Source: Candidatus Yonathbacteria bacterium
GTDB lineage: Bacteria > Patescibacteriota > Minisyncoccia > Phycocordibacterales > JACNGX01
Direction: 5' to 3'
Assembly (NCBI GenBank): GCA_013334825.1
Contig: JAAXWR010000003.1
Coordinates: 101,167-165,166, forward strand
DNA length: 64,000 nt
Position numbers and translations under genes: made by a program. Positions 1 to 64,000 of this stretch are shown here, piece after piece. Under the pieces are notes generated by a model. It saw nothing but the letters and a program-made list of their open reading frames with translations, had not been told where the DNA came from and did no database searches. Each line of letters opens with the position of its first letter. The first letter of the stretch is position 1.

Positions 1-80
1 GTCCGCCCCGCCCTTTCTTAAGAAAGGGCGGGGCGGACCCGTGCGCTCCGCCGTAGTGGAGACGTCGCGGGAGAACTATA
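1..80 (+). repeat. Palindrome-plus-motif element, copy A. A 38-bp perfect palindrome gtccgccccgccctttcttaagaaagggcggggcggac is followed by a small hairpin and the conserved tail gagacgtcgcgggaRaact.
   Basis: The palindrome is seen directly. Near-identical copies lie at 44985-45060, and a palindrome-less copy at about 53048-53095 shares the tail motif. The small hairpin stems differ between copies (ctcc/ggag, ctctg/cagag, tccg/cgga). Confidence 0.7.
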
Positions 81-110
81 AACTAAGAATTCGTCTTATC
101 CCCACCCCCA

Positions 111-1364
111 TTGACTGCACAGATGAGCGGTGTATACTCGTACATACGCCTGACATGCCTGTACGAAAGCTCCCCGAGCAAGAAGTCAATGAACCGACCA
201 AAAACGGCCTCGTTGAGCCATCTTGTGAAGGAACCCGCACGTAAGACACTCCCACATCGGCTTATCTTACCCTCTATACAAGAGCCCGAAAGCGTTATTA
301 TTTTGCTTGATCGGGTGAACATATTGTATGCACGTCGTTCCGCTACCATAAAAGCGATTGCGGTAGCATGCTCTCTCTCAGTCCCCTTTTTGACACATGC
401 GGGCGTATTTTCCTTTGTTTCTGGACTTTTTGGACAGCCGGTCATGGCCGAAGAGACGATGTCTGAGGACAATTCTCAGACAATGGACCTGCTGTCTCCT
501 GCGATTCACACTGACCCCAACCCCGCAAAAGGTGGTGGCGATATCACTATTGTAGAAAACGTTGCTCTTTTGCCCGATTCAGGACCTTCGGGAACTCTTG
601 CTGACGTTGAGGAATCAAAACCCAAGTCAGATCATATCAGTTTGTATGTCGTTCGCCCCGGAGATTCATTGTCACAAATTGCGGATATGTTTGGCGTAAC
701 TCCCGATACCGTGAGATGGGCAAATGATATGAAAAAAGGTACATCTATTCAGCCAGGGCAAACACTTGTCATTCTCCCTATTTCGGGTGTCCGTCACATT
801 GTTGGCAAAGGAGAGACCCTTGCATCTATTGCCAAGAAATATGGCGGTGATGCGGATGAAATTATGGATTTCAATGGCATGTCAGGAGCTGTGCTTGCTG
901 TGGGTGATACGGTTATTATTCCAGATGGAGAAATTGCTATTCCCGCGCAGACAAAATCTTCCGTTTCTTCAACGAAAAAGAACACAACGTCTTCTGGTAA
1001 GACAAATACCGCATCTTCTTCTGGATATTATATGCGTCCAGTGAGTGGTGGGTATCGTTCCCAAGGTCTTCATGGATATAATGCCATCGATATTGCGGCA
1101 CCGATTGGTACTCCTGTTATGGCATCTGCCTCAGGAACGGTCATTATTGCAAAAGGTTCAGGATGGAATGGAGGATACGGAAGTTATATTGTTATCAAAC
1201 ATGAAAATGGTACACAAACACTGTACGCGCATGAAAGTTCTGTTATTGTGTCCGTCGGACAATCTGTTGTAAAGGGACAAGTTATCGGGTATATCGGTTC
1301 AACAGGAAAGTCTACGGGACCCCATTTGCACTTCGAAGTCCGTGGCGCGGTGAATCCTTTTTAG
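111..1364 (+). CDS. LysM-repeat / M23 (LytM) family peptidoglycan endopeptidase with an N-terminal membrane anchor.
   Basis: Two LysM-like repeats (YVVRPGDSLSQIAD..., HIVGKGETLASIAKKYG...) precede a C-terminal M23 signature (GYNAIDIAAP...GYGSYIVIKHENG...GSTGKSTGPHLHFEV). The ORF as called starts at TTG 111 and reads through repeat element A. A more plausible start is TTG at about 324, downstream of a gggtga RBS-like run. Confidence 0.85.
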   Translation: MTAQMSGVYSYIRLTCLYESSPSKKSMNRPKTASLSHLVKEPARKTLPHRLILPSIQEPESVIILLDRVNILYARRSATIKAIAVACSLSVPFLTHAGVFSFVSGLFGQPVMAEETMSEDNSQTMDLLSPAIHTDPNPAKGGGDITIVENVALLPDSGPSGTLADVEESKPKSDHISLYVVRPGDSLSQIADMFGVTPDTVRWANDMKKGTSIQPGQTLVILPISGVRHIVGKGETLASIAKKYGGDADEIMDFNGMSGAVLAVGDTVIIPDGEIAIPAQTKSSVSSTKKNTTSSGKTNTASSSGYYMRPVSGGYRSQGLHGYNAIDIAAPIGTPVMASASGTVIIAKGSGWNGGYGSYIVIKHENGTQTLYAHESSVIVSVGQSVVKGQVIGYIGSTGKSTGPHLHFEVRGAVNPF

Positions 1365-1531
1365 GTAATAGGTTATAGGGATGAGAGGTTAGAAAAAATA
1401 CTGAAAAGTGGCGCGGTCATAATATGACCGCGCCACTTTTCAATTGAAAAATAAAACCATATGTTTTGCTCAGTTTTTTTGTTTATCTACAAATACAAAA
1501 TCGTCCGCGTGTTATGCGGACGATGGGTGTA

Positions 1532-2131
1532 TTAATGAGTTGAGTATACTACTCTGTACTCTGCCCTAACATCTTCTTCCATCCCCAGATAGAGAGAGGT
1601 CTCTTGTAAGACAGTTTTCCCTTTTCGTACTTCGAGAGTAAGGGAATCCGTTTCAATTGATTTTCCACGGAGGGTGCTTGCCAGTGTTTCCAAGTTTGCG
1701 GGACTCATTGTTTTCCCTATTGCGATATGAAATATGGGGAAAAGATAATTAAGATATTTTTTGAACGTCCCTCTATGCGCGACATAAGGAAGTATCGCCG
1801 AGGAAAGTCTCTTCCGCAATTGACGTAACACTCTTGCGTCTTCTCTGTTTATGAGGAGACAATTCATTTGTGTAGTACCATGTCCCGCGCATCCATCTAT
1901 GGTGGCGCAAAGAGGAGCAATACGATACGAGAGAAGTGTCTCTGACAGGACAGCTTTTATGACAGAAGGTTCAATATATGAATTGAACCCTAGTATCGTA
2001 ATGTGGGGCTCTTTTGTCCACCGTGAGATTTCTGTCAAGTGGTGTGTGAGGAATGTATATCTCCGCATCAGTGGATTTATGAGAGAAGATGCGGAAATTG
2101 AGAGAAAGAAATGATAGGGTTCATTCTTCAT
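1532..2131 (-). CDS. 2H phosphoesterase superfamily protein (LigT-like 2'-5' RNA ligase / cyclic phosphodiesterase).
   Basis: Two H-x-T/S-x motifs (HITILGF and HIAIGKT) are spaced as in LigT. Length is 199 aa. Confidence 0.7.
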   Translation of the reverse strand: MKNEPYHFFLSISASSLINPLMRRYTFLTHHLTEISRWTKEPHITILGFNSYIEPSVIKAVLSETLLSYRIAPLCATIDGCAGHGTTQMNCLLINREDARVLRQLRKRLSSAILPYVAHRGTFKKYLNYLFPIFHIAIGKTMSPANLETLASTLRGKSIETDSLTLEVRKGKTVLQETSLYLGMEEDVRAEYRVVYSTH

Positions 2132-2426
2132 AATGCCTCTCTTTTGTTAGTATATTGGGGATGTTGTTAGTGAACGCTTTCTGTATCCTATATGTATGGA
2201 GAAGAAAAAGCAAGATACTTGCCCATGTGGAACAAACGCGCCTGCCCTGAACCCTACGTTGTGCAGGGGGACTTCGCGGGTCGTACGTGGATGTTATAGA
2301 ACATGTAGAAAGAAAACTATCTATTGGAAATAAGAAAAGTGATGAGTTCATTTTTTAGATTTAGTGTTGAGATATGTTTTTAAATATGTATTGTTTTTTC
2401 AAACAAAAAGACCCAAAGTGATTGGG

Positions 2427-2954
2427 TCATATATCAGATGTACTGGAAAGGAAGTAATCTCTCATGTGTTCCCATGGAGATTCTTTACAAAATTTTGTCA
2501 TCACATGAAATGCTTTGTAGGGAATAGTCATTCCCGTATACGTATGTATAAGCCGAGGAGGATTCTCTTTGTAGCCGATACTTATGTGTGGTGTATAGTA
2601 ACGGCCTCCGATTTCGTGAAAAGATTTTTCAAAGAAAAAAGGACGTTTATCGAAGGGGGCTAAAGCAGTACAAATATTCATGTGCAGTTCCTGTAGAGCA
2701 CGGGGTTTTGATAATGCTAGTACATGCGTACATGCCCCATCTTTTTCGAACGTTTTTATTCCGATAATTTTTACGGTGAAGTACTCAATACAGATTTTTT
2801 CAAATGCCTTATGTATGAGTGGTATGTGTTCTTCAAGAATATTTGCACGTAGAATGGTCATATGAAGACCTGTCCAAGGAGGAGTTACTTCAGGCTCAGA
2901 GATAAGAAGATTGATAATCTCCGGACTCAGTTTGAGATATACAAGAATATGCAT
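2427..2954 (-). CDS. Second 2H phosphoesterase (LigT-like) paralog.
   Basis: HMTIL and HISIGY motifs. It lies in tandem with the 1532-2131 gene. Confidence 0.65.
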   Translation of the reverse strand: MHILVYLKLSPEIINLLISEPEVTPPWTGLHMTILRANILEEHIPLIHKAFEKICIEYFTVKIIGIKTFEKDGACTHVLALSKPRALQELHMNICTALAPFDKRPFFFEKSFHEIGGRYYTPHISIGYKENPPRLIHTYTGMTIPYKAFHVMTKFCKESPWEHMRDYFLSSTSDI

Positions 2955-3129
2955 GATGATTGACTTTTTCAGTTGAAAGGATTCTTTCGCAATCCTACAA
3001 AATATTGTCTATTTTTGCAACTAGTCCGCTCTGAGAATTGAGAACCTTATTTTTTCTTCCTTCCAAAATTTACCTAAGTTGGATGTGGATAACATGGACA
3101 ATGGAGACATGGAAACCAGAAAAAAATCG

Positions 3130-3155
3130 AGTGCGGGGCAGAATGCCCCGCACTG
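3130..3155 (-). terminator. Rho-independent terminator downstream of the YifB/ComM gene.
   Basis: GC hairpin gtgcggggcagaatgccccgcac followed on the minus strand by a T tract. AACTACGAAC-type low-complexity repeats flank it. Confidence 0.6.
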
Positions 3156-3204
3156 TTTGTTTTCAGTACTACGAACTACGAACTAAGAACTACGAACTTC
3201 GTCC

Positions 3205-4782
3205 TCACATTTCCCACACACGTGGTCTGTAGCGCAATGCTTCAAGGATGTGTGTTTCTTCCACAGAGTCTTTCCCTTCCATATCGGCGATGGTGCGTGC
3301 GACTTTGATGGTCTTGTGATATGCGCGGGCAGAGAGTCCTAGCGCGCGTGCCGAGTCAACAAGTGTCTCACGTGCATGTTCCGAGAGTGTTGCACGTTCG
3401 TCCACATCACGCGCTTTCATATCTGCGTTTTTCGTAACGTGTGCAAGGTCGGTAAAGCGCGCGCGTTGCACGTTACGTGCCAAAGCAACGCGTGCGCGGA
3501 CGGCATCACTTCCCTCTCCTCGTGGCGCGGCAGTGTCGAGTGTCGCGTGATCGACCGCATCTACATGAAGCCATATATCAATACGGTCCATAATGGGACC
3601 GGAAAGTTTTTTGCGGTATCCGATAAGTTGAGATTGTGTGCATGTGCAACGTTTCGCTGAGCCAAAGTTACCACATGGGCAAGGGTTCATCGCGGCGACG
3701 AGAATGACATTCGCGGGAAATGTCTCCGTTCCTTTCACGCGTGAGACGGTAACGATATTGTCTTCGAGCGGTTGACGAAGTGCCTCAATAACACGTTTAT
3801 CAAATTCGGGAAATTCATCCATGAAGAGTACTCCATGGTGCGCGAGGGTAACTTCTCCGGGTTTTGGAATTGTTCCTCCGCCGATAATAGAGGTATGTGA
3901 CGCAGTATGATGTGGCGCGCGAAAAGGCGCAGATATTTGCACAACATCTTCAAGTGTTCCCGCGACAGAATGGATGGCGGTTATTTCAAGTGCTTCTTCC
4001 ATGTCGAGAGGAGGGAGAAGCCCCGCGAATGCGCGTGCAAGCATAGTCTTGCCAGTCCCCGGTGGTCCATACATGCAGACATTGTGCCCACCTGCTGCCG
4101 CGATTTCTAAGCCCCGTTTCGCAGACTCTTGTCCGCGCACATCGGCCATGTCTGTCGCGCTCCGTGAAATGGTGGGTGTAATAGTGCGGTGTGGTTCAGC
4201 GACAAGTTCTGTTCGTGCAATATTCTTTCTCTGCCCATCTTTTTTTGTAGGATCTGTTTCATCAATATGTTCAACGATTTCGCCAAGTGTACGCACGCTA
4301 TACACAGCGATACCTTCAATGAGTGCAGCTTCGGCGGCATTTGCTTCGGGAACAAAAACGTCCGTGAAACCGCGTTTTTTTGCTTCACGCGCAAGAGGAA
4401 GGATGCCTTTTCCTGGACGGAGTCCTCCGTCAAGCGCAAGCTCTCCGAGAAAAAGCATATGCTCTGGGTTGCAAATAATTTGTTCATCTGCCAGTAAAAA
4501 ACCAATTGCCAGAGCGACATCAAAGATAGGTCCTTCTTTGCGAATATCTGCTGGAGCCAGTGAGATGATTGTTTTTTGCTGACTTGATTTGGGTGATGCA
4601 AAACCAATATTTTTTATTGCCGCGGAGACACGGTCGCGCGCTTCTTCAACTGCCTTGTCGGGGAGTCCGACGATAGAGAATGCATGCAATGTGTTTTTTA
4701 CGATATCTGTTTCAACACTGATAATATGCGCGGATAGTCCAACCGTCTGCGCCGCGTACACGCGTGAGAAGTGGTTTGTCAT
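3205..4782 (-). CDS. comM: YifB/ComM family Mg-chelatase-like AAA+ ATPase.
   Basis: Walker A (MYGPPGTGKTML) and a C-terminal ChlI-like domain. The 525-aa length is typical of YifB. Confidence 0.9.
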   Translation of the reverse strand: MTNHFSRVYAAQTVGLSAHIISVETDIVKNTLHAFSIVGLPDKAVEEARDRVSAAIKNIGFASPKSSQQKTIISLAPADIRKEGPIFDVALAIGFLLADEQIICNPEHMLFLGELALDGGLRPGKGILPLAREAKKRGFTDVFVPEANAAEAALIEGIAVYSVRTLGEIVEHIDETDPTKKDGQRKNIARTELVAEPHRTITPTISRSATDMADVRGQESAKRGLEIAAAGGHNVCMYGPPGTGKTMLARAFAGLLPPLDMEEALEITAIHSVAGTLEDVVQISAPFRAPHHTASHTSIIGGGTIPKPGEVTLAHHGVLFMDEFPEFDKRVIEALRQPLEDNIVTVSRVKGTETFPANVILVAAMNPCPCGNFGSAKRCTCTQSQLIGYRKKLSGPIMDRIDIWLHVDAVDHATLDTAAPRGEGSDAVRARVALARNVQRARFTDLAHVTKNADMKARDVDERATLSEHARETLVDSARALGLSARAYHKTIKVARTIADMEGKDSVEETHILEALRYRPRVWEM

Positions 4783-4900
4783 GAAGATAGTATAGCAAAT
4801 AGAAAAGGAGGTGAGAAAGATAGTATGTGAGTATATGGAGACGGTATATAAGTACGTACGTATTTTTGAGAAGAAAAATGGGGGGGATTGACGTTCGAGT

Positions 4901-5827
4901 ATGTTTTGTGTAGTGTGGGTCAGGAAGTTTTTCTATAAACACTATAAAAATAAAAAGATGAGAATTATATCATACAAGGACGCATGCGAGGGAAAGATTC
5001 CCTCGCGCACTGATTTCAGGTATGTTCGAAATCAGGTAAGTACTGCTCTTCAAAAATCCGACTGTATCCTTTGTGCGCTTGAATTTGGTTCAGTCGTTTC
5101 AGTAGAAGTTGAGTACACCAGCGACTATGACGTGCTTGTTATTTGTGAAGACAGATGTTTTTGTAACGGAAAAGTGGCAGAAGTGCTCGGGCCTCTTTCC
5201 GAGCTTGCATATTATCGACATGTTCCCCTTGCATGGATAGTGACTCCCTTGTCTGTTGCAAAGGATGCAACAAAACACACCTGGGAGGAATCTTTTCTGA
5301 AGAGCGTACTGGGTACAAACGAAAAAAAGGGAATCATCAAGGGTGATCCGCATAGTCTTATAGATATGCGTGAAGAAGGAGATATGCGCGTATACGTGCG
5401 AGAGTATATTCGCAGAAAAATGAGCAAATTCAGGAATGCAATTCCTGAACTGTATGCAAATGAGTCATTTCTTTCTGAAGAGAGAAAGCGCACTCTTTTA
5501 GGAGATGTGTTTTCATTTCCTATCCATGTTGCACGGAAGATTCTTCAGTGTCATGGATGGAAATTCCCTCAAGGTGACGGAAAGAATGCTGTATATGAGC
5601 AGTATAAAATGCGTTTTGAAGGACACTCGGTGCTGAATCTTTTCTGTACTCTCATGGAATTACGAGGAATGTATACTCTTGCTGTTGAGAATATGGATTG
5701 GTTCGGTGAAAGTCCGTTGACACAAAAAGTATATGTTGAGATGACGCAACTTACACCCAAGATTCTTCTTCTTGCTCATGATTTTGGAGAAGCGAATCTT
5801 GATATACTGTCACAAATTACAGAGTAA
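4901..5827 (+). CDS. Nucleotidyltransferase-domain protein (pol-beta superfamily, KNTase/MNT-like) with a possible HEPN-like C-terminus.
   Basis: GS-x10-DYD signature (FGSVVSVEVEYTSDYDVLVI) and a C-terminal R-x5-H motif (ARKILQCHG). The true start is probably M at about 4958 (MRIISYK). Confidence 0.5.
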   Translation: MFCVVWVRKFFYKHYKNKKMRIISYKDACEGKIPSRTDFRYVRNQVSTALQKSDCILCALEFGSVVSVEVEYTSDYDVLVICEDRCFCNGKVAEVLGPLSELAYYRHVPLAWIVTPLSVAKDATKHTWEESFLKSVLGTNEKKGIIKGDPHSLIDMREEGDMRVYVREYIRRKMSKFRNAIPELYANESFLSEERKRTLLGDVFSFPIHVARKILQCHGWKFPQGDGKNAVYEQYKMRFEGHSVLNLFCTLMELRGMYTLAVENMDWFGESPLTQKVYVEMTQLTPKILLLAHDFGEANLDILSQITE

Positions 5828-5871
5828 CACTCGCCGCATCATCGGCGGGTTTTTGTTTGGAGATAGATATA

Positions 5872-6270
5872 TTACGCGGCTTCTTTTTTATGAGATGTGT
5901 GCTCTCGGAGAAGGAGCATCGCAAGGGTGCCTGAGTTTTTGTGATTGAGCGTGGCGATATCAAAAGGTAGTGTATATCCTGCCTCAACAAGGGTATGAAG
6001 AGATGTTTCAAATGCGTCATGCGCTTTTGTCTCTTTTTTGTGCCAAGGGGAATCAGGTGCAGTTTCTTCAAAAGAAAGCGTTGTTGCCTCTTCGACACAT
6101 GCGACAAATGTACGCGCCGTATCATATACCATGTCAACCATCCGTGTTCCCTCTTCGCCACCAATGTTTGCGATTGAGTCAAATGCATCAGAAAGATGTG
6201 TTGCGTCTTCCCGAGTAAAGCGGACAACCTGCTCAATAATAATTTCTTCAGGCATGTGTTCTGGTGTCAT
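5872..6270 (-). CDS. Hypothetical acidic protein of about 133 aa.
   Basis: The called ORF 5872-6510 overlaps the DksA-like gene at its 5' end, so it is trimmed to the internal Met (MTPEHMPEE...). No recognisable domain. Confidence 0.4.
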   Translation of the reverse strand: MTPEHMPEEIIIEQVVRFTREDATHLSDAFDSIANIGGEEGTRMVDMVYDTARTFVACVEEATTLSFEETAPDSPWHKKETKAHDAFETSLHTLVEAGYTLPFDIATLNHKNSGTLAMLLLREHTSHKKEAA

Positions 6271-6340
6271 AAGAAAAGAATATGATGAATAACATACTAT
6301 GTAAACGCGCGCGGGCACTATGCCCGCGCGCTTCTTTTGC

Positions 6341-6742
6341 TTATTTACTATTGATATGTTCTTTGCATGTAGTTGCCGCAGGGTTTGCTTCCAATCGGTC
6401 TTCTTCAATTTCTTTTTCGCAAATTCTACATGTGCCATAGGTACCTGCTTCGATACGCTCGAGCGCGTCATTGACTTCAGCGAGACGTTCTTCAAGGGGG
6501 GCTGTGACACCGATGCGTGTAACGAATTCTTCTACAGCATCCGCGCGAACATTGAGATCAGGATCATTGATATCAAGTTCATCATCTGGCATAGGTTGCC
6601 AATCGTCTTTGTTTTCTGGATTGATACGACCGATACCGTGAAGTTCGGACTCGAGTGTTGCCTTCTCTTCGAGAAGTGATTGTTTGTATGTGTCAGTATT
6701 CATGATACGAACACTATAGCATGCTCGTTTGAAGGAGTCCAT
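6341..6742 (-). CDS. DksA/TraR-family C4-type zinc-finger protein.
   Basis: C-terminal CRIC-x18-CKEH zinc ribbon preceded by an RLEANPAA-like motif and a coiled-coil N-terminus. Confidence 0.6.
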   Translation of the reverse strand: MDSFKRACYSVRIMNTDTYKQSLLEEKATLESELHGIGRINPENKDDWQPMPDDELDINDPDLNVRADAVEEFVTRIGVTAPLEERLAEVNDALERIEAGTYGTCRICEKEIEEDRLEANPAATTCKEHINSK

Positions 6743-6749
6743 AAGGGAA

Positions 6750-8267
6750 TTATTTTCTCTTCTCCTGAATGATACGGTTTACGATTTCGTCCATAGTATC
6801 AGGACTTGTGGCGATAATAAGTGTTTCTTTGTCATAAAACGTATAAAGGAGAACGATATTCCCCGACATATCCTTGAGCGAACGGACGTCACGGTTTTTT
6901 ATAATGACATCTTCCCACTGTTTTTCGAATACGCTTTGATCAACAGAAATACCAAACATGGGAATAAGATCTCGGGCCATGGATGGTTCCCATTTGAGCA
7001 TACCAGAAAAAGCATTATCAAAAAGATCATTGGTGGTTGTAAATACCAAAAATCCTTGATTCCCATTCCAGACATGAACACCGAGTTCATATATGGGGCC
7101 AAACGAACGTGCAAGCCATGAAGGCATCGAACTCCCAATGAGAGAAAGAAATCGTTCAGTTTGTACGACCGTCACAGATGACGTCCCATCGAGGCCGACA
7201 CTCTGTTCCGTCACGTATAATTGAGAAATTGAATCAATAAACATGTCAGTATTGAGAATGGTATTTTTTATTGCATTCCGTACAGATGCTTCTTCAAGTC
7301 CGTTTGCTGAAATCTCTTTTTTTCCTTCAGTTGAAAAGAGTGCAGGAACCTCAAGTGTTGTCCTCGATGTTTCTCCGTTAGAGAATGTTTGTGTATACCA
7401 ATACCATCCACCGACGCCGAGTGACGCAGTCCCAAGGATAAGTAATGCGATTGCACCGTAGACGAATGCGTTATTTTTCTTTTTTTCTACAATCGCTACC
7501 TCCGCTTTCTCTTCAGATATGCGATGTTCTGCAAGAACTGATTGGACCATGGATGGCTTTTGAGAACGCATTGCCTCTGCGACATCTGATTCAAATGTAC
7601 GGAGACTTCGGAGTAATGTTTTTTCACCCGCTTCTGTTGCGTGTTTCTCTCCTCGTGCTGTTGCTTCTTTCGTTCGTGCTTCGTCCGCGGCGATTTCCTC
7701 GGGGCTTTTATGTTGGGACGCCATGACGTCTGCTGCAAAAAGTGGGTCACCTGGTTCTGTGGGACGAATAATTTCTTCTGGTTTGAGAAGTTCTTTTTCT
7801 CGGGCAAGACCTTCTTTGATTGCTTGTAGATGTGGTGCTGGTCCGCGCTCTATGGGGGATCGTTCTTGATGTGTACGGAGTTCTCGGGCGATTGATGTAT
7901 CAGGAACCGATAGTGAGGATTCTCCTGAAGGAGAAGAAGATGGTTCTTTTTGAGAAGCAGATGTAGATGGTGTAACGTTTTCACGAAACGGGTCAGAAGA
8001 GGGGGTGGATGAATGTGAATCCGAGGTGGCGAGTGTGTTGTTGAGCACCACTGATGTTTTTTTTGTGTAAGATGATTGTGTGACTGGAAGAGGGTCAGGT
8101 TCTTTTAGAGAGATATTTGTAGGGGCTACCGCTTCTCGATAGGTGTCAGCGGTTTTTGTATTGGTTGTGGATGTTTCTGTCCCTGGCACACTCAACACAC
8201 GTTCTTCTGCGTTGGGAGAAACGGGAGTGATTGTATCCGAGTCAATGGTAAAAATCGGATCAGCCAT
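6750..8267 (-). CDS. Membrane-anchored hypothetical protein with a low-complexity Ser/Thr/Pro-rich N-terminal region, one TM helix and a C-terminal globular domain.
   Basis: TM segment AFVYGAIALLILGTASLGVGGWYWY. No catalytic motif recognised. Confidence 0.6.
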   Translation of the reverse strand: MADPIFTIDSDTITPVSPNAEERVLSVPGTETSTTNTKTADTYREAVAPTNISLKEPDPLPVTQSSYTKKTSVVLNNTLATSDSHSSTPSSDPFRENVTPSTSASQKEPSSSPSGESSLSVPDTSIARELRTHQERSPIERGPAPHLQAIKEGLAREKELLKPEEIIRPTEPGDPLFAADVMASQHKSPEEIAADEARTKEATARGEKHATEAGEKTLLRSLRTFESDVAEAMRSQKPSMVQSVLAEHRISEEKAEVAIVEKKKNNAFVYGAIALLILGTASLGVGGWYWYTQTFSNGETSRTTLEVPALFSTEGKKEISANGLEEASVRNAIKNTILNTDMFIDSISQLYVTEQSVGLDGTSSVTVVQTERFLSLIGSSMPSWLARSFGPIYELGVHVWNGNQGFLVFTTTNDLFDNAFSGMLKWEPSMARDLIPMFGISVDQSVFEKQWEDVIIKNRDVRSLKDMSGNIVLLYTFYDKETLIIATSPDTMDEIVNRIIQEKRK

Positions 8268-8392
8268 AATTGTTTATAGTAGTATATCATACTCCATTAT
8301 TGTTGCGGGAGGTCATGGTATGTTTGCGTATCAAACGATTTTTATATGATGACAATAGAAACTAGTATAAATTCTATCAATTAAAAAGTGAG

Positions 8393-8896
8393 GTGTGTAT
8401 GGCACGTATACCAAGAGGATATAAAAAACATGTCCGCAGGGTGATAGCCGGACTCCAGAGGGAATTCCCGGAGACGAATGTCATGGAGGAATTTGAAAAG
8501 GATCCTGCAGCGCCTGCTTCTCTGAGTGAGAAGGCACATCCAAACATTCCGGGATTTGTGGTTTCAATAAGGAACGAGGAGTATGACATAAAAGTGTATG
8601 TTGATCCAAAGCGGGGTGTTGTAGTGAAGTTCCTTGTCGGAGATAGTCCTTTGGATGAGGAGATATCTCCCGTCATGTGGGCACAAGATGAAAAAGAAGA
8701 GAAAATAATGCCCGATATTGGGCTTATCTGTGAACGAGTCAGAAAAGAATTCCGCGTGCGGAAAGATTTTCAGACCGCTGTGGCGGAAGTCAATGCACAG
8801 CGTTTGGAAGAATACAGATATCCGAGTATGCACCCGCAGCGGTCAATATTTCCTGGGAAGAGACCGCCCAAAAGGTACGGAAGCAAGACCGCGTGA
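8393..8896 (+). CDS. Hypothetical protein.
   Basis: ORF with a downstream terminator (gaccgcgtgaagcggtc plus T tract at about 8886-8915). No domain recognised. Confidence 0.5.
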   Translation: MCMARIPRGYKKHVRRVIAGLQREFPETNVMEEFEKDPAAPASLSEKAHPNIPGFVVSIRNEEYDIKVYVDPKRGVVVKFLVGDSPLDEEISPVMWAQDEKEEKIMPDIGLICERVRKEFRVRKDFQTAVAEVNAQRLEEYRYPSMHPQRSIFPGKRPPKRYGSKTA

Positions 8897-8927
8897 AGCG
8901 GTCTTTTTGTTTTTTAAAATAATATGA

Positions 8928-8972
8928 AACACTGCAATAGGCAGGGCGCAAGCCCCGCCTATTGCAGTGTTA
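8928..8972 (-). terminator. Long GC hairpin downstream of pnp.
   Basis: aacactgcaataggcagggcgcaagccccgcctattgcagtgtt forms a 14-bp stem, followed by AACTAAGAACTACGAAC low-complexity repeats. Confidence 0.5.
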
Positions 8973-9082
8973 ATTTTCAACTAAGAACTACGAACTAAGA
9001 ACTACGAACTCTGGCACAAAGCGTATACCGCCAATGCCCCTATCTTTTCTGACAACTAAGGCCTAATCAATAACAACTCATC

Positions 9083-11302
9083 TTATCGTCCTCCAAACCG
9101 TCGGCGATGTTCTTCGGGGGATAGTCCGCCATAGCGTGGACCGTTACCGCTCGCATGGTCATGTCCTTGTGATGGGCCAGAAGGTTGCACACCTTTTCGT
9201 GTTGCATAATCAGGGTCCGCTTGTTTCAGTGACAGACGGAGTTTATTCGGATCATCAGACTCTTTAACGACGACCGGAATCATATCACCCTCTTTCACGA
9301 CATCAGCGACATTCGCGATACGAAACGGTGCGAGTTCTGATACGTGCACCAATCCTTCCGTGAATGCATTGATTTTTACCAATGCGCCAAATTCAAAGAG
9401 TTTAATCACTGTTCCCTCAAAACGTTCACCAGGAAGATATTCGCGTGTCATGTCGTGGATGATCTGTTGTGCTTTTTCTGCTGTGCCGTTCTTACCAGTG
9501 ATAAAGATCGTGCCATCATCTTCGATGTCGATTTCTTCTACACCACTATCGAGTCGTATTTTCTTTATTGTTTTCCCTGATGGTCCAATAACTTGACCAA
9601 TCTGGTCTTCAAGAACACGCATGCGAATGATACTTGGTGCGGATGCCGGGAGTGTCGCTCGTGGCGCGGGAATTGCATCCGTAATGACCTTGAGAATATG
9701 AAGCCTCGCGTCTTTTGCGCGCGCGAGTGCTTCTGTGAGTATTGCAACAGGGATACCGTCAACCTTTACGTCCATTTGAATCGCGGTAACACCCTCTGTG
9801 GTTCCTGCAACTTTAAAGTCCATATCACCATGATGATCTTCAGGACCTTGAATATCGGTGAGCACTTTATAACGAGACATATCGGACGGGTCAGACATAA
9901 GTCCAATGGCGATGCCCGCGACAGGTCTTTTAATGGGGACACCTGCATCCATGAGCGCAAGCGTTGAACCACAAACTGATGCCATGGAAGTAGAACCATT
10001 GGATGCGAGAGATTCAGAGACGATGCGAATCGTATATGGGAATGTATCTGTGTCGGGAATGACATACGAAAGTGCTTTTTCCGCGAGCGCACCATGACCA
10101 ATCATGCGACGGTTGGTACCACCCATGCGTCCTGTTTCTCCGCTTGAATAGGGAGGAAAATTGTAATGATGCATGAAACGTTTGCTCCCCTCTTGCTCTT
10201 CCATGGTATCTACAAGTTGCGCGTCTTTGGGACCACCCAAGGTAAGCGCGGAAAGCACATGTGTTCCGCCACGATAAAAGATACCTGTGCCGTGAATGGA
10301 AGGAGCAAATCCTCCTGCTTGTGCAAAAAGTGGACGCACTTCATCGAATGCACGGTTATCGGGACGCTTATTATCTTCAAGAGCACCGCGATGAAGTTCT
10401 TTGTCCGTTGCGTCTTCATAGTATGCGTCCGCGAGCGTACGAGGTTCATCGGGGAGATGTTCAGCAACAACTGCCGTCCACTCATCTTTGAGTGTATAAA
10501 TACCATCCTTCCCTGCCTTGCCGGTAAAGACTGCGAGAGAAAGTTTTGGCGCAATACGTTCAGCAAAAAGTGTTTTTCCTGCTTCGGATAATGAGGCAAG
10601 AGAAAGAACTGCTTTTTCTTTGCCGATTGTTGCAATGATATCTGTTTGAAATGCTTGAAGATGTTCGATTTCTTTTGTCGCGCGCGCGAGTGAGGAAGTG
10701 ACAATGTCTTCATGCGCCTCTGCTCCTCCCGCTTCGATCATATTGATATTGCCGTTCTTGCCACATACCGTAAGCTCAAGAAGCGCGCCTGTACGATCGG
10801 TATAGGACGGGTTGACGAGCGTGTCACTCTCGACATTTTTTTGAACAAGACGTACGGCAGATACGGGACCATGCCACGGAATACGTGAAGTCGCGAGAGC
10901 AAGTGACGCGGCGTTTACCGCAAGAATGTCGGGGTCAATGTCACCAAGTGAAAGTGTTGTGATGACAACTTGTACTTCATTGCGGATACGTTGATCAAAA
11001 AGTGGGCGAATGGTGCGATCCACGATACGTCCCGAGAGAATGGCATTGTCAGAAGGTTTTCCTTCACGACGCATGAAACGGCTTCCCAAGATTTCTCCTG
11101 CCGCGTAAAAACGTTCTTCATAATCAACGGTGAGTGGAAAAAAATCACCATCGCGTACGTTACTGGACATGACCGCGGTCGCAAGGACGACAGTGTCGCC
11201 ATAACGCAAGATAACAGAACCATCAGTTTGTTCGGCAAGATCAGAGAACTCAGCAATAAGTTTTTTTCCACCGATCTCTGTTTCAAATGTACGTGTGTGC
11301 AT
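9083..11302 (-). CDS. pnp: Polynucleotide phosphorylase (PNPase).
   Basis: Two RNase PH domains plus KH and S1 domains. Classic N-terminus (TFETEIGGKKL...) and a 739-aa length. Confidence 0.97.
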   Translation of the reverse strand: MHTRTFETEIGGKKLIAEFSDLAEQTDGSVILRYGDTVVLATAVMSSNVRDGDFFPLTVDYEERFYAAGEILGSRFMRREGKPSDNAILSGRIVDRTIRPLFDQRIRNEVQVVITTLSLGDIDPDILAVNAASLALATSRIPWHGPVSAVRLVQKNVESDTLVNPSYTDRTGALLELTVCGKNGNINMIEAGGAEAHEDIVTSSLARATKEIEHLQAFQTDIIATIGKEKAVLSLASLSEAGKTLFAERIAPKLSLAVFTGKAGKDGIYTLKDEWTAVVAEHLPDEPRTLADAYYEDATDKELHRGALEDNKRPDNRAFDEVRPLFAQAGGFAPSIHGTGIFYRGGTHVLSALTLGGPKDAQLVDTMEEQEGSKRFMHHYNFPPYSSGETGRMGGTNRRMIGHGALAEKALSYVIPDTDTFPYTIRIVSESLASNGSTSMASVCGSTLALMDAGVPIKRPVAGIAIGLMSDPSDMSRYKVLTDIQGPEDHHGDMDFKVAGTTEGVTAIQMDVKVDGIPVAILTEALARAKDARLHILKVITDAIPAPRATLPASAPSIIRMRVLEDQIGQVIGPSGKTIKKIRLDSGVEEIDIEDDGTIFITGKNGTAEKAQQIIHDMTREYLPGERFEGTVIKLFEFGALVKINAFTEGLVHVSELAPFRIANVADVVKEGDMIPVVVKESDDPNKLRLSLKQADPDYATRKGVQPSGPSQGHDHASGNGPRYGGLSPEEHRRRFGGR

Positions 11303-11662
11303 AGCATATGTCCCCTTGTCGACACATGACGGCGTTGAAAGATTTCAGTGCCGAGTATGTGGCGACGAGAGAGAAAATAGTAAATGATAAACTAAAAACG
11401 ATATAAACAAAAAACTATAAACGATAAACTTTTTATAATTAACGATATAGGACCGACTTTAAACGAGTAAATATTGATAACGCATGTCGTGGCGCGGCGC
11501 TTCGCGCCGCGCCTCCATATACAACACCCCAAGTATACCCCGCCAAAGCAGTACTATGAAAGCCCTTGATTTTTTTCTATTATCTGCTATAATATACGAG
11601 TAATGTACCTCTTTAACAAATGACCGCTAAAAAAGCGGTCGCAAAAGATAAAAGGAAAAACA

Positions 11663-12325
11663 ATGAAAAAACTTTTTATGATTTTGGTGGCCGTCATCGG
11701 CCTTGGTTTTGCTAACTCCGCCTCGGCTGAACCCGTGTCTGGTAGCCTTGGCTACCAGCATGATTATATCAGTGGCAAAAACAAGGTCTTTGAGGGTGCC
11801 CTTGTTGTGGGTTCTGCCAGCGTCCCTCTCGGCAACGGGTTCTCGGTGAACCATTGGTTCGCCTATGATCCCGACGGGAAAAAGTTTTTCGAGAGGGACT
11901 GGTCCCTCGTGAAAAAACTTTCGGCATTCGACGCGAAGGTTACAGGGTCAGCGTCGCTGAACTTGTACAACTTCGGCGCAGGGTACGGCGACCTTGCAGA
12001 GCAGGGTGACGCCGCCTCAATTGAGGCAAATGCGTCCGTTCCCGTCGCCGAAGGGGTTTCCCTTTTTGGCGGTGCGGAGAGCATCACCATCATCTCGGCT
12101 GACGGAGACTTCACCACCGCATATGCGGGAGTGAAGTTGCAGAAGGGCGGGTTCTACCTGAAACCGCGGTTGCAGGTGCAGACCAACGACAGCCCGTATG
12201 GACGTATTGACGTTGGAGGATCGATCGACGTCGGTAACGGCATTACGTTTGACCCAGCAGCCAAGGTTGTCGTGGCTGAGGACCGCAAGCCGAATTTTCA
12301 GGTTGCGGTTGAAGTTCCTTTTTGA
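11663..12325 (+). CDS. Secreted beta-rich hypothetical protein (signal peptide, Gly/Ser/Ala-rich, C-terminal Phe).
   Basis: Signal peptide MKKLFMILVAVIGLGFANSASA, an upstream TATAAT -10 box at about 11596, and a downstream terminator at 12334-12365. Confidence 0.7.
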   Translation: MKKLFMILVAVIGLGFANSASAEPVSGSLGYQHDYISGKNKVFEGALVVGSASVPLGNGFSVNHWFAYDPDGKKFFERDWSLVKKLSAFDAKVTGSASLNLYNFGAGYGDLAEQGDAASIEANASVPVAEGVSLFGGAESITIISADGDFTTAYAGVKLQKGGFYLKPRLQVQTNDSPYGRIDVGGSIDVGNGITFDPAAKVVVAEDRKPNFQVAVEVPF

Positions 12326-12607
12326 AGGAATCCATGCCGGCGCGTAACAGCGCCGGTTTTTGTTTTCTGATGTTTCTTTTATAGATATATGTTTGTTCTT
12401 TTAAACATCGAGGACATGTCTTTTCCGATTTGAGTTTATGTTCGTTTCTCTTGCATGTTATTCCTTTTTCGTATATTCTCCCCAAGAGGTGTTTTTTGAT
12501 GATAATGATAAATAAAAAGAATACACATGAAAAGATACGCATATATGTATTTGTCCCCTGAGAAACTATTGCCTGATGGAGCAAGTACAGTGAGGGGGTG
12601 TGTAGAT

Positions 12608-12907
12608 ATGAAAAGATACATACGCTTTCGTGACTTCACGGAGTGTTATGTTTATCAGAGAGATGAAAATAGGCAGAGAAACTTTGTCTGCCCGAGCTCG
12701 GAATGTTCCATCAAAAGAAAGACGGATCCGTATTTTCGTAAACGTATCCTTTCCCTCTGGCGTCCGATTACTGGGGGAGAAGGATTCGTTGCGGTGATGT
12801 GTCAAAACTGTGGCATGATTGTTGAATGGAAACGATCCACGGTGTTTGAGACGGTGAAAACATTTATCCCCAAAGGGAAAAAGATGTTTCGCCTTCCGCC
12901 TCTTTGA
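12608..12907 (+). CDS. Small zinc-ribbon protein (CPSSEC...CQNCG).
   Basis: Two Cys pairs. The called ORF runs 12527-12907 and the likely start is the internal Met MKRYIRF. A terminator follows at about 12921-12941. Confidence 0.45.
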   Translation: MKRYIRFRDFTECYVYQRDENRQRNFVCPSSECSIKRKTDPYFRKRILSLWRPITGGEGFVAVMCQNCGMIVEWKRSTVFETVKTFIPKGKKMFRLPPL

Positions 12908-13013
12908 AGGAAATAATATAAACGGCCTCGTGCCGTTTTTTGTTGAGACACAAATATATTTAATTGTTTAGAAAGAAAACTAAAAGCGACCCAGGGGTCG
13001 CTTTAAACGTATC

Positions 13014-13526
13014 TCACTTTTTTCTCGTTCCGATGAGATACTTTTTCGGTTCTTTATCCATGTCGAGAAAATCATCTGCTGCTTCTTTGAGCTTCCCTGA
13101 TGCCGAGCGGCCAAATGCCGCTACTTCTACTTGGCAATTGTTTTTAAGATATTCAACAAGTGGCACAAAGTCACCATCGCCCGAAACGAGAACAATAGCA
13201 TCGAGTTTTGGCGCGAGACGAATAGCGTCTACGGCAATGCCGACATCCCAGTCCCCTTTTTTTGCCCCGCCATAAAAGATTTGTAAATCTTTGGTACGAG
13301 CTTCGATACCGAGTTTAACAAGAGCATCGAGAAATGTTTTTTCTTCGCCCGACTCTGTGGTGATGGCGTACGCGATGGCACGGACGATTTGACGTCCGCC
13401 GACAATTTCGCGCATGAGCGCTTCAAAGTTTACATTTGCTTTATACAAATGCTTGGCGCTGTGATAGAGGTTTTGTGCGTCAATGAAAATACCAACGCGT
13501 TGTTGTCTGTGTTTGATGATAGACAT
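13014..13526 (-). CDS. NYN-domain (LabA/PIN-like) ribonuclease-fold protein.
   Basis: VGIFIDAQNLYHS N-terminal motif and a SGDGDF motif, both typical of NYN/LabA domains. Confidence 0.8.
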   Translation of the reverse strand: MSIIKHRQQRVGIFIDAQNLYHSAKHLYKANVNFEALMREIVGGRQIVRAIAYAITTESGEEKTFLDALVKLGIEARTKDLQIFYGGAKKGDWDVGIAVDAIRLAPKLDAIVLVSGDGDFVPLVEYLKNNCQVEVAAFGRSASGKLKEAADDFLDMDKEPKKYLIGTRKK

Positions 13527-13827
13527 AATGATAGGAGGTTAGTATGTTAGGAGATTAGGAAATTAGTATACGAGAAAGTTATGAGGTTAGTATAGAAAGT
13601 TACAAAGACCTGGCGTGCGACAACTTGCGCACGGTAGAGAAAAAAGAAATCAAGAAAAAAACGTGAAAAAAGTAAAAATAAAAAGTGGGTACCCTTTTAC
13701 AACTATATGTTACTTTCAATGAACGTATATACAGTATACCATCTTTTTGGTGTCTTCTTGTGCACACCCTGAATGCAAATGCAAACAACGCCTTGCGGCG
13801 TCGATGCAGAATTGAGGCGATTATCGC

Positions 13828-14097
13828 CTATTCGGACTTGAGACCGAGTTCTTTGACAACTTTCGCGTACTGTTTCGCGTCACTCTTTTTGAGGTATTTT
13901 AGGTGTACACGACGATCGGCAACCATCTGAAGGAGGCCTCTGCGAGAGTGATTGTCCTTTTGGTTTTTCTTGAGGTGAGTAGCAAGTTCATCAATACGCT
14001 TGCTCAAAATGCCAATTTGGACCCCCGCGGAACCGGTGTCTTTATCATGAATTTGGGTTTTGGCGATAATATTGGCCTTTTTCTTTACTGTTAGCAT
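13828..14097 (-). CDS. rpsO: 30S ribosomal protein S15.
   Basis: MLTVKKKANII...GLLQMVADRRVHLKYLKK matches bS15. The called ORF 13828-14241 carries a spurious N-terminal extension, so the start was moved to the internal Met. Confidence 0.9.
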   Translation of the reverse strand: MLTVKKKANIIAKTQIHDKDTGSAGVQIGILSKRIDELATHLKKNQKDNHSRRGLLQMVADRRVHLKYLKKSDAKQYAKVVKELGLKSE

Positions 14098-14194
14098 GGA
14101 AAGAGCATACCATAGACGGACGATATGTGCAAGCGCTTGAATAAGCTTATAGGGTATAGGAAATAGGTGAGAAGTGAGAGGGGTGAACACTCGA

Positions 14195-14400
14195 ATCAAG
14201 CGTGCCCTGTACCCTACGTGGTGCAGGGAATCACGAAGCACGAATCAAGAATTAAGGGTTACGAAGTACGAACTTATACGAACATACGAAACGGGACGGG
14301 GATTAAGAAATATGAACATATGAATAACGAATATGTACGCCTGCCCCGCACCCTACGTGGCGTGCTGTGCATCCTACGTGGTGCATGGTGCTGGGGAATA
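14195..14400 (+). repeat. Cluster of REP-like palindromes (core ccctgtaccctacgtggtgcaggg) with low-complexity ACGAA/GAAAT repeats extending to about 14520.
   Basis: Imperfect palindromes with a G-T wobble on the + strand at about 14205-14230 and about 14340-14395. Related copies lie at 44955-44980 and 52580-52650. Confidence 0.6.
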
Positions 14401-14540
14401 TACGAAATGGGACGTGAATTATGAAATATGAAATTAGAAATATGAAGAAGAAAACTATAAAATAAAAAAGAAAAGAAATCATATGCGCATGTTCGTATAA
14501 GTTCGTACTTCGTAACCAATCTTCATGTTACAATACTCTT

Positions 14541-15458
14541 ATGTCGCACAATATTGACGAACAGGTTACGCGCTTTCTTGAGTATATAGAGATTGAGCGT
14601 GGACGGAGTTTAAAAACGGTTGCCAACTATGACCGCTATCTTCGTCGCTTTGTCGCATTCTCTGGCATTTCTTCTCCCGCAGATATCACTGATGAAACAG
14701 TGCGTCGTTTTCGTTTATGGCTTAATAAACAAGAAGTGCATGATGGTGGCACGATGAAAAAGAAAACACAAAATTACTATCTCATTGCGCTCCGAAGTTT
14801 TCTCAAGTACTTGGCGAAACAAGGAATTAGTTCTCTTGCGCCTGAACGTATTGAACTTGCGTCTGTTGGGGCACGGGACCTTGATCTTATTTCATCGCAA
14901 GAACTTGAGCGATTGCTCACTGCTCCTGATGGAGATTCTCTCACTGCACTCCGTGACCGAGCGATACTCGAACTTTTTTTCTCGACAGGACTGCGCGTAT
15001 CGGAACTCGCATCTCTTTCGCGAGATATTGATATTGAAAAAGACGAATTTTCCGTGCGTGGTAAAGGTGAAAAAATCCGTGTCGTTTTCGTCTCCCCTTC
15101 TGCCCGTAGTGCGGTAAAGCAATATCTCAAAGCGCGCAAAGATTTGGATGATGCGCTGTTTGTCCAACTTGGTCCACGTGCAAAAACAGCTGAAGAAATG
15201 CGTCTTACATCACGGAGTATTGAGCGCATTGTGAAGCACTACGCTATCAAAGCAGGTATTTCACGTAAGGTTACCCCGCACATTATTCGGCACTCTTTCG
15301 CGACAGATCTTCTTCGTAATGGAGCTGACCTGCGGAGTGTGCAAGCAATGCTTGGTCACGCCAACATTCAAACAACACAAGTATATACGCACGTGACTGA
15401 CAAACAACTGCGCGAGATACATAAAGCATTTCACGGAACTGCGCGGAAGAAACGCTGA
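14541..15458 (+). CDS. Tyrosine site-specific recombinase of the XerC/XerD family.
   Basis: C-terminal catalytic box HIIRHSFATDLLRNGADLRSVQAMLGHANIQTTQVYTHV and an N-terminal SAM-like domain. Confidence 0.9.
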   Translation: MSHNIDEQVTRFLEYIEIERGRSLKTVANYDRYLRRFVAFSGISSPADITDETVRRFRLWLNKQEVHDGGTMKKKTQNYYLIALRSFLKYLAKQGISSLAPERIELASVGARDLDLISSQELERLLTAPDGDSLTALRDRAILELFFSTGLRVSELASLSRDIDIEKDEFSVRGKGEKIRVVFVSPSARSAVKQYLKARKDLDDALFVQLGPRAKTAEEMRLTSRSIERIVKHYAIKAGISRKVTPHIIRHSFATDLLRNGADLRSVQAMLGHANIQTTQVYTHVTDKQLREIHKAFHGTARKKR

Positions 15459-15616
15459 ATAGACGTGGCCATGCGCCATGTAGGGTGCATAGTGAAAACG
15501 TCGCGGAACTTTGGAGATTTATGTTGTTCCTTGTTCACAAGAAATATATGCGTTGACAATAAGTAGTGGTATGTATATGCTGACAAAAAGTTCCTGAAAC
15601 ATTAAAGAGAAAACGT

Positions 15617-15874
15617 ATGCCTATCTTAACATTGGAAAAAGATGGAAGTATCCGGGAACATGGTCTGGGTACAATGGGCGGTATTGTAATGCCTGAAAGA
15701 CCAACTCTTGAGAATGCACAATTTTTCTGTCTTCATCTTGAAAAAGTTCAGTTTGCTGTTTATGTCACGTGCGATACATACCTGCAAACGACGGTCTTAA
15801 AAGGTGGACATGTAACTCCATTTTATATGTATCTCAATGAACATTTTCCCGGTTGGAAACTCAAAGCGACATGA
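15617..15874 (+). CDS. Small hypothetical protein, paralog 1 (ends ...LNEHFPGWKLKAT).
   Basis: A TTGACA-N17-TATGCT promoter-like sequence lies at about 15554-15582. It shares a C-terminal motif with the next small ORF. Confidence 0.4.
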   Translation: MPILTLEKDGSIREHGLGTMGGIVMPERPTLENAQFFCLHLEKVQFAVYVTCDTYLQTTVLKGGHVTPFYMYLNEHFPGWKLKAT

Positions 15875-15959
15875 TGTCGCTTTTTTTATTGACATACAGG
15901 ACATCTCCGTGTATGGTGATATTCGAAATCGTATCCAAAAACCTCAAGACGATATACAT

Positions 15960-16232
15960 ATGCAACTCGTCTTTTATGTCAATGCATCGGAAAGTATCGC
16001 ATATGCTCCATGCGAACTTAAATCTCTGGCTACTGGGAAAATCGCATGTGCTTCTGATATTGTAAATGAGCTGGAAGCATCTCCCAGTATTCTTGTTCTT
16101 TCAGGGTGTATGAATGGAAGAGTTTGCAAAGTGGAGCTTTCAAAGGGAGATGTTTCTCTGTTTAAAGATGTTCTCCAAGAACATTTTCCTGTATGGGCGA
16201 GAATTGTCTTCCCCGAACATATGTGTGTATGA
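15960..16232 (+). CDS. Small hypothetical protein, paralog 2 (ends ...LQEHFPVWARIVFPEH).
   Basis: The called ORF 15837-16232 overlaps paralog 1 in another frame. It is trimmed to the internal Met. The C-terminal EHFP(G/V)W motif is shared with 15617-15874. Confidence 0.35.
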   Translation: MQLVFYVNASESIAYAPCELKSLATGKIACASDIVNELEASPSILVLSGCMNGRVCKVELSKGDVSLFKDVLQEHFPVWARIVFPEHMCV

Positions 16233-16267
16233 GCGACTCCGTCGCTCATTTTTGTTACAATAACTGC

Positions 16268-17044
16268 ATGAAACTCATTTCATGGAATGTGAACGGTATC
16301 CGTGCAGTAGAACGTAAAGGATTATTGCGTCCTTTCTTTGCGACACACAATGCGGATATTGTATGTTTTCAAGAGACCAAAGCGCGACCAGAGCAAATCA
16401 TGGATGAGGTTGGAGTGATTGACGGATATTATGCGTATTTCAATGCACCACGTGAAAAGAATGGATATAGTGGCGTTGCGGTGTATGCAACACGTGAACC
16501 AGTGTCCGTGTGGTACGGTATGGGTGACGAACGATACGATACGGAAGGACGTCTGATTGGTGCGGACTTCGGTGATTTTGTATTGTTTAATGTGTATTTT
16601 CCAAACGGTGGCGGTGGACCAGAACGACTTGCGTATAAACTCGCATTTTATGATGCATTTCTCTCCCACGTGGAAATGTGGCGCAAGAAAAATCCACGCA
16701 TTATCATTTGTGGAGACATAAATACCGCACATGAAGCAATCGATCTCGCACGACCAAAAGAAAATGAAAAGAACACAGGCTTTCTTCCTGAGGAACGCGC
16801 ATGGATTGATGAGCTTATGAGTGCTGGGTATGCAGACACGTTTCGTCATGTACATGCGAGCAAAACAGGAGCGTATACCTATTGGGACATGAAGACACGC
16901 TCCCGTGACCGCAATGTTGGTTGGCGACTGGACTATTTTTTTGTGTCCCTTGCTTTTTTGCCGGCACTTCGTCGGGCATGGATGCTTTCTGATGTGTTTG
17001 GTTCTGACCACTGCCCCATTGCCATTGAGCTTGATATTCGCTAG
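16268..17044 (+). CDS. xth: Exodeoxyribonuclease III / AP endonuclease.
   Basis: MKLISWNVNGIRA...FQETK...SDHCPIAIELD. The called ORF starts at 16193; the canonical start is MKLISWN. Confidence 0.9.
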   Translation: MKLISWNVNGIRAVERKGLLRPFFATHNADIVCFQETKARPEQIMDEVGVIDGYYAYFNAPREKNGYSGVAVYATREPVSVWYGMGDERYDTEGRLIGADFGDFVLFNVYFPNGGGGPERLAYKLAFYDAFLSHVEMWRKKNPRIIICGDINTAHEAIDLARPKENEKNTGFLPEERAWIDELMSAGYADTFRHVHASKTGAYTYWDMKTRSRDRNVGWRLDYFFVSLAFLPALRRAWMLSDVFGSDHCPIAIELDIR

Positions 17045-17141
17045 GATTAAATTATCAGTGTGCGAGTATTTTTTAAACAACATGAACATATAGCATATTG
17101 ATTAGTTACACGATATCTTATTCATATCATTTCATAATGTT

Positions 17142-17894
17142 ATGGAACATTGGAAAGGTCCACATGAATATCCTTCACTCGATACGGCGATTGACGCACG
17201 TACGGAGCGTTTTACATTGTTGTATGGAAAATTGCGCGAACTTCTTTCCGGGCCAGAACTTGGACAGGGAGCAGTATCATTTGGTAGAGATATGGATAGA
17301 TTGGAATGGGAAGCAGACGCGACTATCGAGGACGTGTTGAATGCCGTAGAGGATATGTATAGTCCTAAAGACCCCAAAGGAGTTGCGCTTAAAATTGAGC
17401 TTCTGCGTACTTTTGTGGATGAACTAAAAGTGCGATATGGACATGATCATACTGACGTACGCGCGTATACTCTTTTGGGTAGGGCACGTGCATTTCTTTC
17501 GGGATATATGCCACTTGAATATGAAGGAGAAGACACGCGACAAAGAAAAACAGATGAGCGAGCGGTTTCGCAAGAAGTAAAAGATATCGTGTATGGTTTA
17601 CGAGAAGCGGTAAAAAGTGTACCTGAAGGAGCAGAACTCGGTGAATTGGGTATTTCTCCCGTCGCATTTGAAGCTATGTTGGGAAAGGAATTAGAAGAAA
17701 TGTATGTAAAAGGAACGGTCCATGATTCCACCATGAAGGAAGCGTTGGGAATGTTTATGACTGAAGCAAAAGAACTTGGGAGTGATGAGAACACTGATCC
17801 AGATGGGAGATGGGCAAGCGCTCTTATTGCCGTGGAACATTTTTGTGAGACACATTTCCCAGGAATGATTGTTGATGATGAGGATTTTATATAA
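17142..17894 (+). CDS. Hypothetical protein.
   Basis: 250-aa ORF with typical composition and no recognised domain. Confidence 0.55.
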   Translation: MEHWKGPHEYPSLDTAIDARTERFTLLYGKLRELLSGPELGQGAVSFGRDMDRLEWEADATIEDVLNAVEDMYSPKDPKGVALKIELLRTFVDELKVRYGHDHTDVRAYTLLGRARAFLSGYMPLEYEGEDTRQRKTDERAVSQEVKDIVYGLREAVKSVPEGAELGELGISPVAFEAMLGKELEEMYVKGTVHDSTMKEALGMFMTEAKELGSDENTDPDGRWASALIAVEHFCETHFPGMIVDDEDFI

Positions 17895-17962
17895 GTAAAA
17901 AAGTAAAACAGAACATCTTTCCATTTGTTCTACACAGAGTTATTTTTTTAAGGATAATAAAA

Positions 17963-18622
17963 TTAAAATAGGTTTTCCAAATCTTTAAGTCTCAACTCTT
18001 TAAAATTAGAGAAAATATGATTTGCTTCAGTGAAATCTTCTTTTGGATGGTTTTTTGTTATGAGACCGACAGATTTCATTCCAGCACTGTTTGCAGCTTG
18101 AATTCCATTAACGGCATCTTCAATAACAAGACAATTTTCAGGTGATACTCTGAGTTTTTTTGCGGTTTCTAAAAAAATATCAGGATGTGGTTTTTGATTT
18201 TTTACATCCTCAGACGTAACAAGCACATCTAAAAGTCCTAAAACTCCAATAGATTTCAGAAGTTCCTCAGCCCTGTATCGAACACTTGAAGTGGCTACTG
18301 CTATTTTTATTTTTTTATTCTTTGCTTCATTTATTATATTTAAGATCGTAATATCGGGTATCAATCTTTCTGCTAGTATTTTTAATTGATATTGAAAAGC
18401 CTCTTTACTAAATTCCTCCATGTTTAAATCCCTCGGAATTTTAGGATGTTCTTCTTTTATTATCTCCAGTTGGTCTTTCAAAGAACGACCTAAAAACTTT
18501 TTCTTATATTCAGGTTTAAGACTGACACCATATTTTTTTAATACCATATTAAATGATGTAGAGATTGCACCTTCTGACTTTATTAACACGCCGTCCATAT
18601 CAAAAATAATTGCTTCTAGCAT
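17963..18622 (-). CDS. HAD-superfamily hydrolase (subfamily IA, beta-phosphoglucomutase-like).
   Basis: MLEAIIFDMDGVLI motif I with downstream motifs II-IV. Its local GC of about 33% is lower than the surrounding sequence. Confidence 0.85.
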   Translation of the reverse strand: MLEAIIFDMDGVLIKSEGAISTSFNMVLKKYGVSLKPEYKKKFLGRSLKDQLEIIKEEHPKIPRDLNMEEFSKEAFQYQLKILAERLIPDITILNIINEAKNKKIKIAVATSSVRYRAEELLKSIGVLGLLDVLVTSEDVKNQKPHPDIFLETAKKLRVSPENCLVIEDAVNGIQAANSAGMKSVGLITKNHPKEDFTEANHIFSNFKELRLKDLENLF

Positions 18623-18686
18623 AGTGATTATATTAAAACGGGTATACTTTTTTCCCCGGTTTTAGTGATAAATTATAAGTTAATTT

Positions 18687-20168
18687 CTAACTAACGCCAT
18701 ATTTTTTTCGTATTTGTTTGAGTTCTTTTTCTTCTTCCTCCTCTCTCTTTTCTTTTCCTTGCTCTCCCAGTATACGAAGTTCGTTGTCAGTAAGCCCGGT
18801 AAGTTCATGCGTACGTGCATCAAGATATAGTTCTGTATTTTTGTCTGGGTCATCGAGTACATCCTCCAGAAGCGCGTGAAGTATCCATCCCAGTCGCGGT
18901 CCCGCAGCTTCTTTGGTGAGTGTCATGATGCGATTGCCGTTGGTTTTGAGCATACCGACTGATACAGGTGCGCGCATGGCTTCTTCAACCATTGCCTCGT
19001 ATTTGCGGAGACGATACGGGCGCTCCTTTGGCCGACCCATGCCGATACGATCGCATGTGCGCAAATTCATAAGGTCACGCACCAGTTCAGGTCCGACATT
19101 GTGCACAATACGACGTACTGCCGAAAGTGTAATCTGTTCGATATCGGAAAAGAACATATGATAACGGACAAGCTTACGGACATTTTCTATCGTATCGCGT
19201 GGGTATTTAAGACATTCAAGGACATGTTTTGCTGTACGGGCACCCACAACTTCATGTCCGTAAAAGGTCGCATGTCCTTTAGAAGTATCATCTCGCCGTG
19301 TCGTCGGCTTTGCAACGTCGTGTAACAATGCAGCGAGACGGATATGAAGAGGAAATCCTTTATCTGCAGCATGTTGGAGTGTCCGCAAGCTATGTTCCCA
19401 CACCGGATAGATATGGTCTCCGTTCTGTGTAACGTTTATCCCCTCTTCGAGCTCAGGCATTATATGCTTTAGAAGCCCCGCGTCATGGGCTATTTGTATG
19501 CCAGCCATAGGTTGCGCGGACATAATCAACCGTGAAAACTCATCACGGATACGTTCCTTGGAAACATGAGAGAGAAGCTCTGCATGCTTCATGATAGCTT
19601 CTTGAGTTTTTGGAGCTATCGTGAAACCAAGTTCTGCTGACAATCGTATGGCACGAACCATGCGAAGTGCATCTTCAGTAAAACGCTCAGATGGGTCACC
19701 AACAGTAACGAGACGCATGTCCTTTATGTCCTTTTGTCCGTTATAAAGGTCAATCAAATGTCCTTTAGACGGATCATAAGCAATGGCATTGACCGTGAAG
19801 TCACGACGTTTCAAGTCATCTTCCAAATGTTCACTAAAGTGTACTTCATCCGGACGACGTTTGTCCGAGTACGTACCTTCAAGGCGATACGGCGTTACTT
19901 CAACGACACGAAGCGTTTGATCGTCTGTTTCATTCACTACACCGACGGTACCATATTCATTTTCATAAAATGTTTCAGTAAAGAGTGATTGAATGATATC
20001 GGGCGTGGCGTTCGTGGTAATGTCCCAGTCTTTTGGTTGTGCGCCACGAATAAGATCACGCACACATCCACCGACGAGGTAGGCCTCATGGCCAGCCTTT
20101 TGGAGCGTTTCGGTTACTATAAGAATCTCTTTAGGGATGGGGTAGCGTTTCGTCATGCTGTTAATCAT
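18687..20168 (-). CDS. cca: CCA-adding tRNA nucleotidyltransferase with a C-terminal HD domain.
   Basis: PolyA_pol head domain (GGCVRDLIRGAQPKDWDITT) and an HD-domain C-terminus. Confidence 0.9.
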   Translation of the reverse strand: MINSMTKRYPIPKEILIVTETLQKAGHEAYLVGGCVRDLIRGAQPKDWDITTNATPDIIQSLFTETFYENEYGTVGVVNETDDQTLRVVEVTPYRLEGTYSDKRRPDEVHFSEHLEDDLKRRDFTVNAIAYDPSKGHLIDLYNGQKDIKDMRLVTVGDPSERFTEDALRMVRAIRLSAELGFTIAPKTQEAIMKHAELLSHVSKERIRDEFSRLIMSAQPMAGIQIAHDAGLLKHIMPELEEGINVTQNGDHIYPVWEHSLRTLQHAADKGFPLHIRLAALLHDVAKPTTRRDDTSKGHATFYGHEVVGARTAKHVLECLKYPRDTIENVRKLVRYHMFFSDIEQITLSAVRRIVHNVGPELVRDLMNLRTCDRIGMGRPKERPYRLRKYEAMVEEAMRAPVSVGMLKTNGNRIMTLTKEAAGPRLGWILHALLEDVLDDPDKNTELYLDARTHELTGLTDNELRILGEQGKEKREEEEEKELKQIRKKYGVS

Positions 20169-20206
20169 ACGTCTTTTTTCCTTTTATGTCAGGATGTATT
20201 GGTGCA

Positions 20207-20803
20207 TTATTCTGTAATGACATTAGTATTGAGAAATTCATTTTTTAAAAAATCTGTAAAATCGGACATTTCTTTTCGATATAGTGTTAGTTTTTCATGT
20301 TGTTCTTCTTGAGAGAGAAGAGGTATTATTGTGGCGCCGAAACTCTGAACGCGGAAACTACCGAATGCTCCTATACGATCAAAAGTGAGACGTGCATCGA
20401 AAGGTGTCTCTCTTTGTGAATAAAACACTGACAACAGATTAGTCATGTTCTGCCGTTGTTGTAGATTTTCAATCGTCCACTGGTGTTCTAACTCTTTTCG
20501 CATACCTCCCTCTGAATCATCAAAATGCTCAGGTTCCGGAGCACAGATTTCTACCCAAGGAAATAGTTCACCCTGTGTTCCATCAGTTTCTTCATGTCCC
20601 TCACAGGATTGGCTTGTGGTAAATTCATATGCACGAAAGGCGGTTACTGTGTCTTTGATTCCCGCTTCAACACCAAAACCGAGACGGTCAGTTATCAGTT
20701 GTACCTCGGCTTGAACAGTATCCCATTGGGATTTCCTTTTGTTATTCATAGTGTCGCTTTCGTCTATCGAAGCATGAGATGTTGATGATTCTATGTGAGT
20801 CAT
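20207..20803 (-). CDS. Acidic hypothetical protein.
   Basis: 198-aa ORF with no recognised domain. Confidence 0.5.
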   Translation of the reverse strand: MTHIESSTSHASIDESDTMNNKRKSQWDTVQAEVQLITDRLGFGVEAGIKDTVTAFRAYEFTTSQSCEGHEETDGTQGELFPWVEICAPEPEHFDDSEGGMRKELEHQWTIENLQQRQNMTNLLSVFYSQRETPFDARLTFDRIGAFGSFRVQSFGATIIPLLSQEEQHEKLTLYRKEMSDFTDFLKNEFLNTNVITE

Positions 20804-20962
20804 AATGATATGTTTGATGATATGAGGTGGCTATTAGGATTCGAATACTATCTTCTAGAGCAGTAGACTTGTATGGTTATGATTATTAACATAATGCTAC
20901 GTTAAAAATCTAACACCCGCAACCCTATTTTACTGAAACCTAATTATGACAAGTGAAGTGGA

Positions 20963-20984
20963 CGCGAAGCAAGCAGTTGCTTCG
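20963..20984 (+). repeat. Hairpin gcgaagcaa-gcag-ttgcttcgc. It is the inverted-orientation counterpart of the hairpin gcgatgcaa-ctgc-ttgcatcgc at about 22945 and 33946, with a compensatory A-T to T-A swap.
   Basis: Direct sequence comparison. It lies adjacent to an antisense tRNA-Arg 3'-end fragment (tgtaggggcaccc). Confidence 0.6.
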
Positions 20985-20994
20985 CTGTAGGGGC

Positions 20995-21096
20995 ACCCAG
21001 CCCTACTTTCATGAGAGAGTCAGAATGTAAAATAATTTAAATACACAGAATAACCATAGGCAATCACACATACATACTATATGAAAATAGAGCTGG
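20995..21096 (-). mobile_element. MITE-like element, copy a. Terminal inverted repeats cccagccctactttcat / atgaaaatagagctggg flank an AT-rich core of about 68 bp.
   Basis: It shares its terminal inverted repeats with copies at 21123-21225, 28784-28882, 22836-22934 and 33836-33935. It is flanked by tRNA-Arg 3'-end fragments in opposite orientations (gtaggggcaccc ... gggtgcccctaccagg). Confidence 0.65.
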
Positions 21097-21122
21097 GTGC
21101 CCCTACCAGGAACACTCACTGC

Positions 21123-21225
21123 TCCCCAGCCCTAATTTCATCACGGGCAATCGTACATGTAACAACCGTATACACTGGCAAAAAATTATACATGTATATG
21201 CGTAATACATGAAAGTAGAGCTGGG
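21123..21225 (+). mobile_element. MITE-like element, copy b. It is the near-identical inverted copy of 28784-28882.
   Basis: The reverse complement matches 28784-28882 apart from a few substitutions. Terminal inverted repeats are cccagccctaatttcat / atgaaagtagagctggg. Confidence 0.7.
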
Positions 21226-21320
21226 TGTGCTCGCGAAACCCACGGTTTCGCGGACATCCTCCACGGGGAACCAGCAGGTTCCCCGACCCCCTCCGCGTTC
21301 GAATCCTGGTAGGGGCACAG
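21225..21320 (+). ncRNA. Structured 'X' element, copy 1: hairpin 1 (gcgaaac-ccacg-gtttcgc), a linker (catcctccac), hairpin 2 (ggggaacc-agca-ggttcccc), gaccccctc, then a pseudo T-arm (cgcgttcgaatcc) and a tRNA-Arg acceptor 3' fragment (tggtaggggcacag).
   Basis: Three copies exist: here, about 28693-28786 on the minus strand, and about 28536-28618 on the minus strand. Hairpin 1 stems covary (gcgaaac/gtttcgc versus cttatggaa/ttccataag) while the loop ccCNCgg is kept. It does not fold as a canonical tRNA. Confidence 0.45.
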
Positions 21321-21399
21321 TTTCCACAGCGCTTGCACTGTGACACAAAACACCACTTCTTTTTAAAGTGGTGTTTTGTGAAACTGTGCCCCTACCAGG
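21298..21399 (+). terminator. Inverted repeat gaatcctggtaggggcacagtttc ... gaaactgtgcccctaccaggattc (about 24-26 bp arms made of the tRNA-Arg 3' end) enclosing an inner hairpin caaaacaccact-tctttttaa-agtggtgttttg. This is a bidirectional terminator-like structure.
   Basis: Seen directly. The right arm is the 3' end of the minus-strand tRNA-Arg gene. Confidence 0.55.
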
Positions 21400-21458
21400 A
21401 TTCGAACCCAGAACGACGGTTCCGAAGACCGGCGTGATATCCATTTCACCATAGGGGC
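21387..21458 (-). tRNA. tRNA-Arg (anticodon TCG), no encoded CCA.
   Basis: Cloverleaf traced by hand: acceptor gccccta/taggggc, D stem gtga/tcac, anticodon loop cttcgga, T loop ttcgaat. There is one mismatch at the top of the anticodon stem. Confidence 0.8.
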
Positions 21459-21515
21459 AATGGTTTCATCATACATGGAGCAACGAGAAAAAGCAAAATA
21501 ACCGCCTTTTGGCGG

Positions 21516-21980
21516 TTATGAGTCTTTGATTAACAGAAGATATGAATGACAATCTGTTTTTCGCAATATGAATTCGGATTCTTCTTGTTGTAGCTTATCT
21601 CCGAATGACATATTGCGTATATACCCTACTTCTCTTTTCCACCAGAGGTATACACCGTTGTCATGTTCATGATATCCAAGTGTCATGGAAGTGAAATCAT
21701 ACAGGATCCCCCCTATGATACAGTAGGATTTTTTTGGCTGTTGTGCAGCGCAAGAGCATCGCACAATTTTTGAAAACATTTGGTGTTCGAGAAAGATTTG
21801 CATCTCCGTATGGTTGGCAATACGCCATCCAGACATTGGAGAAACAGCATCGATGATAATAGTCCCCACGGGGATACGATAGAGCATTGCCACACGATCA
21901 GGAATACCAAGTGCTTCGTTGCCGAGAAGAAACGGTGTTCGAGGGACTATCTCTGGAATGTTCGGACGTGTTATAAACAT
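21516..21980 (-). CDS. Hypothetical protein.
   Basis: 154-aa ORF lying between tRNA-Arg and tRNA-Gly. No domain recognised. Confidence 0.45.
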   Translation of the reverse strand: MFITRPNIPEIVPRTPFLLGNEALGIPDRVAMLYRIPVGTIIIDAVSPMSGWRIANHTEMQIFLEHQMFSKIVRCSCAAQQPKKSYCIIGGILYDFTSMTLGYHEHDNGVYLWWKREVGYIRNMSFGDKLQQEESEFILRKTDCHSYLLLIKDS

Positions 21981-22061
21981 ACCTTCTTATTTTTTATATA
22001 GATTGTGAAAAAAGAACTTGAGATGTTGTATCACAAAAAGGGGAAAAACAAAACCCCGGGA

Positions 22062-22427
22062 CTATGCCCGGGATGGTACACGCTTTCGCATTGTCAGTAT
22101 GACGGGATGGAGATGTACAGGGTCACGAATGACCAGCACATTCTTGCCCGCGGGAGATTGTATTGTGAGCATCTCCCCACTCTCCGAGAGATAAATCCAC
22201 TCCCTTGATTTTTTTCTCGCGCAAACACACGTGTGTCCCGTGAGCTTGAAATAGTTCTCAAGGTGTTCACGTCTGGCGATGTGCCAGTGCTTCGTGTAGA
22301 CTCCCTTCCATGTTTTTTCTTTTTCAGAATCGGGAAGAGTGACATTCCCGTTTCTGTCAGCACGACATGTTGTGAAAGGGTATCCCCCTTCCAAACATTG
22401 TCTTGACTCATCCGCGTTTGTTCCCAT
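22062..22427 (-). CDS. Hypothetical small protein, possibly HNH-like (Cx8C ... HWH ... N ... H ... CVC).
   Basis: The called ORF 22062-22628 reads through the antisense of tRNA-Gly (VGRIELPSQPWQGRVLPLNYTR), so it is trimmed to the internal Met at about 22427. The Cys/His spacing is suggestive only. Confidence 0.3.
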   Translation of the reverse strand: MGTNADESRQCLEGGYPFTTCRADRNGNVTLPDSEKEKTWKGVYTKHWHIARREHLENYFKLTGHTCVCARKKSREWIYLSESGEMLTIQSPAGKNVLVIRDPVHLHPVILTMRKRVPSRA

Positions 22428-22500
22428 GAGGATCTCCTCTGAGTTAAATGAAGTTTTTCTTAAAGTACTGCTCTTATCCTTATACCACCATTTCAAAGAA

Positions 22501-22528
22501 TTGCAAACTTTTTGTTTTTGTGTACAAT
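22501..22528 (+). promoter_or_regulatory. Sigma-70-type promoter for tRNA-Gly(GCC): TTGCAA, a 16-17-bp spacer, and an extended -10 TGTGTACAAT.
   Basis: Consensus-like hexamers about 25 bp upstream of the tRNA 5' end. Confidence 0.55.
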
Positions 22529-22553
22529 GTTGAGTACGGTTGAAATGAAATAC

Positions 22554-22627
22554 GCGGGTATAGTTTAGTGGTAGAACGCGACCTTGCCATGGTTGAGACG
22601 GGAGTTCGATTCTCCCTACCCGCACCA
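22554..22627 (+). tRNA. tRNA-Gly (anticodon GCC) with an encoded CCA.
   Basis: gcgggtatagtttagtggtagaac...ttgccat...gggagttcgattctccctacccgcacca. The full cloverleaf was traced. Confidence 0.95.
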
Positions 22628-22629
22628 TA

Positions 22630-22668
22630 CAGCAAAAAGGAGACGGTTTGTCCGTCTCCTTTTTGCTG
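22630..22668 (+). terminator. Rho-independent terminator after tRNA-Gly(GCC).
   Basis: cagcaaaaaggagacggtttgtccgtctcctttttgctg hairpin with a U tract. Confidence 0.7.
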
Positions 22669-22811
22669 TATTATGGTGCGAGGTAGAGAAAGTGCATTTA
22701 TGCACTTTCATGGAGAATCGAAGCGCCGGAATATATCCTGCGCTTGCGCAGGATTTGAGGCGCCGTCCAAGAGTACTTAGCGAAATACAAGCTTTAGCGC
22801 AGTATTTCGGT

Positions 22812-23092
22812 TAGTAACTCTGGGACGATTCTCCCCCAGCCCTACTTTCATAAAAAACGCATGTACAGTACGTGCGTTTTTTATGTGATTATCAGATATA
22901 TATTTTGGGGGTGTTTCATGAAAGTAGGGCTGGGTGCGGGTAGAGCGATGCAACTGCTTGCATCGCGCTTGCCTCGCCGAAACCTGTCTTTTGGAAAGGT
23001 GAAGGCGGGTGGAGAATCGAACCGAGCACCACTTTTGCAATGGCAAAAGTGGTGCTCGGGAAGCGAATTAGTAACCGCGGGACGATTCTCCC
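22812..23092 (+). mobile_element. Composite tRNA-Gly-associated element of about 235 bp bounded by about 25-bp direct repeats (ttagtaacNNNgggacgattctccc at about 22812-22836 and about 23068-23092). It contains a MITE-like hairpin (22836-22934), an anti-tRNA-Gly acceptor (tgcgggtagag), the hairpin gcgatgcaa-ctgc-ttgcatcgc, an antisense T-arm fragment (ggcgggtggagaatcgaacc), and a 13-bp-stem hairpin (gagcaccactttt...aaaagtggtgctc).
   Basis: Direct comparison with the second copy, which is fused directly to the 3' end of tRNA-Gly(TCC) at 33836-34020. The direct repeats resemble a degenerate tRNA-Gly T-arm (gggacgattctccc versus gggagttcgattctccc). Confidence 0.6.
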
Positions 23093-23223
23093 ACAAAAAC
23101 GAACCGACCTTATGGGGCGGCTTTCGCTTTGCGCTGTGTGGGTAGAGCGATGCAACCGAAACGGGCGAACAATCGAACTTGATTTATCTTAAAAAAGATA
23201 TATACTCTGCATATATCCATACG

Positions 23224-23271
23224 AAAAGGGGTCCGAAAGGTGTTGGTGCCTAAGGACCCCTTTTCTTTTTT
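23224..23271 (-). terminator. Bidirectional terminator hairpin aaggggtcc...ggacccctt with flanking T tracts, downstream of the NYN gene.
   Basis: Seen directly. Confidence 0.6.
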
Positions 23272-23806
23272 AAAGAAATTCAATCTTTTTTCGCACATCA
23301 TTGTTTTCCAGATAATCAAAATATTCCGACCCGAGTTTTTTGTATAGGGATGACGCGAATTCCTTATTTGGAAAGAGTATTTTCTCAAACAAATTTCTTC
23401 TGACCAGATAATCAACGACTTTCTTATAATCTCCGTCTCCCGACACCAAGAGTATTTTTGATAATTCTTTATTTTCTGCGACCTGTTTCATTATTTCAAA
23501 TACAATATCAGTGTCTACATTCCCTTTTTTCTTTGCGAGGAGTAATGAATTATGTTCTTTAAAGATGACGATAAAACCTGCTTTCTGAAGATTGTTGTAT
23601 AAATCTTGTTCTTTTTCAGAAACGTATCCGATAAAATAATATGCTTCTTGAACAGCGTATTTGTCACGAAGATACACACGGAATTTTTTAAAATCGACTT
23701 TCCATCCATTTCGTGTTGTTCCGAGATGTAGATTTTGCCCATCAATGAACGCGATATTATATTTTCTCAGGGAAGTCATGTATATATCATAGCAAAAATA
23801 ACTCAC
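23270..23806 (-). CDS. NYN-domain (LabA-like) protein, second paralog.
   Basis: NIAFIDGQNLHLG N-terminal motif and a SGDGDY motif. Its local GC of about 33% is low. Confidence 0.8.
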   Translation of the reverse strand: MSYFCYDIYMTSLRKYNIAFIDGQNLHLGTTRNGWKVDFKKFRVYLRDKYAVQEAYYFIGYVSEKEQDLYNNLQKAGFIVIFKEHNSLLLAKKKGNVDTDIVFEIMKQVAENKELSKILLVSGDGDYKKVVDYLVRRNLFEKILFPNKEFASSLYKKLGSEYFDYLENNDVRKKIEFL

Positions 23807-23830
23807 AAAACAAAAAAGCCCCCGTAGGGG

Positions 23831-24052
23831 CTAGGGTAAAAAGAGCTTCGCGAGATACCCGAGAGTGTCAATGTGGAAATATCTGTAGAGGTCCACAATA
23901 ATTTCCAAGACAATCGCAGTACCTAGCATGCTCCACAGTATAGATGGACACGTATGCATCGCGTGCATGTACCTGTTCCATAAAGATATGGGTTTGCTGT
24001 CAATGATTTCAACATCACCGACATTCCCCGCGTCTCCAGTAATTTTTTTCAT
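23831..24052 (-). CDS. Small hypothetical membrane protein.
   Basis: 73-aa ORF with one hydrophobic helix. Weak call. Confidence 0.3.
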   Translation of the reverse strand: MKKITGDAGNVGDVEIIDSKPISLWNRYMHAMHTCPSILWSMLGTAIVLEIIVDLYRYFHIDTLGYLAKLFLP

Positions 24053-24165
24053 TTTTTTCCTCTTACTTTTTATTATTATATTTCAAAAAAGAACCATCCT
24101 AGAATACATGATAATCATCACATCCTCAAGGATAGAGCCGACGCCTGAATGCACGTCGGCAATAG

Positions 24166-24615
24166 TTAAAAGAAAACCTTTTTCTCCGATCCAGGAAAGG
24201 GATATAGAGAGATACTGGGACGTTGTGCGTCAAAAGGAATTGTTAAATCCTTCGACACACATTCAGGAATCTCAATAAATACCTTCCAAAGACCTTTGAG
24301 AAGCCATTTTGAACATGGCTCAAGGATGATTGCGACATCCCCACTCTTTCCCTTGTAAAGAGAAAGTTTCTCAAAGAATCTTTCCACGGCGATGTCTTCG
24401 GCAGCATCATTAACGGTGATGTTCATCATGTCGATGAAACTTTCCAAGGACTCCATCGCTTCCGAGGAAATGAGAAAAAGCTTTTTCTTTCCATGTATTC
24501 TCTCATGATTTCCGAGAAATACACGAGGCATATTATCAAGACACAATGTGTACTGATTTCTGCCACTCCCGCTTTTTTCGAGAAGTTGTGCGTCTTCAGC
24601 AATCATTTTTGCCAT
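24166..24615 (-). CDS. Hypothetical protein.
   Basis: 149-aa ORF with a good GGAG RBS 8 nt upstream of the ATG. It is preceded on the minus strand by a 780-bp ORF-free leader. Confidence 0.55.
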   Translation of the reverse strand: MAKMIAEDAQLLEKSGSGRNQYTLCLDNMPRVFLGNHERIHGKKKLFLISSEAMESLESFIDMMNITVNDAAEDIAVERFFEKLSLYKGKSGDVAIILEPCSKWLLKGLWKVFIEIPECVSKDLTIPFDAQRPSISLYPFPGSEKKVFF

Positions 24616-25396
24616 ATTATTTTCTCCAATTTATTGAATGAAAAGAACAATCCACATTCAAATGCACGTTTTATAAACCTGCTCTTGAATATGGAGCCGA
24701 CGAAGTGTCGGCTCAAATGATGACCAATAACAGGGACCGCATAGTTCACACTACGGTCTACGACACATAAGGTACGTTACTTTCAGACTCCATGGTCCGC
24801 AGTTCGTTTCCACCGTGTCGCATTTGCTCTGTTACGGGTGTTAGTATTCGGCTGGTGTATAAAAAATGTTGCGATCATTCTTTATACAAAATCCTGCGCC
24901 GATACCCTGTAATGGGAGATTGTAATCTCCTTGTTCGCTTAAAAGATGAGGATTTCTCGGAAGACGTCTAGTGTGGACGCTTCCCCGGTCATTAAAACAT
25001 GAGCTTCAGGCCCACATCCTAATGACACCAACACCAGCACGAACCATCACCCCCTCTAGCAACGAGGGGCAGATACCAATAAGTTGGCATCTGAAAGGGA
25101 GATTGTTTATGAGCCAAAAGTTTGGCCAATAAACGCAGATTATTGGGGGAAGGCATCAAAACAAGCCTAACCCTGACAACAATCCATCAACCCTTAAAAG
25201 AATTTGAAAAGATCATTTCCATTTCGTCCTTTAGGACTCATCGGCACGGATACACATCCATGGATGGAAACGGAAACAAAGGTGTTTCCGGCGGTTTTTA
25301 GCAAGGCCTGCCACCTTGTCGATTCGCTTCGGACGAATCTCCTTCATCCCTCATACAAAGGGTTCTGTTGCCAACGGGTGAAGTCGCCCGTCCGGA

Positions 25397-25792
25397 TCAG
25401 CATAAGAATATCGGTACTTTTCGGAGCGTTCCATCGCGATATAGAACTGTGCGTCCCCTTGTATGGTTTGCACATTCAACATCAACGATGAAATCACCGT
25501 CCTCATCCTTATTCACCGTAATCATATCAACATAGTAGTCCTCAACCAAGTCACCTTCTTCAGGTTCACCCTCGATAATGACAAACTCCCAGTTGATATA
25601 CTTTTCGGTGTATTTGACGAGGCATACAGATATTCCGTCGGAGTCATTCGCTGTAAAAGCGAAGAGCCCGGCGTGATCCCGCGAAAGAAAAAGAGAGCCC
25701 TCGCAATATGCAGAAACAAGGTTTGTTTCTTGCAAAACGCGGTTCATCGTAATCTTCGCGAATACTTCCAGAAATAAAGTTGAATTACTCAT
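25397..25792 (-). CDS. Hypothetical acidic protein.
   Basis: 131-aa ORF with no recognised domain. Confidence 0.45.
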   Translation of the reverse strand: MSNSTLFLEVFAKITMNRVLQETNLVSAYCEGSLFLSRDHAGLFAFTANDSDGISVCLVKYTEKYINWEFVIIEGEPEEGDLVEDYYVDMITVNKDEDGDFIVDVECANHTRGRTVLYRDGTLRKVPIFLC

Positions 25793-26214
25793 AGTATATT
25801 CTCCTTGGAATAGAGTGAATGAATGAAATTGAACTTAATTTCTGTCGCAAGTATATCCCGAAATCATTGACACATCAAAAAATATGTCATATTTTGCTAG
25901 TTTGTAAAAAAATACTTTACAAACCTGCAATTTGAAAAGAACTCCGAACGATAGTCCGGTATTGAAACCGTATCCAAATGTCCAAAGATACGACCTCAAT
26001 ACCAGATCCGACAACCTGTCGGCGACAACTTTTTGTTTTTCACCTCACTTCCCTGCTCCAACGTTCTGTGCATATCATAGCGCACAATTGACTTATTGTC
26101 AAACAGTGTGTTACAGAATATGTCTATACGCGCAAAAAACACATTGAAAATAAAGGCTAAAACCTGTCGGAAAATACTTTACAACAATGACTCTTTTTGT
26201 TATGATATGCATAT

Positions 26215-26976
26215 ATGGTCAAAGATACATTGAAACAAATTGGTCTTTCTGACAAAGAAACAGAGGTGTATTTGTGTGTACTAGAACACACCACCATCAC
26301 CCCCACTCTCATATCAAAAAAGACGGGGATAAGTCGTCCGACGGTATATGCGGCAGGAAAAGCGTTGCAAAATAAGGGTTTTATTGCCGAAGAACCGTCT
26401 TCTGCGGGGATACGTTTTATCGCTCTCCCCCCGCGGGTTATCGTTTCGGACTTAGAAAAACGTCAAGATGCACTGGATATGCAATTTGCCCTTGCGGGAT
26501 CTTTGATTGAAGAATTGAACCTTCTCCCTAAATCACAGGGATACTCAATACCAAAAGTGCAATTTATTGATGACGTACACTTTCTTGAATATGCGTTTAA
26601 AAAGTCAGATGAATGGGATAAAAGTGCTCTTTCACGAGACGCTACATGGTGGGGCATTCAGGACAGTACTCTTGTGGAAAATATGAATGATTGGCTTGTA
26701 TGGTATTGGAAAAGAGCGGATAAGAAGATTCGGACAAAAATCGTGACAAATGAACAAGAAGAAGGATATTCATTTAAAGGACAAGAAAATCCACGCCGAG
26801 AAATGCGCTATTGGCGCGCGGGTGAACATATTCGTGCAACAAACTTGGTTATTGGAGACTATATCCTCATCGTCAATACCTATAAACGGCCATACTCAAT
26901 TTTCGAAATATATGATGCGGTAACCGCAGAAGGTTTACGACAAGTGTTCAAAGGCATCTGGAATGATTTGGGTTAA
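26215..26976 (+). CDS. TrmB-family transcriptional regulator (N-terminal winged HTH).
   Basis: IGLSDKETEVYLCVLEH...ISKKTGISRPTVYAAGKALQNKGFI matches the TrmB HTH. The C-terminal domain is divergent. Confidence 0.75.
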   Translation: MVKDTLKQIGLSDKETEVYLCVLEHTTITPTLISKKTGISRPTVYAAGKALQNKGFIAEEPSSAGIRFIALPPRVIVSDLEKRQDALDMQFALAGSLIEELNLLPKSQGYSIPKVQFIDDVHFLEYAFKKSDEWDKSALSRDATWWGIQDSTLVENMNDWLVWYWKRADKKIRTKIVTNEQEEGYSFKGQENPRREMRYWRAGEHIRATNLVIGDYILIVNTYKRPYSIFEIYDAVTAEGLRQVFKGIWNDLG

Positions 26977-27423
26977 TATTCATGTATAAAGGACATGGGA
27001 ATTGTGGAAACATTGTTGAGATATAAGGATATTTTTGTAGAAAACTGTGGATAAGTTAGTGGATATGTGTATAAAAGACATGAAAAAATATACGTCCTTT
27101 AGAAAAAAGACGGAAAGAGACAAGGTGTTCTACGTTGTTATATAAGGATATTTGACCGTTTTAAGATTATTATGGTGTTGTTTCGGTAACTTTTTGTAAA
27201 TAGTTTCACGTGAAACGTATTTTATGTAGTGTGAGATGTTTCATATGAAACTAAATGCGGACACTACGTAGAAAATCGCGGAGTAAACGCGGAAGATCGC
27301 GGAACGAAACCAGAAAGTCGCAGGTCTTGCGCAAAAACTAGATGAAGTTCTGATTCTCAAGAGTGCAGCTATTCTTGGAACATAAAAACTATTGGAGATC
27401 GATTTTGTTTGCCAATGTTCAGT

Positions 27424-27531
27424 CTGTCATTCTGGCCTTGAAAAAGAATTCACAGAGAAATGTCCCTTTTCTAGATTCCGGGTCACCTACTTCGCTAAGC
27501 TCCGCAGGTTGTAAAGTCCGGAATGACAAGC
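27424..27531 (+). mobile_element. Short element of about 108 bp with 12-bp terminal inverted repeats (tgtcattctgg ... ccggaatgacaag).
   Basis: A second copy with the same terminal inverted repeats (tgtcattccggg ... cccagaatgacag) lies at about 28128-28208. The two copies flank yraN. Confidence 0.5.
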
Positions 27532-27638
27532 TTGTTTCATCGTTTATCGTTCATGTGTTATTCTTACTTCGTGATCCTTGATTCTCTTTCGTCCCATAAT
27601 TCTTAATTCATTATTCATAATTCACGTCTCAGTTACAC

Positions 27639-28055
27639 ATGAAAACAACAAAACGTGCCTTTGGCGATATTGGCGAGGATCTCGCGGAAAAGTTTCTCAT
27701 GAAACACGGTTTTGAGGTTGTGGACCGAAACTATAACAAAAAATGGGGAGAATTGGATATTGTTGCACGTGAAACATTGAAAAAGGGCTTTAAATATAGA
27801 TTTATTGAAGTAAAAAGTGTTTCATGTGAAAACATCGAGATGATTTCACATGAAACACTGCAAAAAGACACGAGACCAGAAGAACAAGTTCATGTATGGA
27901 AACAAAAGCGTCTAGGAAAGGCGATACAAACATATATTGAAGAAAAAAAGATTTCACATGAAACACCGTGGCAGTTTGATATTGTTGCTGTTTTTATTGA
28001 TAAAACTAATAAAAAAGCGAAAATACGGTTTGTAGAGGGGGTAGTGTTAGGTTAG
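27639..28055 (+). CDS. yraN: YraN-family (UPF0102) PD-(D/E)xK endonuclease with an in-frame repeat insertion of about 25 aa.
   Basis: An AFGDIGEDLAEKFL...GELDIVA...FIEVK core, with an inserted segment ...SCENIEMISHETLQKD...KISHETPWQ. The insertion is encoded by three TTTCACATGAAAC palindromes at about 27820-27966. Confidence 0.8.
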   Translation: MKTTKRAFGDIGEDLAEKFLMKHGFEVVDRNYNKKWGELDIVARETLKKGFKYRFIEVKSVSCENIEMISHETLQKDTRPEEQVHVWKQKRLGKAIQTYIEEKKISHETPWQFDIVAVFIDKTNKKAKIRFVEGVVLG

Positions 28056-28410
28056 AGCTTATAGGTGTTAGGTTATAGATACAGGTAGGGAGTAAGAGTG
28101 AATGATAAACCGAGGAGATTAAAAACGCTCTGTCATTCCGGGCTTGACCTGGAATCTATGGAGTGGTGCCTACTCTCTGGATTCTTGGTCAAACCCAGAA
28201 TGACAGACCGAACATTGATAAACGAAACACTTTCTAATGGTTTTTATCTTCTGAGAATAGTTTTACTCTAGGAACTTTGTTTAGTTTCCGCATCAGTTCC
28301 GTGACTTTCCGCGTATATTCTGCATATCTTCCGTGTCTAGTCCGCACCGTGTCCGCGTGTGTTCCGCGTAGGTTTTATAAAGGACACTAAAGGACATCCA
28401 CAGGGTATTT

Positions 28411-28439
28411 GTCTTTTATAATGGACATGTGCTATAATG
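28411..28439 (+). promoter_or_regulatory. Promoter for tRNA-Pro: TTGTCT, a 17-bp spacer, TATAAT.
   Basis: The -10 hexamer lies 7 nt upstream of the tRNA 5' end. Confidence 0.55.
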
Positions 28440-28446
28440 TACGGAA

Positions 28447-28519
28447 CGGGGCATAGTGTAACGGCTAACATGCCTGCTTTGGGAGCAGGTGACTCCCGGT
28501 TCGAATCCGGGTGCCCCGA
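28447..28519 (+). tRNA. tRNA-Pro (anticodon TGG), no encoded CCA.
   Basis: cggggcatagtgtaacggctaac...cctgctttgggagcagg...ggttcgaatccgggtgccccga. Cloverleaf traced. Confidence 0.95.
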
Positions 28520-28535
28520 ACGCAGTGAGGAGTAC

Positions 28536-28618
28536 TCGGATTCGAACCGAGGAGGGGGTCGGGGAACCTGCGGTTCCCCGTGTCGGAAGTCTGCGAAACC
28601 GAGGGTTTCGCAAGCGCA
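28536..28618 (-). ncRNA. Structured 'X' element, copy 3 (hairpin gcgaaac-cctcg-gtttcgc, hairpin ggggaacc-gca-ggttcccc, T-arm-like ctcggttcgaatccgag).
   Basis: It shares its architecture with 21225-21320. It lies immediately downstream of tRNA-Pro on the opposite strand. Confidence 0.45.
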
Positions 28619-28692
28619 GGGAAGGTGAGCGCATCCCGCGAACCTTCCCGAGCAGTAAGGTTCCGGGTGCCCCGAAAGAGCGGAGCGATTTC

Positions 28693-28786
28693 TGGACACC
28701 CGGATTCGAACGCGAAGGGGGTCGGGGAAACTGTAGTTTTCCCGTGGAGGAGGCTTATGGAACCGTGGGTTCCATAAGCGCACCCA
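28693..28786 (-). ncRNA. Structured 'X' element, copy 2 (hairpin cttatggaa-cccacgg-ttccataag, hairpin ggggaaaactacagttttcccc, pseudo T-arm cgcgttcgaatccgggtgtcc).
   Basis: Same order of elements as copy 1. Hairpin 1 stem differs completely while the loop and linker are conserved, which is covariation. Confidence 0.45.
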
Positions 28787-28882
28787 GCTCTACTTTCATG
28801 TATTACGCATATACACGTATAATTTTTTGCCAGTGTATACGGTTGTTATGTGTACGATTGCCCGTGATGAAAGTAGGGCTGG
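28784..28882 (-). mobile_element. MITE-like element, copy c (inverted copy of 21123-21225). It is followed by gagcagtgagtatt and a third copy of the tRNA-Pro 3' end (ccgggtgccccga at about 28898-28910).
   Basis: Near-identity of the reverse complement to copy b. The tRNA-Pro 3'-terminal 13 nt recur at 28506-28519, 28665-28677 and 28898-28910. A direct repeat gcagtgag(g)agta(c)t(c)gg lies at about 28522-28540 and about 28887-28900. Confidence 0.65.
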
Positions 28883-29052
28883 GGAGCAGTGAGTATTCCG
28901 GGTGCCCCGAAAAAACATGTTAGGAAATGCCGAATTTTATATTGCTTTACGGAACGAGGATTATCTTCACCGCCACTCCATCAAAAAACAATTACGGAAT
29001 AACCGTTTTTGAATAAAGATACTATATTCTGAACATGTAATTTTTTTATCTT

Positions 29053-30246
29053 ATGTCTCCTGAATCACTTATCAGACCAACGTTCGATGACCCAGCGTAT
29101 ACTCCTTTGGAAAAAGCCGCTTCTTTATTTGAAGAACATCCTGAAGAGGAAAAAACATATGCTAACCCTTCTCAGTTTGAGAAAAGACAATGGCACGAAC
29201 TGAAAACTGCCGTGGAAATGATGGCACATGATGTGAATGGATACTTGAAAGAAAAAACAGGTTTAGAGAAACCTGTGATTGATGAGTATGGGCGTATTTC
29301 CCCCGATGCGTATGCGGGAACATTTAATTTTCCTCAGAAAAAGATTGACACGGACAATACATACGTAGCAGAAAAAGAAGAAGAGTTTATGTGGCAGGCA
29401 GCATCGCATAAAGCTGGGTCAGCAAGAGAGCCGGTATATAATGCAATGACGGAATCTGACAAAGAAAAAATCGCGTATTATTACGCGACGACATATGGTG
29501 TGTCTACAACAAAAGATATGCTTGATATGTGGAGAGAGGAACGTTCGCAGGGGCTTGCTGAAGGATGGGAGATGCTTTCCACAGCTCTTTTTCATAAAGC
29601 ATTTGGGGATCGAATGATTGTGGCACGTGCGTCGGCATTTGATGATATTGCAAACGGAGTTGATACTGTAATTATTGATAAGGAAAGTGGTGATATCATT
29701 TGCGCATTTGATGAATTGCATGAAGTACAAGGTGCTGTACTGTCAGAAAAACGGAGAGAAATGAAAAGAGTTGCCATGAAGCAAAAAAATAATACAGGTG
29801 GCGTAACTCTTTCATATGGGTTTAAAAAGACACAGGCAGGATTTACTCCCACATCTATGACGCACGTCCCTGTGCTATGTCTTTCTGTTGAGACAGAACC
29901 TTTGAAGCGTATCTTGTATGGATTTTCTGCGGAAGGGAATCTTTCTGATGAGGAGCGAGTGTTTGTGTCTGATATGCTGGAGCAACTTCTTGTTGAGGCA
30001 GAACATGCCGATGATGCACTTGTGGAAGAAGGAGAACGAAGACGCGAAAGACGAAATGTGGTTATTGAAGAACGGAAACGTTTACAGTCTGGATATGGAG
30101 AGCGTAATTTTGCAAAAGAACGCGCGCTTCTTGCAGAAGAGCACACGCTGACTATGCCGATTGACGAAGCTCCTGTTACACAACGCGTGCGAAGAACAAG
30201 ACATATATTACATGCACTACTCGAAGAATTGCATGCACGTGAGTAA
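29053..30246 (+). CDS. Hypothetical protein of 397 aa, with a charged coiled-coil C-terminus.
   Basis: First gene downstream of the tRNA-Pro repeat island. No domain recognised. Confidence 0.6.
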   Translation: MSPESLIRPTFDDPAYTPLEKAASLFEEHPEEEKTYANPSQFEKRQWHELKTAVEMMAHDVNGYLKEKTGLEKPVIDEYGRISPDAYAGTFNFPQKKIDTDNTYVAEKEEEFMWQAASHKAGSAREPVYNAMTESDKEKIAYYYATTYGVSTTKDMLDMWREERSQGLAEGWEMLSTALFHKAFGDRMIVARASAFDDIANGVDTVIIDKESGDIICAFDELHEVQGAVLSEKRREMKRVAMKQKNNTGGVTLSYGFKKTQAGFTPTSMTHVPVLCLSVETEPLKRILYGFSAEGNLSDEERVFVSDMLEQLLVEAEHADDALVEEGERRRERRNVVIEERKRLQSGYGERNFAKERALLAEEHTLTMPIDEAPVTQRVRRTRHILHALLEELHARE

Positions 30247-30310
30247 TCTATGTAGTTTCATATAAAAAACCGCACATATGTCGAATAGTGCGGTTTTTGT
30301 TTTTGCCTTA

Positions 30311-30526
30311 TTACATCTGCGAAGCAGAGTCTTTTTTTGTTGTCGCTGCGATAATCAAGTATATCGCGGCGATGCCGACAACAATATAGACAATACGCGA
30401 AACGGCAGACATATCTCCGAAGAGTGTGGCAACGAGATCAAACTCGAATGCGCCCACAAGTCCCCAATTGAGACCGCCAACGACCGTGAGGACGAGAGCG
30501 ACCCAATCAATGGAAGAAAACTTCAT
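30311..30526 (-). CDS. DUF378-family small membrane protein.
   Basis: VVGGLNWGLVG motif and two TM helices in 71 aa. Confidence 0.7.
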   Translation of the reverse strand: MKFSSIDWVALVLTVVGGLNWGLVGAFEFDLVATLFGDMSAVSRIVYIVVGIAAIYLIIAATTKKDSASQM

Positions 30527-30624
30527 AATGGAGTGTCTAAGAGAGATGGTGGATAAATTCGACCTTCTCTATGTAGTATATCGCGTTAAAAAATTACGAC
30601 CACTCTATCTGGGGATAATAATTA

Positions 30625-31767
30625 TTGTTGCATGCTTTTTGTGAGGGCTGTATGATGATACGTATGATTTCTTTTTCTTCTTTCGTGAGTACTTTTCATG
30701 CATTTTTTGATAAGCCACTTTGGGCACATGAATTTTTTGGTAATACATTAGGAGAATATGCATTCGCGTTTCTTTGGGGTGTTGTGTTTTGGGTGGTACT
30801 TGTGTTTTTGCATTGGACATTAGTGGGTATTGTGCGCTTCTTTTCGAGACGTACGAAGACTGTTGCGGATGAAGCGTTTGTGGGTGTCGCGGGGACACTT
30901 AATAAATGGTTTTATGCGTTTCTTGCACTATATGCCGCGGTCCATATACTTGATATTCCTGAAGCCCAGATGTCTTGGTTTAAAACCACATTGATTATTT
31001 GGACAGGGTATCAGGTTGTCCTCGGTTTTCTTGTTGTTGTTGATAAGATACTTGAAGCGTTTTTTGAAAAAAATATGGATGGTGATGAAGACGGAAAAGG
31101 GGAAAGCACCCGCACGTTTATTGGTATGATTGTTCGGGCTGTTGTATGGGTCGCTGCGTTTTTGTTTGTATTAGAACTTGTCGGAGTGAATGTTGGTGCC
31201 CTTGCCACCGGACTTGGAGTTGGAGGTGTCATTATTGCATTTGCACTTCAGAGTGTACTATCAGATTTGTTTAGCACATTTGTCATTCACGCAGAAAAAC
31301 CGTTTAAACCAGGAGATTTTATTGTTGTAGGTGAACATCGTGGCACCGTAAAGTCTATTGGGATTAAAACGACACGCATTCAAGCGCTCCAAGGTGAAGA
31401 AATTGTTATTTCTAATCAAGAAATGACATCGGCGCGCGTACAGAATTTTAAGATGATGGAGGAGCGACGGGTGCTCGCAACACTCGGTATTGTATACGAT
31501 ACCCCGATTGAAAAAGTTCGCGCCATTCCTGATATGATACGACATATTGTTGAAGAGCGTTCGGATGTACGTTTTGGGCGTGCGCACTTTCGTTCATTTG
31601 GAGATTCTGCGCTTGAGATAGAACTAGTATATTTTATTTTGTCGAATGATTATGATACCTATATGAATGCGCAACAGGCGATTAATTTTGCAATTATGGA
31701 AGCGTTTGCTCGTGAGCGTATTGAATTTGCGTTTCCGACGCAGATGGTGTATGTGAGGAAAGAGTAG
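30625..31767 (+). CDS. MscS-family mechanosensitive ion channel.
   Basis: N-terminal TM helices, a pore-helix region GVNVGALATGLGVGGVIIAFALQSVLSDL, and a beta-domain GDFIVVGEHRGTVKSIGIKTTRI. Confidence 0.85.
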   Translation: MLHAFCEGCMMIRMISFSSFVSTFHAFFDKPLWAHEFFGNTLGEYAFAFLWGVVFWVVLVFLHWTLVGIVRFFSRRTKTVADEAFVGVAGTLNKWFYAFLALYAAVHILDIPEAQMSWFKTTLIIWTGYQVVLGFLVVVDKILEAFFEKNMDGDEDGKGESTRTFIGMIVRAVVWVAAFLFVLELVGVNVGALATGLGVGGVIIAFALQSVLSDLFSTFVIHAEKPFKPGDFIVVGEHRGTVKSIGIKTTRIQALQGEEIVISNQEMTSARVQNFKMMEERRVLATLGIVYDTPIEKVRAIPDMIRHIVEERSDVRFGRAHFRSFGDSALEIELVYFILSNDYDTYMNAQQAINFAIMEAFARERIEFAFPTQMVYVRKE

Positions 31768-31970
31768 AGATAGTATAAAGATTCCAAATCATACATATCA
31801 AATCTTAAGCAAAAATAATCAAACTCCAATGTTTAAAATGAAATGAGAAATACTCTATGCGGGAGTAATCTCTGTGGCGAACATAAATTTTATGAATAAC
31901 ACACATAAGCGCGGGCGGGCTTTGAAAGCCCGCCCGCGCATGTTATTCCATATATGTTTACATATAACCA

Positions 31971-33182
31971 TCAGCGCAATTCCGCAAGAAGCATATCAAG
32001 AAGACGTTCCCATTCTGTTTCTGCGAAATATGTTGCTTGCGTCTCTGGGTCTGCAAGAAATTGCGAAAGGGTGAGTCCAGTATCCTGTATAAGTGTGCTG
32101 TTGATGTGTCCAAAAGTGATTGCGTTTAATTGACGATCGGCAGTGGTTGCTCCATCTGTACTTGTCGCAATAATACCAAGGAGTTTTCCTGTCACACGTT
32201 CAAATACGCCACCTCCTGAGGAACCGTGTTGTGATGCGATGCTTCCTTGTATGGAAATAAGATCAGCTGATCCAGTTTGGAATGTAAATGTTTCAAGAAG
32301 TGAAGAGGGTGCTGTAACAGGCCAGAGATCGCTTTGCACTGTTGCGCCACCAATGTATTCCGCGGGATAACTTGCAACGAGAACATCTGTGTTTGGGGCA
32401 TAGGATTCTCGTGTCGCGTAATTCACAAAAGGAAATGAAGAGGGAAGTGGCGTTGTTGTTTTTGAGGAGGTTATAAAAAGGAGGGCGATGTCGTGTTCTC
32501 CAGTGCCAGTTGGATTGTCTTCTACAATAGTAGCAGCATTTTCTTCAACCCATGATGACGAGACAAAAAGAGGTGTCGCGTCATACGTAATACGTGCTGG
32601 ACCCCCTGTCCGTATCACGCAGTCAATGAGTGAGCCGTGTTTGTAGTGTTCAAGTAGGAAATATTCCCCAATGTGTGCATTTGTAACAATGATGCCACGA
32701 GGATCAATAATCATACCGCTACCAGAAATGGGATTGAGCGCGCCACCTTGTGTGGTGATACACATGATATTGACCAGCGCTGCTCGCGCTGACGCATTGA
32801 GTTCTTCAGCAGAAATGGATGGTGTTTGTGGCGCAGGTTCTTCTGTGGGGAGAGAGGCACTTTGTTCTTGTGGTGCGGAGAGAGAGTTTTTGGGTGAAAA
32901 GAGTTCTTCTGCTGAGGAGAAAAGATTATCGAAAGAGAAAGAGGACGTTGTTGTTGTGGTGTCTGGTGTATAGGATGTTTCTTGCTCACTTTCTTCTTGT
33001 GTGACTGGTTCTGTTGTGAGTGATGCTTCTTGTTGTGGGGCAGGAAATGAAAGATGTTGTTCCGCGGGCATTACAGGAAGGATACCAAGAGTAACCAGAA
33101 ATTGCGTGCATATAAACACGAGCCCCATAAAAAGTGTTGCCAGTCCGTTGAAAAATAGTTCAAACATAAGCATAGTATACAA
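31971..33182 (-). CDS. Membrane-anchored trypsin-like (S1-family) serine protease.
   Basis: N-terminal TM helix, a low-complexity linker, a C-terminal chymotrypsin fold with a DIALLFI (catalytic Asp) region and a GSSGGGVF (catalytic Ser) motif. Confidence 0.8.
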   Translation of the reverse strand: MYTMLMFELFFNGLATLFMGLVFICTQFLVTLGILPVMPAEQHLSFPAPQQEASLTTEPVTQEESEQETSYTPDTTTTTSSFSFDNLFSSAEELFSPKNSLSAPQEQSASLPTEEPAPQTPSISAEELNASARAALVNIMCITTQGGALNPISGSGMIIDPRGIIVTNAHIGEYFLLEHYKHGSLIDCVIRTGGPARITYDATPLFVSSSWVEENAATIVEDNPTGTGEHDIALLFITSSKTTTPLPSSFPFVNYATRESYAPNTDVLVASYPAEYIGGATVQSDLWPVTAPSSLLETFTFQTGSADLISIQGSIASQHGSSGGGVFERVTGKLLGIIATSTDGATTADRQLNAITFGHINSTLIQDTGLTLSQFLADPETQATYFAETEWERLLDMLLAELR

Positions 33183-33402
33183 TGATACGCATACTTGCGG
33201 GACATATTTCGTGGATAGGTGTCATGACACCATGAGGTATTCTGGGACTTTTTATGAGCGCATGATATTGACAGTATGTGAATATGCTTGTGAGATATTG
33301 ACTTTTTTGATCTTTCGTGATATGATTCTCTTGTAGATGACACGCATATGAACGTCCTGTCATTTTCATTAAAGGTCGTTTTCGGGAATTTTCCCGACAA
33401 TT

Positions 33403-33594
33403 TTGGCAGTAATTTCAGGTCTAACTATGAGTGATGACACAATGAATCCGCAGGCGGATGAAGTGCGCGTTGATGCCCCTGTCGCTCCGGCAGAAACACC
33501 GGAGGTTGTTTCGGAAGAAACTCCAGTACAGGAAGGTGGCGATGTTGCCCCTGCTTCGGATATCGAAACCCCTGCTGAAACTGCAACTGCGTAG
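33403..33594 (+). CDS. Small acidic Pro/Glu/Thr/Ala-rich protein.
   Basis: ORF followed by a clean terminator (aaaacccgcctctggcgggtttt plus T tract, about 33605-33637). Low confidence because the sequence is low-complexity. Confidence 0.35.
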   Translation: MAVISGLTMSDDTMNPQADEVRVDAPVAPAETPEVVSEETPVQEGGDVAPASDIETPAETATA

Positions 33595-33764
33595 TTTCCT
33601 CTCCAAAACCCGCCTCTGGCGGGTTTTGTGTTTTTTTGATAGGATAGGGAAGCGAGACGAGAAGTTAGAAATTAGGAATTAGAAATATGAAGAGAATATG
33701 TGATTTGGTCGTTGCGTAGTCCGTTCTACGAACTACGAACCATGAACTAAGAACTAGTAACAAC

Positions 33765-33837
33765 GCGGGTATAGTTTAGTGGTAGAACCTCTGCCTTCCA
33801 AGCAGATGACGGGAGTTCGATTCTCCCTACCCGCACC
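33765..33837 (+). tRNA. tRNA-Gly (anticodon TCC). CC is encoded but the terminal A is not.
   Basis: gcgggtatagtttagtggtagaac...ctgccttccaagcag...gggagttcgattctccctacccgcacc. Same body as tRNA-Gly(GCC) with a different anticodon arm. Confidence 0.95.
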
Positions 33838-34020
33838 CAGCCCTACTTTCATAAAAAACGCATGTACAGTACGTGCGTTTTTTATGTGATTATCAGATAT
33901 ATATTTTGGGGGTGTTTCATGAAAGTAGGGCTGGGTGCGGGTAGAGCGATGCAACTGCTTGCATCGCGCTTGCCTCGCCGAAACCTGTCTTTGAGACAGG
34001 TGAAGGCGGGTGGAGAATCA
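33836..34020 (+). mobile_element. Second copy of the tRNA-Gly-associated element, fused directly to the tRNA 3' end. It is truncated after ggcgggtggagaatc and is followed by a minus-strand terminator.
   Basis: It is more than 98% identical to 22836-23017. The inverted-repeat arms are ctacccgcacccagccctactttcat / atgaaagtagggctgggtgcgggtag (26 bp including the tRNA acceptor). Confidence 0.65.
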
Positions 34021-34057
34021 AATAAAAAACCGGCGCCCATAAGGGCGCCGTGACATT

Positions 34058-34318
34058 TCACTCCCAATACATCTTCATTTTCATTGCGGGGACACTTATT
34101 ATCGTACCCCACAAAAACACAACGAATCCCCCAAGTTCTCCATATGGAAAATCTTTTGCGTATCCAAACGCAAAGATAATCATAACGGAAACAAACGTAA
34201 TTCCTCCAACTATCCCAAGAAGGATAGTGGGGATGTTTTTTTCGCTCGAGCGTACCTTCCACACAGCAAGCGCGAGGGACATTGCCAAATATAGGCACAG
34301 GATGATTATTTTTAACAT
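34058..34318 (-). CDS. Small hypothetical membrane protein (3 TM helices).
   Basis: 86-aa hydrophobic ORF with a downstream terminator at about 34025-34050. Confidence 0.45.
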   Translation of the reverse strand: MLKIIILCLYLAMSLALAVWKVRSSEKNIPTILLGIVGGITFVSVMIIFAFGYAKDFPYGELGGFVVFLWGTIISVPAMKMKMYWE

Positions 34319-34448
34319 AATATTCTCCTTGGGTGAATGGTTGAATTGAACTTTCTAAGAGTATAATAGCAGAAAATTGACATACTTGCGAAAAAGTTGT
34401 ACAAAATAGGTATATTTTCAACTAATAGTTGAAAAATGGTACAAAAAA

Positions 34449-35303
34449 ATGTATGATTGGAACATGCTTTCATTCTATAAAGGCATTGAAAACGATATTA
34501 TCAAACGTCTTGCGAATGGTCCTTTGTCTGCGAAGGCTCTGGTGAAAGAGATTGCACGAGAACGCAAGGTGACAGATCAGGGTGTATATAAAGCGCTTAA
34601 GTATCTCGTGGACGAAGAGGTAATCACGAAACAGAAACGGTCTGTTGGATTGTCACATGCTTGGGTGGAACGATTATCTGAATTCGCTGATGATGTTGTG
34701 CAGGCATATGAAGTGAGTGAAATGAACGACTTTCTCCATCTTGAAGACGGAGGAAAGGTTTCGTATACATTTACCGAATATATCAAAGCAGATGTACATT
34801 GGGCACATATCTTTTTTATGCTTGCGAAACGGACCGATGCGCCGATTTTCTTTCTTTCACCGCATGACTGGTTTATCGTCGCCCGTCCGGATACGGAATC
34901 GGTGCTCTACTCATGGGCAGAGCGTGCACAGAGACATATTTATACAATGATGAAACGTAATACCCCTTTGGATAAAGCGACAGAGAAACTTCTCAGTGGT
35001 GATTTTGTGCACCTATATTGTGATAGTGATGTGAATGCTCCCATGAATCACTTTACGACATCTATCGGTGATTTTATTTTTGATTTTATTATCCCTGAGC
35101 ATGTCGCGGATGAAATGGAGGAATTGTACCGGGCGCACACCGAAATCAATGAGGAAACAACAATAGCATTTCGGGCCCTTACCAATAAGAAGTGGCCGGT
35201 GCGTTTCACAGTGGAGCACAACGCAAAAAAATCCCTCAAATTCCGTCGTCGTCTCGCAAAAGACTTTTTTATCCCCGCGGACGTACGAGAGGGGTGGTTG
35301 TAG
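34449..35303 (+). CDS. Putative winged-HTH transcriptional regulator (TrmB/MarR-like N-terminus).
   Basis: N-terminal LSAKALVKEIARERKVTDQGVYKALKYLVDEEVI wHTH-like segment. Weak call. Confidence 0.45.
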   Translation: MYDWNMLSFYKGIENDIIKRLANGPLSAKALVKEIARERKVTDQGVYKALKYLVDEEVITKQKRSVGLSHAWVERLSEFADDVVQAYEVSEMNDFLHLEDGGKVSYTFTEYIKADVHWAHIFFMLAKRTDAPIFFLSPHDWFIVARPDTESVLYSWAERAQRHIYTMMKRNTPLDKATEKLLSGDFVHLYCDSDVNAPMNHFTTSIGDFIFDFIIPEHVADEMEELYRAHTEINEETTIAFRALTNKKWPVRFTVEHNAKKSLKFRRRLAKDFFIPADVREGWL

Positions 35304-35402
35304 TGTGACTTCTTTTGTTGCCTTGCATATTTGGGCTGTATATGCTTAAATAGCATGCATACGCGATAGGGACTCCCCGAGCACGCGTTACCTATCATAC
35401 CT

Positions 35403-35491
35403 ATGGGAACATCACTTAAAAACAAACGCAAAAGCGTGAAGCGTCGTCGTCGCAAGAAAATGCGTCGTGAGAATCGCTTTAAGAACAAATA
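35403..35491 (+). CDS. 29-aa highly basic peptide (MGTSLKNKRKSVKRRRRKKMRRENRFKNK). It may be a ribosome-associated small protein of the bS22-like class.
   Basis: Not in the ORF track because it is shorter than 60 aa. It has its own terminator (aaaaagagtcgcttcatgcgactcttttt at about 35494-35525) and an upstream promoter-like TTGCAT...TTAAAT. Identity is by composition only. Confidence 0.35.
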
Positions 35492-35653
35492 ACAAAAAGA
35501 GTCGCTTCATGCGACTCTTTTTGTTATTTGTTTAGGAATATGAAAAACGAAATATGAAATATGTGGAAGCAAAACTATCCAGAGATACTATTGAATACAG
35601 TATGATACATATTGGTATATGCCAGTAACCAGCGACCAGTTACTAGTGACTAA

Positions 35654-35710
35654 CTTCACCCACTTACGAAAAAACTCCGCAATGCGGAGTTTTTTCGTAA
35701 GTGGGTGAAG
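35654..35710 (-). terminator. Perfect palindrome with 25-bp arms (cacccacttacgaaaaaactccgca / tgcggagttttttcgtaagtgggtg), a bidirectional terminator downstream of hup.
   Basis: Seen directly. Confidence 0.65.
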
Positions 35711-35711
35711 T

Positions 35712-35984
35712 TTATTTGACTGCGTCCTTGAGCGCTTTTGCTGCGCGGAATTTCGGGACACGGACTGCGGCGACCTTTACGGTCTCTCCGGTGCGCGGGT
35801 TGCGCGCGGTGCGCGCTGCGCGCATTTTGGCGGAGAAGATACCGAGACCGGCAATCGATACTTCGTCACCCTTCTTCAAGGTGTTGACGATGGATTCGAT
35901 CATCGTGTCGACGGCTCGTTCTGCGTCGGCTTTGGTGCCGCCGAGTTTTTCATACACGGCGTCAACGATGGCTGCTTTGTTCAT
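35712..35984 (-). CDS. hup: HU-family DNA-binding protein.
   Basis: MNKAAIVDAVYEKLGGTKADAERAVD...GLGIFSAKMRAARTARNPRTGETVKV matches HU/IHF closely. Confidence 0.92.
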   Translation of the reverse strand: MNKAAIVDAVYEKLGGTKADAERAVDTMIESIVNTLKKGDEVSIAGLGIFSAKMRAARTARNPRTGETVKVAAVRVPKFRAAKALKDAVK

Positions 35985-36225
35985 AGTGGTGTGTGCGAAT
36001 ATATCGCACGATAGTCGTTGTCGGATAACATTCGACCTGCATGGCCCCCGAAACGGGTGTTATTGCCTCAAACCATTATAGAATAAGCCTTTTTACATGG
36101 ACAATCTTGACGTGTGGATAACGCGTGGTATGTTTTTTTGCGTATGATGTGTGATATGTGAAAAACTATGCGGAACGCCATCAGGCGCGCCGCATAGTTT
36201 CCTTAAAATATGTTGCTATATATGG

Positions 36226-37773
36226 TTATCTGGCGTATTCAATAACGCGTGTTTCTCTGATGACATGCACTTTTATTTCGCCAGGATAGCTCAAATCTGA
36301 TTCGATACGACGGGCGATATCTCGAGCTAATTCTTTTGCTTGTATGTCTGACATTGCTTCTGGAGAGACAAATACTCGGATTTCTCGCCCTGCTTGAAGT
36401 GCAAACACTTTCTCTACTCCAGGGAATGAGAGCGCTGTTTTTTCTAAGTCTTCTAGGCGTTTGAGATATTGTTCAATAGAATCACGACGTGCTCCAGGGC
36501 GTCCGCCAGAGATTGCATCTGCTGTTTGTACGATAATTGATTCGGGTGTTTCATACGGATATTCTTCATGATGTGATTGCATTGCTTTGATGATACGTTC
36601 ATCCGCGCCGAATTTTTGCAAAATACGACGACCGATTTCTACATGCGTTCCTTGGATTTCATGGTCAACTGCTTTGCCGATATCGTGGAGAAGCGCGCCT
36701 GTTTTGGCGATACGCACGTCAGCACCAAGTTCTTCGGCGAGCATGCCCGCGATATGCGCCATCTCAATAGAGTGTTGTAAGACATTTTGTCCATAACTGG
36801 TGCGGAAGTGGAGTCGTCCAAGAATGGTCAAAATGCGTGGATCGAGATTCATGACACCGCATTCATAAGCAGCTTGTTCTCCTTTCGTCTTGATAATCTT
36901 ACTAATTTCTTCTTTCGCCTTATCAATGAATTCCTCAATCTTTGCTGGTTGGATACGTCCATCCATAATCAGATTTTCAAGGGCGACACGAGCGATTTGT
37001 CTACGTACAGGATCAAATGATGAAATGGTGATAGTTCCGGGTGTGTCATCGACAATGACGTCTACTCCCGCAGCTTGTTCAAATGCGCGGATATTACGTC
37101 CTTCTTTGCCGATAATCTTTCCTTTGATATCTTCAGAAGGAATAGTGATGCTTGTCGAAAGATAATCATTGTTTTGCGCATTTGCATAGCGCTGAACGGC
37201 AGTGGTGAGTATTTCTTGGGCGCGACGTTCGAGTTTTTCTTCATTGGTATGCTCAAGTTTTTGCATACGCACAAGCAAGTCTTCGCCGTATTCTTCCTCG
37301 GCTTTTTTGAAGAGTTCTTCACGTGCGTCCTCTGCACTGAGACTCGCGACGCGTTCGAGCTCGGTTTTTCTTTTTTCTTCAAGTGCTTCGGCACTTGCGC
37401 GAATGTTTTTGATTTCCTCGATACGCTTTTTCACATCTTCAATCTGTTTGTCGATATCTGTTTGACGGGAATCGAGCAAATCTTCTTTTTTGATAAGACG
37501 TTCCTCTGTCTTTTTGAGGTCAATACGTTTCTCTTTTGCCTCATGTTCAGCTTCTACGACAAACTTCTCGGCTTTTTTTGTTGCCTCTGTGGTAATTGTT
37601 TTGGCTTCTTCTTCTGCCGCGAGACGCATGCGTTTGATTTCTATTTCCATGCTTCCTCGTTTACCCATCGAAATAATGAGACGCAAATAATAGCCGACAG
37701 CAAGACCGATGCCTGCCGCGGCGATGATACTAATGATTGCAGTAAGCAAATCCATACGCGAAATGTTGTCCAC
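36226..37773 (-). CDS. rny: Ribonuclease Y.
   Basis: N-terminal TM helix, coiled coil, KH domain and HD domain (HSIEMAHIAGMLA...LLHDIGKA). Confidence 0.95.
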   Translation of the reverse strand: MDNISRMDLLTAIISIIAAAGIGLAVGYYLRLIISMGKRGSMEIEIKRMRLAAEEEAKTITTEATKKAEKFVVEAEHEAKEKRIDLKKTEERLIKKEDLLDSRQTDIDKQIEDVKKRIEEIKNIRASAEALEEKRKTELERVASLSAEDAREELFKKAEEEYGEDLLVRMQKLEHTNEEKLERRAQEILTTAVQRYANAQNNDYLSTSITIPSEDIKGKIIGKEGRNIRAFEQAAGVDVIVDDTPGTITISSFDPVRRQIARVALENLIMDGRIQPAKIEEFIDKAKEEISKIIKTKGEQAAYECGVMNLDPRILTILGRLHFRTSYGQNVLQHSIEMAHIAGMLAEELGADVRIAKTGALLHDIGKAVDHEIQGTHVEIGRRILQKFGADERIIKAMQSHHEEYPYETPESIIVQTADAISGGRPGARRDSIEQYLKRLEDLEKTALSFPGVEKVFALQAGREIRVFVSPEAMSDIQAKELARDIARRIESDLSYPGEIKVHVIRETRVIEYAR

Positions 37774-38183
37774 GTACGAAAGACGAGTATGTGAATATGC
37801 GCCGTCTAGCGCGAGTATTCAGTGCACAAATGGCGCCGGTGTCAGAATCCGGAAAGGAAATAAAGACGGAAAAGAGCGATCAAAAGACATCATGTATGCG
37901 TTCGTCAGCCGTACGCGGAGAATCGGATAAAGGTTCTGCCGCCAATACCATGTCAATCAAAAAGGGCGGATTACAATTGAATGTACGGTTTTAGTGTACT
38001 ACCGTTTTGTCTCATTGGCAAATACACGCACTTTGGGAAGTGTCATGTAAACAGAGAAATTCCTTTTTAAATCATATATTTAGCAGAACACATGGCAGAG
38101 AGTGCGGCACATGGAGCGTCTTTCTTAAGTCAAAACAGTAAAGAATAGACGATAAGAAGCTCATGGTATGAGGTATGAAATGA

Positions 38184-38738
38184 TTACGTACGATTATATA
38201 GTTTCTTTAATTTTTCAAGACCTCGGTGTATTTGCACAGCGGTGGCATTTTTTGATTGTTTTGTGATGAGAGAAATCTCTTCAAGTGATAGATCTTGTAT
38301 ATAGCGCATACGAAGTACTCGTTGATATTTTTCTGGAAGCTCTTTGATAAGAAGGAGCGCTATCTTTCCGTCAAAGATATCAAAGATACGTTCCGAGGTA
38401 GTGATACTTGGTTCAAAGCCTTTTTCAATAAGTTCATCAAGAGACGCGGTTTTGTGTTTGCGATACTCATCAATAATAAGCTGGTTTAAGACATGATACA
38501 GAAAAGCACGCATCAAATTGATTTTCCCACCTTTTACCAGATATTTCCATGTTTTTATAAATGTATCCTGAACAAGGTCATCACCCGTTGCCGAGTCACT
38601 TGTTTTGAAAGAGGAATAAGAACGCATGCCTTTCGCATAGTCGTGATAGGCTTTGGTTAGGACGACCCCTTTTTCTTTCTTTTGGTTCTTATCAGTCATA
38701 CTGTGATGCCGAACACAAACCGATGTTATTACACGCAC
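38184..38738 (-). CDS. ECF-type RNA polymerase sigma factor (sigma-70 regions 2 and 4).
   Basis: Region 2 (DLVQDTFIKTWKYL) and region 4 HTH (LPEKYQRVLRMRYIQDLSLEEISLITKQSKNATAVQIHRGLEKLKK). Confidence 0.8.
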   Translation of the reverse strand: MRVITSVCVRHHSMTDKNQKKEKGVVLTKAYHDYAKGMRSYSSFKTSDSATGDDLVQDTFIKTWKYLVKGGKINLMRAFLYHVLNQLIIDEYRKHKTASLDELIEKGFEPSITTSERIFDIFDGKIALLLIKELPEKYQRVLRMRYIQDLSLEEISLITKQSKNATAVQIHRGLEKLKKLYNRT

Positions 38739-38928
38739 ATTACAAAGCGTTCTGTAAAAGAAGCGATATGTCAGAAGTAAACGTGTTTTTGCGAGTGATG
38801 AAGTGGTGTGTCATTACATGTCCATGACAACCGCTAACATAATAAGGAGAATGTTCTTACTTCTTACCTTAGCATGGTATGCATTGAGAAGCGAGTGGTT
38901 GTAATAAAAGAGTTTTTTCATCGGCACC

Positions 38929-39510
38929 GTGTGCATGAAACAAAAACACAATACAATAAAAGAAAGTGATATTCCTGTCGGAGCGGATTTCGTTGAACAC
39001 TTTTGGGAGAAGAGCTGGGTGTATATCAAGACTGTCGTTGATGTTGTACGTGAACCGATACTTATTCTTGATAAAGATTTGCATGTGATGGCGGCAAATG
39101 AATCTTTTTATCGGATGTTTCAGGTTACTCGACATGATACCGAGAAAAAGCTTGTATATGAATTAGGGAACGGTCAGTGGAACATCCCTTCGTTACGAAA
39201 ACTTCTTGAAGATATATTGCCGCAAAATGCATTTTTTAACGGATTTGAGGTTTCTCATAATTTTCCTATTATTGGTCAAAAGGTCATTATATTAAACGCA
39301 CGTCAGATTCATGTGGAAGGAGACGCTACGTTTCCGCCTATTATTCTTCTTGCAATGGAGGATGTTACCGATATGATGGCAGTCGCCGAAACCCTCGCAG
39401 GACATACAAGACAGGTAAAAACATTATTGACCGAACGAACACATAAACTTGAAATACGGTTAGAGAAATTAGAAAAAGAGGTACGTGGTACAAAGAAGAG
39501 ACGGGCATGA
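38929..39510 (+). CDS. PAS-domain protein.
   Basis: PAS-like segment REPILILDKDLHVMAANESFYRMFQV...VIILNARQI. It lies divergent from the ECF sigma gene. Confidence 0.55.
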   Translation: MCMKQKHNTIKESDIPVGADFVEHFWEKSWVYIKTVVDVVREPILILDKDLHVMAANESFYRMFQVTRHDTEKKLVYELGNGQWNIPSLRKLLEDILPQNAFFNGFEVSHNFPIIGQKVIILNARQIHVEGDATFPPIILLAMEDVTDMMAVAETLAGHTRQVKTLLTERTHKLEIRLEKLEKEVRGTKKRRA

Positions 39511-39657
39511 CCCTTTTTATATCCTTGTACATGTAATAGTCACGCCGTGGGTTCGGCATCATATAGAGAGACGCTCCATGACGAGTCGACATGGAGATAT
39601 GTCAAAAAATCTCTTATTTATTCGGAATATTAATTTTTTTTAACGATACATACTTTT

Positions 39658-40359
39658 ATGAATACATTACATACTCAAACACAGAAGAAATCCTCAAAAA
39701 CGATGTTTATTGCGTGGATGACCATGTTGTCAGTTGTTTTTTCTTTCGTCGGACTACCAAATGCGTATGCCGCGATAACAGGACAATTGGATCTTGGAGA
39801 CCGTGGCGCAGAAGTCTCTGAACTTCAGACATATTTGGCAACAGACACAGCAATCTATCCCTCGGGTCTTGTTACGGGATATTTTGGACAACTGACACAA
39901 ACTGGTGTACAAAGATTTCAAACAGCGCAGAGTATTGTTTCTTCGGGAACACCAGCGACGACAGGATATGGAAGGGTTGGGCCAGCAACACGTGCTGCAA
40001 TCAATGCGAAGTTGGGTGGAGATGATGTCTCTGCGCCGCGTATCAATAGTGTTGATATAACAGCAGGGGAGACAAATGCTGTAATCAGTTGGACAGCAAG
40101 CGAAGCATCTTTTGGTAAGGTGTATTACGATACATCACCGCTGCGACTCAGTAACATGTTTGATATTACAGGGGTCTTCTCTGGAGAGCCGGTAGTAACG
40201 GGGACATTGGCTGAATATGATGACAATGCACGTGTTACACACACCGTAAACATCAACAATCTTACTTCTGATACGACATATTATTATATAGTTGTGGTCT
40301 TTGATGCTTCAAAGAATATAAGCATTACGTTACCCGCACATTTCCGCACCACGAAATAA
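39658..40359 (+). CDS. Secreted protein with a peptidoglycan-binding (PG_binding_1-like) domain and a fibronectin-III-like domain.
   Basis: Signal peptide, then LDLGDRGAEVSELQTYLATDTAIYPSGLVTGYFGQLTQTGVQRFQ (PGBD), then a C-terminal beta-sandwich-like region. Confidence 0.6.
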   Translation: MNTLHTQTQKKSSKTMFIAWMTMLSVVFSFVGLPNAYAAITGQLDLGDRGAEVSELQTYLATDTAIYPSGLVTGYFGQLTQTGVQRFQTAQSIVSSGTPATTGYGRVGPATRAAINAKLGGDDVSAPRINSVDITAGETNAVISWTASEASFGKVYYDTSPLRLSNMFDITGVFSGEPVVTGTLAEYDDNARVTHTVNINNLTSDTTYYYIVVVFDASKNISITLPAHFRTTK

Positions 40360-40553
40360 AAAATCTCTAAGGGATAAAAATAACATACAACACATCACCA
40401 AACTCTGTTTGGTGATGTGTTGTATGGAGCTTACGAAATAGAGAAATGAGTAAATATATGAAATATTTTTTACTATGTACTTTTTGACACAGCTTGGAGA
40501 ATGTGTAAAATTATGAGCAGTTTTGCTTGTAAACAATATAAACGATTAAGAAT

Positions 40554-41225
40554 ATGAAGAAATATTTTTTTTCACGGCTCCATATATTTATGGAAAGAGT
40601 CCGGGCATTAGATATTATCTGGATGTACGGTGTAGCATGCTTAGCAGTGTTTTTTTTGATGCTAGGAAATGAAGTACGAAAAGGTGGTATTACTGTCTCG
40701 CAATATCTTGTTGTGGTAGATGTGTTTATCTTATTTGTGTGTATCCTTGTATTATTTTCCTATCGGGCGAATGTACGATGGGCTATCAGGCGTCTTACAG
40801 AAACAGAGAAGTTTTGTATGTGTATGATCGAGTATGCAAATTATCTGGATGAAATACAAGGAGTGTTTACGAAAGATAGTACACATGTACTTGAAAAAGT
40901 GAGCCTTTTAAAGGCACTTCAAGAGGATATTTATACGTATTGTATGAATTTCCCCCAAACATTCATACATGATTTCTATGGAACGGAGAATTATGATTCT
41001 GTTACTTTTTTCATGCAGGGAAAATCAGAAGCATTTACCGATCCGTATTTGTTTGCTGACATGAAGAACATTTCTCTTGAACAAGCACTTTTTGAGATTC
41101 ATGACGTACTTCTTCAAAAGAAAAAAGATGCAGTTTGCATATTGCGTGAACATTATGAGAGGCGCAAGGGTGAATGTGTAAAAAAAAGACTAGAAGCTGA
41201 AAAGGTCTTATCAAGAGGGAAGTAA
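40554..41225 (+). CDS. Hypothetical membrane protein.
   Basis: 223-aa ORF with two N-terminal TM helices and a terminator at about 41227-41253. Confidence 0.5.
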   Translation: MKKYFFSRLHIFMERVRALDIIWMYGVACLAVFFLMLGNEVRKGGITVSQYLVVVDVFILFVCILVLFSYRANVRWAIRRLTETEKFCMCMIEYANYLDEIQGVFTKDSTHVLEKVSLLKALQEDIYTYCMNFPQTFIHDFYGTENYDSVTFFMQGKSEAFTDPYLFADMKNISLEQALFEIHDVLLQKKKDAVCILREHYERRKGECVKKRLEAEKVLSRGK

Positions 41226-41329
41226 GAAACGCCGAGGCATCCCCTCGGCGTTTATTGACAATAATATGTTATTAATGTATTCTATTTATGGTGTTTCTAA
41301 CTATAAAATAAGAATTAGGTATCGGTATA

Positions 41330-41653
41330 TATGATGAAAGGTCTCTTGCGGAAAATTTAAAGAGAATTCGAAAAGAGAAAGGACTATCTCCTGAGCAACT
41401 GTTAAGGAGATCAGGTCTTTCCGTTAAGGATATTCTTTCAATAGAAGATGGGAGTCGATTTCCAGGCATTATGGGCATCGTATCTCTAGCCGAAGGGCTT
41501 GGGGTAGCTCCGCTAGATTTATTAGAGGGAGATCCTTTTTTAGATGATGTTGCGGCATCTGCTGAGAAATCAGGAGATCCCAGTGTGTTAATTTCTTTTT
41601 TTGTGAGAATAGCAAAAAAAGAAGGACCAGGGTTTCGTTTAACGCGCAATTGA
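41330..41653 (+). CDS. XRE-family HTH transcriptional regulator (start unresolved, possible frameshift or non-canonical start).
   Basis: Strong HTH_3 match in-frame upstream of the called ORF 41471-41653: LKRIRKEKGLSPEQLLRRSGLSVKDILSIEDGSRFPGIMGIVSLAEGLGVAPLDLL. No in-frame ATG/GTG/TTG was found between the upstream stop and the HTH. The ATG-ATG at about 41330 is out of frame. Confidence 0.5.
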   Translation, partial: YDERSLAENLKRIRKEKGLSPEQLLRRSGLSVKDILSIEDGSRFPGIMGIVSLAEGLGVAPLDLLEGDPFLDDVAASAEKSGDPSVLISFFVRIAKKEGPGFRLTRN

Positions 41654-41809
41654 ATATCGTCCGGGTATATCCCGGACTTTTTGTATACTTTCATTTTTTT
41701 GATCATTCATATATACTATCAAAATGGATAAGGAATGATGCGTTTAATATAGTATATTAAACTTTTTTATACTAACTTTGTCACTTCCTAATGTTCTCAC
41801 ATACTCACT

Positions 41810-42394
41810 ATGTTAATCCCTACCGTCATAGAAAAATCACAGTTTGGTGAACGCGCATATGATATTTATTCACGGCTATTACGTGAACGCATTGTGTTTC
41901 TTGCGGGACCAATCGATGATACCGTTGCCAATATTGTTATTGCGCAACTTCTCTTCCTTGAGTCAGAAGACCCAAAGAAAGATATCAACTTGTATATCAA
42001 TTCGCCAGGTGGATATATTCACGCCGGTCTTGCCATTTATGACACAATGAAGCACGTGAAGCCAGATGTTTCCACGATTTGTGTGGGGATTGCAGCATCC
42101 ATGGCGTCGGTCCTTCTGTCGGGAGGCGCGAAAGGGAAACGGTTTATCTTACCGCGTGCGGAAGTGATGATTCACCAACCCCTCGGTGGTGCCGAAGGCC
42201 AAGCGACGGATATTGAGATTTCGGCACGACACATCTTGAAACAGCGTGAACTCTTGAACAAGGAGTTGTCAAAAAATACCGGTCAACCAGTTGCCAAGAT
42301 TGAAAAAGATGTAGAACGTGACTTCTTTATGGATGCGGATGAGGCAAAGAAGTACGGTATTGTAGATGCTATTTTGAAAGAGAAAAGTAAGTAA
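41810..42394 (+). CDS. clpP: ATP-dependent Clp protease proteolytic subunit.
   Basis: Catalytic triad context [11 protein letters not shown] (Ser), MIHQPLGG (His) and a conserved Asp. Length is 194 aa. Confidence 0.97.
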
Positions 42395-42553
42395 CAACAC
42401 AAATATGATGCGGACACGTGTAAAAGGATAATAGTTGTGTCGGTAATATGTTCTTTTGTACGTAAGCGTTGAGAATGATAATGAGAACTACACGAGGCGG
42501 ACTTATGCCCGCCTCGTGTATAAAAATAAAATCCCCACAGAATGCGGGGATAA

Positions 42554-42868
42554 TCAGTTGTCTTGTTTTCCGTAATGCATCAGGGAAATAAATGATCCTC
42601 TGATGAGAGCAGAAAACATTCGTCCTGCAAGAATGCCTATCGCAAGAGCGATGCTCCACGCAATGAGGCAAAAAAGGACGTGTGTGCCACATGCTTCAGC
42701 GTGCCATCCTGTGGTAGCTGAAGTGACGAGAAGAAGTGTCCACACAAGAAATGTACGAATAACTTTCCAATATATCAGTGCCTCTCCACGGCTGATATAT
42801 GTGCATCCGAGTGGTAGAGATATACCCAAAAGACAGGATGCTATCAATGAGATAATGAACAGTGTCAT
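42554..42868 (-). CDS. Small hypothetical membrane protein.
   Basis: 104-aa ORF with three predicted TM helices. Confidence 0.4.
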   Translation of the reverse strand: MTLFIISLIASCLLGISLPLGCTYISRGEALIYWKVIRTFLVWTLLLVTSATTGWHAEACGTHVLFCLIAWSIALAIGILAGRMFSALIRGSFISLMHYGKQDN

Positions 42869-43193
42869 ATCGCTATTATTTTTTCTTTTGAAAATCTATG
42901 CTATCGCTCAGAATAGCGCATGTGAGAAAAAATGCAAGAGAAATAAAAAAAAGACCGTTGTTACGGTCTTTCATGTTCATCATCTCCGCCATTTGTTTGG
43001 TGGGGATACTCTGTGCCGGTGACAGATGCTGATACAAGCATGGAGATTGCCATAACGATATGAAATGACATACACAGGAACTGCTTTATTGAGTTCATCG
43101 GTACAAGATTATTGATTGATGAAATGATGTCTCTCAGCACTATATACATATGAGCATGAAAAAGCAATAACAAAATGACCAGCGCGATGCTGG

Positions 43194-43589
43194 TCAATTA
43201 AGGATATAAGGATGCTTGTCGCACTCTATTTTTTTTGCAGATTCTTTTTCATGCTCTTTTTGGATTCGTGCAGTATGGCGTGCTCCAATAATAATGAGGG
43301 CTGCACCAAAAAGCGCCATCCACATAATAAGTTCCGTCAACATTTTCTTTGCAAAAAATGGTACCGGGAGGCATACGCCTATCAGGCAAATGAGCGAACA
43401 TGCAGTTGCTCCCATGCCGACAATAAAGAACGGACGTTCTGCCTTGAGGAAATATGAATGTTTATCAACAAGCATAATTTTTTCTCCCATAAGATATTCG
43501 TCTCCTTGGCGGACACGAGAATCATAGAGCTCATATTCGAGAAGTTCTTCCGCGTCTTCCCCGAAGCCAGTTTTGAATGTTCGTGACAT
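43194..43589 (-). CDS. Hypothetical membrane protein.
   Basis: 131-aa ORF with two TM helices in its C-terminal half. Confidence 0.45.
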   Translation of the reverse strand: MSRTFKTGFGEDAEELLEYELYDSRVRQGDEYLMGEKIMLVDKHSYFLKAERPFFIVGMGATACSLICLIGVCLPVPFFAKKMLTELIMWMALFGAALIIIGARHTARIQKEHEKESAKKIECDKHPYILN

Positions 43590-43735
43590 GGCTAATATGT
43601 TTAAGGTTACAAAGATACTGTTTCAGAGCATAGCGTATTTGTCGATGTTTTACAATAGATACAGAGGCGGCACCGAAGGTGCCGCCTCTGTATCTATTGT
43701 CTCGTGTTCGTTTTTCTTTTTTTATTTGTATATGT

Positions 43736-44842
43736 TTATGTTATCTGTTCTAAAAATGTAAGTGCTGCGTCATTGCCGAGAACCATTTCTACGTAATCTC
43801 GAATGTGTTGTTCGGACGTGTTCGGGTGTTGTTCTTTGAGTAGTGTTGTTTCTGCATTAAGTCGTTCTGTATCGGGAGAAAGATGCTCTGCTTTAGCGAT
43901 TGCCGTGAGTGCCAATTGTGTTTTGGCACTTTTTTCACCATCAGGTCGCCATTCTGCGCGCAAATCGTCTCGTGTTTTCTTGATATGTTCTAGATAGGCA
44001 TCAAATTTAAGACCCATATGTGAAATATTATCTTCGAATTGTGACATCATGCGGTCGATTTCTCCTTCGATAATGATATCAGGCACGTCTGTTTTCATTT
44101 CAGCAACAATTGCGTCCATAATTGCGCCACGGTGTGCTTGCATGGCACGATGCTCTTTTTCCGTACGCATATTTTCTTTGACTTTCGCACGTAGATCAGC
44201 TGCGTCGGTAAAATCACCAAGTGAACGAGCGATATCGTCAGTGAGTTCGATGGGAGTTTTGGTTTCTTCTTCCGCATGGTCATGATTGCACGTTTCATCA
44301 TGCACATGATCGTCGTGACGATGTGCCAGAACGTCGCCGATTGTTTTTTCTACTTCCTCGTCCGTTACGGTAACAGTTTCTTTTTTTGCATTTACTGTTT
44401 TTGCGAGTGCTGCATAATCGGGAAGTGTGATTTCTGGCATGACGGCAGTTGTGATAGAAAATCCAAGAGGAGAACCGCTGGCAAGTTTGGTGATGGTGAT
44501 TTCGGGATGTCCGATAGCATCAATGGCGTTACTGGTAACAATAGAAGGATATGCCTTACTTATCGCCATGCGCGCCATTTCTTCAAGGATGACCATATCA
44601 CCAACTTGTTTGATGACAAGCGCTTCAGGAATATGTCCGGGACGGAAACCGTCAAGTTGTACATGTTCTGATACGCGCGCGACAGCAGTGGCACGATGCT
44701 TTTCAAGTTCGGTAAAAGGAAGTTCCCCTGTTATTTCAACGGTTGAACGTTCTTTTTTGGTAATAGTTACTGATGGTGTGAAAGAAGTGTGTTCTGTGGT
44801 CATAATGAAAGGAAGTGTACCGTATTCGTCTTGCAAGAGCAA
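43736..44842 (-). CDS. tig: Trigger factor, short form.
   Basis: N-terminal ribosome-binding domain with GFRPGHIP (the TF signature is GFRxGxxP) and a PPIase-like middle region. The likely start is M at MTTEHTSF. Confidence 0.8.
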   Translation of the reverse strand: MLLQDEYGTLPFIMTTEHTSFTPSVTITKKERSTVEITGELPFTELEKHRATAVARVSEHVQLDGFRPGHIPEALVIKQVGDMVILEEMARMAISKAYPSIVTSNAIDAIGHPEITITKLASGSPLGFSITTAVMPEITLPDYAALAKTVNAKKETVTVTDEEVEKTIGDVLAHRHDDHVHDETCNHDHAEEETKTPIELTDDIARSLGDFTDAADLRAKVKENMRTEKEHRAMQAHRGAIMDAIVAEMKTDVPDIIIEGEIDRMMSQFEDNISHMGLKFDAYLEHIKKTRDDLRAEWRPDGEKSAKTQLALTAIAKAEHLSPDTERLNAETTLLKEQHPNTSEQHIRDYVEMVLGNDAALTFLEQIT

Positions 44843-44954
44843 GACGAATACGAAGTTGTCAGTTGTTATTTGTAAGTTTCAAGTTCATTATCGTTTCTTG
44901 ACAATATATTTTGTGAACAGCTCTTGGTCTGTTCTTGAAACCTGAAACCATGTA

Positions 44955-45060
44955 CCACGTAGGGTACATGGCAGGCTAACAACTTGTCCGCCCCGCCCTT
45001 TCTTAAGAAAGGACGGGGCGGACCCGCGCGCTCTGCGTGGCAGAGACGTCGCGGGAAACT
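44955..45060 (+). repeat. REP-like palindrome (ccatgtaccacgtagggtacatgg) followed by element copy B (the 38-bp palindrome plus the ...gagacgtcgcgggaaact tail).
   Basis: Copy B is about 90% identical to positions 1-80 over the palindrome and the tail. It lies immediately upstream of the tRNA-Arg(CCG) promoter. Confidence 0.7.
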
Positions 45061-45116
45061 TGTGTTAGCACATACGTTGCACGTTCCACATAACGCCCAT
45101 ATACTGTTTACACAAA

Positions 45117-45189
45117 GTCCCTATAGTCTAATGGATAGAATGCGACCCTCCGAAGGTCGAGATCCAGGTTCGATTCCTGGTAGGGGCAC
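45117..45189 (+). tRNA. tRNA-Arg (anticodon CCG), no clean CCA.
   Basis: gtccctatagtctaatggatagaatgcgaccctccgaaggtcgagatccaggttcgattcctggtaggggcacc. Promoter-like TTGCAC, a 17-bp spacer, TATACT lies upstream. Confidence 0.9.
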
Positions 45190-45272
45190 CCCATTGAGTT
45201 TTAAGTTTTCAGTTGCTAGTTGCCAGTTTCAAGTATACACAAAAAAGCCGCGCGAAGCGCGGCATTGGAGAT

Positions 45273-45479
45273 TTAGAGCTTTATAAAAGCTCTCACCCAC
45301 CATAGAATGGTGAGCATTTGAGGCACCAAACCAAATGGGGTCTTTAAAAAATAAACTCCCATCACAATGATGATTGTTATCAACGTTGTGGCGATGAAAC
45401 ATAAAACATTTTTCATAGCAGTTTTGTCTGAGTTTTTGGATGAACTATCTTGACCATAGTATAGCAGATTGTCAATCAT
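45273..45479 (-). CDS. Small hypothetical membrane protein.
   Basis: 68-aa ORF with one TM helix and a terminator hairpin at about 45241-45264. Confidence 0.35.
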   Translation of the reverse strand: MIDNLLYYGQDSSSKNSDKTAMKNVLCFIATTLITIIIVMGVYFLKTPFGLVPQMLTILWWVRAFIKL

Positions 45480-45580
45480 ATGTCAAGTAGTTTCGTCTAA
45501 TGTATCTTTTATATACAAGGTATAAATAGAAAGTGTGGGATAGGTTTGACACAATATTTTCCACCTGATACACTTACTGT

Positions 45581-46363
45581 ATGAAAAAAGAACTCTCCAC
45601 ACTTCAAAAACAGTTACAAATCATAGGATTATCAGATAATGAAGTATCAGCATATATGGCCCTTCTTGAGTTGGGTAAGGGCACGGTCTCTCAAATATCA
45701 AGAAAAGCACAGTTAAACCGTACCACAGGGTATGATGTGCTCGACAGATTGGTTGCAAAAGAATTGGTCAGCATCTCCGGAAAGGAGCCAAAACAGGAAT
45801 ATCTTGCCGAGTCTCCAGATAGACTGGAATCGTTGATTGTGAATGAATTAGAAAAAAAACAAAAGGAACTTGATCAGGCACGAAAGATTATTCCGGAATT
45901 GAAATCAATGCATAATGTCGCCGGTCGCCCCCAGATACGCTTTTATGAAGGGACATCAGGACTTAAAGAAGTATATGAAGATACGCTTTCCTCACATGAA
46001 GCTATTCGAGCGTATGCATCAGTGGATGATGTGCACGCAGCGCTTCCGGGATATTTTCCTCTCTATTACAAACGAAGAACCGAAAAGGGTATACCCATTC
46101 GGGCAATTTTTACTGACAATCCGGAAGGGCGAGAACTTTCAAAACACGATGCGGAAGAAATACGCGAATCCGCATTTGTCCCCGCAGAAACATATGGGTT
46201 TCACCCCGAGATAAACATCTACGACAACAAAGTGATGATCGCCTCATGGCGTGAACAGTTGGGCATCATCATCGAGAGTGTTGAAATCGCCGATGCGATG
46301 AAAAAGATATATGAGCTGGCATGGGCAGAGGCGAAACGTCTCGGTGGTGAACATGCAAAGTAA
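45581..46363 (+). CDS. TrmB-family transcriptional regulator.
   Basis: N-terminal IGLSDNEVSAYMALLELGKGTVSQISRKAQLNRTTGYDVLDRLVAKELV matches the TrmB wHTH. Confidence 0.75.
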   Translation: MKKELSTLQKQLQIIGLSDNEVSAYMALLELGKGTVSQISRKAQLNRTTGYDVLDRLVAKELVSISGKEPKQEYLAESPDRLESLIVNELEKKQKELDQARKIIPELKSMHNVAGRPQIRFYEGTSGLKEVYEDTLSSHEAIRAYASVDDVHAALPGYFPLYYKRRTEKGIPIRAIFTDNPEGRELSKHDAEEIRESAFVPAETYGFHPEINIYDNKVMIASWREQLGIIIESVEIADAMKKIYELAWAEAKRLGGEHAK

Positions 46364-46414
46364 CCATACGAATTTTTATAAAACAAAAAACGGACACGAA
46401 TGTCCGTTTGGATT

Positions 46415-46957
46415 TTAACATGCCTGCATCGGGATTATGACTTCCATGTTGTAGGGGATGACCATCATGTCATCGTCCATTTTCGGTGATCCTACCCACG
46501 GGTCTTTCTGGTCCAAGTTTATTTGAACGATGGGAACACGATTATTCTGTGCTTCTCCAATAACGATGTACGCAGGAGCTTTTTCCATGTCCATCAGTTC
46601 TTCCACGGACACCGACGGTTTGTCGTTTTCGGGTGCGAGTCGTACGATGGTCCTCAGAACTGCATCTCGAAGATGTATCTTTTTCATCTGCGGCTGTTTG
46701 GGGCGTATCTCACCCGGGTAAGAGATGATCCGTCTCGTGTCTTTTCTTTTGAGAATACCACCTTTGGCATCGAGAGGGAGGACATATGTCTCGTCTGTAC
46801 TTGCTTTTCCTATGATGAGATATAGATTAGGTGCATCTGCTGATGCCTCTATGAAAATGGAAGAAGTATCGGCAAAGCGAAACATTGTTCCAGGTTTTTT
46901 GTCACCAAGGGTTGCTTTCTGCTCGTCCCGTACGGTCTCTCTGAGAAGAAGTGTCAT
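46415..46957 (-). CDS. Hypothetical protein.
   Basis: 180-aa ORF driven by a consensus promoter copy at about 46985-47030. Confidence 0.55.
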   Translation of the reverse strand: MTLLLRETVRDEQKATLGDKKPGTMFRFADTSSIFIEASADAPNLYLIIGKASTDETYVLPLDAKGGILKRKDTRRIISYPGEIRPKQPQMKKIHLRDAVLRTIVRLAPENDKPSVSVEELMDMEKAPAYIVIGEAQNNRVPIVQINLDQKDPWVGSPKMDDDMMVIPYNMEVIIPMQAC

Positions 46958-46984
46958 TGCTTTTGAGTGCTAAGTTGTATGAAA

Positions 46985-47030
46985 AATAAATGTTACCGCT
47001 TGTCATCATACGGGTATTAGGAGAAATGTC
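46985..47030 (-). promoter_or_regulatory. Consensus sigma-70 promoter (minus strand: TTGACA-tttctcctaatacccg-TATGAT) with the conserved leader gacaagcggtaacat. This is copy 1.
   Basis: A near-identical promoter and leader (TTGACA-caacctctaatacccg-TATGAT-gacaaatagtaacat) lies at about 47845-47885, upstream of the next minus-strand gene. Confidence 0.6.
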
Positions 47031-47082
47031 AAGAAGAACAAAAAACGACATTTCCTTTTCAAGAGATGTCGTTAATGAGAAA

Positions 47083-47820
47083 TTAAGTTAGGATTTTTTC
47101 TGCTAAAACTTTTATTTTTTCACTGCTCAGAATGTCAAATCCTTTAACATTCTTCTCTATGAGAGAAGTTGCTACTAAAAAATCAGTAACTCCTATCTCT
47201 AAAAAAGTCTTAACATTTTCTTCTGTGATACCACTTGCAATACCAAGTCTTTGATCAATACTCAGATAAGTTTTTATTTCCTTTATCTTTTCGTAATCAG
47301 CAGGTTTGCCAGTAGCTATTCCTGAAGTTGTAGGTATGACATAGTTAAACTTAGGAATATTATCACAGAGTCTTTTAAGGTCATCGCCAGAAGCAGATGA
47401 ATGCCTTGAATATTTAAATGCTAATCCAGTGAAAAAATCAGTTCGAGACACTTCAGCAACAAGAGGAATTATTTTCGCAAAAGAACCATCTGATTGAATC
47501 ATATTAAAATCTTTTTCTTTAATAGCATCAATCAAATCTGATTCCATTGTTTCAAACCTTTTTAAAAAATTAACCCCAACTGGAAAATTGGGAAAAAGTT
47601 TTTTTATCTCGGAATAATAAAAGAATAAATCTTCTGACGTTGCTCTTTTTGAGTGTCCATTTGATTCATTTTCATAGTCAGGGATTAAAAATATACCACT
47701 TGCCCCTGCTTTAAAAATCTTTGTTGCCTCTTCAATCACATGTTTGGAAGCTTCGTTGTCATTTGTTTTATGCTGAACATGAATGACAACAAAAAAGCGA
47801 GGAAATAATTTTTTATTCAC
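47083..47820 (-). CDS. Phosphate-binding TIM-barrel protein (BtpA/SgcQ or PcrB/GGGP-synthase-like).
   Basis: C-terminal LGIASGITEENVKTFLEIGVTDFLVATS resembles the Gly-rich phosphate-binding segment of BtpA/PcrB. It has a GTG start and a local GC of about 32%. Confidence 0.45.
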   Translation of the reverse strand: MNKKLFPRFFVVIHVQHKTNDNEASKHVIEEATKIFKAGASGIFLIPDYENESNGHSKRATSEDLFFYYSEIKKLFPNFPVGVNFLKRFETMESDLIDAIKEKDFNMIQSDGSFAKIIPLVAEVSRTDFFTGLAFKYSRHSSASGDDLKRLCDNIPKFNYVIPTTSGIATGKPADYEKIKEIKTYLSIDQRLGIASGITEENVKTFLEIGVTDFLVATSLIEKNVKGFDILSSEKIKVLAEKILT

Positions 47821-47844
47821 GGTCTTTAAATTTAAAATATTTGA

Positions 47845-47885
47845 AGGACATGTTACTATTTGTCATCATACGGGTATTAGAGGTT
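47845..47885 (-). promoter_or_regulatory. Consensus sigma-70 promoter, copy 2 (duplicate of the 46985-47030 promoter and leader).
   Basis: Direct sequence comparison: both copies share ttgtcatcatacgggtattag. Confidence 0.6.
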
Positions 47886-48010
47886 GTGTCAAGATACCGT
47901 AAAACACACGGAGGGCTTAGAGCCCGCCGTGTGTTTTGTTGTTTTTTATTTTTCACTTTTTAGTTTTTCGTTTATTGTTGATTTATTTTTTGATATCTTA
48001 ATCTCCTTGT

Positions 48011-48373
48011 TTATCTGCTCAACTCCGCGTCAATGTTTTCAAGCTCGGTATCAAGTCCTGAAAGGTCAGTTGCCGAGAGGTCTGCTTCGATGGAGGAAAT
48101 ATCATCTGATGTTCCTTGTTCTTTAAGCGCTTCAGTCACTGGGTCAGGGCGGTTTAAGATGTCTTCTCCGGTAACGTTTTCTTCGACAGGAGGAAGTGTC
48201 CCCGATTCATCAAGTTCTTTACCCCAGAAATAGAATGTTCCAATGATAAGAATTGCGACAACAATAACGATGCCGACGATAGCCCCCCATGATGTTTCTT
48301 GAGTTGGCATGACGGCACGTGTTTCTTTAGGCATTCCCGAAGGAGATGTGGGGGAAGAGGGTATGGTATCCAT
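48011..48373 (-). CDS. Membrane-anchored hypothetical protein with an acidic C-terminus.
   Basis: 120-aa ORF with TM helix WGAIVGIVIVVAILIIGTFYFW. Confidence 0.5.
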   Translation of the reverse strand: MDTIPSSPTSPSGMPKETRAVMPTQETSWGAIVGIVIVVAILIIGTFYFWGKELDESGTLPPVEENVTGEDILNRPDPVTEALKEQGTSDDISSIEADLSATDLSGLDTELENIDAELSR

Positions 48374-48398
48374 AGAAATATGTGATGATAATAAAAAC

Positions 48399-49493
48399 TT
48401 AAAGCGTATTGTCTGATGATGTATCTACAGGCGTGACAGATTTGAGTGAAGCAAGTGCGGAAGTAAGTTTTTCACGTGCTGTGCGCACTGAGTCAGCGGC
48501 ACTTTTCATTGCTTCTCGTACAATATCTGTGGCACTGCGTGCGTCATTGGTCACGAGTGAATCCGAAAGAAGTGTTGATGCGTCTGTTAGTGATTCTTTT
48601 GCAGCAGCAAGATGAATGCGTGCATCAGATACGAGAGACGTTGCTTCTGATGTATCTGCAGAAGAAGATGCGCTCTCAGTCTTTGCTATACGTGAATCAA
48701 TACGGTCGGCGAGTTTCTCAAGACGTTCAATCGCGGCGGTTACTCGTTCGATAACCCGTATTGCATATGCTTTGATACGTTCTTTTGCTTGCTCGGCAAG
48801 TGCTTCCTTTTTCTCGGCGAATTGTTCTTTGCGTGTCTCAAGTTTCTCCGCGACGGCAGTGCTTTTTTCTGCAATGCGGGCTTTTACTTCTTCAAGTTTC
48901 ACATCGCGATTTTCGATTGCTTGTTTTGCTTTGGCACATGCATTGGTGATATCAGCGCAGGTCATAGAGTCAATGCTTGTGCAGCCATCTTTTATTGCTG
49001 AACCGTCCGCGACGTTTGTGAGATTTCCTGCCACTGTTTCACATGTTGTCTTGATGGTGGCGCGAGTTACTTCACACGATGTTTCGGTAGCGGTAGAGCA
49101 TGCATTTGTAATCCACGCGGGCATGTTCGCAAGAAGTGGAGTTGCATTTGTACGGAGAGCATTTACCGTCTCTGTCATATGGGTGACATCAGGAGTCATT
49201 CCCGCACGCAGTGAACCGAGAGCATGTTCAATTTCTTTTTGCATTGTTCCCGTGGGGTCTGATTGTTCTTTGGAAATATTTTTTGCACGCTCAAGTTCTT
49301 TGCGTTTGATTTGTGCTTGCTCTTGTATAGAGACAGAGGTTGCGCTTGTTGTGCTCGGCGCGGGTGACTCTAGAGATGTAGCTCCAGTTTGTGCGGATAC
49401 CCCTTGTCCCATAAAAACGAGTGCAAGAAGTGAAGTGATGAGAATATGATGCATAGATGTGAATAATGAATAATGAGATGACGGTGTATACAC
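48399..49493 (-). CDS. Secreted Ala/Thr/Ser-rich coiled-coil protein.
   Basis: Signal peptide (MHHILITSLLALVFMGQGVSA) and long alpha-helical repeats. No catalytic motif. Confidence 0.55.
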   Translation of the reverse strand: MYTPSSHYSLFTSMHHILITSLLALVFMGQGVSAQTGATSLESPAPSTTSATSVSIQEQAQIKRKELERAKNISKEQSDPTGTMQKEIEHALGSLRAGMTPDVTHMTETVNALRTNATPLLANMPAWITNACSTATETSCEVTRATIKTTCETVAGNLTNVADGSAIKDGCTSIDSMTCADITNACAKAKQAIENRDVKLEEVKARIAEKSTAVAEKLETRKEQFAEKKEALAEQAKERIKAYAIRVIERVTAAIERLEKLADRIDSRIAKTESASSSADTSEATSLVSDARIHLAAAKESLTDASTLLSDSLVTNDARSATDIVREAMKSAADSVRTAREKLTSALASLKSVTPVDTSSDNTL

Positions 49494-49579
49494 TGTGTGT
49501 ATCTGTTCCGTATGTATTTAGTATAGCAAAACAACGCACAAGTGAGTGTGCGTTGTTTTCCACAGGTCTTTGTTCATTA

Positions 49580-50110
49580 TTATTCGCCGTATGCTTCGCG
49601 GTAGAGGTCGAAAGAACGTTTCACGACTTCGAGCGCGGCATCACGCCCTTCCCATTCTCCGACTGTCACTTCTTTTTCTTGAAGTTGTTTGTATACCGCA
49701 AAAAAGTGACGAGATTCAGCAAGAAGGTGTGGCTCAAGATCAGAGATATCTTTGGTATTTTTGAAACGTGGGTCGGTGACGGGAACAGCAAGGACTTTTG
49801 CGTCATCATCGCCACTATCATTCATTGCGAGTACTCCAATGACGCGTGCTTCTACAAGTGCGCCGGGGACAATTTCTTCATGCGCGAGGACGAGTACATC
49901 AAGTGGGTCGCCATCTTCCCAGAGTGTACGAGGAACAAATCCATAATTGGCAGGGTAGTGCATTGGGGAGTATAGTACACGGTCAAACTGAATAAGCCCT
50001 GTTTCTTTGTCGAGTTCGTATTTGACGCGAGACCCTTTGGGGATCTCAATAATAACGTTTACTTGTTCGGGGGTGTGTTTCCCTGCGGATACATCGTGCC
50101 AGAGGTTCAT
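49580..50110 (-). CDS. ppa: Inorganic pyrophosphatase (family I).
   Basis: IEIPKGSRVKYELDKETG...DGDPLDVLVL...DDAKVLAV matches soluble PPase. Confidence 0.95.
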   Translation of the reverse strand: MNLWHDVSAGKHTPEQVNVIIEIPKGSRVKYELDKETGLIQFDRVLYSPMHYPANYGFVPRTLWEDGDPLDVLVLAHEEIVPGALVEARVIGVLAMNDSGDDDAKVLAVPVTDPRFKNTKDISDLEPHLLAESRHFFAVYKQLQEKEVTVGEWEGRDAALEVVKRSFDLYREAYGE

Positions 50111-50148
50111 AGATATATGTTAAGAATTAAGAATTTAAGAATAAGGAA

Positions 50149-50193
50149 TTAGAAATTAGAAATTAGAAATTAGAAATTAGAAATTAGAAATTT
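50149..50193 (+). repeat. Tandem repeat (AGAAATT) x6, preceded by degenerate GAATTAAGAAT units.
   Basis: Seen directly. It lies in the ppa upstream region. Confidence 0.8.
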
Positions 50194-50387
50194 CCTACAC
50201 TATACAGCATAACGCGGAGGGGTGGTGTGTGCAAGGGGAGGAATAAAAATCTTCATATGACAGAAAATGTCCAGAATATAATAGAAAATAAAAATGTTGA
50301 AATTTCAGCGTTCAAAAGATATCATATATAATATTTTCTCTCAACATGGTAATATCATGTATGTATAAAAAGCGCCACATTGGCGCT

Positions 50388-50747
50388 TTAGAGAGTATAT
50401 CCTTTTTTTAACATACGCATTTCCTCAGGAAAAAATATCTCTAGTGCGATAAAGATCTCTCTTCCTGTGTAATCTTTAAGAATGTTTCGTACTTCCTCAA
50501 ATATGGGAGGCTCATTGAGAAAATAGGAAAGCTCTTTATTGAATGCGAATGCGATACGGGCAAGGAGATTAATAGAAGGTGTAGCGCATCCTTTCTCGAT
50601 GTTGACGAGATGATTTTGTGATACCCCTATTTTTTTTGCAAAATCTCGTTGACGTACCTTCGCCACTTTTCGAAGAAATCGTATATTTCTTCCGATAAGT
50701 GCAGGGTCTAATAGAAATTGATTCCCGATGACAACTTCCGAAGACAT
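50388..50747 (-). CDS. XRE-family HTH transcriptional regulator.
   Basis: IRFLRKVAKVRQRDFAKKIGVSQNHLVNIEKGCATPSINLLARIAFAFN matches HTH_3. Confidence 0.8.
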   Translation of the reverse strand: MSSEVVIGNQFLLDPALIGRNIRFLRKVAKVRQRDFAKKIGVSQNHLVNIEKGCATPSINLLARIAFAFNKELSYFLNEPPIFEEVRNILKDYTGREIFIALEIFFPEEMRMLKKGYTL

Positions 50748-50894
50748 GTTTTTAAGTTTTTTTTGTTAATCTAATTAAATATCGTGAGAAAAATCAACTT
50801 CATGGTGGCATCAGTTTTTTTATGATGCGACGTAGTGTTTTGTTTGTATAGCCAACCTTCTTTCAAGAGAATAATATATATATTATATATTGTC

Positions 50895-50935
50895 AACACA
50901 ACACACGGTGAGCATTCAGCTCACCGTGTGTTGTG
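50895..50935 (-). terminator. Long hairpin terminator downstream of nusA.
   Basis: acacaacacacggtgagc-attc-agctcaccgtgtgttgtgt. Confidence 0.6.
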
Positions 50936-50955
50936 TATGATTGAGAGATTCGTCG

Positions 50956-52359
50956 TTATTTTGTTTTTTCGTCGTCCGATGGTTCTTGTGTTTCGATGGC
51001 TTCTTCTGTTTTGTCCGCGTCGGTTGCTTGATCATCCTCGGTTTCATGGAGTCCAGGAGCAACATCTGATTCTTGTTCTTCGGTGACGTCTTCAATGACA
51101 GCACCGAGACTGATATACCCTTCCTCATCTTCATCTTCTGTAAATGAGTGTTTGTGATGGAGGGCTTCTTCGGAGAACATTTCTTCGGTTGTACCATCAT
51201 CGCCTGCGATGTCGATATTCCATCCGGTGAGTTTGACAGCGAGACGTGCGTTTTGCCCACCTTTACCGATAGCAAGAGAGAGTTGCTCAGAAGGAACAGT
51301 CACTTTCGCCGCGCGACGTGTTTCGTCGATTTCAATACCAAGAACACGTGCAGGTGAGAGTGCGGCAGCAACGAAGCGATCGGGTTTTTCATCCCAGAGA
51401 ATGATGTCAATTTTTTCTCCCGCGAGTTCATTCATGATTGTGGAGACACGCATACCGCGCTGACCAACACATGCACCAATAGGGTCGACATGGGCGTCAT
51501 TTGAGTATACGGCGACTTTTGAGCGAGAGCCGGGTTCGCGAGCGATTGACTTGAGTTCGACAACACCACTTGCTACTTCAGGTGCTTCCATTTCAAAAAG
51601 TCTGCGCAAGAATTCAGGATGCGAACGTGAAAGACGGATTGATACGCCACGGGGAGTCTCGGCGACATCAAACATATATGCGCGGATGCGCATGCCTTGA
51701 CGATAGTGCTCAGTGGGGATTTGTTCTTCGTAGGGAATGATACCCGTCGCACGATCAAGGTCAACAAACACCGTACCGCGTTCTACACGCTGAATAGTGC
51801 CCGATACAATATCGCCTTTTCGATCCGCGTATTCGCCCATAACAGATTCTTTTTCTGCTTCACGGATTTTTTGGATAATTACTTGCTTTGCTGTTTGTGC
51901 GGCAATACGTCCATAATCATCCTTGCTTTCAAGTGGGAAAATCATTTCATCACCAACGGCGATATCTTTTTTCATACGCTTGGCATCTTCAACAAGAATA
52001 TGTCGTTCGGGGTTGAAGAGTGGCAGTATTTCTTCTTCGTCCGACTGTGTCTCCCCGTGATGTTCATGTGAAAGTGATGCACGAGAAACGTTTCCCGATG
52101 TTTCCTCCGCGGTTTCCTCGTCTTCTTCGGATGGCATGCGGACCGTTGTTTCGTCGGCAACAATTTTTATTTGTTCAAACGATACGGTGCCTGTTTCAGC
52201 ATCAAAAAATGCACGGACGATTTGATCTTTTTTGCCGTAGTCTTTTTTGTACGCAGCAGCGATTGCTTGTTCAATAGCCTCCATGATTTTTTCACGAGGA
52301 ATACCGCGCTCTTCTTCGAGCTGTGCGAGGGCGGAATTAAATACTTTGATGTCAAACAT
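50956..52359 (-). CDS. nusA: Transcription termination/antitermination factor NusA with an acidic C-terminal tail.
   Basis: N-terminal domain, S1 and two KH domains (FIGKGGQNARLAVKLTGWNIDI...). Confidence 0.95.
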   Translation of the reverse strand: MFDIKVFNSALAQLEEERGIPREKIMEAIEQAIAAAYKKDYGKKDQIVRAFFDAETGTVSFEQIKIVADETTVRMPSEEDEETAEETSGNVSRASLSHEHHGETQSDEEEILPLFNPERHILVEDAKRMKKDIAVGDEMIFPLESKDDYGRIAAQTAKQVIIQKIREAEKESVMGEYADRKGDIVSGTIQRVERGTVFVDLDRATGIIPYEEQIPTEHYRQGMRIRAYMFDVAETPRGVSIRLSRSHPEFLRRLFEMEAPEVASGVVELKSIAREPGSRSKVAVYSNDAHVDPIGACVGQRGMRVSTIMNELAGEKIDIILWDEKPDRFVAAALSPARVLGIEIDETRRAAKVTVPSEQLSLAIGKGGQNARLAVKLTGWNIDIAGDDGTTEEMFSEEALHHKHSFTEDEDEEGYISLGAVIEDVTEEQESDVAPGLHETEDDQATDADKTEEAIETQEPSDDEKTK

Positions 52360-52549
52360 AATAGTATGTTAGTAAGTTAGTAATTAGTATATGAGGAGAT
52401 TAAATATTAGGAGATTAAACGTGTATTTGATAGTTAATTTCCTAATTCTTAAGCTCCCTTTTGTAAAAAAGACCGGTGCTTTCGCAACGGACCTCCACGT
52501 GAGTAGTATATCAGATGTTCGAGATAAGTCAATGCGCTGTAGGAAATAG

Positions 52550-53040
52550 GTTAGAGGAGATAGGGACAGATATTCGAATCAAGCGTGCCCTGCCCCCTAC
52601 ATGGCGTGCTGTGCATCCCACGTGGTGCACAGTGCAGGGAATCACGAAGCACGAATCAAGAAGAAAAACGATAGACGATGAAATAAGAAATATGAAGTTA
52701 GAAATATGGGGTTACGAAGTACGAATGAGTATGAACATACGAAACGGGACGGGAATTAAGAATACAAGACGAGAATTAAGAATAAGGAATTAAGAATCAA
52801 GAATACGGACGGACTGGAAATGAGGAGTAGGAATATGAAGAGGAAACTATAAAAAATTAAAGGTTAAAAAGAAAAAACTATAGACAATGAAATAAGAAAT
52901 ATGAAGACGAAAACTATAAACGAGAGACAATGAAATAAGAAAATAGAAATAAGGAATATGGGAAGAGAAAACTATAAACGATAAAAAAGAAGTCGTATTC
53001 GTATATTGTACACATTCGTTATTCGTAATCTTCGTAAGTG
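52550..53040 (+). repeat. Intergenic repeat cluster of about 490 bp: REP-like palindromes (gtgccctgccccctacatggcgtgctgtgcatcccacgtggtgcacagtgcaggg) followed by degenerate GAAATA/AAGAAT/ACTATAAAC low-complexity repeats.
   Basis: It is related to the 14195-14520 cluster (shared cgaatcaagcgtgccctg...gggaatcacgaagcacgaatcaagaa). Confidence 0.65.
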
Positions 53041-53047
53041 TTCTTGA

Positions 53048-53095
53048 AATGGGTCCGCTTCGCTCTTCCGTAACGGAGACGTCACGGGAAACTCG
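53048..53095 (+). repeat. Element copy C (ggtccgcttcgctcttccgtaacggagacgtcacgggaaactcgtg), lacking the large palindrome.
   Basis: It shares the small hairpin and the gagacgtc(g/a)cgggaaact tail with copies A and B. It lies about 190 bp upstream of pilB. Confidence 0.55.
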
Positions 53096-53238
53096 TGAAC
53101 TCGTTTTTTTTGACACTCGACAATCATCAATCTGTTTCTTACATTCATTTCACTATTTTTTATGTGCCCTGTTATGTTTCGCGTTTGTTTATGCACAGAA
53201 TATAGTTCCGCACAGTAGACGGGTATCTGATATACTAT

Positions 53239-55008
53239 ATGTATATAATTTATATGCGCGTAGACGAAGGACAACTGAAAACATTTATTGCGGATTCTGG
53301 GCTTGTTTCTGCGAAAGAAATTGATGCTGCGGCAGAGAAAGCACGAAAAGCAAAAAAGACATTTAAAGAAACTCTCCTCGCTGACGGAATATTGTCCGAG
53401 GATGATTTTCGTCGTATGGAAGCACACGTTCTTGGTATTCCGTTTGTTAGTTTGAAAAATCTCAAAATTGAATATGAACTTCTCTCTCTTATTCCAGAAC
53501 CAATTGCTCGGCGACATAATATTATTGGATTTAAAAAAGGAGATGGGGTACTTGAGGTGGCAATGCTTGATACGGATGATCTTACGGCAATTGATTTTGT
53601 AAAGAAAAAAGTAGGACTTAAGATTCTTCCTCGTTTGACAGACAAAGCATCTATTAAAAGTGCTCTTTTGCAGTATCAAAAAAATCTTAAAGCAGAATTT
53701 GGAGATATTATAAAAGAAGAGGCGGAATCATTAAAAACCATTGCGGAAAGTAAAGAGGGAGAACATCTTTCCGAAGGGGATTTAAAGAAGTTGGCGGAAG
53801 ATTTGCCTGTTGTAAAGATTGTGGATTCGCTCCTTCGTCATGCTATTGTACAAAATGCATCTGATATTCATATTGAACCACAGGAAAAAGAGCTTATTGT
53901 TCGCTATCGAATTGACGGAATTTTGCACGACGCAATGGTACTTCCAAAAGCCGCCGGACCTGGCGTTACTGCGCGTATCAAAGTATTATCAAACCTTAAG
54001 CTTGATGAAAAACGATTACCTCAAGATGGTCGTTTCAAAATTGAAGAAAATGAGGAGAAGGTTTCATTTCGTGTCTCGACAATTCCCACAGCATTTGGTG
54101 AAAAGACTGTGATGAGACTTCTCAGGGAGCGTACATCTGGGTTTACACTTGAGACTCTTGGTTTTCATGGTCAGGGGCTTGAATATATTCGTGAATCAAC
54201 GCGTCAAAAAACGGGTATGATTCTCGTGACGGGACCTACCGGTTCAGGGAAAACGACGACACTGTATACTGTTCTTGATATCTTGAATACCCCTGAGGTA
54301 AATATTTCGACAATAGAGGATCCGATCGAGTATCAAGTTGCACGCGTTAATCAAACACAAGTAAAACCTGATATCGGATTTACTTTTTCCAATGGTCTTC
54401 GTGCTCTTGTGCGCCAAGACCCAGACGTTATTCTTGTGGGTGAAATTCGTGATACTGAAACAGCAAGCCTTGCAGTAAACGCATCGTTGACAGGGCATGT
54501 TGTACTTTCAACACTGCACACTAATTCTGCGGGAGGTACGATTCCACGATTACTTGATATGGGTATTGAACCGTTTCTTCTTGTTTCGACAGTCAATGTT
54601 GTCATCGCACAACGTCTTGTTCGTAAATTGTGTTCTGGAAAAGAAAAATATTTTTTGACAAAAGCTGAAATATCTCAACTTGAGAAACATGCAAATCTCG
54701 ATCTAGTTCTCGGAGAACTCAAAGAAGAAGGTGTTGTCGAAGCAAAAGCAACATGGGAAAAGATTCCATTTTATAAACCGAAAAAAACCCCTCAATGTGA
54801 AAGTGGCTATACTGGACGTGTGGGTATCCATGAAATTATGCATATGTCATCTCCACTACGTGAATTAGTTATGCGCGGAACAACATCCCAAGAAATCGAG
54901 ACACAAGCAAAGAAAGAAGGCATGATGACGATGCTTGAAGACGGTATATTTAAAGCGGCACAGGGGGTGACAACGATAGAGGAAGTATTGCGCGTAGTAT
55001 CAGAGTAG
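53239..55008 (+). CDS. pilB: Type IV pilus assembly ATPase PilB (GspE family).
   Basis: N-terminal T2SSE_N domain, Walker A GPTGSGKTTTLY, Asp/His boxes and a tetra-Cys-like region. Confidence 0.93.
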   Translation: MYIIYMRVDEGQLKTFIADSGLVSAKEIDAAAEKARKAKKTFKETLLADGILSEDDFRRMEAHVLGIPFVSLKNLKIEYELLSLIPEPIARRHNIIGFKKGDGVLEVAMLDTDDLTAIDFVKKKVGLKILPRLTDKASIKSALLQYQKNLKAEFGDIIKEEAESLKTIAESKEGEHLSEGDLKKLAEDLPVVKIVDSLLRHAIVQNASDIHIEPQEKELIVRYRIDGILHDAMVLPKAAGPGVTARIKVLSNLKLDEKRLPQDGRFKIEENEEKVSFRVSTIPTAFGEKTVMRLLRERTSGFTLETLGFHGQGLEYIRESTRQKTGMILVTGPTGSGKTTTLYTVLDILNTPEVNISTIEDPIEYQVARVNQTQVKPDIGFTFSNGLRALVRQDPDVILVGEIRDTETASLAVNASLTGHVVLSTLHTNSAGGTIPRLLDMGIEPFLLVSTVNVVIAQRLVRKLCSGKEKYFLTKAEISQLEKHANLDLVLGELKEEGVVEAKATWEKIPFYKPKKTPQCESGYTGRVGIHEIMHMSSPLRELVMRGTTSQEIETQAKKEGMMTMLEDGIFKAAQGVTTIEEVLRVVSE

Positions 55009-55201
55009 AACATAACAAAAGACAAATTTTACATAACATATATAGTGTCAATATAGTAATGTTGTTCTATTTTTTCGTACCCAATAGTCTGTTTGTTGTT
55101 TGGTGCTTGTGATTTGGAACTTTGCTACTCGTATTTGTTATTATGTAGAGAAGTGTTTCGTGAAATAATATTTTTAGTATATCATTGAGTACATACATAC
55201 T

Positions 55202-56419
55202 ATGCGTTTTTCTTATATTATTATTACAAAAGATGGCGAACGAAAAAAAGGAAATGCTGTTGCAACAGATAAATATGATCTCGCACACCGCTTTAAAGAA
55301 GAAGGGTCGACACTAGTTGCAGCAAAGGAGGAGCGGGTCAATTTCTTTCATGCAATTGCGCGTCTTCAGTTATTTTCAAATGTATCTGTTGAAGAGCGTA
55401 TTAATTTTGCACACAATCTTTCTTCTATGATACGTGCGGGGTTACCATTATCACGCGCACTTTCTATTATGGAAAGGCAGACAAAAAATGAAACATTCAA
55501 ACGAGTACTTGAATCACTTATGTCTCGTATCAAAGAGGGAGGAGATTTGTCAGGAGGACTCGCTATGTTTCCAGGAGTATTTTCTCCGCTTTTTGTATCT
55601 ATGGTTCATGCCGGTGAAGAATCGGGCAATCTTGCATCTGCACTTGAAATTGTTGGTATGCAAATAAAAAAGAATAATGATATCGTCAAAAAAGTAAAGG
55701 GTGCCATGATTTATCCGTCCATTGTTATATCTGTCATGGTTGTGGTTGGTATCGTTATGATTATGAAAGTTGTTCCAACGCTGACTTCTACATTTGTTGA
55801 ACTTAATGTCGAGCTTCCTTTTGCAACACAAGTTCTCATTGGTCTTTCGAACGGGCTGAGAGCATATGCACTAATTATTTTTCCAGTCATCGCACTTCTT
55901 GTTGGACTTGTTGTTGCGTATACGAAGACAGACAACGGACGATATGTAAAAGACGCTATAGTATTACATGTCCCTATTGTGTCTAGTATTGTAAAACAAC
56001 TGAACACAGCGCGCACAGCGAGGACGCTCTCTTCACTTCTTTCCGCAGGTGTAGATATAGTTGAAGCAATGAACATTACGCGTGATGTGGTACAAAATGT
56101 ACACTTTAAAAAAATCATTGCGCACACTGGAGAGAGTATTCAAAAAGGAGTGCCATTATCAAAGACGTTTTCGACAGAAGATGCACTTGCTTGTTATCCG
56201 CTTCTTTTTTCTGAGATGATTGCAGTGGGTGAGGAAACAGGCAAGCTTGCGGATATGCTTGAAGAGAATGCGCTTTTTTTTGAAGGTGAAGTCGAAGAAG
56301 CGACAAAAAATATGTCGACCATTGTTGAACCAGTGCTCATGCTCATTGTTGGTGTTGCTGTTGGATTTTTTGCTATGGCCATGATTGCTCCGATGTATAG
56401 TGTTATGAGCGGGGTATAA
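55202..56419 (+). CDS. pilC: Type IV pilus inner-membrane platform protein PilC (GspF family).
   Basis: Two T2SSF repeats with 3 TM helices, 405 aa. Confidence 0.9.
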   Translation: MRFSYIIITKDGERKKGNAVATDKYDLAHRFKEEGSTLVAAKEERVNFFHAIARLQLFSNVSVEERINFAHNLSSMIRAGLPLSRALSIMERQTKNETFKRVLESLMSRIKEGGDLSGGLAMFPGVFSPLFVSMVHAGEESGNLASALEIVGMQIKKNNDIVKKVKGAMIYPSIVISVMVVVGIVMIMKVVPTLTSTFVELNVELPFATQVLIGLSNGLRAYALIIFPVIALLVGLVVAYTKTDNGRYVKDAIVLHVPIVSSIVKQLNTARTARTLSSLLSAGVDIVEAMNITRDVVQNVHFKKIIAHTGESIQKGVPLSKTFSTEDALACYPLLFSEMIAVGEETGKLADMLEENALFFEGEVEEATKNMSTIVEPVLMLIVGVAVGFFAMAMIAPMYSVMSGV

Positions 56420-56481
56420 TATATCCACTATTCGCAATAAATATCGTTGAAATAGCTGTTACGATAGTCATATACGGTAGT

Positions 56482-58251
56482 ATGTCCATTTTCTTTTTGC
56501 AACAACATATATATGTTAACCGTGTCGCATCACATCGACGTGGTTTCTCTCTTATTGATATCGTTGTTGGTACTGCACTTTTTTTACTTGTATTTGTATC
56601 AATTGCGGGTGTATTTCGTTTAAGTGTTGCATTGGTTGCAGAAAGTAAGGCGCGTATCGGAGCTCTTTCACTTGCACAAGAAACAGTGGAATTTGTTCGT
56701 AGTATGTCATATGGCGATGTTGGTGTTGTGGGAGGTATCCCTGCAGGGGAATTACCCCAATCAGAAACAATTACGATGAATGGTGTTTCGTATACGCGGA
56801 GAATACTCGTTCTTTATGATGATAATCCTGCAGACGGAGTTGGTGATGATGATGAAAATGGTATTACGACTGATAATAAACGTTTTTCCGTGAGTGTTTC
56901 ATGGGAATCACGGGGAATGTCTCGTTCTGTGCGTTTAGTGTCCACTATTGTTCCTCAGGGAATTGAAACAAGTGCAGGAGGAGGGACTCTTATTGTGAAT
57001 GTTGCAGATGCTTCCCTTTATCCTCTTGCAGACGTGACAGTGCATATAGAGAATGCATCAGTATCTCCTTCTGTTTCAATGGATGTTTTTACGAATAGTC
57101 AGGGAAGAGTTATGGTAGATGGTGCACCATCTGCTGGAGAATATGAAATAGTTGTTTCAAAAGATGGTTATTCTACTGTTCGTACATATGATGTCTCAGA
57201 AGAACTTTCTGCTCCATCTCCTGGACATGCATCAATCCTTGAAGGACAAAGCACTGTGGTGAGTTTTCAAACTGATCGTGTTTCTTCTCTGAATATATAT
57301 ACACGTAAACCACTTGAACCATGGAGTCTTGAAGATATGCTTGAGGATAGTAATCTTCTTGCTGCTACAACAGGTGTCACTGTTTCTGGGGGACATGCCA
57401 CGCTTGCCAGTAATGGTATGGGCGGACATGTCCTTACCGGGACGGTTCTTTCAAACACTATTGCTCCTTCATATTTATCATCATGGGAATCTTTTGATTG
57501 GGATGCGTTAGAACCGGTGGGTACATCAATCGTGTGGCATGTGTATGAAGAAAACGGAGGAAATCCCGTATTGTTATCCGAAGAAGTATTACCTGGAAAC
57601 ACAGAAGGATTTACGTCTGGACCGATTAATATCTCGAGTGTTTCTGCTAGTTTGTATCCAAAACTTCGTATTGGGGCTGAGTTCTCTACAAATAATGAGG
57701 TTTATACTCCCACTCTTTATGATTGGTCGCTCTCAACAATTGTTGGACCTGTTCCTTTAGGGGATGTTCCTTTTACGATAGTGGGAAGAAAAACAAAAGG
57801 AACAGATGACGGTATTCCTGTTTCGATTATTGAACGTAATGAGATAACAAATAGTGCAGGATTTTTCTCTGTTGGGGATTTATTGTGGGATATGTATGAT
57901 ATTGTTACAGGGGGGGCATATGATATTGCTGATTCATGTGTCCCTGATCCTTATAATCTTGCTCCCGACGAACATCCAGACGTGTCACTTATTGTAGTAC
58001 CGCATACAGCTCACTCTTTACGTATTTCTGTGTTTGGAAATGGTGATGTCCCGCTTGAGGGTGCGTCAGTACGAGTGAATGGTGTCGGATATGATGAGAC
58101 CATAGTTTCTTCTTCGTGCGGGCAAGTATTTTTTGTGCTTCCAGGGAGCGGAACATATACCTATACTATTTCAGCAACCGGATATGAGGTATTGTCAGAG
58201 ACTGTATCAGTTTCTGGGACGGTGACTCTTTCAAAATCGTTGGACCATTGA
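56482..58251 (+). CDS. Large prepilin-like (class III signal) minor pilin with carboxypeptidase-regulatory-like beta-sandwich domains.
   Basis: N-terminal RRGFSLIDIVVGTALFLLVFVSIAG prepilin cleavage/methylation motif. It is followed by TLIVNVADASLYPLADVTVHI...EYEIVVSKDGYSTV repeats. Confidence 0.7.
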   Translation: MSIFFLQQHIYVNRVASHRRGFSLIDIVVGTALFLLVFVSIAGVFRLSVALVAESKARIGALSLAQETVEFVRSMSYGDVGVVGGIPAGELPQSETITMNGVSYTRRILVLYDDNPADGVGDDDENGITTDNKRFSVSVSWESRGMSRSVRLVSTIVPQGIETSAGGGTLIVNVADASLYPLADVTVHIENASVSPSVSMDVFTNSQGRVMVDGAPSAGEYEIVVSKDGYSTVRTYDVSEELSAPSPGHASILEGQSTVVSFQTDRVSSLNIYTRKPLEPWSLEDMLEDSNLLAATTGVTVSGGHATLASNGMGGHVLTGTVLSNTIAPSYLSSWESFDWDALEPVGTSIVWHVYEENGGNPVLLSEEVLPGNTEGFTSGPINISSVSASLYPKLRIGAEFSTNNEVYTPTLYDWSLSTIVGPVPLGDVPFTIVGRKTKGTDDGIPVSIIERNEITNSAGFFSVGDLLWDMYDIVTGGAYDIADSCVPDPYNLAPDEHPDVSLIVVPHTAHSLRISVFGNGDVPLEGASVRVNGVGYDETIVSSSCGQVFFVLPGSGTYTYTISATGYEVLSETVSVSGTVTLSKSLDH

Positions 58252-58892
58252 TGACTTTTGTATTTATGACACTATTTTTTTTGTATTCTATGCGAGCCAT
58301 GCATCATTCAAGAGGGTTAAGTATTGTAGAAACTATTGTTACTGTTGCGGCAGCGACAGTTGTGCTTATTGGGTTGATATCGTTCGTTCTCTCATTGTAT
58401 AGGACAAATATATATGCAGTTGAACAATCTTTTGCTATTAACAGTGCTCGGCGTGGCATCGAACGTATGGTACGTGACATGCGTGAAGCGACGTATTCTG
58501 ATGAAGGAGCTTTTCCTATTATTTTTGCAAGTCCGTATGAATTTTATTTTTACAGTGATGTTGATAGAGATGATAATGTAGAACGTGTTAGATTTTATAT
58601 TGAAAATGGGTTACTGAAACGCGCGCAAACAAAAGCAGTAGGTATACCGCCCACTTATCCAGGAAACGCGGATACAACATCTCTTGTTTCTGATCATGTG
58701 CGCAATGTTGTGAACACCATACCTATGTTTCGATATTATGATACGGCGGGAAATGAAGTAAGTAATCTTTCTCATGTTACTGACATTGCTTTTGTTGTTG
58801 TACATATGATTGTGGATATTAATCCATACCGTCTCCCAAATGATTTTGTATTGCAATCGAGTGCGTCACTACGAAATCTTTCTGAAAATTAA
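58248..58892 (+). CDS. Prepilin-type minor pilin / pseudopilin.
   Basis: SRGLSIVETIVTVAAATVVLIGLISFVL N-terminal motif. Its ATGA overlaps the upstream gene, which implies an operon. Confidence 0.7.
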   Translation: MMTFVFMTLFFLYSMRAMHHSRGLSIVETIVTVAAATVVLIGLISFVLSLYRTNIYAVEQSFAINSARRGIERMVRDMREATYSDEGAFPIIFASPYEFYFYSDVDRDDNVERVRFYIENGLLKRAQTKAVGIPPTYPGNADTTSLVSDHVRNVVNTIPMFRYYDTAGNEVSNLSHVTDIAFVVVHMIVDINPYRLPNDFVLQSSASLRNLSEN

Positions 58893-58895
58893 AAA

Positions 58896-60362
58896 ATGCT
58901 TTCGTTGCATGTTGGTTTCACGGTATACTTATATATATTATTTATGAAATTTATTTTTTCGTATGCAAAAAGAAACATAGGATATGTCTCAATGTTTGTT
59001 GTTGTGTTTGGAGGTGTATTTTTGACTATAATGTCAGGAATGGTTGGTTTTATTTCTTTACAAAAAAAAGCAACAGAGAGCAAAGAAGCAGGTGAGAGTG
59101 CAATTCAAATTGCTGAAGCAGGGCTTGATTATTATCGGTGGCACTTGGCACATTATCCCAATGATATGCAAGATGGCACAGGAGTTTCTGGCCCGTATAC
59201 ACATGAGTATTATGATCCTGAAGGAGGTCTTATGGGAAGTTACACGCTTGATATATCGGGGAACGTTGCTTGTGGTACGTTGACGTCTGTTGAGGTGCGT
59301 TCAACTGGAAGAACGGTCACCTATCCTCATATTGAAAGAACAACATATGGGAAATATGCACGTCCGTCTGTTGCTGAATATGCATATATTGTAAATGACA
59401 ATGTGTGGGCAGGAGATGATCGTGTGATTCTTGGGCGTTACCATGCAAATGGCGGTATTCGTATGGATGGAACAAATCAATCTCTTGTTACATCGGGTGT
59501 TTCTACATGGTCATGCACAGCTTCATTTGGCTGTAATCCAACACGGACAAAAGCAGGTATTTTTGGTGACGGATCAGGAAGTGCCTTATGGGAATATCCA
59601 GCAGAAACAGTTGATTTTACAGGGTTAGCGCTTAATCTTGGAAATTTGAAAACATCAGTTCAGAATGGAGGAGGATTGTATTTTAGTGTGCAGTCGACAC
59701 AGTGGAATACGCTTGGATACCATTTACTTTTTAATGCAAATGGTACAGTGACAGTGTATCGAGTGACACGAACAGATGATATACAAAGTTATACAACAGA
59801 AGAAGGATGGGAATATTTAGATGAGACAATTGATAGACAAAGTTTAGTAGGGACATACACAATTCCTTCGGGGTGTTCAGTTATCTACGTAGAAGATAAT
59901 GTGTGGATAGAAGGGACTGTACGAGGGAAAGTTACTCTTATTGCTGCTAATACTGTAATATCAAATATTGATGCGAACGTATATCTCATTGATGATATAC
60001 TGTATACGACACCTGATGGTTCAGACGGACTTACGATTGTGGGTGAAAATGATGTACTTATTCCCTATGATGTCCCGTATAACATGGACTTACATGGAGT
60101 ATTTATTGCGCAAAAGGGGAGGTTTGGACGTAATCATTATGACCATGGTTCAAGAGATATACGGGGAATTTTGACGATGCATGGAAGCACTGTATCGTTT
60201 AAGCGTGTGGGGACAAAATGGATGAGTGGAAACACACATATATCTGGTTTTGTTGAGCGCTATGATTCATATGATAGAAAACTTGCAACCGATGCGCCAC
60301 CATTTACTCCCTATGTCGATGACGAATATCGGTTTGTTGAATGGCGTGAAATGGACAAATGA
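58896..60362 (+). CDS. PilX-like pilus-associated protein (N-terminal hydrophobic anchor).
   Basis: N-terminal NIGYVSMFVVVFGGVFLTIMSGMVGF resembles PilX N-terminal domains. It is followed by a large extracellular region. Confidence 0.5.
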   Translation: MLSLHVGFTVYLYILFMKFIFSYAKRNIGYVSMFVVVFGGVFLTIMSGMVGFISLQKKATESKEAGESAIQIAEAGLDYYRWHLAHYPNDMQDGTGVSGPYTHEYYDPEGGLMGSYTLDISGNVACGTLTSVEVRSTGRTVTYPHIERTTYGKYARPSVAEYAYIVNDNVWAGDDRVILGRYHANGGIRMDGTNQSLVTSGVSTWSCTASFGCNPTRTKAGIFGDGSGSALWEYPAETVDFTGLALNLGNLKTSVQNGGGLYFSVQSTQWNTLGYHLLFNANGTVTVYRVTRTDDIQSYTTEEGWEYLDETIDRQSLVGTYTIPSGCSVIYVEDNVWIEGTVRGKVTLIAANTVISNIDANVYLIDDILYTTPDGSDGLTIVGENDVLIPYDVPYNMDLHGVFIAQKGRFGRNHYDHGSRDIRGILTMHGSTVSFKRVGTKWMSGNTHISGFVERYDSYDRKLATDAPPFTPYVDDEYRFVEWREMDK

Positions 60363-60413
60363 CACCTCTCTGTGGATGGCGTGATATGAAAAAATGAGTC
60401 ATACTTATGGTGT

Positions 60414-61505
60414 ATGCACATGCGAATACTGAGTATGTTTCGAAATATATATACAATCGTCATTGTGATGACGATTATATTGTGGTCAGGAGGAGTTTTT
60501 GCAAAAGAAACGGGGAGTATTCCTCTTAAGTCTGACACTCCATCTTCATCCTCTTCATCATACGAACTTCTTGAGCCTTCGCTTATTGGTGGAACAGAAA
60601 CGACTAACGCTTCAAACTATTTTGAAACAATATATGTATATGCTATTGGTGCCGCAGGTGTCCTCGCTGTTCTCATGTTTGCAATCGGTGGCATTCAGTA
60701 TATGTTCGGTGGCGCAAACCCCGCATCAAAGTCAAAAGGTGTCGCGCATATGTCCAATGCCGTATGGGGTATTATTCTTGCTCTCTCCGCGTATCTTATT
60801 TTGAATACTATCAATCCTGATTTGGTAGATTTACAAGTGACACTTCCTGAGGCGAGTATTGATGCGGAATATGCTCCTCCGCCTGCTGGAGATGTAGGAG
60901 AAAGTACTTCTGATATTCCTTCTACTGTTCCCACCGCCCTTCCTTCAGGGTGTAAAAATTATGTTGCCACGTTCAAGTCAATTGCGTCATCGACGGGCGT
61001 AAGCGGGTGTTTGCTATATGGTATTGCTTCTCAAGAATCTGGATGCAATCCAAATGCACAGAGTTCTTCAGGAGCGTGTGGTATGATGCAATTTTTACCA
61101 AAAACAGCAGGACAGAGTTGTGATTGGCTCAAAACACATCCAGAAGGAAGTATTTCACTTGCGGCACAGTATCTTTCGAGAAGTCGAAATGCTCTTGCGC
61201 GATATACAATGTTTAATATTGGAAGTAGATATACACAATCGAATACATCTGTTACTGTCGGTTCATATATTTACGATGCGGGAAACGACGATCTTATTGC
61301 TTCGTATAATGCAGGATATGGTACCAAATCAAGTAATGGAGGAAAGGGACCGTTTGCAGTTTCTGATTCATGTGCGTCCCGTAATGGAACGATTCCCGTG
61401 TGGCAATGTGATATAAACACTGCAGGATATGCACAAACACGCAATTATGTTCGTCGCGTTCAAACATATCAAGATCAGTGTGAATCATCAGGGGTACTGA
61501 AATAA
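60414..61505 (+). CDS. Secreted two-TM (VirB2/TrbC-like hairpin) module fused to a lytic transglycosylase (SLT) domain.
   Basis: Signal peptide. The module ...FETIYVYAIGAAGVLAVLMFAIGGIQYMFGGANPASKSKG...AVWGIILALSAYLILNTINP can be compared with VirB2 AIGISWMFGRASLG. The C-terminal SLT motifs are QESGCNPNAQSSSGACGMMQF and YNAG. Confidence 0.7.
   Translation: MHMRILSMFRNIYTIVIVMTIILWSGGVFAKETGSIPLKSDTPSSSSSSYELLEPSLIGGTETTNASNYFETIYVYAIGAAGVLAVLMFAIGGIQYMFGGANPASKSKGVAHMSNAVWGIILALSAYLILNTINPDLVDLQVTLPEASIDAEYAPPPAGDVGESTSDIPSTVPTALPSGCKNYVATFKSIASSTGVSGCLLYGIASQESGCNPNAQSSSGACGMMQFLPKTAGQSCDWLKTHPEGSISLAAQYLSRSRNALARYTMFNIGSRYTQSNTSVTVGSYIYDAGNDDLIASYNAGYGTKSSNGGKGPFAVSDSCASRNGTIPVWQCDINTAGYAQTRNYVRRVQTYQDQCESSGVLK
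60528..60869 (+). repeat. 342-bp segment duplicated at about 61890-62231 (about 99.7% identical, 1 mismatch seen). It encodes the shared N-terminal module of the two hydrolase paralogs.
   Basis: Direct comparison of the two DNA segments gave a single C/T difference. Confidence 0.85.
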
Positions 61506-61553
61506 GATATGATTTGTATTTAGATATTTTATTATTTAATTATAGTTACTTTT

Positions 61554-62750
61554 ATGTTGCGAACCCATCTTTCTGTTTTTTTCTCCGGGCTGATTGCATG
61601 TTTGTTTTTTTTACCCGGTATTCTTTCTGCCGCAATTGTTTGGGAATTATATGACGTGTCTTCGAAGGCAACACTTGGAACGTATGATTCGTATACACAA
61701 TGTGATATTGCGCGTTCTTCTCGAAATATGGCTGGAGGAAATACCTCTTGTCGTTCTGTCAATACGCCAATTACTCCTGGTGAATCGTCATTATCGAATA
61801 TGCAAACAGAATTAGAAGACGCATTAGGTGAAAGCGCGAGAGTCAATTTGATATCTGAGCAACAGAAGACAAGTGGAGATACCGATCTCAAGTCTGACAC
61901 TCCATCTTCATCCTCTTCATCATATGAACTTCTTGAGCCTTCGCTTATTGGTGGAACAGAAACGACTAACGCTTCAAACTATTTTGAAACAATATATGTA
62001 TATGCTATTGGTGCCGCAGGTGTCCTCGCTGTTCTCATGTTTGCAATCGGTGGCATTCAGTATATGTTCGGTGGCGCAAACCCCGCATCAAAGTCAAAAG
62101 GTGTCGCGCATATGTCCAATGCCGTATGGGGTATTATTCTTGCTCTCTCCGCGTATCTTATTTTGAATACTATCAATCCTGATTTGGTAGATTTACAAGT
62201 GACACTTCCTGAGGCGAGTATTGATGCGGAAGAAGGAGAAGATTATGACGCAGAAGCGCCTACGGAAGCGGCTGGGTATTCTCCCACAGAAACAAACTCT
62301 TCAGGAGGTGGGTCATGTGGAGGTATGGTTGTTACTTCTGCAGTTCAGACGCAGTGTTCTTTGGCATCATCCGCGCTTTCAAGCATGCTTTCATGTATGC
62401 ATGCACGAGGTGTGACAGCGACTGTTACATCACTTACGTCAAGTAGAGTAGGGTCTGATCTTAGTGCATCACGTGCATGCTGTGGAAATGCAAGTTGTGT
62501 GCATGCGACGAACAGTTGTCATTACGGATGTGAGTACGGCTCATTTGCAGGAGAGCCAGGGTATTCTCATGCGGTGGATATTGCTATCAATGGTATGTCA
62601 CAAACAGAGTGGTGTGCTATCGCGAGTGCGGCGAAAAGTTGTGGGTCAGGAACAATATGGGGACCTGCGGATGCGTGTTCTGGTGCGGTCAAATATTGGG
62701 AAGGACATGGGACGCATTTACATGTAAGTACACGAAGTTGTAATCACTAG
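61554..62750 (+). CDS. Paralog carrying the same two-TM module fused to a Cys-rich M15-like (Hedgehog/DD-peptidase fold) zinc peptidase domain.
   Basis: The N-terminal 114 aa are identical to those of 60414-61505. The C-terminal ...SHAVDIAING...EGHGTHLHV is consistent with the H-x6-D / H-x-H zinc site of M15 peptidases. It has many Cys residues. Confidence 0.6.
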   Translation: MLRTHLSVFFSGLIACLFFLPGILSAAIVWELYDVSSKATLGTYDSYTQCDIARSSRNMAGGNTSCRSVNTPITPGESSLSNMQTELEDALGESARVNLISEQQKTSGDTDLKSDTPSSSSSSYELLEPSLIGGTETTNASNYFETIYVYAIGAAGVLAVLMFAIGGIQYMFGGANPASKSKGVAHMSNAVWGIILALSAYLILNTINPDLVDLQVTLPEASIDAEEGEDYDAEAPTEAAGYSPTETNSSGGGSCGGMVVTSAVQTQCSLASSALSSMLSCMHARGVTATVTSLTSSRVGSDLSASRACCGNASCVHATNSCHYGCEYGSFAGEPGYSHAVDIAINGMSQTEWCAIASAAKSCGSGTIWGPADACSGAVKYWEGHGTHLHVSTRSCNH

Positions 62751-62782
62751 ATTTTTTACACAGCACCAAGCACTCACCGTAG

Positions 62783-63643
62783 GTGGGTGCTTTTGTATTG
62801 AGAAAGAAATTTTTGCGCAGAGAAGTCTTGGAGTGGTATACTACAGACATGCAGACACCCACTTCTCCACAAGTAAAACGTCTTGTCGTCGCGAATTGGA
62901 AAATGAATCCAGAGACAAAAAAAGAAGCAGAAATGCTCGCGCGCATGTCTGTTAAGATTGGTACAGGATTGAAACGTTCAGAATTGGTGATATGTCCGCC
63001 GTTTCCTTTTCTTGGGCTCTCCGCGTATATGCGTATGCCAAAAAGTATTTCACTTGGTGTGCAAGATGTATACCCTGAGCGCGCGGGTGCGCGCACGGGA
63101 GAAGTATCACTTTCCATGGTCAAAGACATGAAAGCACGGTACGTTATTGTGGGACATTCGGAGCGTCGCGCGGGAGGAGAGACTGATGCATTGGTATCCA
63201 AGAAAGCGCGCGCGGTTATTGCTGCTGGTATGCGTCCGATTGTATGTGTTGGCGAAACATCACGCGATGGCGATGCGAAGTATTTACGCATACTTCGTGA
63301 ACAGCTTCTTGAATCTCTTGCGGGCATTTCAAAAAACAATGCAAGTACGCTTATCGTTGCATATGAACCAGTATGGGCAGTGGGAGCATCTGTCGCCGAT
63401 GACCCGCATGAAACAGCGGAAACGATACTTTTTATACGAAAGACGCTTGCCGATATGTTTTCTGAGCGTATTGCGCTTACCATTCCTATTCTCTATGGAG
63501 GAGCGGTATCTGATAAAAACGCCGCGGCATTTCTCGCCCATGCTGGTGTACAAGGGCTTCTCCTTGGTCGTTCAGGACGTGACAGCAAACAGCTCGCAGG
63601 TATTATAAAAGCTTCTGAACTCACACCGTTTCCTCAGATATGA
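62783..63643 (+). CDS. tpiA: Triosephosphate isomerase.
   Basis: VVANWKMN, catalytic IVGHSERR and a AYEPVWAVG motif. The likely start is M at about 62849. Confidence 0.93.
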   Translation: MGAFVLRKKFLRREVLEWYTTDMQTPTSPQVKRLVVANWKMNPETKKEAEMLARMSVKIGTGLKRSELVICPPFPFLGLSAYMRMPKSISLGVQDVYPERAGARTGEVSLSMVKDMKARYVIVGHSERRAGGETDALVSKKARAVIAAGMRPIVCVGETSRDGDAKYLRILREQLLESLAGISKNNASTLIVAYEPVWAVGASVADDPHETAETILFIRKTLADMFSERIALTIPILYGGAVSDKNAAAFLAHAGVQGLLLGRSGRDSKQLAGIIKASELTPFPQI

Positions 63644-63652
63644 CACATACCA

Positions 63653-64000
63653 TGTCTACACTTCCTTCCATCGCACGAGTGAAACAATTAAAAGGCAAAC
63701 GTGTACTTGTGCGTGCCGAGCTCAACGTCCCCCTCACACATGGGAAGGTGTCCGATCCGTATCGTATTATCCAGACTATACCGACCATAACATTTTTGAA
63801 ACGCGCTGGCGCAAAGGTCATTGTTATCGCGCATATTGGACGTGACCCACAAGGGACACTTAAACCAGTTGCGCGGTATATGAATAGAAAGACAGCGATT
63901 GGGTTTGTGCCAGAACTCTTTGGTCCTCGCGTGGACAAGATTATTGCTGATATGAAAAATGGATCGGCGGTATTACTGGAGAACCTTCGGGGTACACAAG
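63653..64000 (+). CDS. pgk: Phosphoglycerate kinase (5' partial, running off the window).
   Basis: MSTLPSIARVKQLKGKRVLVRAELNVPL...IQTIPTITFL...AKVIVIAHIGRD matches the PGK N-terminus. There is no stop codon in the window, so it is absent from the ORF track. Confidence 0.9.

Follow-up and report, generated by a model that had tools for sequence, protein, structure and literature searches.

Two tandem genes, here called A and B, lie at the 3′ end of a pilB-pilC-pilin cluster in a MAG of Candidatus Yonathbacteria, one of the ultra-small CPR/Patescibacteria, and, judging by gene order, probably share its transcript. They are encoded within a window of 64 kb, by which we mean the whole stretch of DNA that was analyzed. 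All of these genes are on the same strand, with gaps of 51 nt before A and 48 nt between A and B, and neither gap, in the interval from 60362 to 61554, contains a terminator-like site. Rfam and tRNA scans returned nothing near the locus, and a promoter scan of the locus gave match counts that were not above those of shuffled sequence. The features are as follows.

53239..55008, + strand: pilB-type assembly ATPase, with which the same-strand cluster begins (T2SSE E 3.5e-127, MshEN E 3.9e-13)
55202..56419, + strand: pilC-type platform protein (T2SSF E 5.6e-51)
56482-58251, 58248-58892, and 58896-60362, + strand: three pilin-like genes, the first two with prepilin-type N-termini
60414..61505, + strand: gene A, an ORF of 363 aa; from N to C, signal peptide (~residues 1-30), VirB2-like hairpin, P/S/T-rich linker of ~35 residues, SLT domain
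60528..60869, + strand: shared module copy 1 (A residues 39-152), laid out as LLEPS motif, helix 1, Lys-rich loop GGANPASKSKG, helix 2, TINPDL motif
60975-61334, + strand: SLT domain of A (residues 188-307, Pfam)
61554..62750, + strand: gene B, an ORF of 398 aa; from N to C, signal peptide (~residues 1-26), N-terminal extension, VirB2-like hairpin, acidic linker, Cys-rich LAS-fold peptidase-like domain
61632-61889, + strand: N-terminal extension of B (residues 27-112)
61890..62231, + strand: shared module copy 2 (B residues 113-226)
62310-62747, + strand: LAS-fold (Hedgehog/DD-peptidase) domain of B (~residues 253-398)
62768..62792, + strand: terminator-like hairpin with 11 pairs and a T-run behind them, immediately past the B stop codon and before tpiA

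The two genes share a direct repeat. Base-by-base comparison of 60528-60869 with 61890-62231, at an offset of 1362, gave 341 matches over 342 positions, which bears out the original prediction of a 342-bp segment about 99.7% identical in the tandem genes. The sole mismatch, C at 60563 and T at 61925, is synonymous (TAC/TAT, Tyr). The repeat is in frame in both A and B, where it encodes 114 identical residues; its identity ends abruptly at both edges, and a repeat finder recovered the same family. A tblastn search of the 64-kb window found no third copy of the module. The N-terminal extension of B, which precedes copy 2, is homologous to the N-terminal extension of L004_2 (E 1e-9).

The Shared Module Is a Predicted VirB2-Like Pilin Hairpin

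Each protein has the layout expected of the T4SS_pilin family (PF18895), namely a signal peptide, two hydrophobic helices, and a short basic loop, and direct reading shows acidic flanks on either side. The module matches PF18895 at 31.3 bits in A and 31.1 bits in B (gathering score 26.6), hydropathy analysis of A marks segments at residues 12-30, 73-91, and 115-133, and the AlphaFold2 model of the module is a two-helix hairpin with helices at module residues 18-50 and 55-85. The VirB2-like, two-helix character that had been proposed for the module is supported by these results. Scores against the TrbC/VirB2 family (PF04956) were 20.8 and 21.7 bits, below its gathering score of 27.9, and six related members match that family with a best E of 2e-23. 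When a profile of the module was searched against PDB sequences it matched Agrobacterium VirB2 only (8cue, 8exh), and weakly (E 0.18 and 0.3), and a Foldseek search of the hairpin model against the PDB gave nothing but generic helical hairpins, each at E > 0.7; at rank 15 was an archaeal conjugation pilin. Free-standing CPR pilins of 115-190 aa share 36-47% identity with the module and show the same pattern, LLxP...GGxQY...K-rich loop...LNTINPDL. By profile and pattern, the module is a member of the VirB2-like T4SS_pilin family.

Small PF18895 pilins are ~100-190 aa long and end soon after NPDL, unlike A and B, in which 210 and 172 residues, respectively, follow the hairpin. A homologue search with the 104-aa module scored 37 candidates, all of them short pilins, and recovered neither A nor B. 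Among the best 150 family representatives, a sample biased toward relatives of the query, 98 carry at least 100 extra C-terminal residues and 24 have 2-5 hairpins per chain.

One Predicted Glycan Cutter and One Putative Zinc Peptidase

The C-terminus of A is a predicted SLT lytic transglycosylase, as first proposed. It matches PF01464 with E 2.4e-14 (53.3 bits; gathering score 21.3), and direct reading finds a putative catalytic E208 in QES, GMMQ at 223, and YNAG at 298. The C-terminus of B is zinc-peptidase-like, related to LAS enzymes at the fold level only and placed outside the Pfam M15 families; of the earlier assignment to an M15-like zinc peptidase, the likeness to zinc peptidases is supported and membership of an M15 family is not. 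Searches with the B domain gave no match in Pfam at E ≤ 1, and its alignment profile gave none among PDB sequences at E ≤ 10. Residues H317, C322, H323, Y324, G325, A340, D342, H388, and H390 are invariant in the family, together with further conserved cysteines, and H323, D342, H388, and H390 are unchanged across 14 homologs. The spacing between His and Asp is H323-x18-D342, with an insertion, where the canonical spacing is H-x3-6-D. Both domains are predicted to be catalytically active. An ordinary LysM-M23 hydrolase is encoded elsewhere in the window.

LAS metallopeptidases include M15 VanX/VanY and DD-carboxypeptidase, M74 MepA, phage L-Ala-D-Glu endolysins, and the Hedgehog N-domain. The B domain differs from these in its ~12 cysteines and in a canonical SxHxxGxAxD motif that is split, across the B family, by an insertion of 8-19 residues, and it forms a family of its own that is mostly joined to pilin hairpins. 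Aligned with hhalign, the LAS-like and M15-type C-terminal families found on fusions gave a probability of 5.6%, and the two are therefore treated as distinct cassettes.

Hairpins Evolve in Concert While Enzyme Domains Are Exchanged

Paralogous fusions in eight other assemblies likewise carry identical or near-identical hairpin DNA. Within genomes, the nucleotide identity of hairpins is 99.7% in the window, in L004, and in L005, is 94.7-99.6% in L002, and reaches 100% in L014, as measured over 306 nt. Three paralogs of L006 have a DNA-identical core of 66 codons, and hairpin pairs are 88% identical in amino acid sequence in L013 and 94% identical over the available 50 aa in L015. Between genomes the hairpins differ by 30-66%, and their amino acid identity is just 34-71%, a divergence about equal to that of the orthologous enzyme domains (SLT 56-77%, LAS 49-65%). 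Because the hairpins are near-identical within genomes and divergent between them, they are best described as evolving in concert. In free-standing pilin arrays (L016, L017, L037), median amino acid identity is only 38-41%. Selection alone was rejected as the cause of hairpin identity, since synonymous sites are identical too. On this sequence evidence, the identity of hairpin DNA is upheld by recombination or gene conversion, and here the original prediction agrees with both the synonymous sites and the contrast within and between genomes.

The enzyme domains behave differently from the hairpins. In the window, L002, and L003, position 2 of the pair is taken by a LAS-like domain; in L004, L005, and L014 the domain there is of M15 type (HxxxxxxD). 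A third cassette is present in L002 as an extra. The SLT member has a conserved ortholog everywhere, at a position that is constant across genomes, and in every tandem array SLT is accompanied by an enzyme of the peptidase or amidase kind, whether LAS-like, M15-type, or DUF2272/CHAP. Comparison of these sequences shows an enzyme domain displaced at an orthologous slot between lineages, and so the claimed exchange of C-terminal domains holds. Hairpin fusions with other C-termini (M15-type, DUF2272/CHAP, VanY, NlpC/P60), of the kind that it had been suggested to look for, occur in other CPR genomes. We propose that recurrent gene conversion would hold hairpin DNA identical between paralogs, and that the stretch of hairpin homology may serve as the hinge at which lineages swap enzyme domains.

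A Type IV Pilus Neighborhood in One Lineage, a virB4 Slot in Others

The pair had been placed in a type IV pilus operon with pilB, pilC, and three prepilin-like genes. PilB and PilC are well supported by profiles; two of the three pilin-like genes have prepilin-type N-termini by eye (RRG/FSLIDIVV and SRG/LSIVETIV), but profile matches for the three are weak (ComGE E 0.008; prepilin-type domain E 0.22). BLAST detected no relationship between the three pilin-like proteins and the partner genes that flank fusions in T4SS clusters. The order of pilus cluster and fusions seen in the window recurs in four further full loci (L002, L004, L005, L014), and L003 keeps the 3′ part only, where the SLT-fusion gene is cut and the LAS-like fusion, tpiA, and pgk remain. 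In this Yonathbacteria-like lineage the whole neighborhood is syntenic (nusA ... tpiA, pgk, recJ), and the suggested link to type IV pili is one of adjacency within that synteny. The pilus context applies to this lineage only; pilus-cluster adjacency is absent from distant CPR genomes, where the fusion is found in a virB4 (T4SS) cluster.

In L007, L010, L038, and L039 the fusion stands between orthologous genes of ~320 aa and ~440 aa, directly after PrgI, TraC-like, and VirB4 genes. The enzyme in this post-virB4 slot is LAS in L007 and L010, VanY in L038, and NlpC/P60 in L039, and L006 has three fusions downstream of VirB4. The LAS fusion of Moranbacteria (L008/L009) is located away from virB4 and pilB, and that of L009 retains a ~380-aa partner gene known from T4SS clusters. 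Neither virB4 nor any other T4SS gene was found in the 64-kb window, and therefore any T4SS link of the pair in this genome is indirect. The genome of the window (as GCA_013335985.1) is VirB4-positive in Table S1 of a study whose dataset includes it (PMC12102498). When VirB4 was searched with the L007 protein, the best 120 matches were all ~77% identical, and the MAG of the window was not among their labels.

Tethered Enzymes Proposed to Open the Cell Wall

We hypothesize, with somewhat better than even confidence, that A and B are wall-opening enzymes of the VirB1-like kind tethered by VirB2-type hairpins, one cutting glycan and one cutting peptide, and shaped by gene conversion and domain swapping. 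Both proteins would be Sec-exported peptidoglycan hydrolases, each anchored on the outside of the cytoplasmic membrane through its two-helix hairpin. From hydropathy and the positive-inside rule we infer a topology in which the Lys-rich loop is cytoplasmic and the acidic N-flank, flexible linker, and enzyme are outside. A would cleave glycan strands through its SLT domain, and B, through its Cys-rich LAS-fold zinc peptidase domain, would cleave peptide stems or cross-links, such that the two could form a local wall-opening device for an envelope-spanning machine. In most sampled CPR lineages the slot of the fusion is a fixed one, immediately behind virB4. We infer both this wall-opening role and the co-transcription with the pilus cluster.

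The nearest functional counterparts are the VirB1-like hydrolases PrgK of pCF10, TraG of pIP501, and CwlT of ICEBs1, which are membrane-anchored and extracytoplasmic, join a glycan-cleaving SLT or muramidase domain to a CHAP, NlpC/P60, or LytM peptidase domain, are encoded in T4SS clusters, and clear a path through the wall for the machine (PMC12102498, PMC12857230). A and B would do the same job split over two polypeptides that share one anchor. They resemble these enzymes in carrying, by the predicted topology, an extracytoplasmic peptidoglycan-hydrolase domain on a membrane anchor, and in the position of the fusion directly after virB4 in CPR relatives; beyond SLT, the comparison is one of description. 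They differ in that glycosidase and peptidase are on separate polypeptides, in that the anchor is a VirB2-family two-helix hairpin homogenized between paralogs instead of a plain N-terminal transmembrane segment, and in that the pair of the window is in a pilB/pilC cluster and not in a T4SS cluster. Also comparable are the specialized lytic transglycosylases encoded in operons for pili, flagella, and secretion (for instance R64 thin-pilus PilT, BfpH, EtgA, and FlgJ), as SLT-type enzymes in the operon of a wall-spanning machine, in which they presumably make a local gap. These enzymes are soluble, lipoprotein-type, or fused to rod proteins, and we know of none with a VirB2-like hairpin or with a peptidase paralog of common N-terminus.

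The VirB2-like pilin arrays of patescibacteria belong to the same Pfam family (PF18895), are likewise tandem genes, and come from the same group of organisms (PMC10633639, PMC12102498). Published arrays consist of small, sequence-divergent pilins with an average identity of 25% and a maximum of 54% (PMC12102498), whereas the hairpins of the window are DNA-identical (341/342) and each bears a cell-wall enzyme of 20-25 kDa. Pilin-hydrolase fusions are unmentioned in the main texts of Wang et al. 2023 (PMC10633639) and Quinonero-Coronel et al. 2025 (PMC12102498), and full-text literature searches gave no description of such fusions, in keeping with the claim that the arrangement is undescribed.

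Several observations bear on whether the hairpin is an anchor or something more. One transmembrane helix is enough for anchoring, which counts against the hairpin as a tether, and an anchor-only role fails to account for a pilin-family hairpin or for its homogenization in every genome. An alternative, which is less likely, makes A and B enzyme-bearing pilus subunits: polymerizing pilins would be pulled from the membrane by VirB4, and their heads, on a VirB2-type filament or stub, would drill the host wall and the cell's own. Hairpins would then have to be identical because they have one polymer interface in common, and homogenization is indeed specific to the fusions while free pilin arrays diverge, as expected for one lattice. 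The module falls squarely within the pilin family, near the free-standing pilins, the fused hairpins of L013 are 64-67% identical to a free-standing pilin 3 kb upstream, the occurrence of 2-5 hairpins per chain (24 of the best 150) suggests side-by-side packing, and the fusion slot beside virB4 is fixed. In conjugative pilus structures both pilin termini are on the outer surface of the pilus, and C-terminal cargo is therefore geometrically possible. It is doubtful on steric grounds, however, that a filament could be built solely from subunits bearing heads of 17-25 kDa; there is no free-standing pilin within 10 kb in L006, L007, or L010, virB4 is not near the pair in the window, and the fold search with the hairpin was non-specific. 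Pilin arrays and T4SS are reported to be essential for epibiotic growth (PMC10633639, PMC12857230), but a pilus has not yet been demonstrated for any CPR T4SS (PMC12857230).

In a related speculation, which we consider rather improbable, the hairpins would be working pilins from which CPR type IV secretion machines build a short VirB2-type filament, with glycan- and peptide-cleaving heads covalently joined to some or all subunits, a "self-drilling" conduit through both the cell's own wall and that of the host. If this were true, the polymer interface would stay identical through gene conversion as heads were swapped to suit host peptidoglycan chemistry, and the filament would account for the apparent lack of VirB1 in most CPR genomes that have VirB2 homologues.

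It is more doubtful still that A and B are housekeeping autolysins of growth or division, with a pilin-derived hairpin as a generic anchor and a proximity to pilus and T4SS genes that has no functional meaning. Adjacency says little about function in genomes as compact and syntenic as those of CPR; the LAS fusion of L008/L009 is not by virB4 or pilB, and the ordinary LysM-M23 enzyme shares the window with the pair. Against this, the anchor family is otherwise T4SS-linked (PMC12102498), and the L009 fusion has kept its ~380-aa partner gene from the T4SS cluster. Four genomes keep the orthologous post-virB4 slot while the enzyme domain changes, which argues for selection on location together with function.

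The locus had also been likened to polymorphic effectors or toxins, with a conserved N-terminal delivery module and exchangeable C-terminal "warheads" directed against competitors, and this reading now has very little probability. Peptidoglycan hydrolases are common antibacterial effectors, and at this locus the C-termini do vary behind a conserved N-terminal module, recombination occurs at the module, and cassette content varies among related genomes. Rhs, CDI, and LXG systems have the same plan of conserved N-terminal modules and exchangeable C-termini, and pilin gene conversion is known from Neisseria pilE/pilS; the likeness to A and B extends to recombination between tandem or silent copies. 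Unlike Rhs, CDI, and LXG loci, the pair has no immunity genes: no candidate is present between or after A and B, where there is a gap of 48 nt and then the terminator-like hairpin and tpiA. The orphan cassettes expected nearby are absent from the window, as are module fragments, for tblastn with all known cassettes and the module found A and B alone. The SLT member is an ortholog that keeps its position across genomes, the domains are tethered to the membrane and not released, and conversion at A and B homogenizes the pilin part rather than diversifying it as in pilE/pilS. The set is always one glycan cutter and one peptide or amide cutter, and this pairing in every array points to a logic of wall opening and not of toxin diversification.

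That the duplicate module was made or homogenized by short-read mis-assembly has next to no probability, for although the genome is a short-read MAG, and a 342-bp repeat is longer than typical k-mer sizes and bubble-popping can erase SNPs, the same tandem arrangement of shared hairpins is present in eight more assemblies, which are independent and come from different projects (NCBI, ENA, TARA, NIOZ), each copy is bordered on either side by unique, in-frame sequence, L002 and L013 keep differences between copies, and one mismatch is kept in the window itself. Short-read collapse could have lost a few real SNPs inside the repeat, and the identity could be overstated to that extent.

Implications for Epibiotic Bacteria

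Patescibacteria/CPR are obligate epibionts. The cultivated saccharibacterium Southlakia epibionticum is reported to depend on its T4SS, its VirB2-like pilin array, and its type IV pili for epibiotic life (PMC10633639, PMC12857230). The pilin-hydrolase fusion described here is widespread in CPR and apparently undescribed, and a good part of the "pilin" genes most similar to those of this locus are fusions of a pilin hairpin to a cell-wall enzyme (in a query-biased sample, 98 of the best 150 representatives carry at least 100 extra C-terminal residues). As tethered wall-opening enzymes, such fusions would be a concrete candidate for the missing VirB1 function, and they add a family of LAS-type peptidases that is invisible to Pfam. 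They also provide a natural experiment in which anchors are homogenized and enzyme heads are swapped, a contrast that points to one part matching a partner and another part adapting.

Tandem Paralogs With a Common Hairpin and Different Enzyme Domains

Genes A and B are arranged head to tail, and the features on which the analysis rests are as follows:

upstream of A, same strand: pilB (T2SSE, E 3.5e-127)
upstream of A, same strand: pilC (T2SSF, E 5.6e-51)
upstream of A, same strand: three genes, two with prepilin-type N-termini by eye, weak profile matches
60414-61505, +: gene A, 363 aa
61554-62750, +: gene B, 398 aa
61632-61889 (B residues 27-112): N-terminal extension of B, between signal peptide and hairpin; predicted extracellular, two cysteines
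62768-62792: terminator-like hairpin just 3' of the B stop and ahead of tpiA, the only one in this part of the locus

Base-by-base comparison (offset 1362 nt) found 341 of 342 positions equal between 60528-60869 and 61890-62231, far beyond chance and as originally predicted, with identity falling off sharply at both edges. The sole mismatch (60563/61925, TAC/TAT) is synonymous, and both genes read the repeat in frame, residues 39-152 of A being the same as residues 113-226 of B. A repeat finder recovers the same 342-bp family, and the 64-kb window holds no third copy. B matches at 100% a hypothetical protein of a Candidatus Yonathbacteria MAG (GCA_013335985.1, contig JAAXUO010000001.1), in which the adjoining gene, annotated as a lytic transglycosylase, is matched by A. 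This identity had also been read from the C-terminus of A itself, which carries an SLT domain (Pfam, E 2.4e-14) with E-S, GxMQ, and YNAG motifs.

Pfam profiles for pilB and pilC support the pilus cluster that had been proposed upstream; its prepilin-like genes are seen by eye in two of three cases, with weak profile matches. A gap of 51 nt precedes A and one of 48 nt separates it from B, and both genes are probably co-transcribed with this cluster. No gene resembling VirB4 was found among the large ORFs of the window, those elsewhere being housekeeping genes; GCA_013335985.1 is listed as VirB4-positive (Table S1, Quinonero-Coronel et al., 2025; PMC12102498). Between nusA and pilB, about 0.9 kb (52360-53238) of an otherwise compact genome contains no convincing ORF and no Rfam match; in L002 and L005, two of the comparison loci from other assemblies, the corresponding gap measures about 380 bp. 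Elsewhere in the window are an ordinary LysM and Peptidase_M23 cell-wall hydrolase without a pilin hairpin (111-1364, E 7e-31) and two large ORFs without a Pfam match at E <= 1e-5 (6750-8267, -, 505 aa; 29053-30246, +, 397 aa).

The Hairpin Belongs to a Pilin Family

The module was originally described as VirB2/TrbC-like with two transmembrane helices. A and B both pass the PF18895 T4SS_pilin gathering score (31.3 and 31.1 bits versus 26.6), and hydropathy reveals a signal sequence at the N-terminus followed by two hydrophobic segments, but the TrbC/VirB2 threshold is narrowly missed by both. An AlphaFold2 model of the module is a helix-loop-helix. Its loop (GGANPASKSKG) is basic and the flanks on either side are acidic, so by the positive-inside rule the loop would be cytoplasmic and the C-terminal enzyme outside. 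The module shares 36-47% identity with free-standing pilins of Patescibacteria (CPR; 115-190 aa), along with an LLxP / GGxQY / LNTINPDL pattern, and some family members match TrbC (E 2e-23). Because of these scores, identities, and matches, we assign the module on sequence grounds to the CPR VirB2-like pilin family. Remote homology to classical VirB2 is plausible: a PDB search with a profile of CPR pilins matched only Agrobacterium VirB2, weakly (E 0.18), and a fold search with the hairpin gave no informative match.

Searching with the module returned 16,086 representative clusters at E <= 0.001. Among the best 150, a sample skewed to kin of a fusion query whose fractions should not be carried over to the whole family, 28 are free-standing, 98 carry at least 100 additional C-terminal residues, and 24 have 2-5 tandem hairpins per chain (P0079, P0080, P0081, P0082, P0102, and others). 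These multi-hairpin proteins, which often carry a further C-terminal extension, look like covalently concatenated "pilins." In 106 extended proteins Pfam recognized SLT (12), M15_4 (4), VanY (2), and YkuD, M23, NlpC/P60, and M15 (one each), leaving the majority of extensions unrecognized.

Domain Exchange and Concerted Evolution in Relatives

Five syntenic loci (L002, L003, L004, L005, and L014) and three more distant ones (L006, L013, and L015) were compared. The order nusA, pilB, pilC, three genes, fusions, tpiA, pgk is complete in L002, L004, L005, and L014; L003, a 3.8-kb contig, covers only the 3' end (a cut SLT-fusion gene, an LAS-like fusion, tpiA, and pgk). In Yonathbacteria-like arrays the first gene is an SLT fusion in every case. 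The second carries an LAS-like domain (Hedgehog/DD-peptidase fold, zinc-peptidase-like) in the window, L002, and L003; in L004, L005, and L014 its place is taken by an M15-type domain marked by SHxNGYKxD...HWD motifs, a difference between related genomes that upholds the proposed exchange of C-terminal domains behind the module. L002, from a related Yonathbacteria MAG, has an extra third tandem paralog (P0008, 10001-10924) with the hairpin of its neighbors and a different Cys-rich C-terminal domain without a Pfam match, and L013 pairs an SLT fusion with a DUF2272/CHAP-type fusion. The N-terminal extension of B has no Pfam match. Its homologue (E 1e-9) is an extension in the L004 and L014 fusions of M15 type, where it seems duplicated; because of this homology B is seen to be a mosaic gene, its parts reassorted at the hairpin.

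Hairpin identity between paralogs of the same locus
Window: 99.7% nt
L002, three paralogs: 94.7-99.6% nt
L004: 99.7% nt
L005: 99.7% nt
L014: 100% over 306 nt
L006, three paralogs: 66-codon core with zero synonymous differences; flanks diverged
L013: 88% aa
L015: 94% aa over the 50 aa available

Across genomes, hairpins are only 34-71% identical, a divergence like that of the orthologous domains (SLT 56-77%, LAS 49-65%). Selection alone is ruled out as the cause of the within-locus identity because synonymous sites are identical as well; the process is gene conversion, as originally suggested, and it has recurred independently in each lineage. Free-standing pilin arrays have diverged (median identity 38-41% in L016, L017, and L037; about 25% on average in published CPR arrays, PMC12102498), and homogenization therefore appears specific to enzyme fusions. 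In two Moraniibacteriota loci (L016, 873-3715; L017, 1124-4160), an SLT-match gene in which no hairpin module was detected is followed by 6-7 free-standing pilin genes, the last encoding two hairpins in one protein; pairs are between 16% and 92% identical.

Fusions in virB4 Clusters of Distant CPR

In four distant CPR loci, a fusion lies right after genes for PrgI, a TraC-like protein, and VirB4, between orthologous genes of about 320 and 440 aa.

Enzyme domain of the fusion and positions of the flanking gene pair
L007: LAS; 8995-9996 and 11225-12484
L010: LAS; 9042-9995 and 11449-12771
L038: VanY; 9052-10014 and 11439-12794
L039: NlpC/P60; 9028-10023 and 11050-12384

In L006, three fusions lie 3' of VirB4, close to dnaA. 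Because the fusion holds an orthologous post-virB4 slot with differing domains, the T4SS cluster apparently includes, as a conserved part, a peptidoglycan peptidase carried by a pilin hairpin, the catalytic domain of which is replaceable. The ~320-aa product is secreted with faint Ig-like matches, and the ~440-aa product has a transmembrane segment at its N-terminus and gives a faint PQQ/BamB-like match. This latter partner gene, at ~380-450 aa, also stands beside the fusion in L006, L013, and L009, and is absent beside A and B in the window.

Proposed Function

A and B best fit hairpin-tethered wall-opening enzymes, A cutting glycan and B peptide, a pair that would do the work of the two-domain VirB1-like hydrolases found in Gram-positive T4SSs. 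Ancestrally the fusions would belong to the CPR T4SS cluster; in the lineage of the window they stand last in the type IV pilus gene cluster. Possibly the hairpins also co-assemble, perhaps with free pilins, so that a T4SS filament shows the enzymes to the host wall; we retain this reading because an anchor-only role leaves unexplained both the use of a pilin-family hairpin as anchor and its homogenization in every genome. The polymorphic effector or toxin locus of the original prediction is a weak alternative, since A and B lack immunity genes, orphan cassettes are absent from the window, the SLT member does not vary, and the products would be tethered.

VirB2-like pilins, pilin arrays, and VirB1-like hydrolases are already published for Patescibacteria (PMC12102498, PMC10633639, PMC12857230). 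A full-text literature search, with coverage short of all journals, turned up neither pilin-hydrolase fusions nor their concerted evolution, and to that extent the arrangement is, as first supposed, not one previously described. For hairpin-tethered wall-opening enzymes of this kind, being counted as "VirB2" could lie behind the apparent lack of VirB1 in most CPR genomes with VirB2 homologues.
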